NCBI RefSeq assembly: GCF_053078305.1
Contig: NZ_CP166879.1
Reading direction: 5' to 3' (one strand)
Length of the DNA stretch: 64,000 nt
Shown: one piece after another, positions 1-64,000 of the stretch
Position numbering within the stretch: position 1 is the first letter of the stretch
How the letters are laid out: each line of letters starts with the position of its first letter
The notes under the pieces: generated by a model
The model's database searches: none
Seen by the model: only the letters and a program-made list of their open reading frames with translations
Told to the model about the DNA's origin: nothing
Made by a program: the position numbers and the translations under genes

Positions 1-2
1 CC

Positions 3-2879
3 AATCCTGACACTTATTTCCAGTCTCGCGAAGCCACCAACCCATGGTACAACGCGGTCTATGACCATGTTGAACAGGCGATGAATGATTTCGCTGCCGC
101 GACAGGTCGTCAGTATCAGCCGTTTGAATATTACGGGCATCCGCAAGCGGAACGGGTGATTATCCTGATGGGCTCTGCCATTGGTACCTGTGAAGAAGTG
201 GTTGATGAATTGCTAACCCGTGGCGAAAAAGTTGGCGTGCTGAAAGTTCGTCTGTACCGTCCCTTCTCCGCCAAACACTTGCTGCAAGCTCTGCCGGGAT
301 CCGTACGCAGCGTGGCGGTACTGGACAGAACCAAAGAACCCGGTGCCCAGGCAGAACCGCTCTATCTGGATGTAATGACCGCACTGGCAGAAGCCTTTAA
401 TAATGGCGAGCGCGAAACTCTGCCCCGTGTCATTGGTGGGCGCTATGGTCTTTCATCCAAAGAATTTGGCCCGGACTGTGTACTGGCGGTATTTGCCGAG
501 CTCAACGCGGCTAAACCGAAAGCGCGCTTTACGGTTGGTATTTACGATGATGTGACCAATCTGTCACTGCCGTTGCCGGAAAACACCCTGCCAAACTCGG
601 CGAAACTGGAAGCCTTGTTTTATGGGCTTGGTAGTGATGGCAGCGTTTCCGCGACCAAAAACAATATCAAGATTATCGGTAATTCCACGCCGTGGTACGC
701 ACAGGGCTATTTTGTTTACGACTCCAAAAAGGCGGGCGGCCTGACGGTTTCTCACCTTCGAGTGAGCGAACAGCCGATTCGTTCCGCTTATCTCATTTCC
801 CAGGCTGATTTTGTTGGCTGCCACCAGTTGCAGTTTATCGATAAATATCAGATGGCTGAGCGTTTAAAACCTGGCGGCATTTTCCTGCTCAACACGCCGT
901 ACAGCGCAGATGAAGTGTGGTCGCGCTTGCCGCAGGAAGTTCAGGCCGTGCTAAATCAGAAAAAAGCGCGCTTCTATGTGATTAACGCGGCGAAAATCGC
1001 CCGCGAATGTGGCCTGGCGGCCCGTATTAATACCGTCATGCAGATGGCTTTTTTCCATCTGACGCAAATTCTGCCTGGCGATAGCGCCCTCGCAGAATTG
1101 CAGGGTGCGATTGCCAAAAGTTACAGTAGCAAAGGTCAGGATCTGGTGGAACGCAACTGGCAGGCTCTGGCGCTGGCGCGTGAATCCGTAGAAGAAGTTC
1201 CGTTGCAGCCGGTTAATCCGCACAGCGCCAATCGACCGCCAGTGGTTTCCGATGCCGCCCCTGATTTCGTGAAAACCGTAACCGCGGCGATGCTCGCCGG
1301 GCTTGGTGATGCCCTCCCCGTTTCGGCGCTGCCGCCAGACGGCACCTGGCCGATGGGCACTACACGCTGGGAAAAACGCAATATCGCCGAAGAGATCCCC
1401 ATCTGGAAAGAGGAACTCTGTACCCAATGTAACCACTGTGTTGCCGCTTGCCCACACTCAGCTATTCGCGCAAAAGTGGTACCGCCTGAAGCGATGGAAA
1501 ACGCCCCTGCCAGCCTGCATTCGCTGGATGTGAAATCGCGTGATATGCGCGGGCAGAAATATGTCTTGCAGGTGGCTCCGGAAGATTGCACCGGTTGTAA
1601 CCTGTGCGTCGAAGTTTGCCCGGCGAAAGACCGTCAGAATCCAGAGATTAAAGCCATCAATATGATGTCGCGCCTGGAACATGTCGAAGAAGAGAAAATC
1701 AATTACGATTTCTTCCTCAACCTGCCAGAAATCGACCGTAGCAAACTGGAACGTATTGATATTCGTACATCGCAGCTGATTACACCGCTGTTTGAATATT
1801 CCGGTGCTTGCTCCGGTTGTGGCGAGACGCCGTATATTAAATTGCTGACTCAGCTCTATGGCGACCGGATGTTGATCGCTAACGCCACCGGCTGTTCTTC
1901 AATTTATGGCGGTAACCTGCCCTCTACACCGTATACCACCGATGCCAACGGTCGTGGGCCGGCATGGGCGAACTCTCTATTTGAAGATAATGCCGAATTT
2001 GGCCTTGGTTTCCGCCTGACGGTCGATCAACACCGTGTCCGCGTGCTGCGTCTGCTGGATCAATTTGCCGATAAAATCCCGGCGGAATTACTGACGGCGT
2101 TGAAATCAGACGCTACGCCAGAGGTTCGTCGAGAACAGGTCGCAGCTTTACGCCAGCAACTCAACGATGTTGCCGAAGCACATGAACTGCTGCGTGACGC
2201 AGATGCACTGGTAGAAAAATCAATCTGGCTGATTGGTGGCGACGGCTGGGCTTACGATATCGGCTTTGGCGGTCTGGATCATGTATTGAGTTTGACGGAA
2301 AACGTCAACATTCTGGTGCTGGATACGCAATGCTATTCCAACACCGGTGGTCAGGCGTCGAAAGCGACACCGCTGGGTGCAGTAACTAAATTTGGCGAGC
2401 ACGGCAAACGTAAAGCGCGTAAAGATCTTGGCGTCAGTATGATGATGTACGGTCATGTTTATGTGGCGCAGATTTCTCTCGGCGCGCAACTGAACCAGAC
2501 GGTGAAAGCGATTCAGGAAGCGGAAGCGTATCCGGGACCATCGCTGATCATCGCTTATAGCCCATGTGAAGAGCATGGTTACGATCTGGCACTCAGCCAT
2601 GACCAGATGCGCCAACTCACAGCTACCGGCTTCTGGCCGCTATATCGCTTCGATCCGCGTCGTGCCGATGAAGGCAAACTGCCGCTGGCGCTGGATTCAC
2701 GCCCGCCGTCAGAAGCACTGGAAGAAACGTTACTTCACGAGCAACGTTTCCGTCGTCTGAATTCGCAGCAGCCAGAAGTGGCAGAACAGTTATGGAAAGA
2801 TGCTGCAGCTGATTTGCAAAAACGCTATGACTTCCTGGCACAAATGGCCGGAAAAGCGGAAAAAAGCAACACCGATTAA
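3..2879 (+). CDS. ydbK: Pyruvate:flavodoxin/ferredoxin oxidoreductase, C-terminal ~959 codons; 5-prime end lies upstream of the window
   Basis: Reading frame is open from position 3 with no stop before the first ATG at 81. Two 4Fe-4S ferredoxin motifs (CTQCNHCVAACP, CTGCNLCVEVCP) and a TPP-binding GDGW region are present. Stop at 2879. Confidence 0.9.
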   Translation, partial: NPDTYFQSREATNPWYNAVYDHVEQAMNDFAAATGRQYQPFEYYGHPQAERVIILMGSAIGTCEEVVDELLTRGEKVGVLKVRLYRPFSAKHLLQALPGSVRSVAVLDRTKEPGAQAEPLYLDVMTALAEAFNNGERETLPRVIGGRYGLSSKEFGPDCVLAVFAELNAAKPKARFTVGIYDDVTNLSLPLPENTLPNSAKLEALFYGLGSDGSVSATKNNIKIIGNSTPWYAQGYFVYDSKKAGGLTVSHLRVSEQPIRSAYLISQADFVGCHQLQFIDKYQMAERLKPGGIFLLNTPYSADEVWSRLPQEVQAVLNQKKARFYVINAAKIARECGLAARINTVMQMAFFHLTQILPGDSALAELQGAIAKSYSSKGQDLVERNWQALALARESVEEVPLQPVNPHSANRPPVVSDAAPDFVKTVTAAMLAGLGDALPVSALPPDGTWPMGTTRWEKRNIAEEIPIWKEELCTQCNHCVAACPHSAIRAKVVPPEAMENAPASLHSLDVKSRDMRGQKYVLQVAPEDCTGCNLCVEVCPAKDRQNPEIKAINMMSRLEHVEEEKINYDFFLNLPEIDRSKLERIDIRTSQLITPLFEYSGACSGCGETPYIKLLTQLYGDRMLIANATGCSSIYGGNLPSTPYTTDANGRGPAWANSLFEDNAEFGLGFRLTVDQHRVRVLRLLDQFADKIPAELLTALKSDATPEVRREQVAALRQQLNDVAEAHELLRDADALVEKSIWLIGGDGWAYDIGFGGLDHVLSLTENVNILVLDTQCYSNTGGQASKATPLGAVTKFGEHGKRKARKDLGVSMMMYGHVYVAQISLGAQLNQTVKAIQEAEAYPGPSLIIAYSPCEEHGYDLALSHDQMRQLTATGFWPLYRFDPRRADEGKLPLALDSRPPSEALEETLLHEQRFRRLNSQQPEVAEQLWKDAAADLQKRYDFLAQMAGKAEKSNTD

Positions 2880-2908
2880 ATGCTCTGGATAAGGATTATC
2901 CAATTCTA

Positions 2909-3017
2909 AAAAAAAGCCCGGACGACTGTTCGGGCTTGTCTTTTTATATGTTGGAAAATCAGTGGCAATGCAATGGCCCAACAGAAAATAAAATCTGTGA
3001 CAATAAAGGCATATAAC
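2909..3017 (-). ncRNA. micC: MicC small regulatory RNA, divergent from ompN
   Basis: Minus-strand sequence GTTATATGCCTTTATTGTCACAGATTTTATTTTCTGTTGGGCC... matches the MicC sequence as I recall it. It ends in the hairpin GCCCGAACAGTCGTCCGGGC plus a U-run. Confidence 0.8.
2916..2935. terminator. Bidirectional intrinsic terminator shared by ydbK (plus) and micC (minus)
   Basis: GC-rich inverted repeat gcccg-N10-cgggc flanked by an A-run (2908-2915) and a T-rich run (2938-2944). Confidence 0.7.
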
Positions 3018-3244
3018 CCGCGCAGAATAACGTATAGAAAATTAAAAGTATAATTTTTATTTTGTATGTATTATCTTCGATACATTCACCAGACTTATTA
3101 TCATTTCAGAGGAATTATTTGATTAAGGTTTTACTTAAGGCGTAACAAATGATATTTATCGGCTAACTGAACTTCTCCTTTAGGATGTTTTCACTCCCCG
3201 AAATGGGGATAAAAGGCAAATAAAATAACTAAAGGATTTATTCA

Positions 3245-4378
3245 ATGAAAAGCAAAGTACTGGCACTTTTAATTCCTGCCCTGCTCGCCGCAGGTGCTGC
3301 ACATGCAGCCGAAGTTTATAATAAAGACGGCAACAAATTAGATCTGTATGGCAAAGTTGATGGCCTGCATTATTTTTCTGATAATTCAGCGAAAGATGGC
3401 GACCAGAGCTATGCGCGTCTGGGTTTTAAAGGCGAAACCCAAATTAACGATCAACTTACTGGCTACGGTCAATGGGAATACAATATTCAGGCAAACAACA
3501 CTGAATCTTCAAAAAACCAGTCATGGACCCGTCTGGCATTTGCCGGACTGAAATTTGCAGATTACGGTTCTTTCGATTACGGACGTAATTATGGCGTAAT
3601 GTACGACATCGAAGGCTGGACCGATATGCTGCCTGAATTTGGCGGTGACTCTTATACCAATGCAGACAACTTTATGACTGGTCGAGCCAATGGCGTCGCG
3701 ACTTATCGTAATACTGATTTCTTCGGTCTGGTAAATGGTCTGAACTTCGCGGTGCAGTATCAAGGTAACAACGAAGGAGCCAGTAATGGTCAGGAAGGCA
3801 CCAACAACGGACGTGATGTTCGCCATGAAAACGGTGACGGCTGGGGTCTTTCCACAACATATGATTTAGGCATGGGCTTTAGCGCTGGTGCGGCATACAC
3901 ATCTTCTGACCGCACCAATGACCAGGTTAACCATACTGCGGCGGGTGGTGATAAAGCAGACGCGTGGACTGCTGGGCTAAAATACGATGCTAACAATATT
4001 TACCTGGCAACCATGTATTCAGAAACGCGTAATATGACCCCGTTTGGCGACAGCGATTATGCTGTTGCAAACAAAACCCAGAACTTTGAAGTCACTGCAC
4101 AGTACCAGTTTGATTTTGGTCTGCGTCCGGCAGTCTCTTTCCTGATGTCTAAAGGCCGTGACCTGCACGCTGCCGGTGGTGCAGACAACCCGGCAGGTGT
4201 TGATGATAAAGATCTGGTTAAATACGCCGATGTTGGCGCGACTTACTATTTCAATAAAAACATGTCCACCTATGTTGACTATAAAATCAACCTGTTGGAT
4301 GAAGATGACAGTTTCTACGCTGCCAACGGCATCTCTACCGATGATATTGTCGCTTTAGGTCTGGTTTATCAGTTCTAA
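3245..4378 (+). CDS. ompN: Outer membrane porin N (OmpC/OmpF family), 377 aa
   Basis: Signal peptide [21 protein letters not shown] followed by [16 protein letters not shown], a typical general-porin N-terminus, and a C-terminal aromatic residue. Length matches the K-12 protein. Confidence 0.9.
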
Positions 4379-4386
4379 ATCCTCCT

Positions 4387-4411
4387 GCCCGCTGTTATGG
4401 CGGGCTTTTTC
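4387..4411 (+). terminator. Intrinsic terminator after ompN
   Basis: Hairpin gcccgc-tgttatg-gcgggc followed by ttttt. Confidence 0.7.
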
Positions 4412-4437
4412 TGCTTATTCTTCCTCCTTTGATCTAA

Positions 4438-4953
<516 letters not shown>

Positions 4954-4960
4954 CACTAAC

Positions 4961-4985
4961 GCCCGCACATTGCTGCGGGCTTTTT
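4961..4985 (+). terminator. Intrinsic terminator after uspF
   Basis: Hairpin gcccgca...tgcgggc followed by ttttt. Confidence 0.6.
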
Positions 4986-5128
4986 GATTCATTTCGCAAA
5001 TGTGCTGACATTTTCCCCTCTAATCCGTACCATACACGCCACAGTTTTTATATCAGATTTCTTATGCTGGGCGTTCCGGCATGACGCATACTCTTCTGAT
5101 GCCATATAACGAATTGAGTCGCTTTTAA

Positions 5129-6064
5129 ATGTCGCAAAATCAAGAAATTAGCAAGAAAGAACAATACAACCTGAACAAATTACAAAAACGTCTGCGTCGT
5201 AACGTGGGCGAAGCCATTGCTGACTTCAATATGATTGAAGAAGGCGATCGCATCATGGTTTGCCTCTCCGGGGGTAAAGACAGCTATACCATGCTGGAGA
5301 TTCTGCGCAATTTGCAGCAAAGCGCGCCAATCAATTTTTCGCTGGTGGCTGTTAACCTCGATCAAAAGCAACCGGGCTTCCCGGAACACGTTCTGCCCGA
5401 GTATCTTGAAAAGCTGGGCGTTGAGTACAAGATTGTTGAAGAGAACACTTACGGTATCGTGAAAGAGAAGATTCCAGAGGGCAAAACCACTTGCTCACTG
5501 TGTTCTCGGCTACGTCGCGGTATCCTTTATCGCACCGCAACGGAACTGGGGGCGACGAAGATCGCGTTGGGCCACCATCGTGACGATATCCTGCAAACGT
5601 TGTTCTTAAATATGTTCTACGGCGGCAAGATGAAAGGTATGCCTCCGAAACTGATGAGCGATGATGGCAAACATATCGTTATTCGTCCGCTGGCCTACTG
5701 CCGCGAGAAAGATATTCAGCGATTTGCCGATGCAAAAGCGTTCCCGATTATTCCGTGCAACCTGTGCGGTTCACAGCCTAACCTGCAACGTCAGGTGATT
5801 GCTGACATGTTGCGTGACTGGGATAAACGTTATCCAGGGCGTATCGAGACGATGTTCAGCGCGATGCAGAATGTGGTGCCGTCGCATCTGTGCGATACCA
5901 ACCTGTTCGATTTCAAAGGCATCACCCACGGTTCTGAAGTGGTTAACGGGGGTGATCTGGCGTTTGATCGCGAAGAGATCCCACTACAACCGGCGGGCTG
6001 GCAGCCAGAAGAAGATGAAAATCAGTTGGATGAGTTACGGCTGAATGTGGTTGAAGTGAAATAA
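5129..6064 (+). CDS. ttcA: tRNA 2-thiocytidine biosynthesis protein TtcA, 311 aa, uninterrupted
   Basis: PP-loop motif CLSGGKDS and conserved Cys pairs. Full length equals the K-12 protein. Confidence 0.9.
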
Positions 6065-6071
6065 CCAGGAT

Positions 6072-6146
6072 AGCGCCCGATGCGCAAGCGTATCGGGCTA
6101 CTCTTATGGAGGCCGGATAAGACGCGGCCAGCGTCGCATCCGGCAA
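6072..6146. repeat. REP (repetitive extragenic palindromic) elements, two units
   Basis: gcgcccgatgcg...gtatcgggc and gccggataagacgcggccagcgtcgcatccggc, a typical GCCGGATG-type REP palindrome, lying between the convergent ttcA and dbpA 3-prime ends. Confidence 0.6.
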
Positions 6147-6192
6147 TCCCGAATAAGATGTTTACTCTTGCACCCGGCAATTCAACATTTCA

Positions 6193-7566
6193 TTATTTTA
6201 ATAACCGCACCCGGCACGTTTTTCCTTTAATCTTCCCGCCCTGTAACTGTTTCCATGCTTTATGAGCAACAGCCTGACGGACCGCGACATAGACATGCGC
6301 CGGATGCACGGCGATTTTGCCAATATCTGCGCCATCAAGCCCGATATCTCCTGTCAGTGCACCTAATACATCACCCGGGCGCATTTTGGCTTTTTTCCCG
6401 CCATCGATACACAACGTTGCCATTTCTGCTTCCAGCGTCACAATGGAACTATTAGCTGGCGGCGTTTGCCAGTTAAGTTTTATCTGCAACATGTCAGAAA
6501 TGATATTGGCCCGCTGTGCTTCTTCCGGAGCACAGAAACTGATCGCCAGACCGCTATTTCCTGCACGAGCTGTACGACCGATGCGATGTACATGAACTTC
6601 AGGGTCCCACGCCAGCTCAAAGTTCACCACCAGCTCAAGCGATTTAATATCCAGACCACGCGCAGCAACATCAGTCGCGACCAGTACACGGGCGCTACCG
6701 TTAGCAAAACGTACCAGGGTCTGATCGCGATCGCGTTGCTCCAAATCGCCGTGTAATGACAATGCACTTTGCCCTACTTCATTCAGCGCGTCGCAGACAG
6801 CCTGGCAATCTTTTTTGGTATTGCAAAACACCACGCAAGAGGATGGCTGATGCAAGCTTAATAACCGTTGCAACAGAGGAATTTTGCCTTTACTGGATGT
6901 CTCATAAAATTGTTGATCAATGGGTGGCAAAGCATCTGTTGAGTCAATTTCAATCGCCAAAGGATCGCGTTGCACTCGTCCGCTGATTGCGGCGATGGCT
7001 TCCGGCCAGGTTGCCGAAAACAGAAGCGTCTGTCGAGATGCTGGCGCAAAACGGATGACATCATCAATGGCATCGCTAAATCCCATATCCAGCATGCGGT
7101 CGGCCTCATCCATCACCAGCGTATTCAACGCATCCAGTGATACCGTGCCTTTTTGCAGGTGATCCAGCAAACGCCCCGGCGTTGCCACGATAATATGCGG
7201 CGCATGTTGCAACGAATCACGCTGCATACCGAACGGTTGACCACCGCACAACGTCAAAATTTTGGTATTTGGCAGAAAACGCGCCAGCCGACGCAATTCA
7301 CCTGCCACCTGATCCGCCAGTTCACGCGTAGGACACAGCACTAAAGCCTGGGTTTGAAATAGCGACGCATCAATTTGCTGTAACAAGCCGAGGCCAAAAG
7401 CCGCCGTTTTGCCGCTGCCGGTTTTCGCCTGCACGCGAACATCTTTTCCGGCAAGGATCGCCGGAAGCGCGGCGGCCTGCACCGGCGTCATGGTTAAATA
7501 ACCCAACTCATTAAGGTTCGTGAGTTGGGCGGGAGGCAAAACATTCAGGGTAGAAAAAGCGGTCAC
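6193..7566 (-). CDS. dbpA: ATP-dependent 23S rRNA-specific DEAD-box RNA helicase DbpA, 457 aa, GTG start
   Basis: DEAD box (VMDEADRM), Walker A (AKTGSGKT) and SAT motif. The start codon is GTG (plus-strand cac at 7564-7566). Confidence 0.9.
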   Translation of the reverse strand: MTAFSTLNVLPPAQLTNLNELGYLTMTPVQAAALPAILAGKDVRVQAKTGSGKTAAFGLGLLQQIDASLFQTQALVLCPTRELADQVAGELRRLARFLPNTKILTLCGGQPFGMQRDSLQHAPHIIVATPGRLLDHLQKGTVSLDALNTLVMDEADRMLDMGFSDAIDDVIRFAPASRQTLLFSATWPEAIAAISGRVQRDPLAIEIDSTDALPPIDQQFYETSSKGKIPLLQRLLSLHQPSSCVVFCNTKKDCQAVCDALNEVGQSALSLHGDLEQRDRDQTLVRFANGSARVLVATDVAARGLDIKSLELVVNFELAWDPEVHVHRIGRTARAGNSGLAISFCAPEEAQRANIISDMLQIKLNWQTPPANSSIVTLEAEMATLCIDGGKKAKMRPGDVLGALTGDIGLDGADIGKIAVHPAHVYVAVRQAVAHKAWKQLQGGKIKGKTCRVRLLK

Positions 7567-7595
7567 AATCTATTCTCGTGGTCATCGACGCAAAG

Positions 7596-7769
7596 TTAGC
7601 AGGCGCGTATCCTCGCAGATCTACGTTCACGATGCGACAATTTAATCGGTTCTTCATCGGGTGGTGGGTCAGGCATGGGTTGCGGGCGAGGGATCGGATC
7701 GGGCACTGGAACAGGATCGCCAGGAATCGGTTCAGGGACAGGAATTTGCAAATAAATAAGTGTCGTCAT
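7596..7769 (-). CDS. Candidate 57-aa proline-rich small protein or leader peptide immediately upstream of dbpA
   Basis: ATG preceded by GGAGGG about 6 nt upstream. Translation MTTLIYLQIPVPEPIPGDPVPVPDPIPRPQPMPDPPPDEEPIKLSHRERRSARIRAC. Stop lies 29 nt before the dbpA start. Too short for the supplied ORF track. Confidence 0.3.
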   Translation of the reverse strand: MTTLIYLQIPVPEPIPGDPVPVPDPIPRPQPMPDPPPDEEPIKLSHRERRSARIRAC

Positions 7770-7826
7770 ATTTCCCTCCGGTCATTGGGTGGACTCTTAA
7801 AGGGTAGACGCTGATAAATAACAGGC

Positions 7827-7948
7827 AAAAAAAAGCCGACTCATCAAAGTCGGCGTCGTACGAATCAATTGTGCTATGCAGTAATTCAAAAAAGGAAGTA
7901 AGACAATATGGAGCGCAACGCCCATCGCTTGACGTTGCATTCACCTGC
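7827..7948 (-). ncRNA. fnrS: FnrS small RNA (FNR-activated)
   Basis: Minus-strand GCAGGTGAATGCAACGTCAAGCGATGGGCGTTGCGCTCCATATTGTCTTACTTCC... ending in hairpin GCCGACTTTGATGAGTCGGC plus U8, matching FnrS as I recall it. Confidence 0.8.
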
Positions 7949-7983
7949 AAGAGAGATATTGCCCTGAATGGGTAGAGAGTTTA

Positions 7984-7997
7984 TTGACTTCGCTCAA
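7984..7997. promoter_or_regulatory. FNR binding site in the fnrS promoter
   Basis: TTGAG-CGAA-GTCAA (minus-strand reading) fits the FNR consensus TTGAT-N4-ATCAA. It is centred about 42 bp upstream of the fnrS 5-prime end, the expected position for a class II activator site. Confidence 0.65.
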
Positions 7998-8043
7998 ACT
8001 TTGCGGCGTTTTTGTATACAGACAGCCGGAAAAATTGCTTTTG

Positions 8044-9048
<1,005 letters not shown>

Positions 9049-9281
9049 TTATTTTGTAGTCTAGCCTTCTGGCCCTGTTACGCAACATCTCATCACCCCA
9101 TTACCCTGAAATGATTAATAAAATTCTGTCTAAATTGAATACAAAAAGCAAAATGCTTTTCCGTATACAAACCGTGTGAAGTGTTAAATAGCGTCTATCA
9201 TTATCAGAATTATCTGATCATATGACGTGGCTTTTTTGCGATCGGATAGCAACAAAAATTGATAAAAATAATGGGATCTCA

Positions 9282-10514
9282 ATGATTACGCACAACTTCA
9301 ATACCCTGGACTTACTCACCAGTCCTGTCTGGATCGTTTCGCCCTTTGAGGAACAGTTAATTTATGCCAATAGCGCGGCGCGACTGTTGATGCAAGACCT
9401 CACGTTTAGTCAGCTACGAACCGGTCCCTATTCCGTCTCCTCACAAAAAGAACTGCCGAAATACCTCTCCGATCTGCAAAACCAACACGATATTATCGAA
9501 ATCCTCACTGTTCAGCGTAAAGAAGAGGAAACAGCATTAAGCTGTCGGCTTGTTTTGCGAGAGCTGACAGAAACAGAACCGGTGATTATTTTCGAAGGTA
9601 TCGAAGCGCCGGCAACGCTGGGTTTAAAAGCCAGTCGCTCAGCAAATTATCAGCGCAAAAAACAAGGTTTTTATGCGCGCTTTTTTCTGACTAACTCTGC
9701 ACCAATGTTGTTGATTGACCCGTCACGAGATGGCCAAATCGTCGATGCTAACCTCGCCGCGCTCAATTTCTATGGTTATAACCATGAAACGATGTGCCAG
9801 AAACATACCTGGGAAATAAATATGCTCGGGCGTCGCGTCATGCCTATCATGCATGAAATTTCGCATTTACCCGGCGGTCATAAACCTTTGAATTTTGTTC
9901 ATAAACTGGCGGATGGATCTACTCGTCATGTGCAGACCTATGCCGGACCGATTGAAATTTATGGCGACAAGCTCATGTTATGTATTGTGCATGATATTAC
10001 TGAGCAAAAACGGCTGGAGGAGCAGCTGGAACATGCTGCTCACCATGACGCGATGACCGGATTACTGAATCGGCGACAGTTTTATCACATTACGGAACCA
10101 GGCCAAATGCAGCATCTCGCCATCGCTCAGGATTACAGCTTGTTGCTCATCGACACCGATCGTTTTAAACACATTAACGATCTCTATGGGCATTCTAAAG
10201 GTGATGAGGTGTTATGCGCCCTCGCCCGCACCCTCGAAAGTTGCGCTCGCAAAGGCGATTTGGTGTTTCGTTGGGGAGGCGAAGAGTTTGTCTTATTGCT
10301 ACCAAGAACCCCACTGGATACCGCGCTTTCGCTGGCTGAAACTATCCGCGTAAGCGTGGCAAAAGTGAGTATTTCGGGCTTACCACGCTTTACCGTCAGC
10401 ATTGGTGTGGCGCATCACGAAGGAAATGAAAGCATCGATGAACTGTTTAAACGCGTTGATGATGCTTTGTATCGGGCGAAAAATGATGGACGCAACCGCG
10501 TGCTGGCGGCATAA
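9282..10514 (+). CDS. dgcM: Diguanylate cyclase DgcM (YdaM), PAS-GGDEF, 410 aa
   Basis: GGEEF active-site motif (RWGGEEFVLLL). Start taken at MITHNFNTL to give the K-12 length; the track ORF from 9222 is an upstream extension. Confidence 0.85.
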   Translation: MITHNFNTLDLLTSPVWIVSPFEEQLIYANSAARLLMQDLTFSQLRTGPYSVSSQKELPKYLSDLQNQHDIIEILTVQRKEEETALSCRLVLRELTETEPVIIFEGIEAPATLGLKASRSANYQRKKQGFYARFFLTNSAPMLLIDPSRDGQIVDANLAALNFYGYNHETMCQKHTWEINMLGRRVMPIMHEISHLPGGHKPLNFVHKLADGSTRHVQTYAGPIEIYGDKLMLCIVHDITEQKRLEEQLEHAAHHDAMTGLLNRRQFYHITEPGQMQHLAIAQDYSLLLIDTDRFKHINDLYGHSKGDEVLCALARTLESCARKGDLVFRWGGEEFVLLLPRTPLDTALSLAETIRVSVAKVSISGLPRFTVSIGVAHHEGNESIDELFKRVDDALYRAKNDGRNRVLAA

Positions 10515-10534
10515 GCCGCGGATGCGTCTCGAGA

Positions 10535-11098
10535 TCAACGACTGCGCTTAGCGTGGCGCTCCCAGTTTTCTTGCTTCGCCTGCGCCGTTTTACGTAGTGC
10601 GACGTAACACGCCCCGCTGCCGCCATGATGCGGTAGCGCGGTGCAATATGCCTGAACATCATCAAATTCGGTCAGCCAGCGCGCCACATAGCTGCGGACA
10701 ATATTGGCATGCGATTTATCATCCCGCCCTTTACCATGAATAATCAGCACGTTACGCAAACCATCCGCCAGGGCTTGTTGAATAAAACTGAACACCATTT
10801 TGCGGCACTCTTCCACCGGCTGGCGCAAAAGATTCAGGCTCGCCTGTTGCGGATATTTACCACTGCGCAGCTTATCCAGCACCCCATGTTGCAACCCTTC
10901 TCGCCGAAACTCCAGCGGCTGACTTAGTGGGATAATGTCGAGAAATCCGGTAGTGAGGAAATTATCAAGCTGCAGCGTGTCGATACGCTGCGGCGCACGT
11001 TGGTTACGCGTTGGATGCCAGTGGACATCGGTAGCACGTTTCAGCGGCTGGACATCTTCCATGGCGTCAAGAAACAGCGATTTGTCGTCAAGGTTCAT
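10535..11098 (-). CDS. smrA: Smr-domain DNA endonuclease SmrA (YdaL), 187 aa
   Basis: Smr domain near the N-terminus (GKGRDDKSHANIVRSYVARWL). Length matches K-12. Confidence 0.85.
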   Translation of the reverse strand: MNLDDKSLFLDAMEDVQPLKRATDVHWHPTRNQRAPQRIDTLQLDNFLTTGFLDIIPLSQPLEFRREGLQHGVLDKLRSGKYPQQASLNLLRQPVEECRKMVFSFIQQALADGLRNVLIIHGKGRDDKSHANIVRSYVARWLTEFDDVQAYCTALPHHGGSGACYVALRKTAQAKQENWERHAKRSR

Positions 11099-11265
11099 GT
11101 TACATCCTCCCGCAATTAAGAGCGCGATATGATAACCAGACCGGGTCGGTCCAACAACGTATTACCCAAAATTCCAGTAATAAGTTCCAAATATTGCCGA
11201 TATTTTAAGCAAAATGCTTATGCATGATTATTCATTCACGATATTAATAATGTAACTTATATTTT

Positions 11266-11280
11266 CGTGAAATCTGTCAC
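11266..11280. promoter_or_regulatory. CRP-like site upstream of mcaS
   Basis: cGTGA-aatctg-TCACt resembles the CRP consensus TGTGA-N6-TCACA and sits about 50 bp upstream of the mcaS 5-prime end. Confidence 0.3.
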
Positions 11281-11325
11281 TGAAGAAAATTGGCAACTAA
11301 AGGTTAAAACCGTTATAACACAGTC

Positions 11326-11419
11326 ACCGGCGCAGAGGAGACAATGCCGGATTTAAGACGCGGATGCACTGCTGTGTGTACTGTAGAGTCTGGCGGATGT
11401 CGACAGACTCTATTTTTTT
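11326..11419 (+). ncRNA. mcaS: McaS (IsrA) small RNA
   Basis: ACCGGCGCAGAGGAGACAATGCCGGATTTAAGACGCGGATGCACTGCTGTGTGTACTGTAGAGTCTGGCGGATGTCGACAGACTCTATTTTTTT matches McaS as I recall it. The terminator hairpin and T7 run end 8 nt from the convergent abgR stop. Confidence 0.8.
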
Positions 11420-11427
11420 ATGCAGTT

Positions 11428-12336
11428 TTAACTTTGCAGATAGCCGCATTCTCGCCGGAATTGCGTGATTAATGACGCGGTCAGTGGTGTCTGGCGACTA
11501 TCACGCCGCTGAATCAAATAATAGGCCGCTTTCGGTAAAATTTCGCTAACCGGCAACATCACCAGCCCCTGTCCGTGCAAGGGATCGCAGCCCATTTCTT
11601 CAGGCAGTATGCTGAGAAAATCGCTTTTTGCCACCAGACTGATACAGGCTGAGAACGTCTCGCAGACTACACCGACCTGTGGCGTTTGCGCCTGATCGTC
11701 AAGCAATTCACTCAACTGTTTGTAGTAGCTGCCGTGTGGCGTCGGCATTGTCCAGCTGTAATCCAGTAACTGTTTGATCGAACGGGCACCAATGGCGGGG
11801 TGTCCCGGGCGGCAAAAGATCGCGAATTGCTTTTCCAGTAATTTCTCAAAAGTAAATTCGTGGTCGTACGGTCCCTGATAATAGGTATTGATGGTGAAAT
11901 CCAATTCTCCCTGACGCAATTCATTAATCATCGACACCAGTTGCCCTTCCATAATGCGTACTTTTACCTGCGGATGCTGCTGATGAAAACGAGATATGAC
12001 AGCTGGCATCAGACTGCGGGAAATACTGGCCCCCATGCCGATATTAATCTGCCCTGCCAGTTGCCCTTGTCGTTGGCGAATATCCTCTTGGGCTGCGCGC
12101 AGCTCTTCAAGAATAAGACTGGCGTGCTGATAAAAACTTTCACCGGCATCAGTTAACGTCACGCCTTTACTACGGCGAAAAAAGAGTTGCGCCGCTAACC
12201 CTTCTTCCAGCTCCTGAATAGATTTACTCAGTGCCGGTTGCGACATATTCAACATTCGGCTCGCTCCGCGAATGCTGCCCTGACGAGCCACTTCAACAAA
12301 AGCCCGAATTTGATGAATTTTTACCTGAAAAGCCAT
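11428..12336 (-). CDS. abgR: LysR-family transcriptional regulator AbgR, 302 aa
   Basis: N-terminal LysR HTH (IRGASRMLNMSQPALSKSIQELE). Divergent from abgA. Confidence 0.9.
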   Translation of the reverse strand: MAFQVKIHQIRAFVEVARQGSIRGASRMLNMSQPALSKSIQELEEGLAAQLFFRRSKGVTLTDAGESFYQHASLILEELRAAQEDIRQRQGQLAGQINIGMGASISRSLMPAVISRFHQQHPQVKVRIMEGQLVSMINELRQGELDFTINTYYQGPYDHEFTFEKLLEKQFAIFCRPGHPAIGARSIKQLLDYSWTMPTPHGSYYKQLSELLDDQAQTPQVGVVCETFSACISLVAKSDFLSILPEEMGCDPLHGQGLVMLPVSEILPKAAYYLIQRRDSRQTPLTASLITQFRRECGYLQS

Positions 12337-12511
12337 GACGCCACCGATAACCGTTATTTATCAGACCAAAGAAACTGGCATCTACTTTAATGCAGATGAT
12401 TGTGTCAGGGTAATTTATGAACGGTTAAAACTGTGAAAAATCAGTTAGTGATAAGTAAAAACTATCGCTACGTGAACCGGGTCACACTTTTTACTGATGA
12501 CGGGAAAGGTT

Positions 12512-13822
12512 ATGGAGTCTTTGAATCAATTTGTTAATTCGCTTGCCCCAAAATTATCGCACTGGCGACGTGATTTTCATCACTATGCAGAGTCTGGCTG
12601 GGTGGAATTCCGCACTGCCACCCTTGTTGCGGAAGAATTGCAGCAGCTCGGCTATTCACTGGCGCTGGGCCGCGAAGTAGTTAATGAAAGTAGCCGGATG
12701 GGACTACCTGATGAACTCACTCTACAACGCGAATTCGAGCGCGCTCGTCAACAGGGTGCGCTAGCACAATGGATTGCGGCTTTTGAAGGTGGTTTCACTG
12801 GTATCGTCGCCACCCTGGATACCGGTCGCCCCGGTCCGGTGATGGCTTTCCGTGTCGATATGGACGCGCTGGATCTCAGTGAAGAGCAGGATGTCAGCCA
12901 TCGCCCCTACCGCGACGGTTTTGCGTCATGTAACGCCGGAATGATGCATGCCTGTGGTCATGATGGGCATACCGCCATTGGGCTTGGGCTGGCGCATACC
13001 CTTAAACAGTTCGAGTCCGGACTACATGGCATCATCAAACTGATTTTTCAACCTGCAGAAGAAGGTACGCGTGGCGCGCGGGCGATGGTCGATGCAGGTG
13101 TAGTGGATGATGTTGATTATTTTACTGCCGTGCACATTGGCACTGGCGTACCTGCGGGCACCGTGGTGTGCGGCAGTGATAATTTTATGGCAACCACCAA
13201 ATTTGACGCGCACTTCACCGGGACCGCCGCTCACGCAGGCGCAAAACCAGAAGACGGTCACAATGCCTTGTTGGCGGCAGCACAAGCAACTCTTGCACTG
13301 CATGCAATCGCCCCGCACAGCGAAGGCGCTTCCAGAGTAAACGTGGGCGTTATGCAGGCAGGAAGCGGTCGTAATGTTGTTCCTGCCTCGGCGTTGCTGA
13401 AAGTGGAAACACGCGGGGCCAGCGACGTCATTAATCAATATGTTTTTGACCGTGCTCAGCAAGCGATTCAGGGCGCAGCAACCATGTATGGTGTCGGCGT
13501 TGAAACTCGTCTGATGGGTGCAGCTACCGCCAGTTCTCCTTCGCCGCAATGGGTCGCATGGTTGCAAAGTCAGGCGGCTCAGGTAGCGGGGGTCAATCAG
13601 GCCATTGAACGTGTTGAAGCGCCTGCGGGTTCCGAAGATGCCACATTAATGATGGCCCGCGTGCAGCAACATCAAGGGCAAGCCTCCTACATGGTGTTTG
13701 GCACACAGCTGGCGGCAGGTCATCACAACGAAAAATTCGATTTTGACGAGCAGGTTCTCGCTATTGCCGTCGAAACGCTGGCGCGCACCGCGCTCAATTT
13801 TCCCTGGACGCGAGGTATCTGA
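12512..13822 (+). CDS. abgA: p-Aminobenzoyl-glutamate hydrolase subunit A (M20 peptidase family), 436 aa
   Basis: M20 metallopeptidase motifs. Start at MESLNQ with GGGAAAGG upstream. The stop overlaps the abgB start (TGATG). Confidence 0.85.
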   Translation: MESLNQFVNSLAPKLSHWRRDFHHYAESGWVEFRTATLVAEELQQLGYSLALGREVVNESSRMGLPDELTLQREFERARQQGALAQWIAAFEGGFTGIVATLDTGRPGPVMAFRVDMDALDLSEEQDVSHRPYRDGFASCNAGMMHACGHDGHTAIGLGLAHTLKQFESGLHGIIKLIFQPAEEGTRGARAMVDAGVVDDVDYFTAVHIGTGVPAGTVVCGSDNFMATTKFDAHFTGTAAHAGAKPEDGHNALLAAAQATLALHAIAPHSEGASRVNVGVMQAGSGRNVVPASALLKVETRGASDVINQYVFDRAQQAIQGAATMYGVGVETRLMGAATASSPSPQWVAWLQSQAAQVAGVNQAIERVEAPAGSEDATLMMARVQQHQGQASYMVFGTQLAAGHHNEKFDFDEQVLAIAVETLARTALNFPWTRGI

Positions 13823-15267
13823 TGCAGGAAATCTATCGTTTTATCGACGATGCGATTGAAGCCGATCGCCAACGTTATACCGATATTGCCGATCAAATCT
13901 GGGATCATCCAGAAACACGTTTTGAAGAGTTCTGGTCAGCGGAGCATCTGGCTTCGGCGCTGGAATCAGCAGGCTTCACCGTTACCCGCAACGTAGGCAA
14001 TATCCCAAATGCCTTTATTGCTTCGTTTGGTCAAGGCAAACCGGTTATCGCCCTGCTGGGAGAATATGACGCCCTGGCAGGTTTAAGTCAGCAAGCTGGT
14101 TGCGCGCAACCTACATCCGTGACGCCCGGTGAGAATGGTCACGGTTGCGGACACAATTTGCTGGGAACCGCCGCCTTTGCCGCTGCAATAGCCGTCAAGA
14201 AATGGCTGGAACAATATGGGCAAGGCGGCACGGTGCGCTTTTATGGTTGTCCTGGCGAAGAAGGCGGCTCGGGTAAAACGTTCATGGTCCGCGAGGGGGT
14301 ATTTGATGATGTGGATGCGGCACTCACCTGGCACCCGGAAGCCTTTGCCGGTATGTTCAATACCCGTACGCTGGCAAACATTCAGGCATCATGGCGCTTT
14401 AAAGGGATCGCAGCACATGCCGCGAATTCCCCTCATTTGGGACGCAGCGCCCTTGATGCCGTAACGTTGATGACCACTGGCACCAACTTCCTCAACGAAC
14501 ATATTATTGAAAAAGCGCGCGTACACTATGCCATCACAAATAGTGGCGGGATCTCGCCCAACGTGGTCCAGGCGCAGGCAGAAGTGCTTTATCTTATCCG
14601 CGCCCCCGAAATGACCGACGTGCAGCATATTTATGATCGAGTCGCCAAAATCGCCGAAGGTGCGGCATTGATGACCGAAACCACGGTTGAATGCCGCTTC
14701 GACAAAGCCTGTTCCAGTTATCTCCCGAATCGCACCTTAGAAAATGCCATGTACCAGGCCCTATCCCATTTTGGTACCCCGGAATGGAACTCCGAAGAAC
14801 TGGCTTTTGCGAAACAAATTCAGGCTACGCTCACCCCCAACGATCGGCAAAACAGTCTGAATAATATCGCCGCAACCGGTGGCGAAAACGGCAAGGCTTT
14901 TGCACTACGTCATCGTGAAACGGTACTGGCCAATGAAGTCGCTCCATATGCCGCCACCGATAACGTGCTTGCGGCATCGACTGATGTCGGCGACGTCAGT
15001 TGGAAACTGCCTGTTGCTCAGTGTTTCAGCCCCTGTTTTGCCGTCGGTACACCGCTACATACGTGGCAACTGGTTAGCCAGGGGCGAACATCTATTGCTC
15101 ATAAAGGAATGCTGCTGGCGGCGAAAACTATGGCAGCAACCACACTCAATCTCTTCATTGATTCAGGGCTATTGCAAGAATGCCAACAAGAGCATCAGCA
15201 AGTTACGGACACGCAACCGTATCACTGCCCTATCTCGAAAAACGTGACACCGTCACCTTTAAAATAA
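13822..15267 (+). CDS. abgB: p-Aminobenzoyl-glutamate hydrolase subunit B (M20 family), 481 aa
   Basis: M20 family sequence. Translationally coupled to abgA. Confidence 0.9.
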   Translation: MQEIYRFIDDAIEADRQRYTDIADQIWDHPETRFEEFWSAEHLASALESAGFTVTRNVGNIPNAFIASFGQGKPVIALLGEYDALAGLSQQAGCAQPTSVTPGENGHGCGHNLLGTAAFAAAIAVKKWLEQYGQGGTVRFYGCPGEEGGSGKTFMVREGVFDDVDAALTWHPEAFAGMFNTRTLANIQASWRFKGIAAHAANSPHLGRSALDAVTLMTTGTNFLNEHIIEKARVHYAITNSGGISPNVVQAQAEVLYLIRAPEMTDVQHIYDRVAKIAEGAALMTETTVECRFDKACSSYLPNRTLENAMYQALSHFGTPEWNSEELAFAKQIQATLTPNDRQNSLNNIAATGGENGKAFALRHRETVLANEVAPYAATDNVLAASTDVGDVSWKLPVAQCFSPCFAVGTPLHTWQLVSQGRTSIAHKGMLLAAKTMAATTLNLFIDSGLLQECQQEHQQVTDTQPYHCPISKNVTPSPLK

Positions 15268-15303
15268 CAACAACAACGCAAACACAACAACCGAGGAATG
15301 CCC

Positions 15304-16830
15304 ATGAGTATGTCATCCATACCGTCGTCCTCCCAATCCGGGAAGCTCTATGGCTGGGTCGAAAGAATTGGTAACAAGGTTCCCCATCCTTTTTTGCTCT
15401 TTATCTATTTGATTATCGTACTCATGGTGACGACGGCAATTTTGTCGGCCTTTGGCGTCAGTGCGAAAAACCCGACCGATGGTACGCCGGTGGTGGTGAA
15501 AAACCTGCTCAGTGTGGAAGGATTACACTGGTTTTTACCCAATGTTATTAAAAACTTTAGCGGTTTTGCTCCACTTGGTGCGATCCTGGCGCTGGTTTTA
15601 GGTGCCGGTCTGGCGGAGCGCGTCGGCTTACTGCCAGCACTAATGGTTAAAATGGCATCGCATGTTAATGCCCGCTACGCCAGTTATATGGTGCTGTTTA
15701 TTGCTTTTTTCAGCCACATTTCTTCCGATGCGGCGTTAGTGATCATGCCACCGATGGGTGCGCTGATTTTTCTGGCGGTGGGCAGGCATCCAGTTGCAGG
15801 TTTACTGGCTGCCATTGCAGGCGTAGGTTGCGGCTTTACGGCTAATTTACTGATTGTCACAACCGACGTGTTGCTGTCGGGGATCAGCACGGAAGCGGCG
15901 GCTGCGTTCAATCCGCAAATGCACGTCAGTGTAATTGATAACTGGTATTTTATGGCCAGCTCCGTAGTCGTACTGACGATTGTTGGCGGCCTGATAACCG
16001 ACAAAATCATCGAGCCACGGTTAGGTCAATGGCAGGGAAACAGCGATGAGAAACTGCAGACATTGACCGAAAGTCAGCGTTTTGGTTTACGCATAGCAGG
16101 TGTCGTATCGCTACTTTTTATTGCTGCGATTGCGCTGATGGTGATCCCGGAAAACGGGATATTGCGCGATCCGATTAATCACACCGTGATGCCATCACCC
16201 TTTATTAAAGGTATCGTGCCACTGATCATTCTTTTTTTCTTTGTTGTCTCGCTGGCTTATGGCATCGCTACCCGCACAATTCGACGTCAGGCGGATTTAC
16301 CGCATTTAATGATTGAACCGATGAAAGAGATGGCGGGATTTATCGTGATGGTTTTTCCCCTCGCCCAGTTTGTCGCCATGTTTAACTGGAGCAACATGGG
16401 GAAATTCATCGCCGTGGGGCTGACCGATATACTGGAAAGTTCAGGGCTTAGCGGCATCCCGGCGTTTGTCGGTCTGGCGTTGCTTTCCTCTTTCTTATGC
16501 ATGTTTATCGCCAGCGGTTCCGCAATCTGGTCGATTCTGGCCCCCATTTTCGTACCAATGTTTATGCTACTTGGCTTTCACCCGGCATTTGCGCAAATCC
16601 TCTTTCGTATTGCCGACTCATCCGTATTGCCTTTAGCGCCAGTATCTCCTTTTGTTCCACTGTTTCTTGGATTCCTGCAACGCTACAAACCAGACGCGAA
16701 ACTGGGTACTTACTATTCGTTAGTCTTGCCCTATCCGCTTATCTTTTTGGTGGTATGGCTGCTGATGTTGCTGGCGTGGTATCTTGTTGGTCTGCCGATA
16801 GGTCCGGGGATTTACCCACGTTTGTCTTAA
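15304..16830 (+). CDS. abgT: p-Aminobenzoyl-glutamate transporter AbgT, 508 aa
   Basis: Polytopic membrane protein of the AbgT family. GAGGA Shine-Dalgarno precedes the ATG at 15304. Confidence 0.85.
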
Positions 16831-16840
16831 GAGAGAACGG

Positions 16841-17356
16841 ATGCTGAGATTACTTGAAGAAAAAATTGCCACGCCACTGGGTCCACTGTGGGTGATTTGC
16901 GATGAGCAATTTCGTCTGCGGGCGGTTGAATGGGAAGAGTACAGCGAACGCATGGTGCAGCTGCTGGACATCCATTATCGCAAAGAAGGCTATGAGCGCA
17001 TTTCTGCCACCAACCCAGGCGGTTTAAGCGACAAGCTTCGTGATTATTTTGCCGGTAATCTTAGCATTATTGATACGCTTCCCACTGCCACAGGGGGGAC
17101 GCCATTTCAGCGCGAAGTCTGGAAAACACTACGCACTATCCCCTGCGGGCAGGTAATGCATTACGGCCAACTGGCTGAACAATTGGGCCGCCCTGGCGCG
17201 GCGCGTGCCGTTGGTGCGGCAAACGGATCGAATCCCATCAGCATCGTCGTACCTTGCCATCGGGTTATTGGCCGAAACGGCACCATGACCGGATATGCAG
17301 GCGGAGTTCAGCGAAAAGAGTGGTTATTGCGCCATGAAGGTTATCTTTTGCTGTAA
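16841..17356 (+). CDS. ogt: O6-methylguanine-DNA-protein-cysteine methyltransferase, 171 aa
   Basis: Active-site motif PCHRVIG. Confidence 0.9.
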
Positions 17357-17403
17357 ACATTAAACAATTTGTGCCAGCTTGTTCACACTTTCATGTAAAG
17401 TTA

Positions 17404-17425
17404 CCCTTAACAACTTAAGGGTTTT
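17404..17425 (+). terminator. Candidate intrinsic terminator after ogt
   Basis: Hairpin cccttaa-caac-ttaaggg followed by tttt. Confidence 0.5.
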
Positions 17426-17517
17426 CAAATAGATAGACATATATTTACATCTAATATCGGAATTCTCTGCTGTTAAGGTTTGCTTAGACTTACTTGCTCC
17501 CTAAAAAGATGTTAAAA

Positions 17518-17531
17518 TTGACAAATATCAA
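17518..17531. promoter_or_regulatory. FNR autoregulatory binding site at the fnr promoter
   Basis: TTGAC-AAAT-ATCAA, a near-perfect match to the FNR consensus TTGAT-N4-ATCAA, just upstream of fnr. Confidence 0.7.
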
Positions 17532-17550
17532 TTACGGCTTGAGCAGACCT

Positions 17551-18303
17551 ATGATCCCGGAAAAGCGAATTATACGGCGCATTCAGTCTGGCGGTTGTGC
17601 TATCCATTGCCAGGATTGCAGCATCAGCCAGCTTTGCATCCCGTTCACACTCAACGAACATGAGCTTGATCAGCTTGATAATATCATTGAGCGGAAGAAG
17701 CCTATTCAGAAAGGCCAGACGCTGTTTAAGGCTGGTGATGAACTTAAATCGCTTTATGCCATCCGCTCCGGTACGATTAAAAGTTATACCATCACTGAGC
17801 AAGGCGACGAGCAAATCACTGGTTTCCATTTAGCAGGCGACCTGGTGGGATTTGACGCCATCGGCAGCGGCCATCACCCGAGCTTCGCGCAGGCGCTGGA
17901 AACCTCGATGGTATGTGAAATCCCGTTCGAAACGCTGGACGATTTGTCCGGTAAAATGCCGAATCTGCGTCAGCAGATGATGCGTCTGATGAGCGGTGAA
18001 ATCAAAGGCGATCAGGACATGATCCTGCTGTTGTCGAAGAAAAATGCCGAGGAACGTCTGGCTGCATTCATCTACAACCTGTCCCGTCGTTTTGCCCAAC
18101 GCGGCTTCTCCCCTCGTGAATTCCGCCTGACGATGACTCGTGGCGATATCGGTAACTATCTGGGCCTGACGGTAGAAACCATCAGCCGTCTGCTGGGTCG
18201 CTTCCAGAAAAGCGGTATGCTGGCAGTCAAAGGTAAATACATCACCATCGAAAATAACGATGCGCTGGCCCAGCTTGCTGGTCATACGCGTAACGTTGCC
18301 TGA
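17551..18303 (+). CDS. fnr: Global anaerobic regulator FNR, 250 aa
   Basis: N-terminal Cys cluster ([16 protein letters not shown]), cNMP-binding fold and C-terminal HTH ([19 protein letters not shown]). Start at [10 protein letters not shown]. Confidence 0.95.
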
Positions 18304-18454
18304 TTTTTCCGCATAACTCACTATCCTTCTGTCATATCATTAAATTTTTCTGATTTATTGATCTGGCAGAAGGTTCATCACTGTTTCATTCACCAGATAT
18401 GGGTTAATCTTTTAATTACAAACTGCGTTGACAGTTGTTGTAAGGAGACCCTGT

Positions 18455-19405
18455 ATGGCTATGTATCAGAACATGCTCGTTGTTATCGATCCTAACCAGG
18501 ACGACCAACCAGCATTGCGGCGAGCTGTTTATTTACATCAACGGATTGGTGGCAAAATTAAAGCCTTTTTGCCGATCTATGACTTCTCATACGAAATGAC
18601 CACCCTGCTCTCCCCGGACGAACGTACCGCTATGCGTCAGGGCGTCATCAGCCAGCGTACAGCCTGGATCCACGAGCAGGCAAAATATTATCTCAATGCT
18701 GGCGTTCCCATTGAAATTAAAGTGGTCTGGCATAACCGTCCTTTCGAAGCCATCATTCAGGAAGTGATCAGCGGCGGGCACGATTTGGTGCTAAAAATGG
18801 CGCACCAACATGACCGTCTGGAAGCGGTGATTTTTACGCCAACGGACTGGCATCTGTTACGCAAATGCCCAAGCCCGGTGTGGATGGTGAAAGACCAGCC
18901 GTGGCCGGAAGGAGGTAAGGCGCTGGTGGCGGTGAATCTCGCCAGTGAAGAGCCGTATCATAATGCGCTCAATGAAAAACTGGTCAAAGAGACGATCGAA
19001 CTGGCAGAACAAGTCAACCATACCGAAGTTCATCTGGTTGGCGCTTACCCAGTAACGCCAATTAATATCGCGATTGAACTGCCGGAATTTGATCCGAGCG
19101 TTTATAACGATGCCATTCGTGGGCAACATTTGCTGGCAATGAAAGCTCTGCGGCAGAAATTCGGCATTAATGAAAACATGACGCACGTAGAAAAAGGTCT
19201 GCCAGAAGAGGTGATTCCTGATTTGGCGGAGCACTTACAGGCGGGGATTGTGGTTCTGGGCACGGTAGGACGCACCGGTATTTCAGCAGCATTCCTCGGC
19301 AACACGGCGGAACAGGTGATTGATCATCTTCGCTGCGATCTGTTGGTCATTAAACCTGACCAGTATCAGACACCCGTTGAACTGGATGACGAAGAAGACG
19401 ATTAA
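18455..19405 (+). CDS. uspE: Universal stress protein E (tandem Usp domains), 316 aa
   Basis: Two Usp domains. AGGAGA Shine-Dalgarno precedes the ATG at 18455 ([10 protein letters not shown]). Confidence 0.85.
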
Positions 19406-19454
19406 CGACTCTTCAATAACTGACAAGGCCCGAGTTATCGGGCCTATTTTTTAC

Positions 19455-19712
19455 TTACTGCTCTTCGCCGCCAAGGAAATAAATTCCCAACGGGATTGCC
19501 AGCAACACAGTAAAGACCAGGCTATAAACAAAAATCATCGATGACTGAATCACATACATTGATGTCGTCCACTCAGACAGCGGAATATTGTACTGTTCTA
19601 TAACGCCGCCGATAGTCGCGCGAGTCACAACCGACGCCGCAATAATGAAAACCGCCAACAAACCAAAGAGAAATTTCTTCCCTTTCGCTGACTTCAGTTT
19701 CGCCATAATCAT
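19455..19712 (-). CDS. ynaJ: Small inner-membrane protein YnaJ, 85 aa
   Basis: Two predicted transmembrane helices. Length matches K-12. Confidence 0.8.
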   Translation of the reverse strand: MIMAKLKSAKGKKFLFGLLAVFIIAASVVTRATIGGVIEQYNIPLSEWTTSMYVIQSSMIFVYSLVFTVLLAIPLGIYFLGGEEQ

Positions 19713-19955
19713 GATGTAATCCTTGTGCAGACAAATTTCTTGTTACCTAAACGTAACAATACCATGACATTTCACCGTTGTCTGCTCTGAAAACCTCACC
19801 TCTTAGCTGGATTTACAATCAACGCATTGATTAGTTAGCTAATGTTGCTACTTCCTTCCCTGACTATTGATGATCTGAATGAATTGTCGCGGTAAAATAG
19901 CCCCGCCAGGGGTTTCCGGCATGACGACAATTATCTGGAGGAGCCTGATAAAACA

Positions 19956-20987
19956 ATGATCGCTGAACTGTTTACAAATAATGCGCTTAATCTGGTCATT
20001 ATTTTCGGTAGCTGCGCAGCATTGATTCTGATGAGCTTTTGGTTTCGCCGCGGAAATCGTAAAAGAAAAGGCTTTTTATTCCATGCGGTGCAATTTTTAA
20101 TCTACACCATAATTATCAGTGCTGTTGGTAGCATTATTAATTATGTTATAGAAAACTATAAACTCAAATTTATCACCCCAGGCGTTATCGATTTTATCTG
20201 TACGTCCCTGATTGCGGTTATTCTGACGATTAAGCTATTTTTGCTGATTAATCAGTTTGAAAAACAGCAGATTAAAAAAGGTCGCGATATCACCAGTGCG
20301 CGGATTATGTCGCGCATTATCAAAATCACCATTATTGTGGTGCTTGTTCTGCTTTATGGCGAACATTTCGGCATGAGCCTTTCTGGCTTGCTGACCTTTG
20401 GTGGTATTGGTGGTCTGGCTGTCGGTATGGCCGGTAAAGATATTCTGAGTAATTTCTTTTCCGGGATCATGCTCTATTTCGACCGTCCTTTCAGTATTGG
20501 CGACTGGATCCGTTCACCGGACAGAAATATCGAAGGTACAGTAGCGGAAATTGGCTGGCGAATTACCAAAATTACGACCTTTGATAATCGTCCATTGTAC
20601 GTACCGAACTCGCTGTTTTCGTCGATCAGCGTAGAAAACCCAGGACGAATGACCAACCGCCGCATTACCACGACCATTGGTTTACGTTATGAGGATGCGG
20701 CAAAAGTGGGCGTTATTGTCGAAGCCGTACGTGAGATGCTGAAAAATCACCCGGCCATCGACCAGCGACAAACCTTACTGGTTTATTTCAACCAGTTTGC
20801 TGACTCGTCATTGAATATTATGGTTTATTGCTTTACCAAAACCACGGTATGGGCTGAGTGGCTTGCTGCACAGCAAGACGTTTATTTGAAGATTATCGAT
20901 ATTGTACAGTCACACGGCGCGGACTTTGCCTTCCCCAGCCAGACGCTGTATATGGATAACATTACACCGTCGGAACAGGGTCGCTAA
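19956..20987 (+). CDS. ynaI: MscS-family mechanosensitive channel YnaI, 343 aa
   Basis: N-terminal transmembrane helices followed by an MscS beta domain. GGAGG Shine-Dalgarno upstream. Confidence 0.85.
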
Positions 20988-21037
20988 ATCAGACATCACT
21001 GGCGTTATCCGCAAGGGTAACGCCAGTTCCCATCACA

Positions 21038-22651
21038 TCAATGCTTCACAATATACATAGTCCGACTGTACGCCACATCTTCAGGGTTATTAATGGGATA
21101 ACCTTTCAGCCACGGTTTGATTAATCGTCCATTGGTATATTGATAAATTGGTGCAATCGGTGCTTGCTCCATGAGGATTTTTTCTGCCGCGTTGTAATCG
21201 GCATTACGCGCTTTAACGGTATTTTCCGTCGATGCCTGGACCAGAACTTTGTCGTATGCCGGATTGTAAAAGCGTGAAATATTTCCTGAATGCGTTGACG
21301 TTAATAATGTCAGGAAAGTGGAGGGTTCATTATAATCCCCCACCCATGAGGCGCGGATAACATCAAAATTGCCGGTGTTACGGCTATCGATATAGGTTTT
21401 CCATTCCTGATTTTGCAATTTAACATCTACGCCAAGGTTCTTTTTCCACATCGATGCTACAGCAATCGCAATTTTTTGATGGTTTTCTGAAGTGTTATAC
21501 AAAAGCGTCAGCTTCAGCGGTTTTTGCGGACCATAACCAGCTGCGCTCAACAAAGTTTTTGCCTGCGCATTCAGTTCTTCCTGACTCATTTGTTCAAACG
21601 GCGAAGGTTCCGGCGTAAATCCGGCGGTAACATCTGGTGTAAAATGCCACGCTGGCTTTTCGCCCGTCCCTAATACTTTTTCGGTCATCAGGCGGCGATC
21701 TATCGTCATACTTAATGCCAGACGAACGCGCTGATCTGCCGTCGGCCCTTTTTGCGTGTTAAACGCATAATAATAGGTCCCGAGCTGCGGCGGCGTATAA
21801 ACCTGCCCCGGAATATCCTTCAACAGCTTCTGATACATATTTTTCGGGAAGGATTCGGTGATATCAATATCCCCCGCGAGGTAACGCTTAGTGGCTGCGG
21901 ATTCCTGATTAATTGGCAGGAAGGTCACTTTTTGCAGTACCGTTTTGGCGTTATCCCAATAATGGGTATTCGGTACCACGACCAGTTTTTCATTGACTAC
22001 GCGCTCTTTAAGAACATAAGCGCCATTGCCGATCAGATTTCCGGGTTTCGTCCACTCTTTACCGCTTTCTACGTTGGCTTTTTGCACCGGGAAGAAGGCA
22101 AAGTTAGCGGTTAAATTCACAAACCACGGCAACGGTTTATCAAGCTGAATTTTCAAAGTATGGGCATCAACTGCGGTGACGCCAAGCTGGTCAGGCGTAG
22201 CTTTACCATCAATAATCGCCTGTGCGTTGTTGATTCCCGCCAGCGCGGCAAACCATGCAAATGGCGATAGCGTTTTCGGGTCCACCAGACGCTGCCAGCT
22301 GTAGACAAAATCTTGCGCCGTTACCGGTGTGCCATCCGCCCATTTTGCGTTATCGCGCAGGGTAAAAGTCCAGATACGGTTGTCATTACTTTTCCACTGA
22401 GTCGCAACGCCGGGGACAATCTCCCCTTTCTCGTTCTGATTCACCAGTCCTTCAAACAGATCGCGAATGACCTGAATCTCTGGCAGGCCCACGGCTTTAG
22501 CGGGATCCAGCGACGCAGGCTCATCTTTAATGTGGCGCACCAGCTCCTGCTTCTCTGCCAGTACTGTGCCGCTCGGAACTTCTGCAGCATACGAAAGAGA
22601 AATGCTGCTGACCAACAGCGCACAACACGTGACTGAAACAGAGTGCTTCAT
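21038..22651 (-). CDS. mppA: Periplasmic murein tripeptide-binding protein MppA (SBP family 5), 537 aa
   Basis: Signal peptide MKHSVSVTCCALLVSSISLSYA and an OppA-like fold. Start at MKHSV preceded by GAGGGAAA. Confidence 0.85.
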   Translation of the reverse strand: MKHSVSVTCCALLVSSISLSYAAEVPSGTVLAEKQELVRHIKDEPASLDPAKAVGLPEIQVIRDLFEGLVNQNEKGEIVPGVATQWKSNDNRIWTFTLRDNAKWADGTPVTAQDFVYSWQRLVDPKTLSPFAWFAALAGINNAQAIIDGKATPDQLGVTAVDAHTLKIQLDKPLPWFVNLTANFAFFPVQKANVESGKEWTKPGNLIGNGAYVLKERVVNEKLVVVPNTHYWDNAKTVLQKVTFLPINQESAATKRYLAGDIDITESFPKNMYQKLLKDIPGQVYTPPQLGTYYYAFNTQKGPTADQRVRLALSMTIDRRLMTEKVLGTGEKPAWHFTPDVTAGFTPEPSPFEQMSQEELNAQAKTLLSAAGYGPQKPLKLTLLYNTSENHQKIAIAVASMWKKNLGVDVKLQNQEWKTYIDSRNTGNFDVIRASWVGDYNEPSTFLTLLTSTHSGNISRFYNPAYDKVLVQASTENTVKARNADYNAAEKILMEQAPIAPIYQYTNGRLIKPWLKGYPINNPEDVAYSRTMYIVKH

Positions 22652-22987
22652 AAGTTTCCCTCTAACCGACATTAAAATTGATGCGTAATTATTTGTTTCG
22701 CCTTAAAGAAATGCAAACAACTTCCATCAAAAAAGTGACACAGGAAGCATAAAATGTTTTATGTATCAATATATTAAATCAGATTTAGTGTAAATAATAG
22801 ACGCCAAAATGCGGCAAAGCACATAGAACACCGAACACTACGTTCGGGCTTCGCACGTTCAAACCAGTTTTCGGTATCATAATCAGCATCTGTCGCCATT
22901 GTACGAAGAATAAAAAATAACCAAAACGTTGAAAGGAACTGAGAATACGTTAAGAGAAGAATTAAATTAATGTATCAGCAAGTAGTG

Positions 22988-23887
22988 CTAAACAGCACCT
23001 TTATACTTCAGCCTATCTATAAATAATGAGAATGCCGAGCCAGCATGTCGACGGTGTGGATAGTACAGGTGATAACCGGGTAAATCTGGTGTGAATTTAT
23101 CCAAAACACGTATCAGTTTTTTTTCTTTAATAGCCCGCTCAACCTGATCATAAGGTAGATACGCCAATCCATGCCCATCAATTGCAGCATCAATGATCAG
23201 GTCTATCGTATTCAGTAAAAGCTGACCTTCCATGCGAACACGAACTTCACGTCCACCGCGTATTAATCTCCAGCGATTTGCTGTACCCGATGTGGGAAGA
23301 TACAAATTAACTGCCTGATGATCTATTAATTGTGACACTGACGTTGGAACACTTCGGCGGGAAAAATAATCCGGTGAGCCAACAATAGCCATTGGTATAT
23401 CTGGCCCGATTCGAATGGCGATCATATCTTTATCCATCTCCCCACCCAGACGGACGCCTGCATCAAAACGCTCAGAAACGACATCAGTCAAACCATAATC
23501 AATGATAAGCTGAATATCAATTTCAGGGTGTGATTTCAGGAATGTGCGCATGGCTGGTAACAATATCGTTTTTGCTGCATGTTCTACAGTAGTAATACGT
23601 ATTGTCCCGGATGGGCGGTTCTGCAGATCGCTCAGGGATGCCAGGGCAGAATCTATGTCATGCAGCATAGGGCCAAGAACAGACAAAAGATGCTCGCCCG
23701 CTTCAGTAGGTACAACACTGCGCGTGGTTCGCGTCAGAAGCCGCAATCCCAATCGTTCTTCTATACGGCGCACTATCTGGCTTAATGCTGACTGCGCCAT
23801 GCTCAGGCGGGCTGCTGCGCGAGTGAAGCTACGCTCCTCTGCAACGACGACAAACGCCATCAGATCAGCGATCTCTTCACGCTTCAT
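22988..23887 (-). CDS. pgrR: LysR-family regulator PgrR (YcjZ), 299 aa
   Basis: LysR HTH (FTRAAARLSMAQSALSQIVRRIE). Divergent from ycjY. Confidence 0.85.
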   Translation of the reverse strand: MKREEIADLMAFVVVAEERSFTRAAARLSMAQSALSQIVRRIEERLGLRLLTRTTRSVVPTEAGEHLLSVLGPMLHDIDSALASLSDLQNRPSGTIRITTVEHAAKTILLPAMRTFLKSHPEIDIQLIIDYGLTDVVSERFDAGVRLGGEMDKDMIAIRIGPDIPMAIVGSPDYFSRRSVPTSVSQLIDHQAVNLYLPTSGTANRWRLIRGGREVRVRMEGQLLLNTIDLIIDAAIDGHGLAYLPYDQVERAIKEKKLIRVLDKFTPDLPGYHLYYPHRRHAGSAFSLFIDRLKYKGAV

Positions 23888-23912
23888 TTAGTATCTCCAT
23901 ACAATCTATTAA

Positions 23913-23926
23913 TCATTTAAATGATA
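23913..23926. promoter_or_regulatory. Perfect 14-bp palindrome ATCATTTAAATGAT in the pgrR/ycjY divergent promoter region; candidate operator
   Basis: The sequence is its own reverse complement. It is followed by two direct repeats of GGTCTAATCA at 23928-23937 and 23946-23955. Confidence 0.3.
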
Positions 23927-24024
23927 GGTCTAATCATGATTTTGGGTCTAATCAACTTAATGATCAATATCTATAGTGATATAACCAACCGTTAAAACGA
24001 ACCAACAACTCCATGAGGAACGGA

Positions 24025-24945
24025 ATGATGAATAATAAAGTCAGCTTCACTAACAGCAATAATCCAACCATCTCTTTGTCTGCAGTGATCTATTTTCCTC
24101 CAAAATTTGATGAAACCCGTCAATATCCGGCAATTGTGGTATCTCACCCAGGTGGGGGCGTTAAAGAACAAACGGCCGGAACTTATGCCGAAAAACTGGC
24201 GGAAAAGGGATTTGTCACTATTGCTTATGACGCATCTTATCAAGGTGAAAGTGGCGGCGAGCCGCGTCAGTTAGAAAACCCATACATTCGTACTGAAGAC
24301 ATCAGTGCCGTGATTGATTACCTGACAACGCTTTCTTATGTCGACAATACCCGAATTGGTGCGATGGGAATTTGTGCCGGTGCAGGATATACAGCCAATG
24401 CTGCAATTCAGGATCGCCGCATCAAGGCCATCGGTACCGTTAGTGCGGTCAATATTGGTTCGATGTTCCGTAATGGTTGGGAAAACAATGTGAAATCTAT
24501 TGATGCCCTGCCATACGTTGAAGCGGGTTCAAACGCCAGAACCAGCGATATTAGCAGCGGAGAATACGCCATTATGCCACTGGCACCAATGAAGGAGTCC
24601 GATGCGCCGAACGAAGAACTGCGTCAGGCCTGGGAGTATTACCACACCCCTCGCGCGCAGTATCCAACAGCACCGGGTTACGCTACTTTGCGCAGCCTTA
24701 ACCAGATTATTACCTATGATGCTTACCATATGGCGGAAGTGTACCTGACTCAGCCGACGCAGATTGTGGCGGGCAGCCAGGCAGGGAGCAAATGGATGAG
24801 TGACGACCTGTACGATCGGGCATCAAGCCAGGATAAACGCTATCACATTGTTGAAGGCGCAAACCATATGGATCTTTATGACGGCAAAGCCTATGTGGCT
24901 GAAGCAATTTCAGTATTAGCTCCGTTCTTTGAGGAAACTCTGTAA
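24025..24945 (+). CDS. ycjY: Alpha/beta hydrolase, dienelactone-hydrolase-like with a Cys nucleophile elbow, 306 aa
   Basis: G-x-C-x-G nucleophile motif (GICAGAG). Start at MMNNK with GAGGA upstream. The stop overlaps the next gene start. Confidence 0.8.
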   Translation: MMNNKVSFTNSNNPTISLSAVIYFPPKFDETRQYPAIVVSHPGGGVKEQTAGTYAEKLAEKGFVTIAYDASYQGESGGEPRQLENPYIRTEDISAVIDYLTTLSYVDNTRIGAMGICAGAGYTANAAIQDRRIKAIGTVSAVNIGSMFRNGWENNVKSIDALPYVEAGSNARTSDISSGEYAIMPLAPMKESDAPNEELRQAWEYYHTPRAQYPTAPGYATLRSLNQIITYDAYHMAEVYLTQPTQIVAGSQAGSKWMSDDLYDRASSQDKRYHIVEGANHMDLYDGKAYVAEAISVLAPFFEETL

Positions 24946-25874
24946 TGAAACATATTCAAATCCGCAATAGTGATATGGCCTGGCATATTGCTGCCAATAT
25001 TCAGTTTCCACCAAATTTTGATGAGTCAAAACAGTATCCGGCGATTATCAGCGTCCATCCTTTTGGCAGTTGTAAGGAGCAGACGTCTGGCAATATCTAT
25101 GGCAAGGCATTGGCTGAAAAAGGCTATGTCGTTCTCGCTTATGACGCCAGTTTCCAGGGAGAATCTGGTGGGGAGCCTCGTTGGATAGAAGATCCGACAC
25201 AGCGCGTAGAGGATATTAGCCGTGTTATCGATTATGCAGTAACTCTGCCATATGTTGATGCTGAACGCATTGGCGTGCTGGGTGTGTGTGGGGGGGGTGG
25301 CTATGCCATTAATGCCGCGCTGACAGAAAAACGAATTAAAGCTGTAGTGAGTATTACGGGTGTTAATATCGGGCGTCTTTTTCGGGAAGGTTTCAGCAAT
25401 TACGATCCGATTGGCGCATTGAATGCAATGGCGTCGCAACGAACCAAAGAGGCTCGTGGTGGAGAATTACAGATCAACGAATTACTTCCCGCCAGCCTGG
25501 ATGCAGCAAAAGCCCATGGACTGACCGAACGCGATGTTTATGAAGCAACTGACTACTATAAAACACCACGCGGGCAACAACCGGGAGGTGCGACAAAAAT
25601 GTTGTTCTCACATGCACAGAAAACGCTGGCCTGGGATGCCTTCGCATTTACTGAAGTGTTACTGACTCAGCCGGTGATGGTAGTAGTTGGTGAAAAAGTC
25701 GGTGCCTTCGGTGCTTATCGTGATGGACTGGAAGTCTATGGCCGGGCGATGGTTTCGCAGGATCGTCAGTTAGTTTCATTACCCGATTTCTCACATTATG
25801 AACTGTATGACAAACCGGAAGCAGTTCAGGAGGCGCTGGAAAAAGTTATTCCTTTTTTCAACACCCATCTGTGA
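24945..25874 (+). CDS. Second, tandem alpha/beta hydrolase paralogous to ycjY, 309 aa, intact
   Basis: Alignable with YcjY over its whole length (shared blocks AYDASxQGESGGEPR, EDISxVIDY, RIKA). Nucleophile motif GVCGGGG. Translationally coupled via TAATG. May correspond to the locus annotated as a remnant (ymjD) in K-12, from memory. Confidence 0.75.
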   Translation: MKHIQIRNSDMAWHIAANIQFPPNFDESKQYPAIISVHPFGSCKEQTSGNIYGKALAEKGYVVLAYDASFQGESGGEPRWIEDPTQRVEDISRVIDYAVTLPYVDAERIGVLGVCGGGGYAINAALTEKRIKAVVSITGVNIGRLFREGFSNYDPIGALNAMASQRTKEARGGELQINELLPASLDAAKAHGLTERDVYEATDYYKTPRGQQPGGATKMLFSHAQKTLAWDAFAFTEVLLTQPVMVVVGEKVGAFGAYRDGLEVYGRAMVSQDRQLVSLPDFSHYELYDKPEAVQEALEKVIPFFNTHL

Positions 25875-25894
25875 TAAGTTTCATGAGAAATATT

Positions 25895-26532
25895 ATGAAA
25901 AATGTACTCATTCTTGGTGCTGGCGGTCAGATAGCCCGCCATGTGATTAATCAACTGGCAGATAAACAAACCATTAAACAAACTTTATTTGCTCGTCAGC
26001 CAGCAAAAATACACAAACCCTATCCAACTAATAGCCAGATTATTATGGGGGATGTACTGAATCATGCAGCACTGAAGCAGGCCATGCAGGGACAGGATAT
26101 TGTGTATGCCAACCTTACGGGGGAAGATTTAGATATTCAGGCAAATTCAGTGATCGCTGCGATGAAAGCCTGTGATGTTAAACGTCTGATCTTTGTTCTT
26201 TCCCTCGGCATTTATGATGAAGTTCCAGGAAAATTTGGCGAATGGAATAATGCAGTTATTGGTGAGCCCCTAAACCATTCCGCAGGGCTGCGGATGCAAT
26301 TGAGGCTTCTGGACTGGAATATACAATTCTTCGCCCTGCCTGGCTGACGGATGAAGATATTATTGATTATGAGCTTACCTCACGCAATGAACCATTCAAA
26401 GGTACGATCGTATCACGTAAGAGTGTCGCAGCATTAATTACAGATATCATCGATAAACCTGAGAAACACATTGGTGAGAATATAGGCATCAATCAACCCG
26501 GGACTGATGGCGACAAGCCATTCTTCATGTAA
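25895..26532 (+). pseudogene. ymjC: NAD(P)-binding NmrA/SDR-like protein interrupted by a frameshift (ymjC-like)
   Basis: Rossmann motif ILGAGGQIARH. The frame runs to a stop at 26347, but a different frame continues as ...KPFRRAADAIEASGLEYTILRPAWLTDEDIIDYELT... to 26532. The shift maps to about 26265-26276 (gagcccctaaacc). Start codon uncertain (25883 or 25895). Confidence 0.55.
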
Positions 26533-26822
26533 ATCAATTATATAGCCACCATCGTACTGTACTATGTGCAGTACGATTTATTAAACTTATTAAGGTGAAC
26601 TGATCAATCAGATGCGATTAACATGTGTAGAACCAGTAAGAATAAAATACGCCATGTATATAACATTACGACAATTCTAATATCTGCACATCAATAAAAA
26701 TACAAACAACTTCCGGCAAAAAAGTGATACAAGATCGATGACATAGCGTTGAAGAAAAGGATTTGATAATCCGCAAAATTTGCACAACACTGCCTGTAAT
26801 ACTTCCTGAACCAGAGACGATC

Positions 26823-27525
26823 ATGACCGTAACCCGCCCACGCGCCGAACGCGGCGCATTTCCGCCCGGAACAGAACATTACGGACGTTCATTATTGGGC
26901 GCGCCGTTAATCTGGTTTCCGGCCCCTGCAGCCAGTCGCGAAAGTGGTTTGATTCTGGCTGGCACTCACGGTGATGAAAACTCTTCGGTCGTCACGCTCT
27001 CCTGTGCTCTGCGGACTTTGACACCTTCTTTGCGCCGCCATCATGTGGTGCTGTGTGTGAATCCTGACGGCTGCCAGCTGGGGTTACGGGCCAATGCTAA
27101 TGGTGTGGATTTAAACAGAAACTTTCCGGCGGCAAACTGGAAGGAAGGTGAAACGGTTTATCGCTGGAACAGCGCCGCTGAAGAACGTGATGTCGTATTA
27201 CTGACTGGTGACAAACCTGGCTCCGAACCTGAAACCCAGGCGCTGTGCCAGCTTATACACCGCATTCAACCTGCCTGGGTGGTCTCATTCCACGATCCAC
27301 TGGCCTGTATTGAAGATCCCAGACACAGCGAATTAGGCGAATGGCTGGCTCAGGCGTTTGAATTGCCTCTGGTAACCAGCGTCGGTTATGAAACGCCTGG
27401 CTCTTTCGGCAGTTGGTGTGCAGATCTGAACTTGCATTGCATCACCGCAGAGTTTCCGCCCATCTCCTCCGACGAAGCCAGCGAAAAATATCTCTTTGCG
27501 ATGGCAAACTTGCTGCGCTGGCATC

Positions 27526-27551
<26 letters not shown>
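26823..27551 (+). CDS. mpaA: Murein peptide amidase A (gamma-D-Glu-DAP amidase, M14-like), 242 aa
   Basis: Zinc-binding HxxE motif (GTHGDENSS). Start at MTVTRPRAERG. Confidence 0.85.
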
Positions 27552-28501
<950 letters not shown>

Positions 28502-28609
28502 TGTTGTCGCGGTGGTCTGCGGATTAAGCGCAAATAGCGTTTGCTGTGTTATTGACAGTTAGCATAAACTAGGTGTGACGTTAACTATATGTAAACAGGA
28601 AAGATAATC

Positions 28610-29116
28610 ATGTCACAAACCGTTCATTTCCAGGGCAACCCGGTTACAGTCGCCAACTCCATCCCGCAGGCGGGTAGCAAAGCGCAGACTTTTACTCTCG
28701 TGGCAAAAGATCTGTCTGACGTCACCCTCGGTCAGTTTGCGGGTAAACGCAAAGTGCTGAACATTTTCCCGAGTATTGATACCGGTGTTTGCGCCGCATC
28801 AGTACGTAAGTTTAACCAACTGGCAACTGAGATCGACAACACCGTTGTGCTGTGTATCTCTGCCGATCTGCCGTTCGCCCAGTCTCGTTTCTGCGGCGCA
28901 GAAGGTCTGAACAACGTTATCACCCTCTCCACTTTCCGTAACGCTGAATTTCTGCAAGCCTACGGTGTGGCAATTGCTGATGGCCCACTGAAAGGTCTGG
29001 CAGCGCGTGCCGTTGTGGTTATTGATGAAAATGACAATGTGATTTTCAGCCAGCTGGTGGATGAAATCACCACCGAGCCGGATTACGAAGCAGCTCTGGC
29101 TGTACTGAAAGCATAA
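28610..29116 (+). CDS. tpx: Thiol peroxidase (atypical 2-Cys peroxiredoxin), 168 aa
   Basis: Peroxidatic Cys in [10 protein letters not shown] and resolving Cys in [10 protein letters not shown]. Confidence 0.9.
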
Positions 29117-29120
29117 GTTA

Positions 29121-29153
29121 ATATGCCTGATGGTGTTGCACCATCAGGCATAT
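29121..29153. terminator. Bidirectional terminator between convergent tpx and tyrR
   Basis: Perfect 15-bp inverted repeat atatgcctgatggtg-ttg-caccatcaggcatat, AT-rich on both flanks. Confidence 0.7.
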
Positions 29154-29159
29154 TCGCGC

Positions 29160-30701
29160 TTACTCTTCGTTCTTCTTCTGACTCAGACCATATTCCCGCA
29201 ACTTATTGGCAATCGCGGTATGTGAAACGCCGAGACGTTTTGCCAGTTTGCGCGTGCTGGGATAATTGCGATAAAGCTGAGTTAATACCGAGCGTTCAAA
29301 ACGGCTGGTAATTTCGTCCAGCGAACCTTCCATCGCATCTTCGCCCACGGCTACCGTTGCGGCGTCATAATCCGGCAACAAAATATCCTGTGGACGCAGC
29401 TCATAACCGTCCAGTTGTGTCAGTGCGCGATAGATAGCGTTCTTTAACTGCCGCACATTTCCCGGCCACGCATAACGCGTAAGTACAGTATTCAGGTCAG
29501 CGGCCAGTTTCGGACGCGGCACGCCCTGCTCGTCGGCAAAGCGGGCGACGAACAGCTCAGTTAACGGCATGATGTCCTGCGGACAGTCACGTAGCGGTGG
29601 CAGATTGAGCGTCAACACGTTCAGACGATAATAGAGATCTTCACGGAACATGCCTTTTTGCACCAGTTCGACCAGATTCTTCTGCGTAGCGCAAATCACC
29701 CGCACATCGACATGCACCTCATGGTCTTCGCCAACCCGACGGAAAGTGCCATCATTAAGAAAACGCAGTAATTTCGCCTGCATCCGTGGTGACATCTCAC
29801 CTATTTCATCCAACAGCACCGAACCACCGTTCGCCTGCTCAAAGAATCCTTTCTTCCCTTCCGGAGCATGACCAAACAGCTCACTCTCGACCGCATCTTC
29901 CGGTATAGACGCACAGTTCAGCGCCAGGTAAGGTTTGCTCGCTCTTGGGCTTGCCTGATGGCAGGCGTAGGCAAAGAGATCTTTACCTGTACCTGTGTCA
30001 CCCGTAATCAGCAGCGGCGCGCTTAGCATCGCCAGTTTCTGCGCCTGTTCGACAACATGCTTCATTTTCGGGCTGACAGCGACAATTTGACTGAAGGCGC
30101 TGACGTCCTGGGCGGCGACATTTTGCAACTGGCGGCCCATACGAATCGTTGATCGCAACATCACCACCGCACCTGTCAGGACGTGTTGATCATTTTCATC
30201 CTGAAGATAAACAGGCGTAATCTCCATCAGGAAGTTCTGTCCATTAATAACAACATGCTCGTTATGCGAATCTTGCGGTTCGCTTTCCAGCCAACGTAAA
30301 AAATTAAAGCCGTTAATCAATTGTGCGGCGGTATGGTTGCGCAGGCGATCCAATTTTTGCCCAAAAAGCTGACAGCTCGCTGGGTTCGCCATATCCACTT
30401 TGCTTTTCATATCGACAGAGAGCACAGGTTCGGGCAACGCCTCCAGTAACGCGCTCAACGCCAGATGCTCACGTTCGGAAGGCATCCACGGGACAGTACG
30501 CACATCGGTAACACCTGCAATACGGCGTATTTCGGCCATCAGACTGCTGAAACTCTCAAACTCCAGTTCAGCAAAATTGAGGTAGATTCGCCCAATGGGG
30601 TCAATTTCAATACCGCGTAAATCAATGCCTCTTAGCACGAGTAGATCGAGTAATTCGCGGGTCAGACCGAGTCGGTCTTCACAAAAGACTTCCAGACGCA
30701 T
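29160..30701 (-). CDS. tyrR: Transcriptional regulator TyrR (AAA+ domain with C-terminal HTH), 513 aa
   Basis: Walker A GDTGTGKD with no GAFTGA motif, and a C-terminal HTH. Start at MRLEVFCEDRLGL. Confidence 0.9.
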   Translation of the reverse strand: MRLEVFCEDRLGLTRELLDLLVLRGIDLRGIEIDPIGRIYLNFAELEFESFSSLMAEIRRIAGVTDVRTVPWMPSEREHLALSALLEALPEPVLSVDMKSKVDMANPASCQLFGQKLDRLRNHTAAQLINGFNFLRWLESEPQDSHNEHVVINGQNFLMEITPVYLQDENDQHVLTGAVVMLRSTIRMGRQLQNVAAQDVSAFSQIVAVSPKMKHVVEQAQKLAMLSAPLLITGDTGTGKDLFAYACHQASPRASKPYLALNCASIPEDAVESELFGHAPEGKKGFFEQANGGSVLLDEIGEMSPRMQAKLLRFLNDGTFRRVGEDHEVHVDVRVICATQKNLVELVQKGMFREDLYYRLNVLTLNLPPLRDCPQDIMPLTELFVARFADEQGVPRPKLAADLNTVLTRYAWPGNVRQLKNAIYRALTQLDGYELRPQDILLPDYDAATVAVGEDAMEGSLDEITSRFERSVLTQLYRNYPSTRKLAKRLGVSHTAIANKLREYGLSQKKNEE

Positions 30702-30771
30702 GGGAACCTTCACCTGAAAAAAGAACAATTAATATGATGATATGACACTATTTGGATAGCAGGAAGGTTTC

Positions 30772-30789
30772 TGTCAACAATCATTGACA
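30772..30789. promoter_or_regulatory. TyrR-box-like palindrome upstream of tyrR
   Basis: TGTCAA-N6-TTGACA resembles the TyrR box consensus TGTAAA-N6-TTTACA and lies about 70-90 bp upstream of the tyrR start. Confidence 0.3.
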
Positions 30790-30848
30790 CAAAGACGGAA
30801 AAACGGGCACTTCGGCGTAAAGATATCCGGTCAGCACCCGATATTGCA

Positions 30849-31910
30849 TTATTTTTCGCTGGGCGTTTTGCCTTTTTGCAGCGTTTCTTTCACCTGACCG
30901 ATAAGCTGACGACGGAAATCCCCGAGGCGAGGTTTGTCATCGTCAATCCACGGCAGCGGGCGGCAAAGCTCCATAGCTTTAATCCCGAGTCGTGCCGTCA
31001 GAAGCCCAGCACCAATCCCCTGAGCTGCGCGGGTAGACAAACGAGCAGCGAGATCTTGCGACATCCAGTCCATCCCCACTTCGCGCACCAATTCGCTGGC
31101 TCCGGCGAAAGCGATATTCAGCAATACCAGCTTGAACAGGCGCAAACGGCTGTAATATCCCAGTTCAATGCCATACAGCGTGGCGATGCGATTAATCAAA
31201 CGCAGATTGCGCCAGGCGATAAATGCCATATCCACCAGCGCCAGCGGGCTGACCGCAATCATCAACGTTGATTCCGCTGCCGAACGGCTGATTTCGCGCC
31301 GCGCCTGGGCATCTAAAACTGGCTGGACCAAATGCGCATACAAACTGACCACTTCACGGTCGTTTTGCGTTTCATGGATTGAGGCATACCAGCGTTGCAG
31401 CGCCGGATGTGACTGATCGATGCCCGCCTGCTGCGCCAGTTTTTCGCAAAATGCGCGGCCTTTGCCGGTTCCGTGGCTATGCAATAAATCACGCGCTTCG
31501 TCGCGTTCATGGGCGCGCTGTCGCAAGCGCCATAAGCGCCGCCACTCTGTTACCACAGAACCTACGCCAGCGCCGATAATCAATGCCCCAGCGGCACATC
31601 CACCCAGCGCCACCCAGTCCTGAGTTTGCCAGGCATTCATTGTCCACTGTATACCCTGCCCGACAACGCTTGCGCCAAACAGAGCCAGCCCGCCCATCAC
31701 CATTTTGCGCCACAGGCTGCGTTTCGGACGTAACGCTGCGTCCATTACCGCTTCGACTTGCCCCTCTTCTTCCTGCGCTTCGTCGAGCGTGGCCGGGGCA
31801 AAATTTTGCGCCTGATTTTCGTCAAAGGTCTGCTGCGCCCTGAATTTAGGATTCTGATCGACCTCCAGAGGACCGTCGAAATCAATACGTGGTTTTAACG
31901 GTTCGGTCAT
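30849..31910 (-). CDS. ycjF: Inner-membrane protein YcjF (DUF697/UPF0283), 353 aa
   Basis: Central transmembrane segments. Start overlaps the ycjX stop (ATGA). Confidence 0.85.
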
Positions 31911-33304
31911 CGCAATTTATCTCCTATTAAAAATTCCAGCGCAGCATCAAGACGAATATGCGGCAGCGGTTTGTCGACATCCATCACCTGCGGGCGAAAC
32001 GCTTCAAACTGGAACCCTTGCTTGTCCCAGAACGCCTGACCGGGCAAACGCGCAGGAACTTCACCGGGGTAAACGGTGAGAGGCGCACCATCGCTAAGTC
32101 GATTACCGCGCAGCGCCGGGATTTTCTCACCGTTAACATCAATAATGCCACTGGTGGTCGCCTGAACTGACGCCAACCCCAGGCAATCCATGCTGATCCC
32201 TTCGAACGCCGCATTTTGCCAGGCATCCTGAATTAGTTGTTGCAGCAATGAAACCATATTGGCGTGCTGATCAATGGTCACATGGTCCGCTTTAGTGGCA
32301 GCAAACAATAGCTTATCGATAACCGGCGAAAACAAACGCCTGAACAGGGTACGCTGCCCATAGTGGAAACTTTGCATCAGCTGCGTCAGCGCCAGACGCA
32401 TATCATTAAATGCCTGTGGCCCACTGTTGAGAGGTTGCAGGCAATCCACCAGCACAATCTGGCGGTCAAAGCGCAGAAAATGATTCTTATAGAACCCCTT
32501 CACCACCTTCTCGCAATAATAATTAAAGCGCTCGCGCAGCATTCCGGCATTGGTATGCTTATCGGCCTGCGCGAGTTTGGACTCGCCCCAGACATCGACA
32601 TCCGGCCACGGGAAGAATTGCAGCGCGGGCGCACCTGCCATATCCCCCGGCAAGACAAAGCGCCCAGGCTGAATAAAGTGCAGCCCCTGCTGTTTACAGT
32701 GGTGGAGATAATCGGTCCACGCGGCGGCAATGTCTGCCAGCCGGTTTTCGTCGGCAGGCGCTAGCGGGTCCAGCCCTTCGCACATCATTCGCCATTTCGC
32801 CGACCATTCGCCACGCTGACCATTGAGTAAGCCCGTCATCTGGCGCGACCAGCTTAAATAGTCCTGCGCCAGCATCGGCAGGTCGAGCAACCATTCGCCA
32901 GGGTAATCCACAATCTCCAGATACAGCGTGGAGGTATCCTTAAAGTGGCGTAGCAGCGAATCGTTCGATTTAAAACGTAGCGCCAGGCGAATTTCGCTGA
33001 CGCCGCGCGTTGGCGTTGGCCAGGCAGGTGGATCGCCATATAACTGCGCCAGCCCTTCATCATAGGTGAAGCGCGGAATGCCAAAGTCACGCTGGGGAAT
33101 GCGTTTTACGCCCAGCAGCCGTTCTTCACGCACCGCGCTTAACAGCGGCAAGCGTGCTCCGGCGTGAATATTGAGCAACTGATTGACCATCGCAGTGATA
33201 AACGCCGTTTTGCCGCTGCGGCTAAGTCCGGTTACGGCGAGGCGCAGATGTCTGTCGACACCCCGATTCACCAGCGCATTGAGTTCATTTTTAAGTCGCT
33301 TCAT
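31907..33304 (-). CDS. ycjX: P-loop NTPase YcjX (DUF463), 465 aa
   Basis: Walker A GLSRSGKT. Confidence 0.85.
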
Positions 33305-33358
33305 TGCTGTCCTGTGCTGCTCTGAAGACCAGAAAAAAAATCATTCGTAAGGATATGA

Positions 33359-33386
33359 ATGTGGGGGCCAGGCCATTGATTATCAA
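33359..33386 (-). promoter_or_regulatory. Candidate sigma32 (heat-shock) promoter for ycjX-ycjF
   Basis: Minus strand reads TTGATAA, a 12-nt spacer, then CCCCCACAT, resembling the sigma32 consensus CTTGAAA-N13-15-CCCCATNT. It lies about 55 bp upstream of the ycjX ATG. Confidence 0.4.
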
Positions 33387-33459
33387 CTGCCCGTGTTGTC
33401 ATCGACGGGCGAACTCCATAAGATGTGCAGCATTCACGTTCGGACGGAGTTCCTGACCT

Positions 33460-34458
33460 ATGTCCCCTACTATTTATGATATTGCCAGGGTTGCAGGCGT
33501 ATCAAAATCCACCGTATCACGCGTGCTGAATAAGCAAACCAATATCTCCCCGGAAGCGCGCGAAAAAGTGTTACGGGCCATTGAAGAATTACAGTATCAA
33601 CCAAACAAGCTGGCCCGCGCGCTGACCTCTTCGGGTTTTGATGCCATTATGGTGATTTCTACCCGTTCGACCAAAACTACGGCGGGTAATCCGTTTTTCT
33701 CTGAAGTTTTGCATGCCATCACCGCCAAAGCTGAAGAAGAAGGTTTCGACGTGATATTGCAGACGTCGCACAACCTGGCAGAAGACTTACAAAAATGTGA
33801 AAGCAAAATTAAGCAGAAAATGATTAAAGGCATAATTATGCTAAGCTCACCTGCTGATGAATCGTTTTTTGCGCAACTCGATAAATACGATATTCCGGTG
33901 GTGGTGATTGGCAAAGTTGAAGGTCAATATGCCCATGTTTATTCTGTCGATACCGATAATTTTGGCGACAGCATTGCGTTGACCGATGCGTTAATTGAAA
34001 GTGGACATCAAAATATTGCCTGTCTGCATGCACCGCTTGATGTCCATGTTTCAGTGGATCGGGTAAATGGTTATAAGCAGAGTCTGGAAGATCATAATAT
34101 TGCAGTGCGTGATGAATGGATTGTTGATGGCGGTTATACCCATGAAACAGCACTGCAAGCAGCACGGCAATTATTAAGTCAGTCACCGTTGCCTGAGGCA
34201 GTGTTTGCCACTGACAGCCTGAAATTAATGAGCATTTATCGTGCAGCGGCAGAGAAAAACATTGCTATTCCGCATCAGTTAGCGGTGGTGGGTTATAGTA
34301 ATGAAACGCTGTCGTTTATATTAACGCCTGCACCGGGCGGCATCGATGTTCCGACGCAGGAGTTAGGTCAACAAAGCTGCGAGTTATTATTCCGCTTAAT
34401 TTCTGGAAAACCGTCACCACAGAATATTACCGTTGCCACGCATATGTCGTTGAAATAA
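33460..34458 (+). CDS. ycjW: LacI-family transcriptional regulator YcjW, 332 aa
   Basis: N-terminal LacI HTH ([20 protein letters not shown]) and a periplasmic-binding-protein-like effector domain. Confidence 0.85.
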
Positions 34459-34464
34459 ATGTAT

Positions 34465-34494
34465 GCCGGATTTGGCGCTCGCGCCGCATCCGGC
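34465..34494. repeat. REP element between ycjW and ompG
   Basis: gccggatttggcgctcgcgccgcatccggc, a REP-type palindrome. Confidence 0.5.
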
Positions 34495-34508
34495 AATTTA
34501 GCCCATTA

Positions 34509-35414
34509 TCAGAACGAGTAATTTACGCCGACACCTGCATAATGGAATTTATCACTGTCTCCTTCGTCGTGATCCTGCCACTCAAACGCGTATTCCAGCG
34601 AAACGGAAAGACCATTCTGGAAATCATAACCGTAAAATAAACCCACACGGTTAAAATCATGGCCTTCACGTTCAATATCATCCTGCCAGTCCCAGTTACT
34701 CCAGCGATCCAGCCCAATGCGCGTATACGGCGTCACCGAGTGGTTGCCGAGCGTCAGCGGCAAATAGGCGCGAATTTCTTGCGTGGAAAACTCACCGTTA
34801 TTGCGGCTGTCGTCCATATTGAAGCCGCGCTCGAGATAATAGTTCACTCGCAAAGCAACCGTTTCGTTGAAGGTATATTGCAGACCTGTTTCCGTTTCGA
34901 CACGGGTATCAGCGTAACCGGTCGTGTTCAAATCGTTGGCAAATTTATACATCGACAACCAACCGTTGAAACGTAAATCGTCAGTCAGTTTCACATCCCA
35001 GTCTGGCGCGATTTTCCAGCGCTGCATATTCGCCGTGTCTTTGCCCGGTTCATCAACGTAGTGATAACCATAATTACGGAAACCGCCGGTCAGGCCGAAA
35101 CTGAAATCATCGCTTTCGAGGAACTGATAATGCACCTCCAGCTCCGGGCGATCAAACCACGTTCCACGTTTACCCGCGCTATAATCAACCGGCCCTTCCT
35201 GATAATAGGCCAGAGAAATTCTCCACGGCCCGTTGGCGGCATTAAAATAGACAGAAGGCTCCGCCAGTCCATCCATATCTTCGCCATAACCCTCGACGTT
35301 TTCTATTTCGTACATCGCGCCGATATTAAAGTGCCAGTCGTTCTTTTCCTCGGCCTGTGCGCAGGCCATTCCCGCACACATCACCAGTGCGGTACAGGGT
35401 AATAACTTTTTCAT
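34509..35414 (-). CDS. ompG: Outer membrane porin OmpG, 301 aa
   Basis: Signal peptide, beta-barrel alternating pattern, C-terminal ...NYSF. Confidence 0.9.
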   Translation of the reverse strand: MKKLLPCTALVMCAGMACAQAEEKNDWHFNIGAMYEIENVEGYGEDMDGLAEPSVYFNAANGPWRISLAYYQEGPVDYSAGKRGTWFDRPELEVHYQFLESDDFSFGLTGGFRNYGYHYVDEPGKDTANMQRWKIAPDWDVKLTDDLRFNGWLSMYKFANDLNTTGYADTRVETETGLQYTFNETVALRVNYYLERGFNMDDSRNNGEFSTQEIRAYLPLTLGNHSVTPYTRIGLDRWSNWDWQDDIEREGHDFNRVGLFYGYDFQNGLSVSLEYAFEWQDHDEGDSDKFHYAGVGVNYSF

Positions 35415-35458
35415 TATTGTTCCTTGTATTATCCTGGGGGAATGCCTTCCCCCTGTAT

Positions 35459-36541
35459 TTAGCGAATTGCTATTTCCGTTTCTGCATCAAAGAAATGACA
35501 TTTAGTCATATCAAAATGAATAGTGATATTTTCTCCTGCATGATAATCATTTAACGCACCAGCACGGACCACTAACTCGTGCCCCCCAACCGTGGTGTAG
35601 AGCATAAATTCCGCACCGGTTAATTCTGCCACGCTAATTTTGGCGGAAATGTTATTTTCCTCTTGCGCGTCCGGATGAATATCTTCCGGGCGTATTCCCA
35701 TCACGATGGGCTTATGCAAACTTTCCTGTGTTTTCAGAACCGCTAATTTCTCTTCGGGAATGGTTAATTTAAGCGTTTCCGTAACGAATTTATTGCCATC
35801 GATCGTGCCGCGAATAAAATTCATCGCCGGTGATCCAATAAATCCGGCAACAAACATATTCGCGGGTTGGTTATAAACGGTTTTCGGCGCACCTACTTGC
35901 TGAACAATCCCGTCTTTCATAATCACAATCCGCGTCGCCATGGTCATCGCTTCGGTCTGATCGTGGGTCACGTAGATCATGGTGGTGTTCAGTTTCTGAT
36001 GCAGCTTGCTGATCTCTGCGCGCATTTGCACGCGCAGCTTGGCATCAAGGTTAGAGAGCGGTTCATCCATTAAAAACACGCCCGCTTCGCGTACAATCGC
36101 CCGCCCGAGCGCCACACGCTGACGTTGCCCGCCGGAAAGCGCGCCCGGCTTGCGTTTCAGGTACTCACGCAGGCCGAGAATTTGCGCCGCCCAGTTCACC
36201 CGCTCATCAATCACCTCTTTGGCGATTTTTTGCATCTTCAGGCCAAACGCCATGTTGTCGTAAACCGTCATATGCGGATACAACGCGTAGTTCTGGAACA
36301 CCATCGCGATATTGCGTGCTTTAGCTGGAACGTCATTCATTCGTTTGCCGTCGATCAACAGATCGCCGCCGCTGATCTCCTCAAGCCCGGCAATCATGCG
36401 CAGGGTGGTCGATTTACCGCAGCCCGACGGGCCGACAAATACAATGAACTCTTTATCGGCAATTTCCAGGTTGAAGTCCTTCACCACATGCACCTGGTTA
36501 TCGTAGATTTTTTGAATATGTTGTAACGAAAGCTGAGCCAT
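35459..36541 (-). CDS. ycjV: ABC transporter ATP-binding protein (MalK-like), intact 360 aa
   Basis: Walker A GPSGCGKST, ABC signature LSGGQ, Walker B VFLMDEPLSNLD. The reading frame is uninterrupted. Confidence 0.85.
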   Translation of the reverse strand: MAQLSLQHIQKIYDNQVHVVKDFNLEIADKEFIVFVGPSGCGKSTTLRMIAGLEEISGGDLLIDGKRMNDVPAKARNIAMVFQNYALYPHMTVYDNMAFGLKMQKIAKEVIDERVNWAAQILGLREYLKRKPGALSGGQRQRVALGRAIVREAGVFLMDEPLSNLDAKLRVQMRAEISKLHQKLNTTMIYVTHDQTEAMTMATRIVIMKDGIVQQVGAPKTVYNQPANMFVAGFIGSPAMNFIRGTIDGNKFVTETLKLTIPEEKLAVLKTQESLHKPIVMGIRPEDIHPDAQEENNISAKISVAELTGAEFMLYTTVGGHELVVRAGALNDYHAGENITIHFDMTKCHFFDAETEIAIR

Positions 36542-36554
36542 GTTAATTCCTTTG

Positions 36555-37214
36555 CTATACGTTTTGCCAGAAGGCCGATAACCGCGACCAGGTCAGGGAG
36601 TCCGTTGAAGGCAATAGTAATTGCGCCCCGGTTAAGCCCGCGCCGATCCCCACCGAGCGCATACCGCTGGCGTTAATGGCGTCAATGCCCGCCTGCGCAT
36701 CTTCAATGCCGATACATGCCTGCGGCGGCACGCCCAGCCCGGCACAAGCAGCGAGAAAGATTTCCGGATCCGGTTTCGAGTTTTTAAGTTGGGAAGCATC
36801 CGCGCAGAAGGTGAAAAACTCGCGCAGCTCCAGCGCCGCTAAAATCGTCGGCGCATTGAGGGAGACAGAAGCCAGCCCTACCGCGATCTGCTGTGCGCGG
36901 AGATCTGCCAGCAAAGGCCGGATCCCCGGCAGAACGGCATTAACCGTCAGTTCGCGCAGTGAGTGGACGTAGAGCAGATTTTTGCGATACGCCAGTTGCG
37001 CCCGCTCCTGCGAGTTAAAGTCGCCCTCTTTGCCCCCGTATTGCAGAATGCGCCGCAGAGACTCATCGCGGCTAATCCCTTTTAGGGATTCGTTAAACTG
37101 CGCATCAATGCTGATGCCAATTTCAGCGGCAATCTGCTGCCACGCCTGGAAATGCAGATGCGCGGTATCGGTGATTACACCATCCAGATCGAAAATTACC
37201 CCTTGCAGTTTCAT
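36555..37214 (-). CDS. ycjU: Beta-phosphoglucomutase (HAD superfamily), 219 aa
   Basis: HAD motif [10 protein letters not shown]. Confidence 0.85.
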
Positions 37215-39478
37215 TCATCCTCCTGATGCGTGGTAGCGGTCCCATTGAAGGGCAAAATAAAATCACCCAAACAGAAAACAGATTCTTCAGCCACGGATAT
37301 AAGCTGACCGTTCAAACGCAGTGAAACGGGCGCAGAAGTTCGAATCGCAATACGCTGCGCGTCGAGAGTGACCTGTAATTCGCAGCCCTGCCAGAACAGA
37401 GGGAAAGACAACTGTTGCCACTGCTCCGGTAACGCCGGATTGAGATGCAATTCACCGTCACGCACGCTCACCCCGGCAAAACCCTGAATCGCCCCCAGCC
37501 AGATAGCGCCAGTTGCGGCAGCATGGATACCATCATCACAACTATGCGGATCAGCACCAAGATCGATTTCAGTCCCCTCGCGCCAGAACTGATAACTTTG
37601 GGTCAGCAGGCCACAGCGTGCGGCAACAATGCCGTGGATTGCTTTACTTAATGACGAGTCGTGAATAGTGCGCGGTTCATAAAATTGCAGATTGGCAAGA
37701 CACGATGCCGCTGAGAACTGCTCCGGCAGCATGTAATTGAGCATCACCACATCAGCTTGTTTGAGGATCTGCATCTCGTTCACTTCTGCGCGTGAATAAT
37801 CCAGCAGTATGGTTTGCTTCCCCGCCGCCGCTTTGTATTTCGCCAGATTAATCGCCGGCTTAGCCATAAACGAATCATCCTGCGGCAAAACGCCGTCGGG
37901 CTGAATTTCTGGCATCCATAGCTCTTTGAGGAACATTTCGGCGCGATGGATAAACGCATCGTCGCTACAGCCGAACTGGCGGGCAATATTCAGCGCCTGT
38001 TGAACGTTGTAGCGGGCCATATAGCTGGTGTATGCATTATTATTGACATGTTCGGTATATTCGTCTGGCCCAATAACATCATGAATTTCCAGACGATCGT
38101 TAACTCTCACCGCGCGGCTAATCCAGAACTTTGCCGTCTCCAGAAGTAGCGCCATGCCTTCATGAGCAATGAAACTTTCATCCCCCGTTGTCTGCCAGTA
38201 TTGAATAACCGCCCAGGCGATATCGGCCACCAGATGATGTTCCGCCTGCGCCGAAGCCACTTTTTGCCGCAGCCCGGTGCGAATGTTAATGGCGGCAAAT
38301 TCCGGCGTCTCTTCTTCGCCGCTGCGCGCGCTTTCCCACGGAAATAGCGCGCCCTGCCAGCCGTTGCGTCGCGCTTTCTCCTGCGCGCCTGGCAAGTTGT
38401 GCCAGCGATAACGCAGTAAACTTCGGGCAACCGTCGGATCGCTAAGCAGATGAAACGGTAGCAAAAATACTTCTGTATCCCAGAAAACGTGGCCTTTGTA
38501 GCCTTCGCCGGTTAAGCCTTTCGCCGCAATGCTGCTGCGCTCGTCGTGAGCAGGCGTCATGATGCGCAGATGATAAAGCGCATAATCTAACGCTTGCTGA
38601 TCGTGCTCATCGCCGCCATTTACCGTGATACGACGTTTCTGCCACCATTGACGCCAGTTTTCTGTTGATGCAGCAAGAAGTTGGTCGTAACTCTGCTGCG
38701 CGCACATTTCAAGCTGGCGAAGCGACGCGCTGCCCCACTCGTCTAAAACGGCTTGCCTGTCATCCCGCCAGTCGATCCACACCAGTTTTTGCAACGTCAC
38801 TGTCTCGCCTGCATGAAGCTGCGCACTGGTATGTTGCAGCAAACGGCGCTCTTTGGCGGTATAGCATTGCTGCACATCACCGCTCACCTTACAGCAACAG
38901 TTGATGGCCACATCACTGCGTCCATCCTGGGTGGTGTAGATCCCCTGCATCAGATGCTGACCAAACACCCGCACCTGGGTTTCGTCGAGATGTTGGCGAC
39001 CGTGGTTGGTTTGCGTGGCGTCGATACCTGTTGAAATCAGCACTGACGCGTCGGCGTCCAGTGGCGTAATAGTGATTTCCAGCGCAATGAGCGGCAGTTG
39101 GTCTGCCGAAACAAAGCGACGGCTGGCGATGGTGTAACCTGCGCCGTTGCTGGTACGCCAGACAACGTTGCGGCGTAATTCGCCACTGGCAAAGTCAAGC
39201 TCACGCTGCCAGGCTTCGTGGGATAACGAGAAAACCTCACCATTTATGGCAATCTCCATCCCCAAGATATCAGGCAGGTTCACCAGTTCGTTGATTTCAC
39301 CTTTTCCCGCCCGATGATACAGCCCCGCCAGATACATCCCTCGCGTCTGGCGCGTGTAATCTTCTTCATGGCTGGCGCGAAGCCCAAGATAGCCGTTCCC
39401 CTGCGCCATCAGCGAAGCATACTTGTTCAGGGTATGCTGGCTGAAATGGGGTTCTGATAACGTTACTGGCCTGGTCAT
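37211..39478 (-). CDS. ycjT: GH65 glycoside phosphorylase (kojibiose phosphorylase), 755 aa
   Basis: Size and family-typical sequence. Overlaps ycjU and ycjS by 4 nt each. Confidence 0.85.
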
Positions 39479-40530
39479 AATTCCACACGCGTCCCTGTTT
39501 CTGCGGATTGATACAACGCCGCCACCAGTTGCTGGATGATGTACCCCTGCTCGGCGTCGGCTATCATCACGGGCTTACCCTGTACGTGATTGATAAAGGC
39601 TTCCATGCTGCGCAAATGGCGGTTGTCGTCTGCCATTTCCCGTTGCATCAGCGTCATTAACTCACCGTTGTTATCGGTATAGATATGTGCCGGAAACAGC
39701 GTCGCCCCTGCTTTATCGCCACAAAAGCTGACGTTCATAATCGACTGTTCGCGGATGTTGAGTGCAAATGACGTTTCCAGCCACAGAATGCCGCCGTTAT
39801 GAAATTCAATGGTGCCAAACAACGAATCTTCGACACTGTAAGTTGCCGGGTCCCACTCGCCAAACTGACCGCAGCTCTTTTGCGTGCCGATCTTTTGAAA
39901 ACTATGCGCATTCACGCTTTTCACCGCCGGAAAGCCCAGCACATACATCGCCGCATCCAGCATATGAATACCGATGTCGATCAGTGGGCCACCACCTTGC
40001 AGTTCTTTATTGGTAAAGACACCCCAGCCGGGAACGCCGCAGCGACGCAGGGCGCGGGCGGTGGTAACGTAAATCTCTCCCAAAACGCCGTTGGTCACCT
40101 GTTCACGCAGCTGTTGCGTATCGAGCGCAAAACGATGGTGAAAGTCGTAGGCCAGCACCTTGCCCTGTTTGCGCGCGGTATCGCACATTTCCCGCGCCTG
40201 TTCTGGCGTCATGGCGGGCGGTTTTTCGCACATCACATGGCAGCCCGCTTCAAGCGCCATCAGGGTATGTTCGTAATGAAAACGGTTAGGTGAGCAGACG
40301 CTAACCACATCAGGTTTCACCGCCAGCAGCATGGCCTGCGGATCGTCCCACACGGATGCATTCCCGTATTTTTCTGCCAGCGCCTGCGCCTGGGAAAGGC
40401 GGCTGTCACAGACAGCCACCAGTTCCAGATCGTTGCGGGTGCAGTAGTACGAAGCATGAACCTTATCCGCCACCTGGCCTGCGCCTATTATCGCGACACG
40501 CAGCGGAGAGCTTGTCATTGCACTTTTCAC
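39475..40530 (-). CDS. ycjS: Gfo/Idh/MocA-family NAD(P)-dependent sugar oxidoreductase, 351 aa
   Basis: N-terminal Rossmann motif VAIIGAGQV. Confidence 0.85.
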   Translation of the reverse strand: MKSAMTSSPLRVAIIGAGQVADKVHASYYCTRNDLELVAVCDSRLSQAQALAEKYGNASVWDDPQAMLLAVKPDVVSVCSPNRFHYEHTLMALEAGCHVMCEKPPAMTPEQAREMCDTARKQGKVLAYDFHHRFALDTQQLREQVTNGVLGEIYVTTARALRRCGVPGWGVFTNKELQGGGPLIDIGIHMLDAAMYVLGFPAVKSVNAHSFQKIGTQKSCGQFGEWDPATYSVEDSLFGTIEFHNGGILWLETSFALNIREQSIMNVSFCGDKAGATLFPAHIYTDNNGELMTLMQREMADDNRHLRSMEAFINHVQGKPVMIADAEQGYIIQQLVAALYQSAETGTRVEL

Positions 40531-40539
40531 AAAGACCTC

Positions 40540-41328
40540 TTAGCAGGTACGCAACCAGGCCAACGAATCACGGTACGCCTGGGCAGGATCTTCTGCCCGG
40601 ATACGCCCTTCATACACCACATAACCCTGATAGTTATCGGCGCGCAGCTGTTCAAACAGCGCGTGGAAATCGAGGGTGCCGCTGCCCGGCTGGTAACGAT
40701 GGTTATCGGCAATATGCACATGACCGAGCAAGTCACGGTTGTCGTGCAGCGCCTGCGCGAGGTTATCTTCTTCGATGTTCATGTGATAGAAATCGCCGAT
40801 AATCTGCACATGTTTAAGATTGTTTTCGACGATGTAACGACGAGCATCGGCGAGGGTGTTGATCATATGATCCTGATAGCGGTTTAACGGTTCGAGATAC
40901 ACCACGGTTCCGGTACGCGCGGCGACCTGTTCCAGTACGCGCAGGGAATCACTCACCATTTTGCGGTCGCCGTCCAGGCTACGCGGCGAGGTCATCGGCG
41001 GTAAGCGGAAGGTAAACATGCCCCACGCTGCCGGAACGACGATACCTTTACCCCCCACTTCTGCCAGCGCTTCGAGAATGCGTTCGATCTGCTTTAAGCC
41101 ATTAAGACGACGCTCTTCGATAAAGTCACCAATCCAGCCGTCATAGCCGCCGCAGGCGGTGGTCACTGGTAAACCGGTTTCTTTGATCGCCGCTTTGACT
41201 TCTTCGATGTTGTTGACCAGCAGTTTGCCGTCAATCTCAAAACCATCGAAGCCCATCTCTTTGATATAACGAAATTTCTCGCGGATATTTTCCGGAAAGA
41301 ATGCCTGATTCTGTGTGCCTATTTTCAT
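40540..41328 (-). CDS. ycjR: Xylose-isomerase-like TIM-barrel sugar epimerase, 262 aa
   Basis: Start at MKIGTQNQAFF gives the K-12 length. The track ORF extends 43 codons further upstream. Confidence 0.8.
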   Translation of the reverse strand: MKIGTQNQAFFPENIREKFRYIKEMGFDGFEIDGKLLVNNIEEVKAAIKETGLPVTTACGGYDGWIGDFIEERRLNGLKQIERILEALAEVGGKGIVVPAAWGMFTFRLPPMTSPRSLDGDRKMVSDSLRVLEQVAARTGTVVYLEPLNRYQDHMINTLADARRYIVENNLKHVQIIGDFYHMNIEEDNLAQALHDNRDLLGHVHIADNHRYQPGSGTLDFHALFEQLRADNYQGYVVYEGRIRAEDPAQAYRDSLAWLRTC

Positions 41329-41345
41329 TTTTTCATTCCTTTGAA

Positions 41346-42398
41346 TTAAAACGTAACGCCCATTTTGATGCTCTGTTCCGGATGCTGATCGACATACTGC
41401 ATGTAGCTTTCCGGGCTGTTGGCAAAGGTCACTACCGGGTCGATTAAATCTTCGCAATTGAGATAACCGTTCATCAGCAGTTCCCAGCAGGTTTCTTCAA
41501 TACGCTTACGGCTCCAGCGCGGATAATCCGGGTTCGGTTCGCTGCACGCGCGGGAGAAAACAATTTTGGCGTTATTGAAATGCGCTTCGCGTCCGAGGTT
41601 AAAACCTTCAGCAAATGGTTTGGCAAACGCGACATAAGAGATGGTGCCGCCGTAGGCCAGACCGCGCAGCGCCGATTGCAGCGCGTCGGCGTAACCGCTG
41701 GTTTCGATAATCACATCGGCACCCTGCTTGCCGGTCAGCGTTTTGATCTCTTTGCCTACGTCAGTGCCAATGGGGTTAAGGCAGAAATCAGCACCGTGGC
41801 GACGGGCAATATCACAGCGATGGGCGATAGGATCGACGCCAATTACCACCGATGCGCCAGCGCGTTTCGCCAGTTGGATGGCAATTTGACCGATCGCGCC
41901 AAGCCCTACCACCACGACAAAATCCCCTACGCGTACGTTGGCATCGCGCACGCCGCTCATGGCAAACTGCGCCGGGTCGTAACAGACGGCGTTTTTCCAG
42001 GAGCTGCCTTGCGGCATTTTGCGCAGCTTGTAGTTATTCACTGCGTTAATGATGACCGTCTCGGAGAGCGGGCCGTAGCCGCATACGCTGTCGCCCACCG
42101 CGTAGTCGGTAACGTCGCTGCCGCACTCGATAATGTCGCCAACCACCATGTTGCCAAGCTGGAATTTGCCAAACTCAATGCCGCGCGGCGCATCTGCCGG
42201 ACGCGGGGTGAACATCTGCCACTCGCCGTTAAAGTCTTCATCGATAAACGGGCTGGCGGCGCGGAAGTCGACCACTTCCGTTCCGTGTTTCGGTGCGCCG
42301 AAACGCACGCGGATCTTCACTTCATTGGCTAAAATCGCCCGATCTTCATACTCAACCAGCGCAGCAACGCGCGGTGCTGTGGCTACTAACTTTTTCAT
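41346..42398 (-). CDS. ycjQ: Zinc-dependent medium-chain dehydrogenase, 350 aa
   Basis: MDR-family Rossmann motif GLGAIGQIA. Confidence 0.85.
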   Translation of the reverse strand: MKKLVATAPRVAALVEYEDRAILANEVKIRVRFGAPKHGTEVVDFRAASPFIDEDFNGEWQMFTPRPADAPRGIEFGKFQLGNMVVGDIIECGSDVTDYAVGDSVCGYGPLSETVIINAVNNYKLRKMPQGSSWKNAVCYDPAQFAMSGVRDANVRVGDFVVVVGLGAIGQIAIQLAKRAGASVVIGVDPIAHRCDIARRHGADFCLNPIGTDVGKEIKTLTGKQGADVIIETSGYADALQSALRGLAYGGTISYVAFAKPFAEGFNLGREAHFNNAKIVFSRACSEPNPDYPRWSRKRIEETCWELLMNGYLNCEDLIDPVVTFANSPESYMQYVDQHPEQSIKMGVTF

Positions 42399-42428
42399 GT
42401 AAAACTCCTTGTAAAGAAACTGGCCGCT

Positions 42429-43271
42429 TTAGCCCTTCACGCCACCGGCGGTCAAACCACTCTTAATAAAACGTTCCGAAAGCGCATACATAATCACCAC
42501 CGGCAATGCGGTCACCAGCGAGGCCGCCATCATGCGTCCCCAGATGTAATCAGGCGTACTGAACAGCGCGTTCAGGCCCACTGGTAAGGTGAAATTGCTG
42601 GCGCTGGAGAGGAAAATCGACGCAAACAGATAGTCGTTCCACGCCACCATAAAGCAGTAGACGAACACCGATATCAGCCCGGACATCGCCAGGGGCACGG
42701 TGATACGGAAGATAATTTGCAGACGGTTGAGGCCATCCATCATCGCCGCTTCTTCGATCTCATCAGGGATGGTGTCGAAGTAACTTTTCAGCATAAACAC
42801 GGCGGTGGGCAGAGTTTGCGTCACCATGGTAATGATCAGCGCCATCTCGGTGTCGTAAATTCCAAGTGCGGTGATAATTTTGAACAGCGGCACCACCAGC
42901 AAAATGCCGGAGAACATGTACACCGTGTAAAAGCTAGCGTTGATGGTCATCCGACCTTTAAAGCGCAGGCGAGAAAGCGCGTAAGCCCCGAGAATGCCGA
43001 GAAATACCGCCACCACGGATGAAACCACCGACACCACCATGCTGTTACGGAAGTAGTCGACAAACGGGAAAATCACCGGGTTAAAAATGTCGACGTAATG
43101 CTCCAGCGTCCACTGCTGTGGCAGCAGCGTAGGATGCAGCGAGATCGCCTCTTTTGCGCTCTTGAACGAGGTCATCAGCATCACAAAAAACGGAAATAGC
43201 GTGATGATGAGAAACAGCGCCAGCCCGCAGTAAAAACCGATGCGACTGAGTGTGCGTTTATTTGTTGCCAT
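42429..43271 (-). CDS. ycjP: ABC transporter permease (MalG-like), 280 aa
   Basis: Polytopic membrane protein. Overlaps ycjO. Confidence 0.85.
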   Translation of the reverse strand: MATNKRTLSRIGFYCGLALFLIITLFPFFVMLMTSFKSAKEAISLHPTLLPQQWTLEHYVDIFNPVIFPFVDYFRNSMVVSVVSSVVAVFLGILGAYALSRLRFKGRMTINASFYTVYMFSGILLVVPLFKIITALGIYDTEMALIITMVTQTLPTAVFMLKSYFDTIPDEIEEAAMMDGLNRLQIIFRITVPLAMSGLISVFVYCFMVAWNDYLFASIFLSSASNFTLPVGLNALFSTPDYIWGRMMAASLVTALPVVIMYALSERFIKSGLTAGGVKG

Positions 43272-44139
43272 TGAGGTTCACCCGTTTCCTGGTCAGCAGA
43301 ATGACAGCGAAAATAATGATGAAGAGCACCACCGAGATCGCCGCCGCTTTCCCTAAGTCATTAAAGGCAAAGGCAGTTTTGTAGAGATAAACGCCGAGAA
43401 TATCGACCTTGGTCGTCAGCAGATAAACGTCAGCGAACATGTAGAACATCCAGATGGTGCGCAGGGTCACCACCGTCGCCAGGACCGGCATAATCGCGGG
43501 CAGCGTGACGATGCGAAACCGTTGCCAGGCATTAGCGCCATCCATCTCTGCCGCTTCGTACAACGATTTATCAATGGTCTGCAAAATCGCCAGAAACGAG
43601 ATAAAGGCATATGGGAAATAGCGCCAGATGGCGAACAGCACCACCAGCACAAAGCTACTGCCCGGGTTATCGAACCACAGCGGTGCCTGCTCGTAGAGAT
43701 GCAGAAGATCGACGCCGAGGTAGTTCACAATGCCGTAGCCGTTGTTGAACATGTATTTCCAGGCGAACACCAGCGAAATGGACGGCGTTACGTAGGAGAG
43801 GATCACCAGCGAACGCGCGGTTTTGCGCAGGCGGAACTCGCGGTTGAAAAACATCGCCACCGCCAGCCCGAGCACGGTGCTGCCCGCCACCACCAGCGCG
43901 GTATACCAGACCGTCATCCACAGCGAATGCCAGAAGCCGGGATCGGAGAGGATACGCACATAGTTGCTCACCCCAACAAACGTTGACTCGATGTTGGGAT
44001 TGAGCGGCAGACGTAAAAAACTGATTTCGATATTCGACACCATCGGCCACGCCACCAGACCGCCCAGCAGTAATAAGCTGGGCGCGAGAAGCAGCAGCGC
44101 AAACGGCATATCGGAACGACCTGAAAAAAGCCTGTTCAT
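43258..44139 (-). CDS. ycjO: ABC transporter permease (MalF-like), 293 aa
   Basis: Polytopic membrane protein with an EAA-like loop. Confidence 0.85.
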   Translation of the reverse strand: MNRLFSGRSDMPFALLLLAPSLLLLGGLVAWPMVSNIEISFLRLPLNPNIESTFVGVSNYVRILSDPGFWHSLWMTVWYTALVVAGSTVLGLAVAMFFNREFRLRKTARSLVILSYVTPSISLVFAWKYMFNNGYGIVNYLGVDLLHLYEQAPLWFDNPGSSFVLVVLFAIWRYFPYAFISFLAILQTIDKSLYEAAEMDGANAWQRFRIVTLPAIMPVLATVVTLRTIWMFYMFADVYLLTTKVDILGVYLYKTAFAFNDLGKAAAISVVLFIIIFAVILLTRKRVNLNGNK

Positions 44140-44159
44140 TGCGGATTCCTGTCCTGGGT

Positions 44160-45452
44160 TTAGTGCTGTTCGATCAGTTCATCCAGCTTTTTCTGGCTCG
44201 CTTGCAGCGTGCCAGGGAGATCGGCTTTACCCACGGTGACGTTATGCACCATTGAACTCACCACGCCAGAACCCGTCACATCACCCATGCGGGTAAAGTT
44301 TTTATCCCCTACTGCGCCAAAAACCTGAATATTTGGCAGTTCACCGATTAGCTGATTCGGTAGTTCACCCAGCGCCTTGATCACGTCGTTGTCTTTCCAG
44401 GTGGCGGTAGTGACAACCGCTTTGTTCACCGGCAGTGCCGCGCCTGGCGACATCATCACCCAGTCGGCAATGTTGTCCGCCTGCTCCATAAAGGTGACAA
44501 ATTTTTCAGCCGCTTCCGTTTCTTCAGTCTTTTGCCCGGCGGTAATGGTCAGCGAGGTCAACATGCCGTAGACCGCAGAGTTTTTCTCGGTTGGCACCAC
44601 GAAACCGACGTTTTTCGGGTCACCTTCTTTAATCACAGCCGGAAGGATATAGGTGGAGTAAATCGCCATCGGCGCGGTGCCGTTCATAAAGGCGTCTTTC
44701 ACTTCCATGATGTCGTTAGAACCCGGCATGGTGTTGGCAGCAAGGTCGCGGTAATAGGTCAGCGCCTGCATCATCTCTGGTGTATCAAGGGTGATTTTGC
44801 CTTCGGCGTTAAAGACGTTGGCCTGGTTGGATAACGCAAACTGGGAGAAGGATTGTTCCGTCAGCACGCTTTCTGCCGTAGGCAGCGCAATACCGTATTT
44901 TTTATTCGCCGGGTCATTCAGTTTCTGTGCAACGTCCAGCAGCTGTTGCCAGTTTTTCGGCTCCTCCAGCCCGGCTTTTGCCAGCACATCTTTGCGATAC
45001 CAGATGCCGCCAATCCAGGCGCTGACAGGAACACCGGTCCATGCGCTACCATCTTCGGTACGCACAATACGCAGTACGCCATCGTAAAACGCGCCTTCAC
45101 CAACGTTGCTGATGACCGTGGCAACCGCTTTTCGATCGATAAGCTGCTCTTTATCCATAACTTTGGCGTAGTCATGGCTGGTTTCGATCACTTCCGGCAG
45201 CGAACCGCTACGTGAAAGGGTAATGACTTTAGTGTTATAGGCATCTTCTTCCACGGGCACTTGCTTAATGGTGATGCCCGGGTTTTCTTTTTCAAAACGG
45301 GCAATCAATTTACTGATAACGGCCTGGCGCTCCTGCTCCACCGAAGAATGCATAAATTCGATGGATACATGGGTTTTATTTTCTTCTTTACAGCCTGAAA
45401 TCAGGGCGCAGGAAACTAGTGCTGATAACAGCACGATTTTTGATTTAATCAT
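44160..45452 (-). CDS. ycjN: Periplasmic sugar-binding protein of an ABC transporter, 430 aa
   Basis: Lipoprotein-type signal peptide (LSALVSCALISGC) and an SBP family 1 fold. Confidence 0.85.
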   Translation of the reverse strand: MIKSKIVLLSALVSCALISGCKEENKTHVSIEFMHSSVEQERQAVISKLIARFEKENPGITIKQVPVEEDAYNTKVITLSRSGSLPEVIETSHDYAKVMDKEQLIDRKAVATVISNVGEGAFYDGVLRIVRTEDGSAWTGVPVSAWIGGIWYRKDVLAKAGLEEPKNWQQLLDVAQKLNDPANKKYGIALPTAESVLTEQSFSQFALSNQANVFNAEGKITLDTPEMMQALTYYRDLAANTMPGSNDIMEVKDAFMNGTAPMAIYSTYILPAVIKEGDPKNVGFVVPTEKNSAVYGMLTSLTITAGQKTEETEAAEKFVTFMEQADNIADWVMMSPGAALPVNKAVVTTATWKDNDVIKALGELPNQLIGELPNIQVFGAVGDKNFTRMGDVTGSGVVSSMVHNVTVGKADLPGTLQASQKKLDELIEQH

Positions 45453-45466
45453 GAAATGTTCCTTTT

Positions 45467-47146
45467 TTATTTAATCCACATAACCTGCCAGGGGCGCAGC
45501 GTTATTTCATTACCCAATATATCAACTTCACTAATCAGATCCCGACCGTGCAGGCCAGTAATATTTACATGCTGAATATTTTTACTGACATTAAACAATC
45601 CAGTCAGACAATTACCCTCTGCGTTACTTCTTTGAATACGCATTACGGATGAATTAACCGTATCGATGGTAAAATTATTATCCGGATGAAACTCGTTATG
45701 GCTGCGACGAAGTGTAATTAAACGCGATAACTCATGATATACCGCATGCCTTAATGTAGCTTCATCGTTCAGTTCTCGGGTTATCTCTTCACTGTGATAT
45801 TTTTTACGGTTAATCGCACGGTTATATCCGAGTTTTTCGACACCTGCGTAATCATTACGCGAGCCCAGAATACTTTGAATATATATCGCTGGCACACCGG
45901 GGAAACTTAACAAAATCGCATGGGCAAGGATAAACCTGGCGCGACGTTCTTCATCGCTACTCTCGCGGCGGCTTAACGCATCCATATAGGTGACATTTAT
46001 TTCATAGGGACTGCGCGTACCGTCGGGATTATTTTTCCAGTTTACTAATGCACCTTCCTGCTGTAATGCCTCGACCAGCGCTAATATTTCGCTTTCTGGT
46101 AACAAGCCCCGCAGTGGGTTCAGCCCGATGCCATCGTGAGAGGCGAGGAAGTTAAACCAGGTCGTTTTACCGGAGGGCAAGCTCAGACTTTGCGCCCACT
46201 GGCACAGCGCCTCGACGTTCTGTTTTTGCACCGCATGTAACACCAGCGGCGGCAGCGAGAACTGGTACACCATATGCGCTTCGTCATCGCCGTTGCCAAA
46301 GTAAGCAATGTTGTCTTTATGCGGAACATTGGTCTCGGTAATGATCACTGTGCCTGGCGCGACGTTATCAATAATCGACCGTAACAGTTTGATAATCAGA
46401 TGTGTTTTTTCCAGATGGATGCAGCTTGTTCCCGGCTCTTTCCACATAAAGCCAACGGCATCCAGGCGGACATACTCTGCGCCCTTTTCCAGGTAGCACA
46501 GCAAAACATCCACCATCGCCAGCAACACGTCAGGGCTACGGTAATTCAGGTCAATTTGATCGTCGCTAAAGGTGGTCCATAAATGGCGCGTGGAATTATC
46601 ATCCATTTGAAACGGCGTTAATAGCGGTAATGCACGCGGACGGGTGACAGCGCTGAGATCGGTTTGCGGATCAACCGCAATAAAAAAATCTTCAAAACCT
46701 GGCTGCTGTTGTAAATAGTTTTTAAACCATTCACTTTTTGCCGACATATGGTTGCAGACAAAATCAAACATTAAATGACTGCATTCACCGAGCTGCTGAA
46801 TATCCTGCCACTCCCCCGCTTCACTGGCAACCTGATGATAATCAATTACCGAAAATCCATCATCAGATGACCATGGATAAAAAGGTAATAAATGAACATG
46901 TGAAAAAATGCTTTGCAGCCATTGATGGTAGAACTGATTAAATATGGGTAGTGGTTTTAAATCATTACTGTGAAATTGATCGGCATAGGTAATTAACACG
47001 ACGTCACTTTCATCCCAGTGTTTTTTACGTCGCTGTGTAATTAATCGTTTCGCACTCTCAAGACGCGTTACAAGTTTCTGTAAATGAGTTGCGGTAAATG
47101 TTCCACCGTAGATTTCGTCCAGGTAATCCGTAATTTTCTGTTTCAT
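45467..47146 (-). CDS. ycjM: GH13 sucrose-phosphorylase-like enzyme (glucosylglycerate phosphorylase), 559 aa
   Basis: Start at MKQKITDYLD gives the K-12 length. First gene of the ycjM-V cluster. Confidence 0.8.
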   Translation of the reverse strand: MKQKITDYLDEIYGGTFTATHLQKLVTRLESAKRLITQRRKKHWDESDVVLITYADQFHSNDLKPLPIFNQFYHQWLQSIFSHVHLLPFYPWSSDDGFSVIDYHQVASEAGEWQDIQQLGECSHLMFDFVCNHMSAKSEWFKNYLQQQPGFEDFFIAVDPQTDLSAVTRPRALPLLTPFQMDDNSTRHLWTTFSDDQIDLNYRSPDVLLAMVDVLLCYLEKGAEYVRLDAVGFMWKEPGTSCIHLEKTHLIIKLLRSIIDNVAPGTVIITETNVPHKDNIAYFGNGDDEAHMVYQFSLPPLVLHAVQKQNVEALCQWAQSLSLPSGKTTWFNFLASHDGIGLNPLRGLLPESEILALVEALQQEGALVNWKNNPDGTRSPYEINVTYMDALSRRESSDEERRARFILAHAILLSFPGVPAIYIQSILGSRNDYAGVEKLGYNRAINRKKYHSEEITRELNDEATLRHAVYHELSRLITLRRSHNEFHPDNNFTIDTVNSSVMRIQRSNAEGNCLTGLFNVSKNIQHVNITGLHGRDLISEVDILGNEITLRPWQVMWIK

Positions 47147-47317
47147 GTTGCCTTTCCGTGGTAGCGGTCCCATGAAACGAGAGACTACTCCGCAGAAAAT
47201 AAACTGTCAATTGAGCACAAGGGTTTTAGTCACGCTGGAAATCATTTTTTACCAGGGAAAAAGCGTATTTGTGAGCTGACGCAAATAATCTATAGGGATG
47301 TAAATAAGGTGTGACAG

Positions 47318-47340
47318 AAAAAAACGGCGCATAAGCGCCG
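47318..47340 (-). terminator. Intrinsic terminator after pspE
   Basis: Minus strand reads hairpin cggcgc-ttat-gcgccg followed by U7. Confidence 0.5.
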
Positions 47341-47356
47341 CTCATGGTGAATTCTT

Positions 47357-47671
47357 TTAACCTTTGACCTTCGGCATTGCGATGTCTTTCAGGCCACCGG
47401 CGTTCTCAACGTGGGTATATCCCATCTCGCTAAGGATCTCTTTTGCCTGCCCGGACTGGCGTCCGGCATTGCAATACACTTTCACGGTGTCGTTTTTATC
47501 GGGAACGGCGGTGGCAATGCGCTCTTTCACTTCCTTCAGGGGAATATTGATGGCCCCCTGAACGTGCTCTTGCTGATACTGCTCTGGAACACGAACATCG
47601 ATCCAGTGTTCAGCGGCAAAAACGGGCAGTGAAAACACCAGTGCCAGAGCAAGTAAGCCTTTTTTAAACAT
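47357..47671 (-). CDS. pspE: Periplasmic rhodanese (thiosulfate sulfurtransferase) PspE, 104 aa
   Basis: Signal peptide and rhodanese active-site Cys (VKVYCNAGRQS). Confidence 0.9.
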   Translation of the reverse strand: MFKKGLLALALVFSLPVFAAEHWIDVRVPEQYQQEHVQGAINIPLKEVKERIATAVPDKNDTVKVYCNAGRQSGQAKEILSEMGYTHVENAGGLKDIAMPKVKG

Positions 47672-47745
47672 GTAAGCGTCCTTCTATGGATGAAAATTGC
47701 CATCCATTATAGGCCTGAGATTTAACAATTTTTGCGAAACTCCCC

Positions 47746-47967
47746 TCACCTTTTATAACGCTGTGCCAGTTTATTAGCAGCCCGACTTAACAGCGGTTCC
47801 AGCGCCACAGCCAGCAACATTTTCAGCGGTCGGCGAGCAACTGATTTTATCGCCCAGCCCGCCACACCCGCCGGGCCATAGCGCAGTGCGGTAAGAAGTA
47901 CCAGCTTGCCTGCTAATTTGAAACCAGGCTTTACCTTTTGCCCGGCCTGTTGCCAGCGAGTATTCAT
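47746..47967 (-). CDS. pspD: Phage shock protein D, 73 aa
   Basis: Position in the psp operon. Start at MNTRWQQ. Confidence 0.8.
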
Positions 47968-47975
47968 AACTTTCC

Positions 47976-48335
47976 TCACAGTTGACGGAAACGGCTACGT
48001 AACGTGAATGTATCGGAAGTGACATAACGTTCCATCTCGCGTAAACGCGTTTCACTTGCCGCCAGTTCACGGTCGACTTCATCCAGCAATTCACTGCTGG
48101 AAGGTAGCTGCTCACCAAAGGCCATGTTGTCCGGCATTGGATCAAGCGCAAATGACAAAATGATGTAAGCAACCAGGGTAAACAGCGCCAGACCGAAGAA
48201 AATCGACAACACCACCAGGATACGCACCAGTTTTACCGGTACATCAAAATAGTTGGCAATCCCGGCGCAGACGCCACGGACCATGCCCTGCTGTGGAATA
48301 CGCCATAATTTTTTATTGAGATTAATGCCCGCCAT
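47976..48335 (-). CDS. pspC: Phage shock protein C, 119 aa
   Basis: Single transmembrane helix and leucine-zipper-like C-terminus. ATGA overlap with pspB. Confidence 0.9.
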
Positions 48336-48559
48336 TAGCGATCCCTCCAGTTCGGATGTTCTGCATCAAGAATAGATTCCAGCGCCTGAATACGTTCGCG
48401 CATCCGTTTTGCTTCATCAGCCAGTTGCGCTAATCGCTGCTGCTCACTTTGCGACAATTCACTGCGACCAGAACGATTGCTGTAATGCAGCCATAACCAG
48501 ATCGGTAAAACAAACAGCACAAAAATGGTTAATGGAATAGCCAGAAATAGCGCGCTCAT
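48335..48559 (-). CDS. pspB: Phage shock protein B, 74 aa
   Basis: N-terminal transmembrane helix. Confidence 0.9.
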   Translation of the reverse strand: MSALFLAIPLTIFVLFVLPIWLWLHYSNRSGRSELSQSEQQRLAQLADEAKRMRERIQALESILDAEHPNWRDR

Positions 48560-48612
48560 AAGTACTCCTTAGACGATGAGCGGCGGCGCGTTCGGACGCC
48601 GCCTGGATGTTA

Positions 48613-49353
<741 letters not shown>

Positions 49354-49447
49354 TTATCTTTTTGATTTATAAAGATCTGATTGAAGATTCAACAGCAACA
49401 TGCCAGGATGAATTAGCGAATTACACTAACAAGTGGCGAATTTCATC

Positions 49448-50425
49448 ATGACAGAATACAAAGATAATTTACTCGGTGAGGCAAACAGCTTTCTCGAAGT
49501 GCTGGAACAGGTTTCGCATCTCGCACCGCTGGACAAACCGGTGCTCATCATCGGCGAGCGCGGCACAGGTAAAGAACTGATCGCCAGCCGTCTGCATTAT
49601 CTCTCCTCCCGTTGGCAAGGGCCGTTTATTTCCCTTAACTGCGCGGCGTTAAATGAAAATCTGCTGGATTCCGAACTGTTTGGTCACGAAGCTGGCGCGT
49701 TTACCGGTGCGCAAAAACGTCATCCAGGGAGATTTGAACGTGCCGACGGCGGTACGCTATTTCTTGATGAACTCGCTACGGCACCGATGATGGTGCAGGA
49801 AAAATTATTGCGCGTGATTGAGTACGGTGAACTGGAGCGCGTAGGCGGTAGTCAGCCATTGCAGGTGAATGTGCGGTTGGTATGCGCGACGAATGCCGAT
49901 CTCCCGGCGATGGTCAATGAAGGCACTTTTCGCGCAGACCTGCTCGACCGACTGGCTTTTGATGTTGTACAACTGCCACCACTGCGCGAGCGCGAAAGCG
50001 ACATTATGTTGATGGCAGAACACTTTGCCATCCAGATGTGTCGGGAAATCAAGCTGCCTCTGTTCCCGGGTTTTACCGAGCACGCCAGAGAAACATTGCT
50101 GAATTATCGCTGGCCGGGAAATATTCGTGAATTGAAAAACGTGGTGGAACGTTCAGTGTATCGCCACGGCACCAGCGATTATCCGCTTGATGACATCATT
50201 CTTGATCCCTTTAAACGGCGTCCACCAGAAGAAGCCAACGCCGTTTCAGAAAACACTTCGCTTCCGATGCTGCCGCTGGATTTACGTGAGTTTCAGATGC
50301 AGCAGGAAAAAGAGTTGCTGCAACACAGTTTGCAACAAGGGAAATATAACCAGAAGCGCGCAGCTGAATTGCTGGGGTTAACCTATCATCAGTTCCGCGC
50401 GTTGTTGAAAAAGCACCAGATTTAG
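49448..50425 (+). CDS. pspF: sigma54-dependent activator PspF, 325 aa
   Basis: Walker A GERGTGKE, GAFTGA motif and C-terminal HTH. Start at MTEYKDN; the track ORF begins 5 codons upstream. Confidence 0.85.
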   Translation: MTEYKDNLLGEANSFLEVLEQVSHLAPLDKPVLIIGERGTGKELIASRLHYLSSRWQGPFISLNCAALNENLLDSELFGHEAGAFTGAQKRHPGRFERADGGTLFLDELATAPMMVQEKLLRVIEYGELERVGGSQPLQVNVRLVCATNADLPAMVNEGTFRADLLDRLAFDVVQLPPLRERESDIMLMAEHFAIQMCREIKLPLFPGFTEHARETLLNYRWPGNIRELKNVVERSVYRHGTSDYPLDDIILDPFKRRPPEEANAVSENTSLPMLPLDLREFQMQQEKELLQHSLQQGKYNQKRAAELLGLTYHQFRALLKKHQI

Positions 50426-50446
50426 CGAAGTTGGGCAATACAACTT

Positions 50447-50527
50447 GCCGGATGCGGCGTGAATGCTTTATCCGGCATACATAATCAATACGCCGTTTGC
50501 AGGCCTGATAAGCGCAGCGCATCAGAC
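50447..50527. repeat. REP elements between convergent pspF and puuE
   Basis: tgccggatgcggcgtgaatgctttatccggca and gcctgataagcgcagcgcatcag, REP-type palindromes. Confidence 0.5.
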
Positions 50528-50544
50528 ATTATTGCGTTGGGCTA

Positions 50545-51810
50545 TTAATCGCTCAGCGCATCCTGCAAAATTTTCATTGCCGCATCGAATTGCGCATCCG
50601 GGATGGTCAGCGGATACAGGAAACGAATCACGTTGCCGTATGCGCCACAGGTCAGCAGAAGCAGCCCCTGCGCCAGCGCGCGTTGCTGGATTTTCTGCGC
50701 AATGGCAGCTGACGGTTCCCCCGTTTGCGGGTCGTTAAACTCTGCGGCAATCATCGACCCCAGACCACGTACCGCCTCGATGGCCGGAACGTTTTCTTTA
50801 GCCTCAATCAACGTTTGCGTCAGGCGCTGACCCAGTTGATTCGCGCGTTCGCAGAGTGATTCTTTGTCGATAATGTTGAGCACCGCGTGCGCGGCAGCCA
50901 CCGCCAGCGGGTTACCGGCGTAGGTGCCGCCAAGCCCGCCCGGCGCGGGTGCGTCCATAATATTCGCGTTACCGACCACGCCCGAAAGCGGCATCCCGCC
51001 CGCGAGGCTTTTCGCCATCGTCATTAAATCCGGCTTATCGGCGTAATGATCCATGGCAAACAGCTTACCGGTACGCGCAAAGCCGCTTTGCACTTCATCA
51101 GCAATCATCACAATACCGTGCTCGTCGCACAGGCGGCGAATGGCGGCAACCAGCTCTTTGGGTGCAACGTTGAAACCGCCCTCGCCCTGCACCGGTTCGA
51201 AAATAATGGCCGCGACCTGCTTCGCTTCGATGTCTGATTTAAACAAGCGTTCGATGGCGTCGAGGGAGTCATGTGTTGAAATGCCGTGTAAATCTGACGG
51301 ATAAGGTACGTGATACACCGAACCAGGGAACGGGCCGAAGCCGATTTTGTACGGCGCAACTTTTCCGGTCAGCGCCATGGTCATATACGTACGACCGTGG
51401 AAGCCGCCACTAAATGCAATCACGCCAGGGCGTCCGGTATGGGCGCGAGCAATTTTCACCGCGTTCTCAACCGCTTCCGCGCCGGTAGTGAAGAACGCGG
51501 TTTTGGCCTGCCCGCTCACCGGGGCAAGGGCGTTGATTTTCTCCGCCAGGGTGACGTAGCTTTCATACGGCACAATCTGATACGCGGTGTGGGTAAACTG
51601 TTGCAGCTGCTGCTCCACCGCCGCGACCAGATCAGGGTGGCGATGTCCGGTATTCAGCACCGCAATGCCTGCGGCGAAATCGATGTACTCGTTGCCCTCA
51701 ACATCCTTCAGCGTGGCGTTTTCAGCCGACTGGGCGAAGAAGTTACACATCACGCCAACCCCGCGCGGGGTGGCAGAAAGACGACGCTGATGGAATTCAT
51801 TGTTGCTCAT
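50545..51810 (-). CDS. puuE: 4-Aminobutyrate aminotransferase (class III PLP), 421 aa
   Basis: Class III aminotransferase family sequence. Confidence 0.9.
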   Translation of the reverse strand: MSNNEFHQRRLSATPRGVGVMCNFFAQSAENATLKDVEGNEYIDFAAGIAVLNTGHRHPDLVAAVEQQLQQFTHTAYQIVPYESYVTLAEKINALAPVSGQAKTAFFTTGAEAVENAVKIARAHTGRPGVIAFSGGFHGRTYMTMALTGKVAPYKIGFGPFPGSVYHVPYPSDLHGISTHDSLDAIERLFKSDIEAKQVAAIIFEPVQGEGGFNVAPKELVAAIRRLCDEHGIVMIADEVQSGFARTGKLFAMDHYADKPDLMTMAKSLAGGMPLSGVVGNANIMDAPAPGGLGGTYAGNPLAVAAAHAVLNIIDKESLCERANQLGQRLTQTLIEAKENVPAIEAVRGLGSMIAAEFNDPQTGEPSAAIAQKIQQRALAQGLLLLTCGAYGNVIRFLYPLTIPDAQFDAAMKILQDALSD

Positions 51811-51847
51811 GTTTCACACCTTTTGACTCTTCACTGTTAATCGGAAA

Positions 51848-53128
51848 TTAAACGCCCAGACGATCGCGCAGGCTGTAATACGCCGCGCCCATCGCGGTAA
51901 ACGGTACGCGCAGCGTGCGCCCGCCGGGGAACGGGTAATGCGGCAGATTGGCGAAGGCATCGAAACGTTCGGCGTCGCCGCGCAGCAGTTCGGCAATCAG
52001 ACGCCCGGCGAGGTGGGTACAAGTGACGCCGTGGCCGCTGTAGCCCTGCATGTAATAGATGTTGGTATCGAGGCGACCGAACTGCGGCATACGCGACAGG
52101 GTCAGCAGGAAGTTGCCCGTCCAGCGATAGTCGATTTTGACGCCCTTCAGTTGCGGGAAGGTTTTCAGCAGTTTCGGCACCACAAGGCGCTCAACGTCAT
52201 CCGGGTCGCGTGCGCCATACACTACCCCGCCGCCGTACAGCAGGCGGTTGTCGGCAGTCAGACGGTAGTAATCAAGCAGATAGTTACAGTCTTCAACGCA
52301 GTAGTTTTTCGGGATCAGCGAACGGGCTAAATCGTCTGATAGCCGCTCGGTGGTGATCACCTGCGTGCCGCACGGCATGCTGCGTTTCGCCAGTTCCGGC
52401 TCCACTTTATCGCCCAGATACGCATTCCCGGCGACAATTACATACTTCGCCGTCACCTGGCCTTTGGTAGTACGCACCACGGCGGGCGTGGTGTGCTGGA
52501 TCTGCGTCACCGCAGAAAGCTCATACACACGTCCGCCGTTGAGACGAATGGCATCGGCTTCACCAATGGCGAGGTTCAGCGGGTGAATATGCCCGCCGCT
52601 GTGATCCAGCAGCGCACCAGTGTAGCGATCGCTGGCGACCTCGCGGCGAATGGCGTTGGCGTCCAGCAATTCCAGCTGTTTATTGCCGTAGCGTTCCCAG
52701 TTCTCTTTCTGCTCTTCGAGTGTGGCGAGCTGTTTATCATTCATCGCCACAAACAGGCCGCCGGGGCGGTAGTCGCAGTCAATCTGATAACGTTTGATAC
52801 GTTCGCGGATGATCTCTCCGCCTTCAAACATCATGCTGCCGAGCATACGGGCGGTGTCCATGCCGTAGCTTTTTTCGATAACGTCGATGTCGCGGCTGTA
52901 GGAGTTCACAAGCTGCCCGCCGTTGCGCCCGCTGGCGCCAAAGCCGATGCGTGAGGCTTCCAGAACCACCACGTCAAAGCCCGCTTCCGCCAGATGCAGT
53001 GCGGAAGACAGCCCGGTATAGCCGCCGCCAACCACGCAAACGTCGCAGGTGATTGACTCATTCAGCGTGTCGAATGGCGCGTATTTATTCGCACTGGCGG
53101 CGTAGTAACTGCTGGTATGTTCGGTCAT
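51848..53128 (-). CDS. puuB: gamma-Glutamylputrescine oxidase (FAD), 426 aa
   Basis: FAD-binding motif VVGGGYTG. Confidence 0.9.
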   Translation of the reverse strand: MTEHTSSYYAASANKYAPFDTLNESITCDVCVVGGGYTGLSSALHLAEAGFDVVVLEASRIGFGASGRNGGQLVNSYSRDIDVIEKSYGMDTARMLGSMMFEGGEIIRERIKRYQIDCDYRPGGLFVAMNDKQLATLEEQKENWERYGNKQLELLDANAIRREVASDRYTGALLDHSGGHIHPLNLAIGEADAIRLNGGRVYELSAVTQIQHTTPAVVRTTKGQVTAKYVIVAGNAYLGDKVEPELAKRSMPCGTQVITTERLSDDLARSLIPKNYCVEDCNYLLDYYRLTADNRLLYGGGVVYGARDPDDVERLVVPKLLKTFPQLKGVKIDYRWTGNFLLTLSRMPQFGRLDTNIYYMQGYSGHGVTCTHLAGRLIAELLRGDAERFDAFANLPHYPFPGGRTLRVPFTAMGAAYYSLRDRLGV

Positions 53129-53129
53129 T

Positions 53130-54617
53130 TCAGGCCTCCAGGCTTATCCAGATGGTTTTCAGTTCGGTGAATTTTTCAAGGGCATGCAGGGATTTGTCGC
53201 GACCGTTACCACTCTGCTTATAGCCACCAAATGGCACGGTCATATCGCCGTCGTTGTAGTTATTGACGAAGACGGAACCGGCCTTCAGGCGGCGGCTCAT
53301 ACGGTGCGCGCGGGAGAGATCGCGCGTCCATACCGCCGCGCCGAGGCCATACTGGCTGTCGTTGGCAAGCTGTAGCGCCTGGTCTTCTGATTTGAAACGC
53401 GTGACCACCAGCACCGGGCCGAAAATCTCTTCGCGACTTAAGGACGCATTCGGGTCTACATCCACAAAGATGGTCGGGCCGATGGCCGCCGCCAGCTCGG
53501 CGTTACGACCATCCAGCAGCAGTCGCCCTTTGCCTTCGCCTTCACGAATAAATCTATGCACCGAATCAGCGTGGGCGCAGTCGATTAAGGTGCCCATGGT
53601 GGTTGCGGGATCAAGTGGATGGCCCGGCTGCCAGTTTTGCGCCTGCTGTTTTAACAGGGCTAAGAATTCATCGGCGATGCTCTCTTCCAGCAACAGGCGC
53701 GTTCCGGCGATACACACCTGCCCCTGGTTGTAGAAAATGCCCGCAGCGGTCGCACTCGCCGCTTTTTGCAGATCCGGGCAGTCAGCGAAAACGATGTTGG
53801 CGCTTTTGCCACCTGCTTCCAGCCAGACGCGTTTCATGTTGCTGTCGCCCGCATCTTTCAGCAGCTGTTTCCCGGTACGGGTCGAACCGGGAAAGGCGAT
53901 GGCATCGATATCGTTATGACGCGAAAGCGCCTGCCCCGCTTCATGACCAAAACCCGTCACTACGTTCAGTACGCCATCCGGCAGACCTGCTTCTTTCGCC
54001 AGCCCGGCGAGACGAATCGCACTGAGCGGTGATTTTTCAGACGGTTTTAGAATCACGCTGTTTCCCGCCGCCAGCGCCGGTCCGAGTTTCCAGCAAGTCA
54101 GCAGCAGCGGGAAGTTCCACGGCACGATGGCGGCAATTACGCCGACCGGTTCACGCACGATCATCGCCAGCTCATGGCTACTGGTGGTCGCCACTTCGCC
54201 ATACACTTTGTCGATCGCTTCGGCGTACCAGCGAATGGCGCGCGCCGCGCCGGGTATATCATCACGCAGACTGTGACGAATCGGTTTGCCGGTGTCGAGA
54301 GTTTCCAGCAGTGCCAGCTCTTCGGCGTTGGCTTCCATTAAATCGGCGAGTTTATTCAGCACCGCTTTACGTTTTGCCGGAGAAGAGAGTGACCAGTCGC
54401 CGCGTTCAAATACGCCGCGTGCTGCGCTCACCGCACGGTCGATATCGACGCTCTTGCCGCGCGCAATATTCGCCAGCGGTGCCTGGGTAACCGGATCAAC
54501 GATTTCAAAGGTTTCATTTTCCGCCGCAGCAGTATATTCACCGTTAATAAATAAGCGGTTTTCAATGGCGAGACTTAACGCTTTATCCTGCCAGTAAGCC
54601 AGATGATGAAAATTCAT
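53130..54617 (-). CDS. puuC: gamma-Glutamyl-gamma-aminobutyraldehyde dehydrogenase (ALDH family), 495 aa
   Basis: ALDH motifs. Start at MNFHHLAYWQDK; the track ORF extends 32 codons upstream. Confidence 0.85.
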   Translation of the reverse strand: MNFHHLAYWQDKALSLAIENRLFINGEYTAAAENETFEIVDPVTQAPLANIARGKSVDIDRAVSAARGVFERGDWSLSSPAKRKAVLNKLADLMEANAEELALLETLDTGKPIRHSLRDDIPGAARAIRWYAEAIDKVYGEVATTSSHELAMIVREPVGVIAAIVPWNFPLLLTCWKLGPALAAGNSVILKPSEKSPLSAIRLAGLAKEAGLPDGVLNVVTGFGHEAGQALSRHNDIDAIAFPGSTRTGKQLLKDAGDSNMKRVWLEAGGKSANIVFADCPDLQKAASATAAGIFYNQGQVCIAGTRLLLEESIADEFLALLKQQAQNWQPGHPLDPATTMGTLIDCAHADSVHRFIREGEGKGRLLLDGRNAELAAAIGPTIFVDVDPNASLSREEIFGPVLVVTRFKSEDQALQLANDSQYGLGAAVWTRDLSRAHRMSRRLKAGSVFVNNYNDGDMTVPFGGYKQSGNGRDKSLHALEKFTELKTIWISLEA

Positions 54618-54766
54618 TATGACTCCTGTTTCACGTCTATCAGATATATGCAGTTTGTGAACGTCAGGGCGCAGAGATCCCCGGGCCGTATGCCCGTTTA
54701 TTTCTGGCGACATTCTTTATGGATTGCCGGGCGCATTGCGCTTACCCGGCTTACAGAACAAAAAGA

Positions 54767-55324
54767 TTAAAACGTGGTGGGCGTATGGGCGCTGATAATT
54801 CGGCAAATACCTGCCGACGTATTACTGAAACTGTGCGGGATGCCGGTATTAATGGCATAACTTTGCCCCGCGACGAGGTGGTAATCCTGACCATTAATCG
54901 TCAGAACAATTTCACCTTCCAGTACAGTGCCTATTTCCTCACCCTGATGCTTAATTCTTTCCCCAGTGGTTGTGCCCGGCTGGTACGTTTCAAAGATCAT
55001 CGCCAGCGTGCGATTCGGGTTACCGTTATGAACCAGCTTCATTGACACACCCTGACTGCCCATCTCAATTAAATCGTCCTGATTAATGACGACCTGCGGC
55101 TCATCAGGTTTTTCCGGCTCGGAAAAGAATTCCGAGAGTGACAGACCATACACCTTCAGCAGCTTTTGCAGCGTACTGATGGCAGGGCTGACTTTATCTT
55201 GTTCTATCGTACTGATAGCACTGTGAGTCAGCCCGGAGAGTTCGGCGGCACGACGTTGTGAAAGCCCCTGCTGCTGGCGGATTTCCGACAAGCGTTTTCC
55301 TGGCGCCAGTCCCTCATCACTCAT
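54767..55324 (-). CDS. puuR: Putrescine-utilisation repressor PuuR (XRE HTH plus cupin), 185 aa
   Basis: XRE-type HTH (LSQRRAAELSGLTHSAISTIEQ) and a C-terminal cupin. Confidence 0.9.
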   Translation of the reverse strand: MSDEGLAPGKRLSEIRQQQGLSQRRAAELSGLTHSAISTIEQDKVSPAISTLQKLLKVYGLSLSEFFSEPEKPDEPQVVINQDDLIEMGSQGVSMKLVHNGNPNRTLAMIFETYQPGTTTGERIKHQGEEIGTVLEGEIVLTINGQDYHLVAGQSYAINTGIPHSFSNTSAGICRIISAHTPTTF

Positions 55325-55350
55325 ATTTGCATTTCCTTAAACTGTAGTGG

Positions 55351-56115
55351 TCAGAGTCGCTGTTTTTCAGCGATATGGTGCTGACAAGCGGTGATAAAGC
55401 CCTCGAACAATATACGCGAAAGCGCGTACTCGCTACTGTTCCATTCCGGGTGCCACTGTACGCCCAGCGCAAAAGGATGATTGATGACGCTAACCGCCTC
55501 AACTAAGCCATCCGGCGAGCGAGCTTCAACACGCAACCGTGGGCTAACGACCTTCGCCCCTTGTCCATGCAGAGAGTTTACCCAAAAGTTGCTACATTCA
55601 GGTAACAACGCAGACAGTAATCCCCCCTCTTCAACCTGAACTTCATGCGACGGTGCATATTGCTGTTCCACCGGCAGTTCGGGATCTTCCCGATGTTCCA
55701 GCAATTCAGGCTGTTCGCACAGCTTGCGATGCAACGAACCACCGGTTGCCACCACCAGTTCCTGTAAACCCCGGCAGATGGCGAAAATGGGGATGCGCCT
55801 TTCGAGTGCGGCATTAATTAACGCCATGCTCAGAAGATCACGCCCGGGATCGGCGTCAGGCTCATCGCCGTTTTCACCATATAGGTGCGGCTGCACATTG
55901 CTGGGACTACCAGGAAGATAAATGCCATCGAGTTTCGGCAAAAGTTGTTCAAGTAAGGACGGTTCCGCCAGCGCATGTGGCAGCGCAATTGGCAAGCCGC
56001 CTGCATGGATGATGGCATTCAGGTACTTTTCTTGCAGAGTCTGGGTCGCATGACCCTTAAGCCTGTTCCTGCACATTACGACACCGATAACCGGATTGTT
56101 CATTATATTTTCCAT
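55351..56115 (-). CDS. puuD: gamma-Glutamyl-GABA hydrolase (class I glutamine amidotransferase-like), 254 aa
   Basis: Catalytic Cys in FAICRG. Start at MENIMNN. Confidence 0.85.
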   Translation of the reverse strand: MENIMNNPVIGVVMCRNRLKGHATQTLQEKYLNAIIHAGGLPIALPHALAEPSLLEQLLPKLDGIYLPGSPSNVQPHLYGENGDEPDADPGRDLLSMALINAALERRIPIFAICRGLQELVVATGGSLHRKLCEQPELLEHREDPELPVEQQYAPSHEVQVEEGGLLSALLPECSNFWVNSLHGQGAKVVSPRLRVEARSPDGLVEAVSVINHPFALGVQWHPEWNSSEYALSRILFEGFITACQHHIAEKQRL

Positions 56116-56326
56116 GCTCAATCTCACAAAGTGGACTAAATTATCGCCATTACTGCGGTTTAAATGACCTTTATGTTCAATATTTTTTCAATCTAGCAGT
56201 GGGTTTTCATTTTTGCAAACTCAATTTAACATTTGACAAACATTTAGTTTGCATACAGATTCGAATGGTGGTCATTATATTTTACGCTTTGATAACGAGC
56301 GGAAAACAAACCAAAGGCGAAGAATC

Positions 56327-57745
56327 ATGGAAACCAATATCGTTGAAGTAGAGAACTTTGTTCAGCAGTCAGAAGAGAGGCGGGGTAGCGCCTTTACGCA
56401 GGAAGTGAAACGCTACCTGGAGCGCTACCCGAATACGCAATATGTTGATGTTTTACTTACCGATTTGAATGGTTGCTTCCGTGGAAAACGTATTCCTGTT
56501 TCAAGCCTGAAGAAGCTCGAGAAAGGGTGTTATTTCCCGGCCTCGGTATTTGCAATGGATATTCTGGGCAACGTAGTAGAAGAAGCAGGTCTGGGTCAGG
56601 AAATGGGCGAGCCGGATCGTACCTGTGTTCCTGTTCTCGGTTCCTTAACCCCTTCTGCCGCCGATCCAGAGTTTATCGGTCAGATGCTCCTGACCATGGT
56701 CGATGAAGATGGCGCTCCCTTTGACGTTGAGCCGCGGAACGTTCTTAACCGCCTGTGGCAGCAGCTGCGCCAGCGCGGATTGTTCCCGGTCGTAGCGGTA
56801 GAGCTGGAGTTCTATTTACTGGATCGTCAGCGCGACGCTGAAGGGTATCTGCAACCGCCCTGCGCACCCGGCACCGATGACCGCAATACACAAAGCCAGG
56901 TTTACTCGGTTGATAACCTCAACCACTTCGCCGATGTGCTCAATGATATTGATGAACTGGCACAGTTACAGCTGATTCCGGCAGATGGCGCGGTCGCTGA
57001 GGCCTCGCCGGGTCAGTTTGAAATCAATCTTTACCATACCGATAACGTGCTGAAAGCCTGCGATGATGCGCTGGCACTAAAACGCCTGGTGCGTCTGATG
57101 GCAGAAAAGCATAAGATGCACGCCACTTTTATGGCGAAGCCGTATGAAGAGCACGCGGGCAGCGGGATGCATATCCATATCAGTATGCAAAATAATCGTG
57201 GCGAGAACGTGCTTTCTGACGCGGAAGGCGAAGATTCGCCGCTGCTGAAAAAAATGCTCGCCGGAATGATCGATCTGATGCCGTCATCAATGGCGTTGCT
57301 GGCACCAAACGTGAACTCGTATCGCCGCTTCCAGCCGGGGATGTATGTACCGACGCAGGCGTCGTGGGGCCATAATAACCGTACCGTCGCCCTGCGTATT
57401 CCATGCGGCGATCGTCATAATCACCGCGTGGAATATCGCGTGGCGGGCGCCGATGCCAACCCATATCTGGTGATGGCAGCGATTTTTGCCGGTATTTTGC
57501 ATGGCCTTGATAACGAGCTGCCGTTGCAGGAAGAAGTCGAAGGTAACGGGCTAGAACAGGAAGGCTTACCCTTCCCGATTCGCCAGAGCGATGCCCTGGG
57601 TGAGTTTATCGAGAATGATCACCTGCGCCGCTATTTAGGCGAACGGTTTTGCCATGTCTATCACGCCTGTAAAAATGATGAGCTGTTGCAGTTTGAGCGC
57701 CTCATCACAGAAACAGAAATTGAGTGGATGTTGAAAAACGCGTAA
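56327..57745 (+). CDS. puuA: Glutamate-putrescine ligase (glutamine synthetase family), 472 aa
   Basis: Glutamine-synthetase catalytic-domain sequence. Start at METNIVEVEN. Confidence 0.85.
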   Translation: METNIVEVENFVQQSEERRGSAFTQEVKRYLERYPNTQYVDVLLTDLNGCFRGKRIPVSSLKKLEKGCYFPASVFAMDILGNVVEEAGLGQEMGEPDRTCVPVLGSLTPSAADPEFIGQMLLTMVDEDGAPFDVEPRNVLNRLWQQLRQRGLFPVVAVELEFYLLDRQRDAEGYLQPPCAPGTDDRNTQSQVYSVDNLNHFADVLNDIDELAQLQLIPADGAVAEASPGQFEINLYHTDNVLKACDDALALKRLVRLMAEKHKMHATFMAKPYEEHAGSGMHIHISMQNNRGENVLSDAEGEDSPLLKKMLAGMIDLMPSSMALLAPNVNSYRRFQPGMYVPTQASWGHNNRTVALRIPCGDRHNHRVEYRVAGADANPYLVMAAIFAGILHGLDNELPLQEEVEGNGLEQEGLPFPIRQSDALGEFIENDHLRRYLGERFCHVYHACKNDELLQFERLITETEIEWMLKNA

Positions 57746-57746
57746 T

Positions 57747-57767
57747 ACCCCTTGCGGGGTTGTTTCA
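57747..57767 (+). terminator. Candidate intrinsic terminator after puuA
   Basis: Hairpin cccc-ttgc-gggg followed by ttgtttc. Confidence 0.45.
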
Positions 57768-58047
57768 TCGGCCTGAGCGGAGCCAGGCCTGACATTTGCT
57801 GGTAATCCAGACATTTTCCGGATGTCGCGTTATGGAGCGCAGGCGGCAACGGGCTTCCGTTAACGATTAAGACTGTGACGAGGAAATGAGATGATGCCGA
57901 TGATTAAATCCCCGCATGGCGAGGGAGGCTGCGTATGCGCCCCTCCTGCGACTGACTGGACTCCGCCCCCTTTGCTTCCCTTGCTAAACAGGTTTGATTT
58001 CAGGTCGACACGACCGCAAACCTTATTACGCAGGGGAGGCAGCAATT

Positions 58048-59433
58048 ATGGCTATTAATTCACCACTGAATATTGCTGCGCAACCCGGCAAAACCCGTCT
58101 GCGAAAATCACTGAAATTGTGGCAGGTGGTAATGATGGGTCTGGCCTATCTCACGCCGATGACTGTGTTCGATACTTTTGGCATTGTGTCAGGCATTAGC
58201 GACGGTCACGTTCCGGCGTCCTATTTGCTGGCGCTGGCGGGCGTGCTGTTTACCGCTATCAGCTACGGCAAACTGGTTCGCCAGTTTCCGGAGGCCGGTT
58301 CGGCCTATACCTACGCGCAAAAGTCGATTAACCCGCACGTCGGATTTATGGTCGGCTGGTCATCACTGCTGGATTATCTCTTTTTGCCGATGATCAACGT
58401 TTTGTTGGCGAAAATCTATCTCTCCGCCCTCTTCCCGGAAGTGCCGCCGTGGGTGTGGGTGGTAACCTTCGTCGCCATTTTAACCGCCGCGAATCTGAAG
58501 AGCGTCAACCTGGTCGCTAACTTCAATACCCTGTTTGTACTGGTGCAAATCTCCATCATGGTGGTGTTTATCTTCCTGGTGGTTCAGGGACTGCATAAAG
58601 GAGAAGGCGTTGGCACCGTCTGGTCACTTCAGCCGTTTATCAGCGAGAACGCGCACCTGATCCCGATTATTACCGGGGCGACGATTGTCTGTTTCTCGTT
58701 CCTCGGTTTCGATGCGGTGACCACGCTTTCGGAAGAGACGCCGGACGCCGCACGCGTGATCCCGAAAGCCATCTTCCTGACGGCGGTATACGGCGGCGTT
58801 ATCTTTATCGCTGCGTCGTTCTTTATGCAGCTGTTCTTTCCTGATATCAGCCGCTTTAAAGACCCGGACGCCGCACTGCCTGAAATTGCGCTGTACGTCG
58901 GCGGCAAGCTCTTCCAGTCGATTTTCCTCTGCACCACATTTGTGAACACATTGGCGTCTGGCCTGGCATCACATGCCAGCGTGTCGCGTCTGCTGTATGT
59001 GATGGGGCGTGACAATGTGTTTCCGGAGCGCGTGTTTGGCTATGTGCACCCAAAATGGCGGACTCCGGCACTGAACGTCATTATGGTCGGGATTGTCGCG
59101 ATGTCGGCATTGTTCTTTGATTTAGTCACCGCGACAGCATTGATTAACTTCGGTGCTCTGGTGGCGTTTACCTTCGTGAATCTGTCGGTGTTTAATCATT
59201 TCTGGCGGCGCAAAGGAATGAATAAAAGCTGGAAGGAACACTTCCACTATTTATTAATGCCGCTGGTTGGCGCGCTGACGGTGGGTGTGCTGTGGGTTAA
59301 CCTCGAGTCAACGTCACTGACACTCGGTCTGGTATGGGCTTCGTTAGGCGGCGCATATTTGTGGTATCTGATCCGCCGCTATCGCAAAGTGCCGCTGTAC
59401 GAAGGTGACAGAACGCCGGTGAGCGAAACGTAA
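58048..59433 (+). CDS. puuP: Putrescine importer PuuP (APC superfamily), 461 aa
   Basis: Twelve predicted transmembrane segments. Start at [12 protein letters not shown]. Confidence 0.85.
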
Positions 59434-59566
59434 TAGTCGGATGCGCGGCGCATTATCCTGCCTGAGGGTAATGCACCGCGCCATTAACTATAAAAAGATG
59501 TATGACCCGGATCACGAGTGCTATCATCCGCCCTTATGCTTAGCGCATTAACCCCAGGGGCAAATA

Positions 59567-59812
59567 ATGAACCACGATATCCCGCTAAAATATTTTGATA
59601 TTGCCGATGAGTACGCGACCGAATGCGCAGAGCCTGTCGCAGACGCTGAACGCACACCGCTGGCCCACTACTTCCAATTACTGCTCACCCGTTTGATGAA
59701 CAATGAAGAGATCAGCGAAGAAGCCCAACATGAAATGGCTGCTGAAGCGGGGATTAATCCCGTACGCATTGATGAGATCGCAGAGTTTTTGAATCAATGG
59801 GGTAATGAGTAA
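59567..59812 (+). CDS. ymjA: Small protein YmjA (DUF2543), 81 aa
   Basis: ORF of the expected length and position between puuP and sapA. Confidence 0.8.
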
Positions 59813-59988
59813 TTATTTAATTGCAGACGATCGGTCAGTATCGTTGCCCGGATAAAGCGTTCACTCTGCATCCGGTTAAAATGACACGCATTGCAGCGTG
59901 CTTTAATGGGTTTCTCACGATCGTACCGCTCTGCTCCTCGCTAAGTTGTTCTGTGAGTTATAGTTATAGAGAAATCACGGGTACGAAT

Positions 59989-60019
59989 GTTGAACAGATG
60001 GCGACGCCATCTGTTCAAC
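59989..60019. other. Near-perfect 31-bp palindrome (15-bp arms, 1-nt centre) upstream of sapA
   Basis: gttgaacagatggcg-a-cgccatctgttcaac; only the central base breaks dyad symmetry. It lies about 105 bp upstream of the sapA ATG and has no U-run after it. Confidence 0.5.
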
Positions 60020-60123
60020 GACCAACCACACGGCCCTCATTACGACCCCTGAACACAAACGGTAATGGCAAATGTCATTAAATATTAGTAAGATAGCCTC
60101 TTTACATAAAATCCCTTAATATT

Positions 60124-61767
60124 ATGCGCCAGGTATTATCGTCTCTTTTGGTGATTGCTGGACTTGTGAGTGGTCAGGCAATCGCCGCGCCTGAATCCCC
60201 CCCGCATGCTGATATCCGCGACAGCGGTTTTGTCTATTGCGTCAGCGGGCAAGTCAACACCTTTAACCCATCCAAAGCGAGCAGTGGGTTAATTGTCGAT
60301 ACCCTTGCCGCCCAGTTTTATGATCGACTGCTGGATGTCGATCCCTATACCTATCGCCTGATGCCAGAACTTGCCGAAAGCTGGGAAGTACTCGACAACG
60401 GCGCGACCTATCGCTTCCACCTGCGTCGCGATGTCCCGTTTCAAAAAACCGCCTGGTTTACTCCCACTCGCAAAATGAATGCCGACGATGTGGTGTTTAC
60501 CTTCCAGCGAATTTTTGACCGCAACAACCCGTGGCATAACGTCAACGGCAGCAACTTCCCCTACTTCGACAGCCTGCAATTTGCCGATAACGTGAAAAGC
60601 GTCCGTAAACTGGATAATCATACCGTTGAGTTCCGTCTGGCTCAGCCGGATGCTTCTTTTTTGTGGCACCTCGCAACCCATTATGCTTCGGTCATGTCGG
60701 CAGAATATGCCCGGAAGTTAGAGAAAGAAGATCGCCAGGAGCAACTCGACCGTCAACCGGTCGGCACTGGACCGTATCAGTTGTCGGAATACCGCGCCGG
60801 GCAATTTATTCGCCTACAACGTCATGATGACTTCTGGCGCGGTAAACCGTTAATGCCGCAGGTGGTGGTGGATTTAGGCTCCGGCGGCACCGGACGTCTG
60901 TCGAAACTCCTGACCGGGGAATGCGACGTTCTGGCCTGGCCTGCTGCCAGCCAGCTATCCATTTTGCGTGACGACCCGCGCTTGCGTTTAACGCTGCGTC
61001 CTGGGATGAACGTCGCCTATCTGGCATTTAACACCGCCAAACCGCCACTAAATAATCCCGCTGTCCGCCATGCACTTGCACTGGCGATTAATAACCAGCG
61101 CCTGATGCAATCCATCTATTATGGTACGGCTGAAACGGCGGCCTCTATTTTACCGCGCGCCTCGTGGGCCTATGACAACGAGGCTAAAATTACTGAATAC
61201 AATCCGGCGAAATCGCGCGAACAGTTGAAGTCGTTGGGGCTGGAAAATTTAACGCTGAAACTGTGGGTGCCCACACGTTCGCAGGCGTGGAACCCCAGTC
61301 CACTGAAAACTGCCGAACTGATTCAGGCGGATATGGCGCAGGTTGGCGTAAAAGTGGTGATTGTGCCGGTAGAAGGTCGCTTTCAGGAGGCGCGGTTGAT
61401 GGATATGAGCCATGATCTGACGTTATCCGGTTGGGCGACGGACAGTAACGACCCGGACAGTTTCTTCCGTCCGTTACTGAGCTGCGCGGCAATTCATTCA
61501 CAGACCAACCTCGCCCACTGGTGCGATCCGAAATTCGACAGCGTGTTGCGTAAGGCGCTCTCCTCGCAGCAGCTGGCGGCGCGTATTGAAGCCTATGACG
61601 AAGCGCAGAGTATTCTGGCGCAGGAATTGCCCATTTTGCCGCTGGCGTCGTCATTGCGTTTGCAGGCCTATCGGTACGATATCAAAGGTCTGGTACTTAG
61701 CCCGTTTGGTAACGCCTCCTTTGCTGGGGTGTATCGCGAGAAACAGGATGAGGTGAAAAAACCATGA
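60124..61767 (+). CDS. sapA: Periplasmic peptide-binding protein SapA (SBP family 5), 547 aa
   Basis: Signal peptide followed by a DppA/OppA-like fold. Confidence 0.9.
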
Positions 61768-62729
61768 TTATCTTCACCTTACGCCGCATTTTGTTATTGA
61801 TTGTCACCTTGTTCCTGCTGACCTTCGTTGGCTTCAGCTTGAGCTATTTCACTCCACACGCGCCGTTACAAGGCGCGTCACTGTGGAATGCCTGGGTGTT
61901 CTGGTTTAATGGCCTGATCCACTGGGATTTTGGTGTTTCCAGCATTAACGGTCAACCAATTGCCGAACAGTTAAAAGAGGTCTTCCCGGCGACGATGGAA
62001 CTGTGCATCCTCGCCTTCGGTTTTGCGCTGATTGTTGGCATCCCCGTGGGGATGATTGCCGGGATTACGCGCCATAAGTGGCAGGATAACTTGATCAACG
62101 CCATCGCCTTGCTGGGCTTCTCAATCCCGGTGTTCTGGCTGGCGCTTCTGTTGACGCTGTTTTGTTCACTCACGCTAGGTTGGTTGCCCGTTTCAGGGCG
62201 TTTCGATCTGCTCTACGAAGTGAAACCGATTACCGGTTTTGCGTTGATTGATGCCTGGCTTTCGGACTCACCATGGCGGGATGAAATGATCATGAGCGCA
62301 ATCCGCCATATGATATTGCCCGTGATCACCCTGTCGGTTGCGCCAACAACTGAAGTGATCCGCCTGATGCGTATCAGCACTATCGAAGTGTATGACCAGA
62401 ACTATGTAAAAGCAGCGGCGACCCGCGGTTTGTCGCGCTTTACTATTTTGCGTCGCCACGTTCTGCATAACGCGTTACCGCCGGTTATTCCTCGCCTGGG
62501 CTTACAGTTTTCCACCATGCTGACGCTGGCGATGATCACCGAAATGGTTTTTAGCTGGCCGGGTTTAGGGCGCTGGTTAATTAACGCCATCCGCCAGCAG
62601 GATTACGCAGCCATTTCCGCCGGAGTGATGGTGTGTGGCTCACTGGTCATTATTGTTAACGTGATTTCTGATATTTTGGGTGCCATGGCTAACCCTCTGA
62701 AACATAAGGAATGGTATGCCTTACGATAG
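61764..62729 (+). CDS. sapB: ABC permease SapB, 321 aa
   Basis: DppB-like permease. ATGA overlap with sapA. Confidence 0.9.
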
Positions 62730-63606
62730 CGTATACAGCGAAAAGCGCCCGCCGGGCACGCTGCGTACCGCCTGGCGCAAATTTTATAGTGACGCCTCTG
62801 CGATGGTCGGCCTGTACGGCTGCGCGGGGCTGGCTGTACTGTGTATTTTTGGCGGCTGGTTTGCGCCTTACGGCATCGACCAGCAATTTCTCGGTTATCA
62901 ATTATTGCCGCCATCATGGTCGCGCTATGGCGAAGTTTCTTTCTTCCTGGGGACTGACGACCTCGGACGCGATGTTTTAAGCCGTTTACTGAGCGGAGCT
63001 GCGCCAACCGTGGGTGGCGCATTTGTGGTGACACTTGCCGCGACGATCTGTGGCCTGGTACTGGGCACCTTCGCCGGGGCGACACACGGCCTCCGCTCAG
63101 CGGTGCTTAACCATATTCTGGATACCTTACTGGCGATCCCTTCGCTGCTGCTGGCAATTATCGTTGTAGCGTTTGCCGGACCGAGTTTGTCCCACGCCAT
63201 GTTTGCTGTCTGGCTGGCATTGCTGCCGCGTATGGTACGTTCGATTTACAGCATGGTGCATGACGAACTGGAAAAAGAGTACGTTATCGCCGCCCGTCTG
63301 GATGGCGCATCAACGCTGAATATTCTCTGGTTTGCTGTGATGCCTAACATCACCGCCGGGCTGGTCACCGAGATCACTCGCGCACTGTCGATGGCAATTC
63401 TCGATATCGCCGCGCTGGGCTTTCTCGATCTTGGCGCACAACTCCCCTCGCCTGAATGGGGAGCAATGCTCGGTGATGCGCTGGAACTGATTTATGTCGC
63501 CCCGTGGACTGTCATGCTGCCTGGTGCGGCAATTATGATTAGCGTGCTGTTGGTTAACCTCCTTGGCGACGGTGTCCGTCGTGCAATTATTGCGGGGGTG
63601 GAATAA
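62716..63606 (+). CDS. sapC: ABC permease SapC, 296 aa
   Basis: DppC-like permease. Overlaps sapB. Confidence 0.9.
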
Positions 63607-64000
63607 TGCCATTACTTGATATTCGTAACCTGACCATTGAATTTAAAACCGGGGATGAGTGGGTTAAAGCCGTTGACCGGGTAAGTATGACCTTAACCGA
63701 AGGTGAAATCCGCGGTCTTGTTGGCGAATCCGGTTCCGGCAAAAGTTTGATTGCGAAAGCAATTTGTGGGGTGAATAAAGATAACTGGCGTGTTACTGCT
63801 GACCGTATGCGTTTTGATGATATCGATTTGCTGCGTCTCTCCGCACGCGAACGGCGCAAACTGGTTGGCCACAACGTGTCGATGATTTTCCAGGAACCGC
63901 AGTCGTGTCTTGACCCTTCAGAACGTGTGGGTCGCCAGTTGATGCAAAACATCCCAGCCTGGACCTATAAAGGCCGTTGGTGGCAGCGTTTTGGCTGGCG
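63606..64000 (+). CDS. sapD: ABC ATPase SapD, N-terminal ~131 codons; continues beyond the window
   Basis: ATG overlaps the sapC stop (TAATG). [13 protein letters not shown]... with Walker A GESGSGKS. The frame is still open at the window end. Confidence 0.85.

Follow-up and report, generated by a model that had tools for sequence, protein, structure and literature searches.

At the tRNA-gene attachment sites of phages P4 and P22, the displaced end of the gene is substituted by the phage, so the gene stays intact. Prophage e14 and phage 21, which share the icd gene as their target, behave in a similar way: they integrate within the gene, bring a substitute gene end on the phage DNA and leave a duplicated stub, icdC (PMC6379469), and in all of this they resemble the Rac prophage of Escherichia coli. 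Phages e14, 21, P4 and P22 replace the 3' ends of their target genes, whereas the Rac type replaces the 5' end of ttcA. When a 3' end is replaced there is no promoter to supply, whereas a phage that replaces a 5' end must bring a ribosome-binding region and a promoter. In phages of the Rac type, unlike the 3'-end-replacing phages, this promoter overlaps the codons of the integrase. Prophage Qin is similar to Rac in that its insertion site is the 5' end of a host gene, ydfJ (PMC6379469). Integration of Qin is reported to lead to loss of the promoter and truncation of ydfJ (PMC6379469), whereas Rac-type phages leave ttcA complete and transcribed.

The closest described system is the Rac site of K-12 (attB, attL and attR; PMC4632033). 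In K-12 MG1655 the annotated order is uspF, ttcC (a 51-bp pseudogene), Rac (23,060 bp) with xisR and intR at its far end, and ttcA. Experimental excision of Rac restores the same attB sequence that is described here (PMC4632033, PMC11014345), and it alters four N-terminal residues of TtcA to give the form called TtcA' (Liu et al. 2015, PMC4632033). Strains without a Rac-like prophage naturally have the TtcA' N-terminus (PMC4632033). Rac-type integrases are also located directly upstream of ttcA, at the same core position, in Sp10 (O157:H7 Sakai), CP-933R (EDL933), Rac-SA53 (KU052037.1) and K. pneumoniae MGH78578 (int/xis). All of these sites are occupied, whereas the one that we describe is empty; in SA53 the left part of the core carries three substitutions that help to locate the crossover. 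Our locus shares with the K-12 system the target gene, the 26-bp core, the N-terminus of TtcA found after excision and the neighbours uspF and dbpA. It differs from K-12 in being naturally empty and in a synonymous difference at codon 8 (AGC vs AGT).

Here, we have analysed a stretch of 64 kb (64,000 nucleotides, called the window below; all coordinates are counted from its first base unless K-12 is named). Apart from Rac, IS5F and a few small indels, the window follows K-12 1353234-1437000 collinearly, with 97-99% identity. Among complete E. coli genomes none is identical to it, the best match having 99.6% identity over 25 kb. The genes around the site, in window order, are as follows.

81-2879: pfo
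2900-3020, minus strand: MicC
3245-4378: ompN
4519-4953, plus strand: uspF, 144 aa, the left flank of the site (NCBIfam UspF equivalog, 303 bits; Pfam Usp)
4961-4985, plus strand: intrinsic terminator of uspF, a GC-rich hairpin (4961-4980) followed by a T run, from a terminator scan
5129-6064, plus strand: ttcA, tRNA 2-thiocytidine-32 synthetase, 311 codons (NCBIfam TtcA equivalog)
6193-7566, minus strand: dbpA
after dbpA: FnrS, then zntB

The list of open reading frames and the sequence place a spacer of 175 bp (4954-5128) between uspF, the counterpart of the K-12 uspF that adjoins ttcC, and an intact ttcA. The product of ttcA matches NF007972 over its full length with 513.6 bits (cut-off 272), has a match to Pfam ATP_bind_3, and shows in its translation the SGGKDS PP-loop and the motifs CSLC and CNLC. 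The stem of the uspF terminator has 7 bp, six of them GC pairs, and is followed by a TTTTT tail; the hairpin is conserved in Citrobacter. The spacer holds no open reading frame for an integrase or any other phage protein and is without protein-coding potential of its own, and a scan of 4954-5200 at the Rfam gathering thresholds found no RNA family.

To locate the attachment site, window positions 4930-5260 were aligned with both K-12 Rac junctions in a three-way alignment. The junction on the uspF side tracks the window through 5178 and continues into phage DNA, and the junction on the intR side is phage DNA through 5152 and tracks the window from 5153. The features of the site are as follows.

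5129-5152, plus strand: ttcA codons 1-8, exchanged for a phage-borne version when a Rac-type phage integrates (the Rac surrogate is identical at 17/24 nt)
5138-5150, plus strand: candidate IHF site read from the sequence, consensus match AATCAAGAAATTA = WATCAANNNNTTR, abutting the core
5153-5178, plus strand: attB core of 26 bp, AAGAAAGAACAATACAACCTGAACAA, within ttcA codons 9-17, identical at 26/26 positions to both ends of K-12 Rac
5164-5178, plus strand: narrowed strand-exchange zone of at most 15 bp, ATACAACCTGAACAA, from a single lysogen (SA53)

The core is present once in the window and twice in K-12, where the copies are found exactly at the annotated ends of Rac, 23,060 bp apart. An independent annotation of the same 26-bp position, as attP/attB, is given in GenBank record KU052037.1 (phage Rac-SA53). 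In the window the core belongs to the 5' coding sequence of ttcA, with uspF on one side and the ttcA body on the other, and its single copy is accompanied by no int, no xis, no prophage genes and no ttcC stub. When the 23-kb interior of K-12 Rac was compared with the whole 64-kb window by blastn, megablast and tblastx, nothing was found. In the SA53 lysogen the host sequence GAACAA is retained at the uspF-side junction and the phage sequence GAGATA at the int-side junction; the crossover therefore lies to the right of core position 11, and, going by this one lysogen, strand exchange would take place within 5164-5178. The IntR protein has the domains Arm-DNA-bind_2 and Phage_integrase. The IHF consensus is present at both Rac junctions, with an IHF peak in K-12 only at the ttcA-side junction (PMC8407004).

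As judged from its sequence, the region 4954-5200 is the unoccupied attB of Rac-family lambdoid phages at the uspF-ttcA junction of the E. coli chromosome. The preliminary description of this DNA had proposed that the Rac integration site at the 5' end of ttcA is unoccupied, and the identity of the 26-bp core to both K-12 junctions bears this out. It had also suggested an alignment with the K-12 ttcA/intR and ttcC junctions, which places both junctions inside 4954-5200 with the core at 5153-5178. That uspF is directly followed by an intact ttcA of 311 codons agrees with the open reading frames and the NCBIfam equivalogs, and that Rac lies between uspF and ttcA in K-12, with a duplicated fragment of ttcA, agrees with the annotation of ttcC as a 51-bp pseudogene. 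Its statement that prophage genes and a duplicated fragment are absent holds, as there is no similarity to Rac in the 64 kb and the core is single-copy, and its view of the window as backbone is supported by the collinearity with the K-12 core genome.

The window encodes a TtcA that begins with MSQNQEIS, the TtcA' type. The TtcA of K-12 begins with MQENQQIT, which is encoded by phage DNA, and the two proteins differ only at residues 2, 3, 6 and 8, in the phage-supplied codons, and at residue 290. The 17 residues of K-12 ttcC are identical to residues 1-17 of the window TtcA, and one synonymous base difference is found at 5152. Among the matches listed from other Enterobacterales, residues (and codons) 2-8 of TtcA are hypervariable across genera and residues 9-30 are almost invariant. 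Such variability of residues 2-8 would be the pattern expected from repeated swapping-in of phage-borne 5' ends.

Among 5,426 complete E. coli genomes, the site is uninterrupted in 2,494 (46%), and the int-side junction is found in another 2,919, so that 54% are occupied. The breakpoints of these ∼2,900 lysogenic genomes coincide, at base 5178 for the uspF side and at base 5136 for the ttcA side; the latter falls at 5136 because the phage surrogate of codons 1-8 is 17/24 identical. A full-length Rac-type intR is present in 1,832 of the occupied genomes, and in ∼1,087 there is only a truncated int, next to ttcA. In strain R6, for example, uspF and ttcA are separated by a pseudogene remnant of 2.3 kb. 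Within O157:H7, Sakai carries the 51-kb Sp10 at the site, while Xuzhou21 and TR01 are empty (in Xuzhou21 uspF is directly followed by ttcA). Occupancy is not a stable lineage trait, and an empty Rac site at ttcA is routine, common and already described (Liu et al. 2015, PMC4632033). The junctions in the 2,919 genomes and the published excision product (PMC4632033) indirectly fit with the use of this attB by IntR in vivo.

What adds to this picture is the spacer. The preliminary description had stated that there is no integrase, which is right for an integrase gene but overlooks an integrase-derived fossil of 51 nt in the spacer; the backbone at the site itself would therefore be an old phage scar.

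4998-5048, plus strand: fossil of a Rac-type tyrosine integrase, about codons 345-361 (KRAGIRRRNPYHTRHTF, box II catalytic motif), from DNA alignment to K-12 intR

The alignment of this fossil to K-12 intR is ungapped, with 39 of 51 nucleotides identical and a score of 54. In 2,000 dinucleotide shuffles the mean score was 18.8 (sd 2.6, maximum 33), which puts the observed score ∼14 sd above the mean, and the reverse-complement control scored 16. A tblastn search with IntR against window positions 4900-5200 aligned 13/25 amino acids including NPYHTRH, with an E value of 2e-5 in that small search space. The translated spacer reads NPYHTRHSF where IntR reads NPYHTRHTF, the box II catalytic motif of tyrosine recombinases. 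Moreover, the fossil shares with intR of lysogens both its orientation and its side relative to ttcA. When the 42-aa translated fossil was scanned against Pfam, no family appeared at E values up to 10, the fragment corresponding to ∼17 of the 172 positions of the Phage_integrase profile. When the fossil was searched by tblastn against all phage records, integrases were matched only at E values of ∼8-10, which is not significant at that database size; besides prophage-borne copies of the same host spacer, the best matches in the phage collection were almost all Rac-type integrases at this motif. The claim of homology thus rests on the locus-restricted statistics and the comparative series below, and not on Pfam or whole-database searches. 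Extension beyond 5048 was also tried: a gapped alignment added only 2 score units, and 5049-5128 scored within the range of shuffles against five different phage arms. The fossil is therefore limited to 4998-5048.

To place the fossil in a series, species-representative genomes were scanned with TtcA, and the best 80 of at least 596 confirmed loci were considered; Salmonella and Klebsiella are absent from these 80. Among the matches listed, an intact Rac-type int is found upstream of ttcA in an E. coli-like MAG, in Enterobacter cloacae (70% amino acid identity) and in a soil MAG. Remnants of int with 70-124 codons are found, again among the matches listed, in E. albertii (where uspF is ∼2 kb upstream of the remnant), Enterobacter spp., Kluyvera and Brenneria. 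Besides the window, relics of ∼46 nt are present at eight of the loci listed, in two Citrobacter species, Pseudocitrobacter, Enterobacter asburiae, Superficieibacter, Enterobacter BIGb0383, Pectobacterium and Mangrovibacter. These short relics have common left and right boundaries and mutually unrelated flanks, except that the copies of the window and Citrobacter are clearly orthologous. Among the matches listed, the element is absent upstream of ttcA in Rosenbergiella, Yersinia and Serratia.

Between E. coli and Citrobacter werkmanii the fossil is identical at 48 of 51 positions (94%). The rest of the 5' untranslated region (5049-5128) is identical at 65 of 80 positions in the same comparison, and the third codon positions of uspF and ttcA at 51-59%. 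In intact integrases, the conserved residues of K-12 intR and the Enterobacter int are encoded by identical codons at 18 of 20 positions in codons 343-362 and at 92 of 252 elsewhere (Fisher p = 2.8e-6). The codon test and the conservation in Citrobacter point to constraint on the DNA itself. That some relics so closely resemble modern int could be due to gene conversion or to independent decay in recent times, and not to long-term selection. Taken with the shuffles, the series shows that the spacer holds a real integrase-derived fossil, which it shares with Citrobacter.

In the alignment, conservation covers positions from about -44 to +3 of a predicted promoter, and the predicted transcription signals of ttcA are as follows.

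5005-5033, plus strand: predicted sigma70 promoter of ttcA within the fossil, -35 CTGACA (5005-5010), 17-nt spacer, -10 TACCAT (5028-5033)
A5041, plus strand: predicted transcription start of ttcA, from the predicted promoter
5041-5128, plus strand: predicted 88-nt 5' untranslated region of ttcA, from the predicted start, with no significant homology to phage arms

The two hexamers match at 9 of 12 positions, and this is the sole sigma70-like site on either strand of 4850-5250, where shuffled sequences had a mean of 0.7 sites. The homologous element of K-12 is inside intR and reads CTGGTA-17 nt-TACCAT. From it, the ttcA start of K-12 was predicted beforehand to be near 1412161, inside intR, and the start reported by SMRT-Cappable-seq is within 1 nt: it maps to 1412160 on the reverse strand for ttcA (b1344) (PMC6131387, Supplementary Data 2 and 4). 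This is the only operon or start given for b1344 in that study, with one transcriptional context in M9 and rich medium (PMC6131387). Position 1412160 is an A, 7 nt past TACCAT and 212 nt upstream of the ATG of ttcA.

Kim et al. 2012 list other starts for K-12 ttcA, 1410083 and 1410086 in older coordinates, and do not list the start at -212 (PMC3415461). Their starts give 5' untranslated regions of 111 and 114 nt and are based on 8 and 15 reads (PMC3415461). Both are inside intR, ∼100 nt downstream of the conserved element, and the intR region around -111 has no detectable counterpart when aligned with the window. As the two sets of starts are both inside intR, they agree that ttcA of the lysogen is transcribed from within the integrase gene, and differ in the positions. 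The locus is not mentioned by Shimada et al. 2014, and the accessible part of the Kim et al. supplement contains no K. pneumoniae ttcA start. From homology and conservation, we infer that the fossil acts as the ttcA promoter in the strain of the window. In open-access papers on ttcA with Rac, integrase or promoter (a search that did not extend to subscription journals or database entries), neither the fossil nor an intR-internal promoter is described, and the 51-nt integrase fossil upstream of ttcA has apparently not been described before.

Three other explanations have to be weighed. That the resemblance to integrase is a coincidence, and the spacer ordinary intergenic DNA without phage ancestry, could be argued from the shortness of the matched stretch (51 nt), from the lack of a Pfam family for the translated fragment and from a match in the whole phage collection that is not significant. 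Against this, none of the 2,000 dinucleotide shuffles reached a score that stands ∼14 sd above their mean, the orientation and position are those expected for intR, and other genera and ∼1,087 E. coli genomes have graded intermediates, from 411 down to 17 codons, at this position; we strongly disfavour coincidence and consider it very improbable. How the site came to be empty is a separate matter, on which the attB assignment does not depend. The preliminary description had concluded that the window comes from a Rac-free lineage. This goes too far for a single site, given that occupancy varies within O157:H7 and that precise excision makes a chromosome that was never lysogenised and one that was cured identical. 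A recent, precise loss of a Rac-like prophage by IntR/XisR is conceivable, since excision of Rac recreates exactly the attB and the TtcA' N-terminus of the window (PMC4632033, PMC11014345), close relatives differ (Sakai occupied, Xuzhou21 and TR01 empty) and 54% of E. coli genomes are occupied at the site. As precise excision leaves no mark, however, this history and one without lysogeny look alike in the window, and no Rac DNA is found anywhere in the 64 kb; we consider a recent loss rather less probable than not.

The role of the fossil as promoter also has a competitor, namely that the ∼46-nt element was kept as a binding site of Int, Xis or IHF, or was overwritten repeatedly by incoming phages. 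In favour of this, the location of the element within the attP P arm, at a distance of ∼200-255 nt from the core, would suit an arm site, several relics hardly differ from int alleles of today, and Kim et al. 2012 map the K-12 starts elsewhere. On the other hand, where no phage is present, a binding site for phage proteins would not keep 94% identity from E. coli to Citrobacter, and the boundaries of the element correspond to positions -44 and +3 of a promoter for which a capped start has been mapped. The attP also has its own candidates for arm-type sites: five exact TTGCCCC repeats, of which two follow the int stop and precede the surrogate ATG and three are in the P' arm, with none in the element and none in the window. 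That repeats fitting this role are found elsewhere in attP argues against the element as a recombination site, and its assignment as an arm-type integrase site is disfavoured. We consider it improbable that the element was kept for reasons other than promoter function, though with less conviction than in the case of coincidence.

To explain how a fossil promoter came to be upstream of ttcA, we propose the following mechanism. A Rac-type tyrosine integrase (IntR, with its arm-binding and catalytic domains) would recombine the core with the attP of the phage, probably within 5164-5178. The integrated prophage would then be flanked at one end by uspF, the spacer and a ttcC stub of 17 codons, and at its other end the body of ttcA would be fused to codons 1-8 of the phage, to the 5' untranslated region of the phage and to a promoter inside the 3' end of int. 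The fossil at 4998-5048 would have been retained because it is the promoter of ttcA (-35 at 5005-5010, -10 at 5028-5033, start near 5041), and what is now an empty site would be a healed scar, left by an integration that predates the split of Escherichia and Citrobacter. Because the end of int, the spacer and the surrogate codons are contiguous in attP, codons 1-8 of ttcA are probably derived from an ancient phage as well; by the geometry of integration, even the first eight codons of the "ancestral" ttcA were probably supplied by a phage.

We are fairly confident of this reading as it applies to the window, that is, of an empty attB with an integrase fossil kept as the ttcA promoter, an old healed scar and codons 1-8 supplied by a phage; that the empty site is an old healed integration scar is probable. 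We lean, with less assurance, towards its extension to the family: the ttcA promoter of E. coli, Citrobacter and many other Enterobacterales would consist of exapted int box II codons, Rac-family phages would carry the promoter of a host gene in the int open reading frame under constraint at both the protein and the DNA level, decay of int would spare only -44 to +3, and the empty site and probably the eight codons would be products of ancient integration.

For the organism, the empty site marks the stretch as core chromosome, with a TtcA that has the N-terminus of non-lysogens. Lysogens and non-lysogens would express ttcA from related but different promoters and 5' untranslated regions (212 nt vs a predicted 88 nt), and this difference could bear on the phenotypes reported after excision of Rac. 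The locus shows how expression of a gene can be maintained by the very phage that inserts into its 5' end, through a promoter carried inside the open reading frame of the phage's own integrase. The integrase-fossil promoter is a modest and testable addition to the known picture of the empty site. It suggests that a promoter brought by a phage can outlive the phage and become the normal promoter of the host, a testable case in which phage sequence would have been domesticated as regulatory DNA of the host.

No exact copy of window positions 1-25000 was found among 5,426 complete RefSeq E. coli genomes, the closest of which is 99.6% identical to the window over 25 kb. The 1.8 kb spanning uspF and ttcA is 99.8% identical to an O157:H7 strain. 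Comparison with K-12 shows several differences in gene content. The IS5F element that lies between ynaI and ynaJ in K-12 is missing at 19835-19838, where the flanks are joined cleanly. Two segments without a K-12 counterpart are found at the position of the K-12 ymjC/ymjD fragments. These segments are listed below together with the ORFs concerned and three small RNAs, which were detected by an Rfam scan at gathering thresholds and lie in their usual K-12 neighbourhoods.

Features of the window in comparison with K-12
25003-25888, segment of about 886 bp without K-12 counterpart, at the K-12 position of the ymjC/ymjD fragments
26034-26692, segment of about 659 bp without K-12 counterpart, at the same K-12 position
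24945-25874, intact ORF of 309 aa, region of the K-12 ymjC/ymjD fragments
25871-26347, intact ORF of 158 aa, same region
35459-36541, minus strand, ORF of 360 aa at the ycjV position
2900-3020, minus strand, sRNA MicC
7831-7948, minus strand, sRNA FnrS
11326-11421, plus strand, sRNA McaS

Since the window has intact ORFs of 309 and 158 aa between ycjY and mpaA, K-12 appears to carry the deleted form of this region. The gene ycjV seems to be intact in the window, as there is a 360-aa ORF at its position, whereas ycjV, with ymjB, is an annotated pseudogene in K-12.

In the arms of the Rac attP of K-12, the motif TTGCCCC occurs as five exact repeats in a single orientation (positions 4950-5000 and about 27790-27850 of the K-12 locus extract). 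Two of them are located between the intR stop codon and the surrogate ttcA ATG, and the other three are in the opposite arm. These repeats are likely to be arm-type binding sites of IntR. Resembling repeats are also visible in the integrase remnants of Enterobacter and Brenneria.

Reports differ on how Rac excision alters the N-terminus of TtcA. Liu et al. 2015 described four residue changes (PMC4632033), while a 2023 NAR paper gave three base changes, with Q6E and T8S as the only residue changes (PMC11014345). The K-12 junction sequences predict four changes, Q2S, E3Q, Q6E and T8S. The discrepancy between the two reports may reflect how the 23,060-bp deletion was positioned in the imperfect repeat. 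The reported transcription starts of K-12 ttcA are also in conflict. SMRT-Cappable-seq placed the start at 1412160 of NC_000913.3, or -212 (PMC6131387), and Kim et al. 2012 gave -111 and -114, i.e. 1412059-1412062 (PMC3415461). The two sets are ~100 nt apart, and both fall within the integrase ORF, intR.

Truncated integrase genes adjoin ttcA in ~1,087 complete E. coli genomes. In E. coli R6, ~2.3 kb of pseudogene debris and terminal integrase codons separate uspF from ttcA (9958-12284 of its locus extract), and comparable debris with an integrase 3' end lies between the two genes in E. albertii (1042-3395 of its extract). The integrase leftovers in both are the last ~77-124 codons. These loci are intermediate stages in the decay of the uspF-ttcA attachment site. 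A few genomes (hits H88-H95 of the E. coli search) match the site in unusual ways: some have the ttcA-side junction only, at one place in the record, and in one the match is confined to window positions 5100-5141. Such patterns are suggestive of deletions, or of other insertions, at this position.

In K. pneumoniae MGH78578, the ortholog table of PMC3415461 lists orthologues of intR and xisR after ttcA (KPN_01375-01377), and uspF is ~67 gene numbers away (KPN_01444). From these entries, the Rac-type attachment site at ttcA appears to be occupied in Klebsiella.

Follow-up and report, generated by a model that had tools for sequence, protein, structure and literature searches.

We have analysed a short open reading frame in a stretch of 64,000 nucleotides of E. 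coli DNA (RefSeq assembly GCF_053078305.1, contig NZ_CP166879.1), here called the window. The frame lies on the minus strand, between the gene for the small RNA FnrS and dbpA. The genes and signals concerned are as follows.

7831..7948, minus strand: fnrS sRNA gene, directly upstream of ynaL (Rfam RF01796, 134.8 bits)
7774..7779, minus strand: Shine-Dalgarno sequence of ynaL, GGAGGG (AGAGGG in MG1655, AAAGGG in some Escherichia species)
7596..7769, minus strand: ynaL coding sequence, 57 codons and TAA; protein identical to that of MG1655 b4743
6193..7566, minus strand: dbpA (DEAD-box helicase), 29 nt 3′ of ynaL with no intervening terminator; probable second cistron
5129-6064, plus strand: ttcA, neighbour of dbpA

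Further neighbours in the region are zntB and dgcM.

A preliminary description of this locus, made from the letters alone, had reported a minus-strand frame of 57 codons with 16 prolines and a PPP run, ending 29 nt ahead of dbpA. These statements are borne out. The translation of 7596..7769 matches the sequence quoted there, proline accounts for 16 of the 57 residues, and with the TAA at 7598-7596 and the GTG of dbpA at 7566 the gap is 29 nt. A Shine-Dalgarno sequence had been placed about 6 nt before the ATG. The GGAGGG is indeed present and the distance is roughly right; the spacer to the ATG at 7769 is actually 4 nt (AAAT), the motif spanning 10 to 5 nt upstream. The locus had also been taken to be that of K-12, and here the description erred. 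The DNA of the window does belong to E. coli, though to a strain other than K-12. Over the ynaL region it agrees with MG1655 at 99.2% of positions (43 mismatches in 5,442 nt), and the Rac prophage is absent next to ttcA. At ynaL itself one base of the Shine-Dalgarno sequence and one synonymous base (codon 48) differ from MG1655, and the YnaL protein is 100% identical.

The frame is, with virtual certainty, ynaL (b4743), a known small-protein gene of E. coli. In NC_000913.3 this gene (b4743, YP_009518775.1) stands in the same fnrS-ynaL-dbpA order. The protein belongs to the Pfam family PF23677, which it matches over residues 1-57 of 57 with E = 2e-40 (136.9 bits, against a cut-off of 27). A 271-nt query across the frame found matches covering at least 80% of its length in 5,390 of 5,426 complete E. 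coli genomes, and in 29 of 30 records sampled across the ranking the matched feature was annotated as ynaL, 'proline-rich small protein YnaL' or 'protein YnaL'. Because ynaL is annotated in about this many of the complete genomes, the finding of a proline-rich frame here is a rediscovery of a gene already annotated and experimentally detected. Thus the existing annotation about which the preliminary description had been unsure does exist, under the name ynaL/b4743, in Pfam and in the RefSeq E. coli genomes.

The region was formerly called as an sRNA, C0343 (Rfam RF00120, withdrawn), and in EPEC a 75-nt 'ncRNA' (ncR17) was annotated at −148..−74 of dbpA, which lies within ynaL. Ribosome profiling (RIBOseq) in EHEC gave C0343/ynaL a ribosome coverage value (RCV) of 2.49 (Neuhaus et al. 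2017, PMC5331693). The same paper states that the C0343 family was removed from Rfam, and it cites an RNAcode analysis according to which C0343 encodes a 57-aa protein (Washietl et al. 2011, as cited in PMC5331693). Chromosomally SPA-tagged YnaL was subsequently seen by immunoblot, and the gene was given its name (VanOrsdel et al. 2018, PMC6001520); YnaL was flagged there in a tetracycline ribosome-profiling screen, and a possible ynaL-dbpA operon was already remarked on. When the C0343 fragment was overexpressed, biofilm was at only 73%. No paper addressing a function of YnaL was found in our literature search.

Does the sequence of the peptide matter? Our comparison set comprised 45 loci overall. 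The genome scan covered 33 other species-level loci, all of them with the order fnrS-ynaL-dbpA, and selection statistics were calculated on 26 non-redundant species. Two features of the reading frame are needed here.

7650..7724, minus strand: proline-rich acidic core PGDPVPVPDPIPRPQPMPDPPPDEE, codons 16-40; protein-level purifying selection, conserved into Erwiniaceae
7656..7670, minus strand: DPPPD, codons 34-38; predicted EF-P-dependent stall motif, mostly, not universally, conserved

Across the 26 species codons 16-56 align without gaps. In codons 16-40 synonymous sites are near saturation (pS 0.62; the value for dbpA is 0.64) and pN is 0.113, giving pN/pS = 0.18 and a Jukes-Cantor dN/dS of 0.09; the variation is concentrated on third codon positions. 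Outside the core the constraint is relaxed at the N terminus, where the first ~14 residues vary freely, and E. coli E69 has an in-frame deletion of 33 nt in ynaL. The preliminary description had proposed weighing synonymous against non-synonymous change as a check on the frame, and doing so has revealed a coding signal. The core follows an acidic XP repeat across the homologs, DPxPxDPVPxPDPIPxPQPxPDPP. AlphaFold predicts neither secondary structure nor a globular fold for YnaL (pTM 0.23), and its confidence is high only at extended residues 21-40, so the model suggests an extended, non-globular peptide. The conclusion from the alignments is that ynaL is genuinely protein-coding and that the sequence of its peptide is of consequence, far above what a chance reading frame would give.

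That the locus encodes only a non-coding RNA, as in the old C0343 call, with the frame incidental, is extremely improbable. In favour of that call is a transcript seen in earlier work, which received an ncRNA annotation (EPEC ncR17), but the third-position variation, a dN/dS of about 0.1 and the codon periodicity of the ynaL alignment all speak against it. Moreover RF00120 has been withdrawn, an Rfam search of the ynaL region gave no match even at E<=10, and the published ribosome coverage and tagged protein refute a purely non-coding call.

In each of the 45 comparison loci the sRNA gene fnrS precedes ynaL, and between the two we find a putative promoter that begins inside the T-tract of the fnrS terminator.

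7801..7828, minus strand: putative ynaL(-dbpA) promoter, −35 TTGCCT at 7828-7823, 16-bp spacer, −10 TACCCT at 7806-7801

In 34 of 37 loci TTGCCT (or a variant differing by 1-2 bases) is followed by exactly 16 bp of varying sequence and then TAC(C/G)CT; in Erwinia the equivalent detected by a promoter scanner is TTGCCA-17-TATGCT. Because the hexamers and their spacing are conserved while the sequence of the spacer is free, we infer that ynaL is transcribed from its own promoter, overlapping the fnrS terminator. The −10 context TCTACCCTTAA resembles an extended −10 of the sigma-S type.

We also examined how far ynaL extends beyond the species in which it precedes dbpA. Of 1.84 billion representatives searched with a profile, only 33 matched. 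The divergent homologs among them keep the core pattern and have different C termini. In Phytobacter diazotrophicus, Enterobacter sp. BIGb0383 (an unclassified Enterobacter), Scandinavium sp. and Mixta the order is zntB-fnrS-ynaL-hairpin-convergent ttcA, without dbpA. In Erwinia a terminator and ttcA separate ynaL from dbpA, which has promoter-like signals of its own. The YnaL core is conserved in all five of these lineages. Since ynaL persists there without a neighbouring dbpA, it is on this comparative evidence not primarily a dbpA leader. The gene would appear to be linked to fnrS rather than to dbpA, and to predate the adjacency of the latter. Being older than, and independent of, that adjacency, its primary role would thus be as a free-standing peptide. 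The preliminary description had offered a free-standing small protein as one of its two options, and this is the option that gains support from the purifying selection on the core, the putative promoter and the persistence of the gene where dbpA is not its neighbour.

Close adjacency of ynaL and dbpA is found in the Escherichia-Citrobacter-Salmonella-Enterobacter-Klebsiella-Kosakonia group. Most gaps there measure 27-29 nt, and the exceptions are 23, 14 and −50 nt. The last of these is that of K. michiganensis and K. grimontii, where the ynaL frame runs 50 nt into dbpA, showing that a simple termination-reinitiation coupling is not universal. No terminator-like site was found between ynaL and dbpA. 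The Shine-Dalgarno sequence of dbpA is weak (GAGA), its start codon is GUG, and both are involved in a hairpin.

7564..7580, minus strand: hairpin CACGA-GAAUAGA-UUGUG around the dbpA Shine-Dalgarno sequence (GAGA) and GUG; pairing conserved in 21 species

This 5-bp hairpin is positioned 16-32 nt past the ynaL stop codon. In the 21 species 94% of cells are paired, compared with 24-43% for slid controls, and every change in the 5′ arm preserves pairing. Because there is no terminator, the Shine-Dalgarno sequence is weak and the GUG lies inside a hairpin, dbpA probably forms the second cistron of a joint mRNA with ynaL in the Escherichia-Klebsiella clade. The same three properties, taken with the junction-specific invariant element described below, make it plausible that in E. 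coli dbpA is secondarily coupled to the translation of ynaL.

Three other readings of the junction were considered and rejected. Recoding, or fusion of ynaL with dbpA, fails since the frame of one gene relative to the other changes from genus to genus (gaps of 27, 28, 29, 23, 14 and −50 nt). An overlapping 48-aa frame in the +1 register (7511-7657) loses its ATG when codon 38 is GAC and has a variable stop position. A 78-aa frame on the antisense strand (7578-7814, plus strand) is open only by way of CCN becoming NGG, and the variable sites fall at its first codon positions.

The end of ynaL behaves quite differently from its core. The last 55 nt contain two stretches in which the nucleotide sequence itself is held constant.

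7631..7649, minus strand: invariant block 1, CCGATTAAATTGTCGCATC, codons 41-46 plus 1 nt; pS = 0.000 across 26 species
7602..7622, minus strand: invariant block 2, AGATCTGCGAGGATACGCGCC, codons 50-56; contains AGA, AGG and ATA
7609..7620, minus strand: candidate RNA hairpin AUCU-GCGA-GGAU (GNRA tetraloop) within block 2; inner stem invariant

The codons of block 1 are CCG ATT AAA TTG TCG CAT and those of block 2 AGA TCT GCG AGG ATA CGC GCC. Synonymous change is essentially nil in both (pS 0.000 in codons 41-46 and 0.013 in codons 50-56), and the three codons that separate them vary freely. In the ynaL tail 12 of 13 codons are invariant, as against 7 of the 298 dbpA codons that have an invariant amino acid (2.3%; P about 3e-20). 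In Kosakonia cowanii and one further locus (L040) a stop codon ends the ynaL frame at ...EEPIK(L/M)SR, and block 2 is kept intact in the untranslated spacer. Neither block occurs in any of the five loci without an adjacent dbpA. Since block 2 is kept where it is untranslated, and the blocks are missing where dbpA does not adjoin, the constraint on the tail evidently acts on RNA or DNA and not on the peptide, and is specific to the ynaL-dbpA junction, as judged from the alignments.

AGA, AGG and AUA are the three rarest codons of E. coli, and all of them are found in the ynaL tail. Selection for rare codons alone would not fix the common codons that adjoin them. The candidate GNRA hairpin has a 4-bp stem, and the sole substitution in its loop (GAGA, in Kosakonia) remains GNRA. 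An outer extension of the stem is partly supported, with 26-81% paired per position. It is close to certain from the pattern of conservation that the junction element has a function, and it is the only item of this analysis that may possibly be new. We suggest tentatively, as a possibility that we would not yet rate as probable, that the last 55 nt of ynaL are an undescribed dual-use cis-regulatory RNA (or DNA) element controlling DbpA synthesis, which arose upon the placement of dbpA behind ynaL. More speculatively, the element may make DbpA respond to the flux of ribosomes through a DPPPD-containing frame that ends in AGA, AGG and AUA.

What might such an element be? A number of candidates were tried and set aside. 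Mimicry of the DbpA substrate (hairpin 92 of 23S rRNA, nt 2454-2606) was rejected, the local alignment score lying within the shuffle distribution on both strands, and resemblance to the sarcin-ricin loop was dismissed by inspection. Nor is there any indication that the junction adopts a strong, conserved RNA fold, as z = 0.2, there are no compensatory pairs and the minimum free energies are species-specific. Pairing of FnrS with the leader reached −13.7 kcal/mol at best, which is equalled by 12% of background windows; unrestricted duplex folding with ArcZ or FnrS gave no discrimination. Paralogous copies were excluded, the element being present at one place per E. coli genome, and the overlapping frames in other registers do not account for the invariance. 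An arginine-rich-motif peptide that binds its own GNRA hairpin was also rejected, for the number of arginines is not conserved (Salmonella has SHQTPGSARIRAC). Nothing usable on ynaL or dbpA was found in the CLASH, RIL-seq, 3′-end mapping and EF-P/EfpL data that were searched.

Three further explanations of the invariant blocks have to be weighed. One of these is that they constitute a DNA-level signal, i.e., an internal promoter or operator for dbpA in the 3′ end of ynaL. The invariance of all three codon positions, the retention of the blocks where untranslated, their occurrence only where dbpA adjoins, and the palindromic AGATCT and GCG...CGC in block 2 are consistent with this. Against it, the search for a sigma-70-like promoter was negative on both strands, manual checks of sigma-54, sigma-E and sigma-28 spacing failed (Enterobacter, for example, lacks the −12 GC), the conserved stretches of 19-21 bp exceed promoter hexamers, and E. 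coli genomes hold no second copy that would suggest a regulon site. On balance we consider a DNA signal unlikely. Still less likely, to our minds, is that block 2 is the target of a trans-acting sRNA. The candidate is ArcZ, whose seed GGCGCAGUAUUCGCGC would pair with UGCGAGGAUACGCGCC; a predicted duplex energy of −25.5 kcal/mol places this pairing among the best 0.4% of 25-nt windows across the 64 kb, and both the seed and block 2 are invariant across Enterobacteriaceae. However, many sites are expected genome-wide at the same energy threshold, and the choice of ArcZ carries a look-elsewhere bias. The searchable CLASH and RIL-seq supplementary tables have no dbpA or ynaL entries, and no paper was found that links ArcZ mechanistically with dbpA. 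The C-to-A change in Kosakonia weakens the ArcZ duplex yet preserves the GNRA loop, and such pairing leaves block 1 and AGAUC unexplained.

The tail might alternatively act as an arrest peptide of the SecM/TnaC kind, in which ribosomes would halt on the invariant C-terminal RSARIRA(C), near the stop codon, and open the hairpin at the dbpA start. The combination of a variable N terminus with an invariant C terminus and the small hairpin over the dbpA start would be in keeping with this, as would the 'IRA' of the tail, which resembles the GIRAGP of SecM. Nevertheless the idea is highly improbable. The tail is untranslated in K. cowanii and its nucleotides are still kept, it is absent from the distant YnaL homologs, and in Klebsiella, Raoultella and others the frame runs 2-6 codons past IRAC. 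What is conserved is the nucleotide sequence, with no synonymous change, not specifically the peptide; the tail is thus not a C-terminal motif required as peptide, as in SecM, TnaC and MifM.

A further explanation concerns the proline run in place of the tail. The preliminary description had proposed, as its other option, a leader with ribosome-stalling, EF-P-dependent proline contexts. On such a model a stall at DPPPD under shortage of EF-P or Pro-tRNA would alter dbpA expression, through Rho loading on the C-rich ynaL RNA or through altered coupling, and this would tie DbpA, a helicase of 50S assembly, to translation capacity. Of 120 clusters of YnaL homologs 110 (92%) have the PPP, as do 27 of the 33 species loci, so DPPPD is kept in most of the family. 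According to published abstracts PPP stalls require EF-P, and in E. coli loss of EF-P leads to Rho-dependent polarity at polyproline motifs (PMC5021804). In the RNA of the ynaL core C is abundant (42-48%) and G scarce (17-22%), dbpA follows 29 nt downstream with a weak translation initiation region (TIR), and in the literature both DbpA and EF-P are higher in exponential phase. Distant homologs often carry a second PPP that ends two codons before the stop; together with the frequency of the first, this is a hint that proline-dependent kinetics of translation may be selected.

As the primary role of ynaL, however, an EF-P-dependent leader is unsupported. E. albertii and the C. youngae group have PSP where others have the PPP, C. 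amalonaticus has PPQ and a Raoultella species PPA, with the remaining peptide retained. Purifying selection covers the full 25-residue core and not the proline run alone. The co-occurrence of frame and regulated gene that marks a leader is broken in five lineages, where ynaL has its own downstream hairpin and no dbpA behind it. Neither attenuator nor anti-attenuator structures were found at ynaL-dbpA; there are no alternative terminator and antiterminator forms and no terminator-like site, the z-score of the minimum free energy is 0.2, no covariation is seen and the folds are species-specific. Tagged YnaL accumulates, unlike a typical leader peptide, and the searched part of the EF-P/EfpL pause table has no ynaL entry. 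We therefore regard the EF-P leader as improbable, to about the same degree as the DNA signal.

The explanation that we prefer is composite, and we hold it with reasonable though by no means complete confidence: YnaL is a free-standing peptide, and ynaL-dbpA is an operon with a junction element that tunes dbpA. YnaL would be a polyproline peptide, acidic and extended, that is expressed from a promoter of its own beside fnrS and acts in trans on a putative partner. Among E. coli and close relatives dbpA would have come to lie 27-29 nt behind ynaL, with no terminator separating the two, and so be co-transcribed with it. Expression of dbpA would in that case rely on the promoter of ynaL and, in part, on ribosomes finishing ynaL. 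These would reach the end of the frame after passing DPPPD and then the rare codons AGA, AGG and AUA, and the junction element, at the level of RNA or DNA, probably tunes dbpA expression. Ribosome flux may plausibly contribute, whether through coupled translation or through Rho polarity on the C-rich RNA, as for other polyproline genes in PMC5021804.

The regulation of dbpA is essentially unstudied, and the YnaL peptide and the junction element present two separate objects for experiment. The reasons for treating them separately are three comparative results that also sharpen the tests, i.e., a protein-selected core linked to fnrS, a putative promoter over the fnrS terminator, and a translation-independent junction element of ~50 nt.

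How does this locus compare with known systems? The XP repeats of YnaL recall the proline-rich spacer of TonB (PF16031), but the likeness lies in composition alone (11 bits, where the cut-off is 33 bits), and unlike TonB the peptide has neither TonB domains nor a membrane anchor. With SecM-secA and TnaC-tnaA the locus shares an upstream small frame with a conserved 3′ end and a hairpin at the downstream start. It differs in that the conservation of the ynaL 3′ end is at the nucleotide level and outlasts the loss of translation in K. cowanii, and in that no arrest motif is common to the YnaL family.

The coupling of transcription and translation by EF-P (Elgamal, Artsimovitch and Ibba 2016) is also comparable, with a polyproline motif, C-rich and G-poor RNA and a probably co-transcribed gene behind, an arrangement in which the loss of EF-P led to Rho-dependent polarity. 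The ynaL-dbpA pair is not among the loci discussed by those authors, and there is no documented Rho-dependent terminator here. Finally, mgtP of mgtCBR and mgtL of mgtA in Salmonella are, like ynaL, short frames with consecutive proline codons ahead of a larger gene, and by this likeness EF-P or the availability of proline could modulate the progress of ribosomes, ynaL and dbpA being probably co-transcribed. At 18 aa mgtP is the shorter, and it switches alternative stem-loops in a long leader, structures of a kind not found with the 57-aa ynaL. Furthermore, ynaL has a core selected as peptide and a product that accumulates, and in several lineages the gene exists without the one that it would be supposed to regulate.

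Within the last 55 nt of ynaL, two blocks are almost devoid of synonymous change among the ~40 species compared. By contrast, synonymous sites in dbpA are close to saturation (P about 3e-20). We list the blocks with the other elements considered here.

7631-7649, minus strand: block 1, CCGATTAAATTGTCGCATC, within the ynaL 3′ end
7602-7622, minus strand: block 2, AGATCTGCGAGGATACGCGCC, within the ynaL 3′ end
7564-7580, minus strand: 5-bp hairpin CACGA/UUGUG around the GUG that starts dbpA; a portion of the weak dbpA Shine-Dalgarno (SD) sequence is also inside
7801-7828, minus strand: conserved promoter-like element TTGCCT-N16-TACCCT, beginning within the fnrS terminator T-tract
9041-9088, minus strand: 15-codon small ORF, annotated in K-12 as ynaN (b4773), 14 nt upstream of zntB
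L036:578-698 (coordinates within locus L036): arcZ, the duplex partner compared with block 2

In Kosakonia cowanii the blocks are kept though untranslated, and both are missing from loci where dbpA is not adjacent. The hairpin at the dbpA start is 94% paired across 21 species, and all changes in its 5′ arm preserve pairing. The seed region of the sRNA ArcZ is complementary to block 2, the duplex of −25.5 kcal mol-1 falling within the top 0.4% of windows. Interactome support for this pairing was not found in the CLASH and RIL-seq supplementary tables that could be searched, and the predicted interaction is therefore regarded as a weak candidate lead. One locus labeled Salmonella enterica (L040, CP191473.1) has a ynaL-dbpA junction resembling that of Kosakonia, with a truncated ynaL ORF and a GAGA variant of block 2. 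In this it departs from L010 and L014, the Salmonella loci, and either mislabeling or horizontal transfer may be the reason.

The RNA of the ynaL core (7650-7745, minus strand) contains 42-48% C and 17-22% G. This composition is rut-like, and would favor loading of Rho if the ORF were untranslated. Distant YnaL homologs from Mixta, Phytobacter and Erwinia (P0136, P0139, P0140, P0143) carry a second proline run two codons from the stop, with the endings DPPPHR-stop, DPPPHM-stop and DPPPYR-stop. Such endings hint that the kinetics of proline-dependent translation close to the end of the ORF may be under selection, even where there is no downstream gene. In E. coli E69 (L009) a 33-nt in-frame deletion leaves a YnaL of 46 aa, and in Klebsiella michiganensis and K. 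grimontii (L031, L032) the stop codon is lost, extending the ORF 50 nt into dbpA.

Of 37 loci, 34 carry the promoter-like arrangement beside fnrS. Its spacer varies in sequence and has lost 9 bp in one Citrobacter lineage (L023, L024, L026). The fnrS sRNA is itself translated by ORF finders and some gene callers into a 47-aa ORF (MQRQAMGVALHIV..., 7797-7940, minus strand), which one public record (P0145) joins to a YnaL homolog as a 106-aa 'protein'. This is an annotation artifact.

Around ynaL the window is 99.2% identical to MG1655, and the strain is not K-12 MG1655, differing at 7779, 7626 and 1-5128. The ynaL SD sequence is GGAGGG here vs AGAGGG in MG1655. After ttcA come uspF-ompN-nifJ, in place of the Rac prophage.

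Follow-up and report, generated by a model that had tools for sequence, protein, structure and literature searches.

The inverted repeat cGTGAaatctgTCACt at positions 11266-11281 of the window, by which we mean the whole 64,000-nucleotide stretch of DNA that was analysed, is very probably a binding site for cAMP-CRP in the sigma-70 promoter of the small RNA gene mcaS. As no other CRP-like sequence occurs in the region, it can almost certainly be equated with the CRP element published for the mcaS promoter (Thomason et al. 2012, Mol Microbiol 84:17). That mcaS has a CRP element is known, and the link that the site provides between McaS, which regulates motility, curli and PGA biofilm, and cAMP-CRP, hence carbon availability, has been published as well. 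The dependence on CRP and the CRP element are taken from the literature; the present analysis located the site, found it to be unique in the region and conserved, and showed that its distance from the core promoter is fixed. What is added is that Escherichia and the Citrobacter amalonaticus group, though not all enterobacteria that carry mcaS, have kept the element with its spacing, and that the element stays with mcaS despite replacement of the upstream gene. Its atypical placement, centred at -52.5, is the only point of possible interest to specialists in transcription activation.

The small RNA gene was identified by the RF00115 covariance model, which aligned over model positions 1-96 of 96 with a score of 118.4 bits against a threshold of 42, as McaS/IsrA. 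The 5' end of the K-12 MG1655 gene (b4426, 1405658..1405751, minus strand), at 1405751, aligns to position 11326, and over the mcaS stretch E. coli O157:H7 genomes match the window at 100% identity. The flanking genes, smrA (also called ydaL; 10535-11098) and abgR (11428-12336), both lie on the minus strand, and two mechanically called open reading frames of 41 and 42 amino acids overlap mcaS (11324-11449 on the minus and 11344-11472 on the plus strand, respectively). The -10 hexamer of the MG1655 isrA/mcaS promoter has been published as TATAAC, and, according to the supplement of PMC4824073, a change of TATAAC to TATAAT leads to higher levels of IsrA/McaS. TTGGCA was taken as the -35 hexamer on account of this published -10. 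In the promoter alignment TATAA of the -10 hexamer is invariant, and TGGCA of the -35 hexamer is kept in the Escherichia and Citrobacter promoters. An automated promoter scan of the window did not report the TTGGCA/TATAAC pair, since TATAAC lacks the final T that the scan requires. Starts near 11315, in a class II layout, and near 11335, in a class I layout, were considered and rejected, as in both cases no fitting -10-like hexamer was found and the intervening region was unconserved. The features of the promoter are collected in the table.

Table. Features of the mcaS promoter region, in positions of the window; distances are relative to mcaS +1.
Feature	Position	Strand	Remarks
mcaS (isrA/IS061) small RNA gene	11326..11421	+	Rfam RF00115, 118.4 bits; +1 = 11326
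-10 hexamer TATAAC	11314..11319	+	published MG1655 -10; 7 nt 5' of +1
-35 hexamer TTGGCA	11290..11295	+	5/6 match to TTGACA; 18-bp spacer to -10; spans -36 to -31
GAAGAAAA tract	11282..11289	.	-44 to -37, between site and -35 hexamer
CRP-type site, 22-bp frame TTTCGTGAAATCTGTCACTGAA	11263..11284	.	predicted; core GTGA-N6-TCAC at 11267-11280
A/T-rich tract CTTATATTTTC	11256..11266	.	-70 to -60, abuts the site; conserved in Escherichia and Citrobacter

The sequence of the site, c-GTGA-aatctg-TCAC-t, was read directly from the window (local context ...tattttCGTGAaatctgTCACTgaagaaaaTTGGCAac...), with the GTGA half-site at 11267-11270 and the TCAC half-site at 11277-11280. The first-pass annotation had placed a cGTGA-N6-TCACt motif at 11266-11280; the motif is indeed there, and its end has to be moved to 11281, the final t having been dropped. 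Compared with the consensus TGTGA-N6-TCACA, 8 of the 10 core positions of CGTGA-aatctg-TCACT match, and the two mismatches are the outermost positions. The G/C bases of both half-sites are intact, which makes the sequence an inverted repeat of the kind bound by cAMP-CRP. An FNR site (TTGAT-N4-ATCAA) would have T at the discriminating position, and the halves here are GTGA and TCAC. The centre of the site, at 11273.5, is at -52.5 relative to the mcaS start, the core covers -59 to -46 and the 22-bp frame, whose K-12 counterpart is 1405793-1405814, stops at -42, leaving a gap of 5 bp to the -35 hexamer. These distances bear out the earlier estimate that the motif lies about 50 bp from the 5' end of mcaS. 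The further suggestion that the assigned strand and start gain support from the site carries little weight, because a palindrome holds no strand information and a centre at -52.5, outside the canonical CRP positions, is of no help in fixing the start. The strand and start of mcaS rest instead on the Rfam match, the terminator, the -35 and -10 hexamers and the K-12 annotation.

Taken by itself, the match to the CRP consensus is moderate and only modestly above chance. Exact copies of GTGA-N6-TCAC are enriched in the 64-kb window, where four were observed against 0.71 expected, a number reached in none of 100 shuffles, and an exact copy appeared in only 43 of 20,000 shuffles (0.2%) of the 227-bp smrA-mcaS intergenic region. 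No enrichment was seen with the looser consensus, as TGTGA-N6-TCACA with at most two mismatches was found 20 times in the window against 26 expected. On an approximate position weight matrix (PWM), built from classic CRP sites and used for ranking only, the site scored 8.7 bits and ranked 19th of 63,979 positions in the window. This score lies at the low end among the classic sites from which the matrix was built, so that the match is a modest one, and it was equalled in 14% of shuffles of the A/T-rich intergenic region. Within that region the site is the only candidate with three or fewer core mismatches, the next best having four, and no other CRP-like 16-mer with fewer than four core mismatches was found in 11099-11470. 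The match becomes convincing because it is conserved in orthologous promoters.

Scanning representative genomes with the conserved McaS pattern yielded 13 mcaS loci, from Escherichia species, the Citrobacter amalonaticus group, the Pseudescherichia vulneris clade and Trabulsiella. The comparison set consisted of ten promoters, no two of them identical, of Escherichia and the Citrobacter amalonaticus group. All eight core bases of GTGA and TCAC are invariant in these ten promoters, in which four of the six spacer positions vary (aatctg, aattca, aatcaa and aattaa) and the flanks of the site vary as well, one Citrobacter promoter having the better left half TGTGA. All ten measure 53 nt, without gaps, from GTGA to the last base of the -10 hexamer. 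Between -86 and -1, 31 of the 86 columns are invariant and include all eight core positions, for which a hypergeometric P of 1.5e-4 is illustrative only, as the sequences are related and kinship was ignored. Half-sites that are fixed around a spacer that is free are what would be expected of a cAMP-CRP site, again with kinship left aside. Next to the site, the A/T-rich tract at 11256-11266 is invariant in Escherichia and nearly so in Citrobacter, and it may provide docking DNA for the alpha subunit C-terminal domain (alphaCTD) of RNA polymerase. The tract at 11282-11289 is invariant in Escherichia and variable in Citrobacter.

GTGA-N6-TCAC is absent from the mcaS promoters of the clade formed by P. 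vulneris, ESNIH1 and UBA7338, and from that of Trabulsiella; control by CRP through this element is therefore not universal among carriers of mcaS. At the place that aligns to 11262-11284, the loci of P. vulneris, Escherichia sp. ESNIH1 and UBA7338 (L005, L007 and L014) share a conserved TGAyAAnnTCATTAC, that is, TGA-N5-TCA, and the -10 hexamer of these mcaS homologues is TATACT, unlike TATAAC. The presence of TGA-N5-TCA with TATACT in place of GTGA-N6-TCAC with TATAAC suggests a different regulatory input for mcaS in this clade.

Of 5,426 complete E. coli genomes, 5,385 have the mcaS promoter. A divergent allele, with some 88% identity across the locus, occurs in about 1,460 genomes; in it, a co-directional AraC-family gene ends 10 bp 5' of the site and smrA was not found in the 2.5 kb upstream of mcaS. 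In the AraC-type alleles examined (L001, L002 and E69), there is 100% identity over a 46-nt block that holds the site and the -35 hexamer, and the -35/-10 spacer and stem 1 of McaS differ. As the site is kept where the upstream gene has been replaced, it travels with mcaS and not with smrA. A probable remnant of the AraC-family gene is seen in the window itself, where ATGCATGATTATTCATTCACGATATTAATAATGTAA (11220-11255, plus strand) translates to MHDYSFTILIM*, which aligns in frame and with its stop included to the C-terminus (...MHDYAITRQMI*) of the AraC-family regulator that is intact 5' of mcaS in the approximately 1,460 genomes. K-12 and O157-type strains seem, from this alignment, to retain only a C-terminal remnant of the AraC-family gene, and short remnants were also seen beside smrA in E. 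whittamii and one other Escherichia. In one AraC-type genome (L001, NZ_CP124424.1, locus 2700-3100), the abg operon 3' of mcaS is largely deleted, with an abgR fragment and a partial AbgT pseudogene left before ogt-fnr; mcaS and the CRP site are retained.

Activation of mcaS by cAMP-CRP is stated in papers that cite Thomason et al. 2012, and PMC4824073 marks an 'identified CRP element' in an alignment of isrA promoters (Fig. S2A), citing the same work. The present site and the published element belong to the same gene, the same promoter (with the -10 hexamer TATAAC) and the same regulator, no difference between them is known, and, the region having no other CRP-like sequence, they are almost certainly identical. 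A re-analysis of crp-deletion RNA-seq gives log2 values of -4.3 and -4.5 for mcaS, a loss of about 20-fold. Reviews and McaS papers confirm activation by CRP and give no coordinates for the element, and a full-text literature search for the sequence of the site returned no match. A 2025 preprint reports that predicted sites in small RNA promoters were confirmed by gel shift, a statement made for the group as a whole. The supplement of a Crp ChIP-exo study gives sigma-70 promoters instead of Crp peaks. In a data-mining study, a CRP motif was called inside or just 3' of mcaS; we could not reproduce it, the best match there having four core mismatches. A genomic SELEX study of CRP targets lists abgA<>abgR but not ydaL or isrA. 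The first-pass annotation had considered the site to be consistent with the carbon-source regulation of mcaS, and this view has gained from the analysis, since the site is the sole candidate, its half-sites and its distance to the -10 hexamer are invariant, it is kept when the neighbour is swapped, and crp dependence has been reported.

We propose that, when carbon is poor or limiting, cAMP would rise and a CRP dimer would occupy GTGA-N6-TCAC centred at -52.5, on the side of the helix that also holds RNA polymerase at the TTGGCA and TATAAC hexamers with their 18-bp spacer, and that bound CRP would increase transcription of the 96-nt McaS RNA. How CRP might act from this position deserves comment. 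Genome-wide, CRP motifs cluster at -41.5, -61.5 and -93.5; -52.5 is not among these peaks and lies 11 bp from the first and 9 bp from the second, and hence on the same helical face as both. Class I sites, at -61.5, -72.5, -82.5 or -92.5, have a DNA segment for alphaCTD downstream of the site. The mcaS site is centred elsewhere, and since it ends 5 bp from the -35 hexamer, alphaCTD would not fit between CRP and sigma region 4. Class II sites lie near -41.5 and overlap the -35 element; in mcaS, -42 is the last position of the site and the -35 hexamer begins at -36.

Comparison with known promoters places the mcaS site between these arrangements. At lac P1, whose CRP site TGTGAGTTAGCTCACT is the class I paradigm and is centred at -61.5, there is, as at mcaS, an imperfect palindrome with a TCACT right half, an 18-bp spacer between -35 and -10, and activation by cAMP-CRP. 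The left half is CGTGA in mcaS and TGTGA in lac P1, and the distance from the centre of the site to the -35 hexamer is 16 bp in mcaS against 25 bp in lac P1, so that the mcaS site is 9 bp closer. Class II promoters such as galP1, with CRP at -41.5, share the helical face with mcaS at a distance of 11 bp, and an upstream contact with alphaCTD through activating region 1 is plausible in both. The mcaS site, unlike a class II site, stops short of the -35 region, so that activating regions 2 and 3 would not be expected to touch the alpha N-terminal domain and sigma region 4. In the semi-synthetic promoter series of Gaston and colleagues and of Ushida and Aiba, both dating from 1990, CRP is reported to have given little or no activation from this position. 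At glnAp2, too, CRP sits some 51-52 bp 5' of the start and on the face of RNA polymerase (at -50.5 or -51.5), and alphaCTD protects the DNA just upstream of CRP (PMC1865078). The two promoters differ in that glnAp2 is a sigma-54 promoter repressed by CRP (PMC1865078), whereas mcaS has sigma-70-type hexamers and is activated. By analogy with glnAp2, the most likely contact at mcaS would be one between activating region 1 of CRP and alphaCTD docked on the conserved upstream A/T-rich tract at 11256-11266. If the position of -52.5 is real and CRP acts alone from it, mcaS, in which the arrangement is strictly conserved in two genera, would be a natural case of a non-canonical CRP-RNA polymerase geometry, in which alphaCTD docked upstream on the A/T-rich tract might be the sole contact. 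We put this forward tentatively, and consider it rather unlikely.

The palindrome could, alternatively, be flanked by promoters in back-to-back orientation and serve mainly or also the divergent smrA promoter, with CRP controlling smrA. In the window, in K-12 and in most of the other species found, smrA lies next to mcaS in divergent orientation, and a minus-strand match that resembles a promoter (GTTACA, 18 bp, AATAAT; 11256 to 11227) is situated just left of the site. The match agrees with the consensus at only 9 of 12 positions, however, in A/T-rich DNA where 1.1 such matches are expected by chance. The site is moreover identical in L001, L002 and E69, which represent the approximately 1,460 E. 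coli genomes whose upstream 2.5 kb lacks smrA; its spacing from the mcaS -10 hexamer is constant across genera; and no report of CRP control of smrA was found in the literature searched. Control of smrA through the site is accordingly improbable. It is more doubtful still that the motif is a chance or non-functional match, the CRP dependence of McaS being indirect or exerted through other sequence. Such a reading would account for the absence of enrichment of the loose consensus, for a PWM score met by 14% of shuffles, for the non-canonical position and for the CRP motif called elsewhere by one pipeline. It does not sit easily with conservation that is specific to the half-sites, with varying spacer and flanks at a fixed spacing, with the lack of another candidate within the 227 bp upstream or inside mcaS, or with the CRP element that PMC4824073 marks in the mcaS promoter.

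A different ligand, be it FNR, another member of the CRP/FNR family or an unrelated protein bound to the conserved block TTAACTTATATTTTCGTGAAATCTGTCAC, is the explanation to which we give least credence, and we hold it to be very improbable. That block is longer than a CRP site, and the P. vulneris clade has its conserved TGA-N5-TCA at the equivalent place. Against this, both half-sites carry G at the position that discriminates CRP (GTGA) from FNR (TTGA), and McaS is strongly crp-dependent in the RNA-seq re-analysis. Part of the extended block, furthermore, is the 3' end and stop codon of the AraC-family gene or its remnant, to which the extended conservation can be attributed. Binding of cAMP-CRP in the mcaS promoter thus continues to be the reading that we prefer.

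The window holds other sequences of related interest. All four exact GTGA-N6-TCAC matches, two of which are intergenic, fall within 3 kb, against 0.71 expected per 64 kb. One lies inside the abgA open reading frame (12570-12583), and another at 14129-14142, downstream of abgA, is presumably within abgB. The best CRP-like site of the window, CTACGTGAACCGGGTCACACTT at 12468-12489 (core 12472-12485), has one core mismatch and scores 16.9 bits on the approximate PWM. It is located in the divergent intergenic region of abgR and abgA, about 33 bp 5' of the K-12-type abgA ATG (12512) and about 142 bp from the abgR ATG. In the genomic SELEX study, abgA<>abgR is among the predicted CRP targets. Two other known small RNA genes were identified in the window, both on the minus strand: FnrS at 7831-7948 (134.8 bits) and MicC at 2900-3020 (125.3 bits).

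Follow-up and report, generated by a model that had tools for sequence, protein, structure and literature searches.

The 243-bp region that separates the divergent ynaJ and ynaI genes in the DNA under study (a stretch of 64,000 nucleotides, here called the window) is, with a probability of about 96%, an intact ancestral divergent promoter region, in which an IS5 element was gained, at a TTAG tetranucleotide, by the K-12 lineage alone. The presence of IS5 between ynaI and ynaJ in K-12, and hence of an empty counterpart, is already known. According to the scheme proposed here, IS5F, with its insH4 gene, would have inserted in the K-12 lineage at TTAG 19835-19838 with duplication of the 4-bp target, and the window strain would never have received IS5, so that its spacer would correspond to the unoccupied site. 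At the ynaJ/ynaI locus, the unusual genome is then that of the K-12 reference rather than that of the window strain, and comparisons made against K-12 will flag here a 1.2-kb 'deletion' that is really a K-12 insertion.

The intergenic region and its genes

The two genes, the region between them and the target tetranucleotide are placed as follows.

19455-19712, minus strand: ynaJ coding sequence, a DUF2534 small membrane protein of 85 aa (open reading frame; annotated in matching genomes)
19713-19955, no strand: divergent ynaJ/ynaI intergenic region of 243 bp, unoccupied IS5 site
19835-19838, no strand: TTAG, the IS5 target, single in the window, with a copy at either end of IS5 in K-12
19956-20987, plus strand: ynaI coding sequence, an MscS-family low-conductance mechanosensitive channel of 343 aa (open reading frame)

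YnaJ is 100% identical to its K-12 counterpart (tblastn) and YnaI 99.7% identical, and the MG1655 annotation gives the same gene lengths for both ynaJ and ynaI. The gene order around the interval (ogt-fnr-uspE-ynaJ / ynaI-mppA-pgrR) is that of K-12, on the opposite strand, and the flanking kilobases are 98.9-99.3% identical to those of K-12, which corresponds to a divergence of approximately 1%. The complete genome that best matches the window is 99.2% identical to it over 25 kb.

The open reading frame coordinates set the start codons of ynaJ and ynaI exactly 243 bp apart, confirming the length given in the preliminary description, which had also reported a region free of transposases and of inverted repeats. 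The absence of a transposase was borne out, in that no transposase-like open reading frame was found in 19713-19955, where the longest frame spans 31 aa, and a search of the whole 64-kb window with K-12 IS5F (blastn) returned chance matches only, of at most 19 nt. With respect to inverted repeats, the statement holds for those of the IS type, since neither IS5 terminal inverted repeats nor a transposase remnant were found within 19713-19955, but not for shorter ones: palindromes are present at 19740-19759, 19817-19832 and 19835-19842, together with four 8-nt inverted pairs. Neither strand of 19350-20100 matched any Rfam covariance model at E <= 1.

Some features of the surroundings may be mentioned here. 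The convergent uspE and ynaJ genes are separated by an 8-bp GC-rich hairpin at 19426-19445 with flanking A/T runs; it is the ynaJ-uspE bidirectional terminator, which has served as a model in single-molecule work on RNA polymerase collisions (bioRxiv 10.1101/2022.10.23.513370). At about 4500-6100 of the window, uspF adjoins ttcA, as in strain 14EC033; therefore, the Rac prophage, which lies next to ttcA in K-12, is absent, being a second K-12-specific mobile element that is missing from the window. Over the 843 bp that include the interval, strain 14EC033 shows no difference from the window (100% identity). It lacks window positions 9426-16761 (approx. 7.3 kb, with an IS1 in their place between zntB/ynaN and ogt) and 33318-47337 (approx. 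14 kb between ycjX and pspE).

The IS5F element of K-12 and its target

In MG1655 (NC_000913.3), IS5F extends from 1396044 to 1397238 (1195 bp), carries insH4 (b1331) and is flanked by ynaI (b1330) on one side and by ynaJ (b1332) on the other. The preliminary description had placed such a copy here in K-12, and K-12, when examined for the lack of an IS at this position, does carry IS5F. The element has the properties of an IS5, namely a length of approximately 1.2 kb, terminal inverted repeats of about 16 bp (GGAAGGTGCGAATAAG and CTTGTTCGCACCTTCC at its ends; 3545-4739 of the retrieved K-12 locus, L001, 1195 bp), a transposase gene and a 4-bp duplication, and it is bounded by GGAAGGTGCGAA.../...TTCGCACCTTCC, with TTAG on each side. 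The IS5 transposase is of the DDE type. The ynaI/ynaJ element has been listed as copy 4 among eleven K-12 copies that were studied one by one (PMC11677980), and a BW25113 mutant from which this copy is precisely deleted was constructed in that work.

K-12 genomes split the megablast match of window 19413-20255 at query positions 423-426. By direct alignment with K-12, as the preliminary description had proposed for locating the target site, the K-12 sequence to the left of IS5 was found to end at window position 19838 and that to the right to begin at 19835. The two flanks overlap by 4 bp at 19835-19838 and, therefore, the target duplication is TTAG. When IS5 and one TTAG were removed in silico from the K-12 spacer, the resulting sequence equalled that of the window at 243 of 243 positions. 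The tetranucleotide agrees with the IS5 target consensus (YTAR / C-W-A-R, PMC11677980) and falls within the palindrome TTAGCTAA (19835-19842); including it, the interval has five YTAR sites. Measured to the start codons, IS5 inserted at a distance of 122 nt from ynaJ and 117 nt from ynaI, and in K-12 the insH4 transposase gene is co-directional with ynaJ, towards which it points.

Distribution of the empty and occupied states

The region is matched (megablast) in 5422 of 5426 complete E. coli genomes. In 5055 of the 5426 (approx. 93%), at least 80% of the 843-bp query is found in one place, a count of contiguous matches that tolerates insertions below about 920 bp, as in one genome with IS1 (H34). 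In this latter genome (NZ_OZ039848.1), an IS1 family transposase lies within the query-matching region and ynaI is annotated in pieces. The junctions that IS5 forms with its K-12 flanks were found in 353 complete E. coli genomes on the ynaI side and in 346 on the ynaJ side. The carriers of the ynaI-side junction that were inspected by name (60 of the 353) were all K-12 laboratory derivatives or K-12-like, and carriers include MG1655, W3110-type strains, DH5alpha, DH1, C600, J53 and NCM3722. The region is uninterrupted in BL21(DE3), O157:H7 EDL933, Nissle 1917 and JJ1886, and approximately 14 genomes belong neither to the contiguous class nor to that with a K-12 junction.

Outside E. coli, sampling of one genome per species among other Escherichia, Citrobacter and Salmonella (the taxa being E. 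albertii, E. whittamii, the cryptic clades, Citrobacter, and Salmonella enterica subsp. arizonae and diarizonae) yielded 25 loci, all of them free of IS elements, with ynaJ and ynaI divergent and 234-249 bp between the two genes. Next to the distant YnaI homologues of Yersinia, Proteus, Providencia and others, ynaJ is not adjacent. Because of this distribution over E. coli and the related genera, the empty site is identified as the ancestral state and IS5 as an insertion of the K-12 lineage.

The same empty site would result if the strain had once carried IS5 here and lost it by precise excision with restoration of a single TTAG, a process that has been documented for IS5 in one case (PMC11677980) and that would leave a site looking the same as one that was never occupied. 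Such a history is, however, most improbable by taking into account that the empty state is common to some 93% of the complete E. coli genomes and to all of the sampled related species, that the occupied one was seen, among the matches listed and the 60 of 353 named, in K-12-type genomes only, and that the window differs from K-12 by about 1% over the kilobases on either side and contains no IS5 in its 64 kb; on grounds of parsimony, a site that IS5 never entered is strongly preferred. There is likewise hardly any room for an assembly artefact, by which a repeated IS5 copy would have been collapsed or skipped in the source assembly. Although short-read assemblies often fail at IS elements, the usual result of a skipped IS is a contig break, not a continuous sequence in which exactly one target copy is left, and the junction found here equals base for base that of thousands of closed genomes. 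An ancestral site that never received the element is, therefore, the reading adopted in what follows.

The K-12 insertion is also known for its structural consequences. In W3110 stocks, the ynaI/ynaJ IS5 recombines with a second IS5 to the left of ogt with deletion of ynaJ-uspE-fnr; losses of fnr have been described for MG1655 stocks as well (PMC2072959). Such IS5-mediated deletions are consistent with the seven more junctions that were counted on the ynaI side (353) than on the ynaJ side (346). The window strain, having no IS5 copy, is without the recombination substrate for these recurrent events. In CY34 (NZ_CM181225.1, 852-3122), a K-12-like urine isolate, a truncated ttcA is directly joined to the ynaI-adjacent IS5, the IS5-adjacent deletion taking ynaJ, uspE, fnr, ogt, the abg genes and all that follows up to dbpA. 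Some K-12 stocks also have an IS5 ahead of fnr, an element on which Sawers reportedly published in 2005.

Predicted core promoters

Conservation was evaluated by aligning 26 spacers (Escherichia, Citrobacter and Salmonella), and combined with a relaxed promoter scan, leading to the following assignments.

19756-19764, minus strand: predicted ynaJ extended -10, TGgTATTGT (relaxed scan; conservation)
19779-19784, minus strand: predicted ynaJ -35, CAGACA (relaxed scan, 17-nt spacer to the -10; 98% mean identity)
19870-19875, plus strand: possible ynaI -35, weak, ATGATC (relaxed scan)
19893-19898, plus strand: predicted ynaI -10, TAAAAT (relaxed scan; 97% mean identity across genera)
19901-19912, plus strand: small GC hairpin, CCCC-GCCA-GGGG, immediately 3' of the ynaI -10

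The conserved blocks suggest the presence of two back-to-back sigma-70-type core promoters. The top-scoring promoter of the relaxed scan is CAGACA-17-TGgTATTGT upstream of ynaJ. The positions of its -35 element (TGTCTG on the plus strand, 19779-19784) have a mean identity of 0.98 across the 26 sequences, and those of the -10 hexamer and of its TG (ACAATA, 19756-19761, and CA, 19763-19764) are invariant in 26 of 26, which puts the predicted ynaJ transcription start at about 19747-19750 (minus strand). On the other side, the predicted ynaI -10 sits inside the near-invariant block GTAAAATA and is preceded by the conserved ATTGATGATCTGA at 19866-19878, which offers a weak -35 only. The ynaI start would be near 19905 (19904-19907), approximately 50 nt before the start codon, with a GGAGGAG ribosome-binding site at 19937-19943 downstream of it. 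The two core promoters would thus be approximately 110-150 bp apart with a fast-evolving centre between them: mean identity drops to 0.44 at 19790-19834 and to 0.39 at the TTAG target.

A strict scan found no promoter in the interval, its output consisting of the uspE/ynaJ terminator and of a weak terminator-like site on the minus strand at 19904-19921; the ynaJ and ynaI promoter assignments are, therefore, predictions based on consensus matching and conservation. In the literature that was searched, no mapped transcription starts were found for ynaJ or ynaI; the evidence on regulation that it offers is indirect, in that ynaI mRNA responds to overexpression of EvgA/YdeO and a CRP SELEX study names ynaJ as a predicted target. 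On the minus strand, the hairpin region (19901-19921) is weakly terminator-like, its T-run being the reverse complement of the ynaI -10. A role of the ynaI leader as a structured element was considered and rejected, as the fold of its stem-loop was not significant with respect to shuffled sequences (z = -1.6) and the folds calculated species by species gave different small hairpins after the ynaI -10 in many of the sequences and none in some.

Palindromes and candidate operators

Besides the predicted promoter elements, the interval contains three symmetrical sequences of possible regulatory interest.

19740-19759, no strand: operator-like TTGTTAC-N6-GTAACAA, overlapping the predicted ynaJ -10 and start
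19817-19832, no strand: perfect palindrome AATCAAcgcaTTGATT, beside the IS5 target, in Escherichia only
19835-19842, no strand: palindrome TTAGCTAA, containing the TTAG target

Overlap with the -10 and the start site is the usual position of a repressor operator. In the ynaJ-side element, 24 of the 26 sequences share GTTAC (19742-19746), the exceptions being E. albertii (TTTAC) and C. gillenii (GTCAC); the block AACAATACCATGACA (19755-19769) is also conserved, five of the 26 departing from it by a single base each, and AACAATA is conserved across genera. The right arm differs among genera (GTAAC, CTAAC, GCAAC, ATAAC), and the palindrome is, therefore, not a strict one. At the position that aligns with the central palindrome AATCAAcgcaTTGATT, C. 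braakii (L014) has a different one, GCGCTATTT-N5-AAATAGCGC, which is also found in a locus labelled as a Raoultella metagenome-assembled genome (L011) that is identical to that of C. braakii, and which recurs in imperfect or partial versions in the other Citrobacter-type loci. The central palindrome has the form AATCAA-N4-TTGATT in Escherichia and GCGCTATTT-N5-AAATAGCGC in Citrobacter.

A tentative proposal, which we regard as rather doubtful, is that GTTAC...AACAATACCATGACA might be the operator of a regulator new to ynaJ, and that the central palindromes might be lineage-specific sites shared by both promoters, with the K-12 IS5 uncoupling the Escherichia one from ynaI. Known regulators were compared with the palindromes through their consensus sites, which are TGTGA-N6-TCACA for CRP, TTGAT-N4-ATCAA for FNR, ATGTTA-N4-TAACAT for GntR/IdnR and TGTAAA-N6-TTTACA for the TyrR box. 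None of the four was taken up. CRP was discarded for a misfit in the spacing, despite the inclusion of ynaJ among the targets predicted by SELEX; the Escherichia palindrome is an inside-out version (ATCAA-N4-TTGAT) of an FNR site; the spacing is also wrong for GntR/IdnR, and a TyrR box of the right geometry, which agrees at 8 of 12 positions, was not accepted without supporting evidence.

Consequences of the insertion in K-12

With the assignments above, the distance from the predicted start back to IS5 in K-12 is approximately 86 bp for ynaJ and approximately 70 bp for ynaI, the element being upstream of both. Because it lies in the poorly conserved centre and outside the predicted elements, K-12 probably keeps both core promoters. 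By landing in the centre, IS5 would move the two promoters 1.2 kb apart and displace any upstream elements. The palindrome AATCAAcgcaTTGATT remains in K-12 on the ynaJ side of IS5, at a distance of 1.2 kb from ynaI. The 3' region of IS5 is curved and binds IHF (PMC11677980); from the orientation of the element, it would face ynaJ.

The preliminary description had concluded that native regulation of ynaI and ynaJ is preserved in this strain. This is right for the layout, which is the ancestral one, common to most E. coli and to the related genera; as a statement on expression it is inferred from the sequence, and the difference from K-12 regulation that it suggests is probably less marked than the wording conveys, as IS5 inserted outside the predicted core promoters of both genes, which K-12 still has. 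A real regulatory effect of the presence or absence of IS5, such that expression of ynaI and/or ynaJ would differ substantially from that of K-12, seems to us possible but unlikely. It could come about through the 3' end of IS5, which is curved and has an IHF site, through read-through from the transposase gene into ynaJ, or through the separation of the palindrome from ynaI; IS5 is known to activate or modulate adjacent promoters, as at bgl, fucAO, glpFK and flhDC (cited in PMC11677980), and both the direction of the K-12 transposase gene and the distance now found between the palindrome and ynaI would fit. The position of the insertion point with respect to both predicted core promoters argues against it, as do the ynaI mRNA of K-12, which is readily detected, well expressed and osmotically responsive (PMC3508906), and the resident ins5A promoter, which has been described as extremely weak (PMC11677980). 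No comparison of ynaI/ynaJ expression with and without IS5 was found in the literature that was searched. Since the K-12 expression data on ynaI and ynaJ come with IS5 approximately 70-90 bp upstream of both predicted starts, they should be carried over to wild strains with some caution.

Comparison with known systems

The closest term of comparison for the interval is the IS5F locus of K-12 itself, which is the same locus with identical flanks, the exact TTAG target being present in the window; the window differs in being without the 1195-bp element and its terminal repeats, and in having one TTAG instead of two. The arrangement also resembles that of compact divergent sigma-70 promoter regions of enterobacteria, with two predicted core promoters within approximately 240 bp, conserved -10/-35 blocks and a variable centre. 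With the other K-12-specific IS5 polymorphisms, which alter neighbouring genes (activation of bglGFB, fucAO, glpFK and flhDC; the element upstream of fnr), the ynaI/ynaJ site shares an intergenic AT-rich YTAR/CWAR target, the element family and the location of the target in a divergent or regulatory region (PMC11677980). It is set apart from them in that the documented consequence of the ynaI/ynaJ copy is a structural one rather than an expression phenotype.

Follow-up and report, generated by a model that had tools for sequence, protein, structure and literature searches.

Direct repeats at mppA and mpaA of Escherichia coli: a probable junction duplication of an insertion into their ancestral control region

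Results and Discussion

Gene organization between mppA and mpaA

The window, the whole stretch of 64,000 nucleotides analysed here, is E. coli chromosome of a non-K-12 type, with strain PS10-3 as its top match (99.7%). In this region, mppA and mpaA lie on either side of a four-gene cassette with a gene relic at its left end. The assignments of mppA and mpaA agree with the PGAP annotation of near-identical E. coli genomes. The genes and other main features are listed below.

ynaI, + strand, precedes mppA in the local order
21038-22651, - strand, mppA, ATG at 22651
22709-22745, copy A of the 37-bp repeat, AAATGCAAACAACTTCCATCAAAAAAGTGACACAGGA, left junction, positions 58-94 of the ancestral spacer counted from the mppA ATG
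22746-26697, inserted cassette of 3,952 bp, containing the queH relic, pgrR (-), ycjY (+), the second alpha/beta hydrolase gene (+) and the SDR oxidoreductase gene (+)
22798-22908, - strand, queH relic, a foreign gene at the left end of the insert, 3' of pgrR
22988-23887, - strand, pgrR (ycjZ), the LysR-type regulator of the cassette
23888-24024, divergent pgrR/ycjY spacer with two ATCA-N6-TGAT boxes (23912-23925 and 23951-23964)
24025-24945, + strand, ycjY, in the cassette, 3' of the pgrR/ycjY spacer
24945-25874, + strand, second alpha/beta hydrolase gene
25895-26533, + strand, SDR oxidoreductase gene, with its own probable terminator
26551-26590, + strand, hairpin and U-rich tail 3' of the SDR gene, probable cassette terminator
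26698-26734, copy B of the 37-bp repeat, AAATACAAACAACTTCCGGCAAAAAAGTGATACAAGA, right junction, differs from the ancestral single copy by G5A alone in this strain
26823-27551, + strand, mpaA, ATG at 26823
ycjG (- strand) and then tpx (+ strand), after mpaA

The 37-bp direct repeats

The initial annotation reported a motif of about 35 nt upstream of mppA and again upstream of mpaA, with about 88% identity between the two (30 of 34 core positions). Both copies are indeed present, with their ends displaced by 1-2 nt. Over the full 37 nt, copies A and B are identical at 32 of 37 positions (86%), and outside these 37 nt the likeness drops immediately to AT-rich background. The distance to the ATG is 58-94 bp for copy A, upstream of mppA, and 89-125 bp for copy B, upstream of mpaA. 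The two are direct repeats on the + strand, 3,989 bp apart from start to start, in agreement with the earlier remark that they share one orientation although the genes are on opposite strands.

The degenerate pattern of the initial annotation has exactly 2 matches in the 64 kb, against 0.00 expected from 100 shuffles. Allowing up to 3 mismatches, we found no copies in the window beyond A and B. With a 51-nt query around copy A, 5,418 of 5,426 complete E. coli genomes gave hits, at a median of 2 places and at no more than 4 in any genome. These copy numbers rule out a dispersed intergenic repeat of the REP, ERIC or MITE-like kind, the outcome that the initial annotation had named as fatal to a regulatory role. 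No Rfam family matched the motif. A structured RNA or sRNA was also rejected, as Rfam at a permissive threshold gave only a sub-threshold RAGATH-10 match inside pgrR, unrelated to the motif.

Empty site and ancestral spacer

Neighbouring genes and the motif were mapped at 80 loci around MpaA relatives, with one genome per species. mppA and mpaA are adjacent in 5 Escherichia lineages and in ~65 other Enterobacteriaceae species, and their spacers are mostly 176-203 bp long. Wherever both genes were found at the loci of Citrobacter, Enterobacter, Klebsiella, Leclercia, Kluyvera and relatives, they were adjacent. A 182-bp divergent spacer with one motif copy is present in E. albertii, E. whittamii and Escherichia sp. 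MOD1-EC7003, as well as in two assemblies labelled E. coli (E69 and SCPM-O-B-8794). Among 5,426 complete E. coli genomes, 174 have the uninterrupted spacer, ST648 strains among them. The "two loci" at which the initial annotation wanted conservation to be sought are a single locus in most related species.

When the 57 bp on the mppA side of the window, the 37-bp motif and the 88 bp on the mpaA side are joined, they give the 182-bp Escherichia spacer base for base. The mppA-side flank is attached to copy A and the mpaA-side flank to copy B. This exact rebuilding of the spacer identifies the repeat as the two junctions of a 3,952-bp insertion (22746-26697) at which the target was duplicated. The cassette is missing from the 182-bp spacer of other Escherichia lineages and from the spacers of other genera.

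The ancestral single-copy sequence is AAATGCAAACAACTTCCGGCAAAAAAGTGATACAAGA, and copy B of K-12 is identical to it. Copy A departs from the ancestral copy by four derived substitutions, which all lie in its right half. Two of the four (T>C and A>G) are common to Escherichia sp. E1V33 and are therefore old changes; the duplication could have been imperfect or partly derived from the donor. The junction sequences are alike in 16 of 16 sampled E. coli genomes and in Escherichia sp. E1V33, and this identity among carriers indicates one insertion event.

The inserted cassette is foreign, mobile DNA

A LysR-hydrolase-hydrolase-SDR block with ~79% nucleotide identity to the cassette is found on conjugative plasmids of Klebsiella aerogenes, K. 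variicola and K. pneumoniae, where the neighbouring genes differ from those of the E. coli locus. The PgrR protein is 88% identical to its homologue in the plasmid block. More distant versions of the gene block are present on Agrobacterium and Rhizobium plasmids, and PgrR homologues with 87-89% identity are common in Klebsiella, Raoultella and Kluyvera. A longer oxidoreductase cluster on metagenome-assembled contigs includes one homologue, whose protein NCBI names Klebsiella sp. R390. In Enterobacter asburiae, a PgrR homologue (89%) and one hydrolase are cargo of a lambdoid prophage (fetched locus 4939-6900), placed between the replication and the antitermination/lysis genes. The motif is absent beside the cassette homologues at the plasmid, chromosome and prophage loci fetched.

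The left 240 bp of the E. coli insert have no homology to these cassettes. This end contains the queH relic, which PGAP calls a pseudogene in several genomes. Its 37-aa translation gave a weak match to Pfam QueH (i-Evalue 0.0054) and none in NCBIfam. No donor of the queH-pgrR junction was found in the plasmids searched or the cassette loci fetched. The ends of the insert (22746 and 26697) carry no terminal inverted repeats; no transposase or integrase is among its annotated genes, and no tRNA or tmRNA was found in it. The second hydrolase gene is a pseudogene in O157:H16 and O157:H7 strains, and mpaA of strain N12 is annotated with an internal stop (fetched locus 7646-8374), so the locus is partly decaying in several lineages.

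Conserved blocks and predicted promoters

We aligned 72 mppA-mpaA spacers, of which 39 are non-redundant sequences from outside Escherichia. Five conserved blocks were recognized; they are listed with the features that contain them.

Block I, GTAATTATTTGTTTC, holds the predicted mppA -10
Block II, GAAATGCAAA, left end of the motif, whose minus strand is the predicted mppA -35
Block III, AAArTTGAyA, right end of the motif, preceded by a conserved ACTT
Block IV, GAAACTATTTGATTA, mpaA side, in the right flank
Block V, TTTTGCACAACACTG, mpaA side, in the right flank
22652-22708, - strand, ancestral left flank (57 bp), with block I, the predicted mppA -10 and the 5' UTR
22688-22693, - strand, predicted mppA -10, AATAAT, in block I
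22712-22717, - strand, predicted mppA sigma-70 -35, TTTGCA, in block II inside copy A
26735-26822, + strand, ancestral right flank (88 bp), with blocks IV and V, the candidate mpaA promoter and the Shine-Dalgarno sequence
26763-26768 and 26786-26791, + strand, candidate mpaA promoter, TTGATA and AACACT with a spacing of 17

Blocks I, II and III are 80-99% conserved in the 39 non-redundant spacers from outside Escherichia, and the duplicated 37 bp correspond exactly to blocks II-III. A promoter scan of the mppA strand gave TTTGCA-18-AATAAT at 22717-22688, with 9 of 12 consensus matches. Both hexamers fall in the most conserved blocks of the 72-spacer alignment, and their sequence, spacing and conservation among orthologues are those of a sigma-70 promoter. 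This pair probably represents the mppA promoter, and with blocks II and I taken as such, the left end of the motif would be its -35 hexamer. The pair TTGATA-17-AACACT in blocks IV and V is a weaker candidate for the mpaA promoter, with a poor -10 (3/6). Published transcription start tables and a search by promoter name had no mppA or mpaA entries; both assignments are drawn from consensus matches and conservation. The family-wide alignment thereby yields promoter and operator candidates for two genes whose regulation is poorly described.

With the mppA start deduced from the -10, block III would lie at about -49 to -60. A role as the -35 of a rightward promoter was rejected, since 0 of 60 sequences offer a usable -10 at a distance of 16-18 bp. 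Together with the preceding ACTT, block III forms a dyad, CAACTT-N8-AAGTTG. This dyad was considered as an operator and rejected, since among 66 distinct spacers only 4 have it in perfect form, all labelled Leclercia (two of Leclercia adecarboxylata, Leclercia sp. 29361 and Leclercia sp. UBA7405). Consensus sequences for sigma-54, sigma-28, sigma-E, IHF, FNR and ArcA were compared by eye and none fitted. Possible roles for block III are those of an upstream promoter element and of a binding site. Compact bidirectional sigma-70 regions likewise have two back-to-back core promoters, predicted here at blocks II/I and IV/V, with a conserved element between them. Unlike those regions, the E. coli locus has had its centre duplicated, and its predicted promoters are now 4 kb apart.

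Variation in the two copies

Segregating sites were counted in 16 E. coli genomes carrying the insertion, which are related to each other and thus not independent.

Left flank, mppA side: 0 of 57 sites
Copy A: 3 of 37 sites, none in the -35 half, the left 17 nt invariant
queH relic: 14 of 120 sites
Copy B: 6 of 37 sites
Right flank, mpaA side: 1 of 88 sites

In these 16 related genomes, copy B differs from the right flank (p = 0.003) but shows no significant difference from the relic (p = 0.57) or from copy A (p = 0.48). The G5A change of copy B alters the hexamer equivalent to the -35 in 6 of 16 strains, and two strains have an indel in its A-tract; three of the variable sites of copy B stem from one strain. 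The pattern is suggestive of constraint on the gene-proximal flanks and on the -35 of copy A, and of weak constraint on the block III region in both copies. It is suggestive only, because the sample is small and its members are related.

Judged from this variation and the predicted promoters, copy A probably still provides mppA with its -35 and the promoter sequence upstream of it. Copy B, which sits upstream of a separate predicted promoter of mpaA, is most likely a relic, either inert or under weak constraint; its -35 equivalent would be free to decay because it is without a -10 partner. As both copies retain block III, which is strongly conserved in the family, copy B could have a function for mpaA.

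PgrR and other candidate regulators

MppA and MpaA belong to the same pathway, and the initial annotation proposed that a common factor, with PgrR as a candidate, acts on both genes through the two copies. This proposal is not supported, as copies A and B are one duplicated site rather than independent occurrences of a motif. The reading that the motif is a PgrR site controlling both genes draws on the position of pgrR between copies A and B and on the sequence ATCA-N6-TGAC in copy A, which matches 7 of 8 positions of the boxes in the pgrR/ycjY spacer; the motif also contains ACT-N11-AGT, which fits the generic T-N11-A form. Both ATCA-N6-TGAT boxes have been conserved in the cassettes of Klebsiella and Enterobacter, and the pgrR/ycjY spacer is likely the PgrR operator region. 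Matches to the box with one mismatch occur 73 times in the 64 kb, so the resemblance of copy A is uninformative, and the ancestral copy and copy B reach only 6 of 8. Box resemblance is therefore at chance level, and G5A has altered copy B in 6 of the 16 strains. Lineages and genera that have no pgrR at the locus nevertheless possess the conserved blocks and one copy of the motif, so these cannot have arisen as a PgrR site. PgrR binding to the motif is thus unsupported, because the motif is older than the arrival of pgrR.

A review table (PMC5934670) gives the ycjY/ycjZ spacer as the genomic-SELEX target of PgrR and lists a regulon of ycjG, ycjXF-tyrR and ycjY-ymjDC-mpaA, in which mpaA is reached through the ycjY operon. 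Control of ycjY-ymjD-ymjC-mpaA and of ycjG by PgrR is credited to Shimada et al. 2013 (cited in PMC5493296 and PMC5934670). Our findings and the PgrR regulon of K-12 have the locus in common, but the reported target is the ycjY/ycjZ spacer and not the 37-bp motif. Taken together, a PgrR site at the motif has hardly any likelihood left.

A literature search returned no report of a regulator binding to the motif or to the mppA and mpaA promoters. A CRP site was also considered and rejected: the ChIP-seq site labelled ycjZ/mppA (PMC4287617) maps to 12471-12486, ~10 kb from mppA. This site, CGTGAACCGGGTCACA in Table 1 of that paper, lies in the window between a 302-aa ORF (-) and a 441-aa ORF (+), and its K-12 homologue label "ycjZ/mppA" seems to be wrong.

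Origin of the duplication

We postulate that copies A and B are the junction duplication of one insertion into the ancestral mppA-mpaA control region, and we assign this a probability of about 0.8. In the ancestral state, mppA and mpaA would have been adjacent and divergent, with a 182-bp control region and one motif copy. In the lineage leading to most E. coli, 3,952 bp of foreign DNA would have entered the spacer, and the 37 bp at the insertion point would have ended up on either side of the insert. Copy A would have kept its -35 role at mppA, and copy B would have been parted from the -10 and left upstream of the candidate mpaA promoter. Such an origin explains why the copies face the same way despite the opposite orientation of the genes. 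A paralogous promoter module, which the initial annotation had offered as its alternative, comes near to this, in that the copies are paralogues of one duplicated segment of a control region.

Candidate mechanisms of the 37-bp duplication are staggered breaks with fill-in, replication template switching, and a single crossover via short homology. As in a transposon or IS insertion, the target is directly duplicated at both ends of the insert. The present insertion differs in that its 37-bp duplication greatly exceeds the 2-14 bp that transposases usually make, and in that the cassette has neither a transposase nor terminal inverted repeats. A Campbell-type single crossover of a circular molecule via short homology would likewise leave direct copies flanking the insert; among the cassette loci fetched, none contained the 37-bp segment to act as donor. 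At 37 bp, RecA-dependent exchange would be close to its lower length limit.

The copies might instead be operators of one conserved enterobacterial factor, other than PgrR, that co-regulates mppA and mpaA; a single ancestral site would have served both divergent promoters, and the duplication would have let both genes keep it after the insertion. This would agree with the strong conservation of blocks II-III across Enterobacteriaceae between two predicted core promoters, with block III being unexplained by any core promoter element, with a duplication that covers exactly these blocks so that both genes retain them, and with the shared pathway of the two proteins. Against it, copy B is polymorphic near the level of a non-functional relic whereas the adjoining 88 bp are almost invariant, and the dyad is not maintained outside the four Leclercia sequences. 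The site is conserved at the orthologous position, as a regulon operator would be, but independent occurrences at several promoters were not found, and no extra copies in the window or the genome indicate a regulon. We regard a shared operator as unlikely. Equally doubtful is its extension, in which the 37 bp would be the operator through which a family-wide regulator of murein-peptide uptake and catabolism acts on both divergent promoters, and the insertion would have become common in E. coli because the duplication spared the operator of both genes; if this were true, the pgrR cassette would have captured mpaA later, by read-through in K-12-type alleles.

A hallmark of site-specifically integrated islands is foreign DNA enclosed by direct repeats some tens of bp long, and the 37-bp repeats could be att-like sites of a small islet that is precisely inserted and excised by a recombinase encoded elsewhere. 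Excision would account for the presence/absence polymorphism within E. coli and for the clean empty site in the 174 genomes, the ST648 empty site bears the left-flank haplotype of insertion carriers, and in Salmonella and Citrobacter the spacer is occupied by foreign DNA of other kinds. The direct repeats are present at both junctions, but no integrase, tRNA or inverted repeats were found and there is no att core that travels with the cassette, whose relatives elsewhere lack the flanking motif. The identical junctions of carriers fit one ancient event that spread vertically or by homologous recombination; most empty alleles are on divergent haplotypes (~4% in mppA), as expected of old alleles rather than recent excisions; and other insertions in this spacer leave no duplication. 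These findings make recombinase-mediated insertion at att-like sites very improbable. A still smaller chance attaches to the reverse order of events, in which the two-copy state with the cassette came first and was reduced to single-copy spacers when the DNA between the repeats was deleted. Recombination between the 37-bp direct repeats would yield the observed empty site exactly, with ST648 as a possible case. It is contradicted in general by the outgroups, since every examined outgroup genus with adjacent genes has a single copy, as do four other species-level lineages of Escherichia and two further loci labelled E. coli or Escherichia sp.; moreover, the cassette is patchy, is borne by plasmids and a prophage elsewhere, and carries a queH relic foreign to the locus. 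Deletion in individual E. coli lineages is possible.

With the junction duplication as the preferred reading, the best comparison among known elements is with small genomic islets that have target-derived direct repeats at their borders. Viewed as promoter DNA, the motif would amount to a common sigma-70 -35 element with adjoining upstream sequence. In genomic islets with att-type repeats, a foreign block absent from relatives likewise sits between genes with target-duplicating direct repeats, and its cargo is likewise found on plasmids and in prophage. Compared with integrase islands, the E. coli cassette is ~4 kb with four genes and has no integrase, excisionase or tRNA/tmRNA target. What appeared to be a shared motif and a shared regulator is then one ancestral site copied by an insertion, and history replaces the regulatory account.

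K-12 deletions and the cassette terminator

The hairpin at 26551-26577 (dG -19.3 kcal/mol, z -4.3) is conserved in the Klebsiella cassettes. K-12-type alleles have two deletions in the cassette, corresponding to 25003-25894 and 26034-26696 of the window, and both are also present in Escherichia sp. E1V33. The deletion of 26034-26696 takes most of the SDR gene together with the terminator hairpin; its end lies at an AATA microhomology, 1 nt away from copy B. At least 80% of the region is retained in about half of E. coli genomes. Because the terminator is lost in K-12-type alleles, the K-12 "ycjY-ymjD-ymjC-mpaA operon" looks like a deletion product, which indicates that the link from ycjY to mpaA hinges on strain-specific deletions.

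PgrR, named "peptidoglycan recycling regulator", is the LysR-type gene product of a horizontally acquired cassette and is not ancestral to the murein-peptide pathway. In K-12 the cassette became joined transcriptionally to mpaA only after the two deletions, one of which removed the terminator. Conclusions drawn in K-12 may therefore fail in strains with an intact cassette and in the ~3% of E. coli without the cassette. The finding is an everyday case of genome evolution, and what it implies for the interpretation of PgrR is of moderate interest. No description of the 37-bp duplication was found in the papers searched.

Other events at the mppA-mpaA spacer

The empty site of ST648 is a mosaic. 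Its mppA and left flank are 98.5-98.9% identical to insertion carriers, and its mpaA is 97.9% identical to that of carrier strain 536 and 97.7% to that of empty-type strain 2013C-4282; in other empty-site strains mppA is ~4% diverged. The cassette may have been lost in ST648 either by recombination between the repeats or by allelic replacement.

Different DNA was found in the same spacer elsewhere. Salmonella enterica subsp. arizonae (fetched locus 6848-10000) and diarizonae (6562-10000) have a 3.1-3.4 kb insertion with three ORFs, the middle one encoding a member of the cytolethal distending toxin B family (NCBIfam E 1e-113). On the mppA side blocks I-II are lost, on the mpaA side blocks IV-V are kept, and there is no duplication. 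Citrobacter sp. 18056 (fetched locus 811-10000) has a 9.2-kb insertion between blocks II and IV that consists of a single 2,866-aa ORF with no NCBIfam match. Together with the E. coli case, these suggest that the spacer repeatedly takes up foreign DNA.

Two further E. coli strains have rearrangements that reach into mppA. In MFDS1019527 (fetched locus 4624-6251), the spacer is the empty 182-bp form and a prophage with a tyrosine integrase lies in mppA, of which only the first 66 bp are left next to the spacer. In MDR_56 (fetched locus 3139-6125), an IS421 element occupies the place of the entire cassette together with copy A and the mppA 5' end, and only copy B and mpaA remain.

Follow-up and report, generated by a model that had tools for sequence, protein, structure and literature searches.

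Genetic context of the pgrR/ycjY intergenic region

The window, i.e., the whole stretch of 64,000 nucleotides that was analyzed, carries two divergently oriented genes with one common intergenic region: pgrR, encoding a LysR-type transcriptional regulator, and ycjY, which encodes an alpha/beta hydrolase and heads the divergent operon (Table 1). Both gene names follow from near-identical annotated E. coli genomes together with Pfam domains, among them HTH_1 and LysR_substrate in PgrR, and the same evidence bears out the original prediction of a divergent pgrR/ycjY control region. Of 5426 complete E. coli genomes, 5242 match, with 95-99.4% identity, a 1.2-kb segment (22900-24100) that comprises pgrR, the intervening spacer and the first part of ycjY. 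The distance between the two genes is 137 bp (23888-24024); the open frame of ycjY begins at 24013, upstream of the gene start at 24025, and the 125 bp ahead of this frame (23888-24012) have a G+C content of 30%.

The DNA stems from a non-K-12 E. coli and differs from K-12 in that a second alpha/beta-hydrolase gene downstream of ycjY is intact. This gene (24945-25874) directly follows ycjY and encodes a protein of 309 amino acids that is 42% identical to YcjY. It is absent from K-12 (L015, 6681-6934), where its place is taken by no more than two tiny ORFs, ymjD and ymjC, which look like deletion remnants. Farther downstream, a short-chain dehydrogenase (SDR) gene (25895-26533) exhibits a 1-nt deletion near 26272 compared with the closest genome, that of E. 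coli DSM 103246, and the ORF listed at 25871-26347 stops early at this gene, its frame being truncated; the SDR gene is probably a frameshifted pseudogene or bears a sequencing error. On the other side of the regulator gene, between pgrR and mppA, the closest annotated genome indicates a 75-bp fragment of a queH (epoxyqueuosine reductase) pseudogene at approximately 22816-22890.

Table 1. Genes, sequence elements and predicted promoters at the pgrR/ycjY locus. Positions are those of the window; invariant columns refer to the alignment of loci from different genera.
Feature	Position	Strand	Description	Invariant columns
pgrR (ycjZ)	22988-23887	-	LysR-type regulator, 299 aa; 99% identity to E. 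coli PgrR cluster	
pgrR leader	23888-23907			0/20
Conserved block	23908-23977		70 bp	50/70 (71%)
Site 1	23908-23926		ATTAATCATTTAAATGATA, holds palindrome ATCATTTAAATGAT; proposed primary, high-affinity PgrR dyad (contact by PgrR presumed)	18/19
Palindrome	23912-23925		ATCATTTAAATGAT	13/14
Direct repeat copy 1	23927-23936	+	GGTCTAATCA; TAATCA/ATCA part forms left half of site 2	5/10
Site 2	23933-23946		ATCATGATTTTGGG, ATCA-N6-TGGG half-dyad, centre 21 bp from that of site 1 (role presumed)	
Direct repeat copy 2	23945-23954	+	GGTCTAATCA; ATCA forms left half of site 3; TCTAATCA nearly unchanged between genera	8/10
Site 3	23951-23964		ATCAACTTAATGAT, imperfect dyad in ATCA-N6-TGAT frame, centre 39 bp from that of site 1	
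pgrR promoter candidate TAGACC-18-TATCAT	-35 23950-23945; -10 23926-23921	-	Predicted start near 23914, inside palindrome	
pgrR promoter candidate TTGATC-17-CAAAAT	-35 23967-23962; -10 23944-23939	-	Predicted start near 23932	
Putative ycjY promoter	-35 23949-23954; -10 23972-23977	+	Weak -35 TAATCA, 17-bp spacer, -10 TATAGT; predicted start near 23984	
ycjY leader	23978-24012			4/35 (11%)
ycjY	24025-24945	+	Alpha/beta hydrolase, 306 aa; heads divergent operon	

Published information on PgrR

Binding of PgrR to the ycjY/pgrR spacer and autorepression are already known at the level of the region and are also recorded in regulatory databases. Genomic SELEX placed the ycjY/ycjZ spacer among the loci bound by PgrR, formerly YcjZ (PMC5934670), and the regulon listed in this paper and in PMC4797297 consists of ycjG, ycjXF-tyrR and ycjY-ymjDC-mpaA. 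In supplementary data 6 of PMC10505187, the pgrR promoter has a DAP-seq fold enrichment of 5632; in the same column, LacI reaches 4413 at lacZYA and NanR 2883 at nanA. Negative autoregulation of pgrR was confirmed in a tunable-regulator strain, in agreement with a known PgrR site in the pgrR promoter (PMC10505187), and knock-down of pgrR resulted in a log2 fold change of 0.97 for the pgrR promoter on glucose (PMC10505187 supplementary data). RegulonDB, EcoCyc and review papers mentioning PgrR give no sequence for the site.

For ycjY, the sign of regulation by PgrR is listed as negative (PMC10505187 supplementary data), and log2 fold changes of +0.60, +0.28 and +0.34, none of which was scored significant, were recorded for its promoter under pgrR knock-down (PMC10505187). 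A listed effect of this sign and an increase that is slight and in no case significant lend no support to the activation site that had been envisaged in the original prediction.

A palindrome and three dyads in a common frame

The sequence ATCATTTAAATGAT is a perfect 14-bp palindrome. It had been recognized correctly in the original prediction, which had placed it at 23913-23926, one base to the right of its true position (Table 1). Likewise, the two copies of GGTCTAATCA said to follow the palindrome at a spacing of 18 bp were recovered exactly so, counted from start to start, and the 10-mer is present exactly twice. Further elements had not been listed before, namely the half-dyad of site 2, the imperfect dyad of site 3 and a long imperfect inverted repeat in which 23907-23925 and 23951-23969 are 79% complementary. 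Three copies of the hexamer TAATCA lie on the plus strand (23910, 23931 and 23949, i.e., with spacings of 21 and 18 bp), and each copy starts an element of the form ATCA-N6-TGxx, the centres of which lie at 23918.5, 23939.5 and 23957.5. Site 2 contains the mini-palindrome ATCATGAT (23933-23940), and site 3 overlaps the -35 region and the spacer of the putative ycjY promoter.

At the scale of the window, neither the palindrome nor the repeat is special. Four perfect 14-bp palindromes are present in the 64 kb versus 5.3 expected from dinucleotide-preserving shuffles, and a single 10-mer is repeated within 30 bp where shuffles of the same kind yield 1.6. Within the 125-bp spacer, the shuffles assign a probability of 0.017 to a 14-bp palindrome and of 0.005 to a 10-mer repeated within 30 bp, and the two features arose jointly in 8 out of 100,000 cases. 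Judged at both scales, the sequence statistics are therefore suggestive, though short of decisive. The dyad ATCA-N6-TGAT is found seven times in the window compared with 1.4 times expected by shuffling, and two of these seven matches fall into the spacer. The other five exact matches start at 13031, 19818, 24301, 35052 and 45304, and the one at 24301-24314 resides inside ycjY. Two other reported PgrR targets, ycjG and mppA, are located within the window; neither an ATCA-N6-TGAT dyad nor a close match to site 1 was detected upstream of ycjG/tpx (28493-28610) or of mppA (22673-22987).

RNA-level identities were also considered for the palindrome and rejected. A search of Rfam yielded no match at E <= 1, no terminator-like site lies on the palindrome, and a functional RNA hairpin was dismissed in view of a weak fold (-12.8 kcal/mol, z = -2.25) outside both predicted transcripts.

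Conservation of the spacer across genera

A scan with one genome per species provided 11 usable loci encoding PgrR relatives: one from another Escherichia (98% identity), nine with 84-88% identity, originating from Citrobacter, Kluyvera, Pseudocitrobacter, Shimwellia, three Serratia and one metagenome-assembled genome, and one encoding a 57% identical orthologue (L010). The footprint alignment was built from 10 distinct loci representing six or more genera, many of which are mutually close, such that they amount to fewer than 10 independent lineages. According to this alignment, the 43 bp originally flagged are the core of a conserved control region of about 70 bp, both sides of which are bordered by diverged mRNA leaders (Table 1). 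The palindrome is the best-conserved part of the block, and its sole change is a central one (TTTAAA to TTGAAA) in one locus. At the ycjY-proximal end, none of the 12 sequences departs from CTATAGT (23971-23977), and directly behind it conservation breaks off. Among the protein matches listed, PgrR relatives share at least 87% identity and come with the same putative operator.

The direct repeat fares differently. In most other genera copy 1 reads AGTCCAATCA, with GTCCAA in the place of GTCTAA. The perfect 10-bp repeat is therefore a peculiarity of Escherichia, and what is conserved of it is the core GTC-N-AATCA. The earlier notion of a perfect GGTCTAATCA direct repeat as the relevant element finds no support in this form, and it seems preferable to regard the two copies as TAATCA left half-sites that belong to two weaker ATCA-N6-TGxx dyads. 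The perfect repeat would then be a lineage-specific coincidence overlying conserved half-sites, and the previous reading is corrected in this respect. In site 2, ATCA and TTTTGGG are in large part kept across genera, and site 3 combines an invariant left half with a right half that varies (TAAT, TGAT, TGGT).

The distribution of conserved positions also bears on the question of which element PgrR would mainly address. According to one alternative, the TAATCA/GGTCTAATCA repeats, i.e., sites 2 and 3, are the main target and the palindrome is kept as a promoter or leader element of pgrR or as the site of another protein. The almost invariant TCTAATCA of copy 2 fits this idea, as does the location of the repeats between both promoters, where one bound protein could act on both, and the binding data, being resolved to the region, do not separate the sites. 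However, the palindrome is both the best-conserved and the sole perfectly symmetric element, which suits a dimeric winged-helix reader, copy 1 differs between genera, and the 18-bp spacing does not correspond to an integral number of helical turns. We therefore regard the repeats as an unlikely main target.

The most distant locus deserves separate mention. In L010, the gene for the 57% identical PgrR orthologue is divergent from a gene for a protein with 74% identity to YcjY, and the spacer is different. It contains a perfect 14-bp palindrome of its own, TTGTTAATTAACAA (L010 3949-3962), at a distance of 41 bp upstream from the ATG of the regulator gene. In geometry this palindrome matches the E. 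coli site, in sequence it differs.

Variation within E. coli

None of the sampled divergent E. coli genomes shows a change in the palindrome or in either repeat. Compared with the window, the K-12 spacer carries four substitutions, all of them outside the conserved block. In two of the divergent strains sampled, the sole differences are at 23938 and 23943, which lie between the repeats and within site 2. In one strain, E. coli ETEC4077 (L016), these substitutions convert ATCATGAT into ATCATAAT and TTTTGGG into TTTAGGG, and pgrR is a pseudogene with an internal stop. The change from TTTTGGG to TTTAGGG is shared by an E. coli B derivative in which pgrR is intact. E. coli ET358 (L018, 2501-2640) has a natural deletion of approximately 300 bp that corresponds to window positions 23929-24242. 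It joins TCTAATCA (23929-23936) to the similar TCTTATCA within ycjY (24235-24242) and removes repeat copy 2 and site 3 together with the putative promoter and the 5' end of ycjY, leaving pgrR and the palindrome intact.

Promoter candidates on both strands

Two candidate promoters for pgrR, both conserved, were obtained on the minus strand. TAGACC-18-TATCAT was found by a consensus scan and is conserved in most orthologues, and TTGAT[CT]-17-CAAAAT, which reads TTGATC in the window, is the best-scoring candidate of this strand in a position-weight-matrix scan and is conserved in 10 of 12 sequences. Relative to the predicted pgrR start, the palindrome would lie over -10/+1 if the former is used or at about +7 to +20 if it is the latter. 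With TATAGT as the -10 element of ycjY, the predicted sites 1, 2 and 3 would be centred at about -65.5, -44.5 and -26.5. In LysR-type operators, the recognition site is classically centred near -65 of the target promoter and the weaker activation site or sites near -35, and the predicted centres would correspond to these classical positions.

An earlier study had predicted TAGACC-18-TATCAT for pgrR and ATGATA-19-TCTAAT for ycjY in the pgrR/ycjY spacer (PMC3946193). All positions relative to +1 rest on predicted hexamers because no start site is mapped within the spacer in the supplement of Kim et al. (2012); the Cappable-seq, SMRT-Cappable-seq, sigma-E tagRNA-seq and Conway 2014 supplements contain no entry for the pgrR/ycjY locus. 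Kim et al. (2012) assigned to ycjY a start that lies antisense within pgrR (K-12 U00096.2 position 1390556) and implies a 667-nt leader. It maps to 23346 on the plus strand of the window (region 23296-23346 within pgrR). The same authors reported a start for mppA inside pgrR, 489 nt upstream of mppA.

Conservation alone cannot part operator bases from promoter hexamers because the whole block is conserved. In a second alternative, the block is maintained solely as overlapping core promoters, the palindrome and the repeats are AT-rich by-products, and PgrR binds diffusely. Every conserved segment can indeed be assigned to some candidate hexamer, the 14-bp palindrome and the local 10-mer repeat stay within chance at the scale of the window, and most of the other PgrR SELEX targets in PMC5934670 are AT-rich (e.g., leuO, rfaL and yjgL). 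Promoter hexamers, however, need neither 19 consecutive invariant bases nor dyad symmetry, and the joint probability of palindrome and repeat in the spacer is as low as 8e-5. Furthermore, the 5632-fold enrichment given in PMC10505187 indicates one highly specific site rather than diffuse AT-binding, and the locus of a distant orthologue carries a 14-bp palindrome of its own in the corresponding position. Taken together, this renders the core-promoter explanation quite improbable.

Nucleoid-associated proteins and alternative sigma factors

The TAATCA elements could also be bound by IHF or H-NS, and the divergent promoters would then be shaped by a nucleoid-associated protein. The IHF core WATCAANNNNTTR is matched three times with one mismatch, at 23907, 23932 and 23950, in a spacer with 30% G+C, and knock-down of hns raised the ycjY promoter by a log2 fold change of 0.88, in a row flagged with ChIP-exo binding evidence (PMC10505187). 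On the other hand, exact matches to WATCAANNNNTTR number zero in the spacer and one-mismatch matches number 90 in the window, and the three in question follow directly from the ATCA repeats. An origin in IHF or H-NS binding, which would leave the co-travel of the element with pgrR across genera unexplained, is thus very unlikely.

Sigma-E promoters consist of a GGAACTT-like -35 element and, after about 16 bp, a -10 element resembling TCTGA or TCTAA, and GTCTAA, contained in each repeat, resembles this -10 consensus. That GTCTAA acts as a sigma-E -10 element is nevertheless highly improbable: an RpoE-holoenzyme SELEX peak (intensity 17.2, with an RpoH peak of 4.4) has been reported on the spacer, and pgrR and ycjY have been called known RpoE-dependent promoters (PMC5493296), but CTATTAA and ATAGGTC instead of a GGAACTT-like -35 are found 16 bp upstream of TCTAA at 23929 and 23947, copy 1 contains GTCCAA in other genera, and a sigma-E promoter was rejected on the grounds that no canonical -35/-10 pair was found in the spacer.

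A probable composite PgrR operator

Against this background, we consider it rather probable that 23908-23977 constitutes a composite LysR-type PgrR operator common to the divergent pgrR and ycjY promoters. Several lines of evidence point to this conclusion. The footprint extends over 70 bp with a nearly invariant palindrome; this element travels together with the regulator gene, pgrR and ycjY being divergent in all 11 loci; ATCA-N6-TGAT is enriched, with two copies in the spacer next to the threefold TAATCA; palindrome and repeats are unchanged in the sampled E. coli; and the distant L010 locus has a palindrome of its own. In addition, binding of the region in SELEX and DAP-seq as well as autoregulation are published, both conserved pgrR promoter candidates overlap or precede the palindrome as judged from predicted hexamers, and the sites assume the centres given above if TATAGT is the -10 element of ycjY. 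Among the observations to be counted against the model, the dyad is of the type T-N10-A and hence one base below the classical box, ycjY responds weakly to PgrR knock-down, and no similar dyad was found upstream of ycjG and mppA.

Of the original prediction of a PgrR site, the part that sees a candidate site in the palindrome is supported. By its conservation, its overlap with both candidate pgrR promoters, the published binding of the region and the published autorepression, the palindrome ranks first among the candidates for a primary PgrR site. The part in which the repeats had served as an activation site is not upheld.

The following mechanism can be proposed for the composite operator. 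Of the two pairs of DNA-binding domains in a PgrR tetramer, one would bind the ATCA-N6-TGAT palindrome of site 1 as the high-affinity dyad, and the other would bind one of the weaker dyads, site 2 or site 3. Occupation of site 1 would cover the -10/+1 or the early transcribed region of pgrR, which would account for the published negative autoregulation, and occupation of site 3 would cover the -35 region and spacer of the weak ycjY promoter, which would account for the published repression of the operon from ycjY to mpaA. A "sliding dimer" behaviour is known from other LysR-type regulators. By analogy, and as speculation, a ligand-induced compact form might land on site 2, which lies two helical turns away from site 1, and the move to this site might free or activate the ycjY promoter. 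The sequence anatomy and the conservation are shown here, binding of the region and autorepression in the literature; the bases contacted by PgrR, both start sites and any move from site 3 to site 2 in response to a ligand are inferred. What the composite operator adds is a model at nucleotide level, with one perfect and two degenerate ATCA-N6-TGAT dyads whose half-sites are individually mutable.

The pgrR-ycjY cassette and its possible meaning

When the loci were compared (L002-L012 and proteins P0008-P0120), pgrR proved to be divergent from a ycjY orthologue in 11 of 11 cases, usually followed by a second alpha/beta-hydrolase gene. Within this set, mppA, mpaA and ycjG adjoin pgrR-ycjY only in Escherichia. 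Cassettes of pgrR and ycjY, in part with the second hydrolase gene, occur at 84-89% protein identity in Klebsiella, Raoultella, Enterobacter, Citrobacter, Salmonella, Kluyvera, Pantoea and Serratia. One cassette record is annotated as plasmid-borne, and six E. coli matches are on plasmids. The occurrence across genera together with the plasmid copies suggests that the cassette has spread horizontally. The putative operator travels with the pgrR-ycjY hydrolase cassette and the peptidoglycan-recycling genes do not, which bears on what PgrR senses.

A more far-reaching and tentative idea, which we think possible but would not expect to prove correct, is that PgrR is a classical ligand-switched LysR-type regulator instead of a plain repressor, and that its ancestral and primary target is the operon of ycjY, second hydrolase and short-chain dehydrogenase genes, and not peptidoglycan recycling as such. 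With three in-frame ATCA-N6-TGxx dyads, PgrR holding sites 1 and 3 would repress both promoters, and a ligand might cause it to slide to sites 1 and 2, which are 21 bp apart, and thereby to activate the ycjY promoter with its weak -35 element. If this were true, the link to mpaA, ycjG and mppA would be an Escherichia-specific outcome of gene adjacency. Only two modest points are added to published knowledge, namely the model with three dyads and the mobility of the cassette.

Comparison with LysR-type operators and with the published PgrR regulon

Well-known examples of LysR-type operators are sites 1-3 of BenM at benA, the operators of AtzR, CbnR and OxyR, and the nod-box of NodD (ATC-N9-GAT); the classical LysR-type box is T-N11-A. 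In divergent promoter regions, such operators combine a recognition site at about -65 with activation sites, as is reported in the reviews by Schell (1993) and by Maddocks and Oyston (2008). The pgrR/ycjY spacer resembles these operators in several respects. Regulator and target form a divergent pair, one strong dyad and weaker dyads in the same frame are assembled within about 57 bp, and the strong dyad overlaps the regulator's own promoter as defined by predicted hexamers, negative autoregulation being published. Moreover, the sites would lie near -65, -45 and -27 with the predicted -10 element of ycjY, and the dyad arms read ATC...GAT as in the NodD nod-box. A clear difference is that the pgrR/ycjY palindrome shows dyad symmetry without a T-N11-A recognition core: the 14-bp dyad is T-N10-A instead (T23913 to A23924; ATC-N8-GAT). 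In contrast to other LysR-type systems, PgrR has been reported solely as a repressor.

The published PgrR regulon of K-12 (Shimada, Yamazaki and Ishihama 2013, Genes Cells 18:123; cited in PMC5934670, PMC4797297 and PMC10505187) involves the same regulator, the same spacer and the same direction of effect, that is, repression of pgrR and of ycjY-ymjDC-mpaA. The spacer of the window differs from that of K-12 in the four substitutions outside the conserved block.
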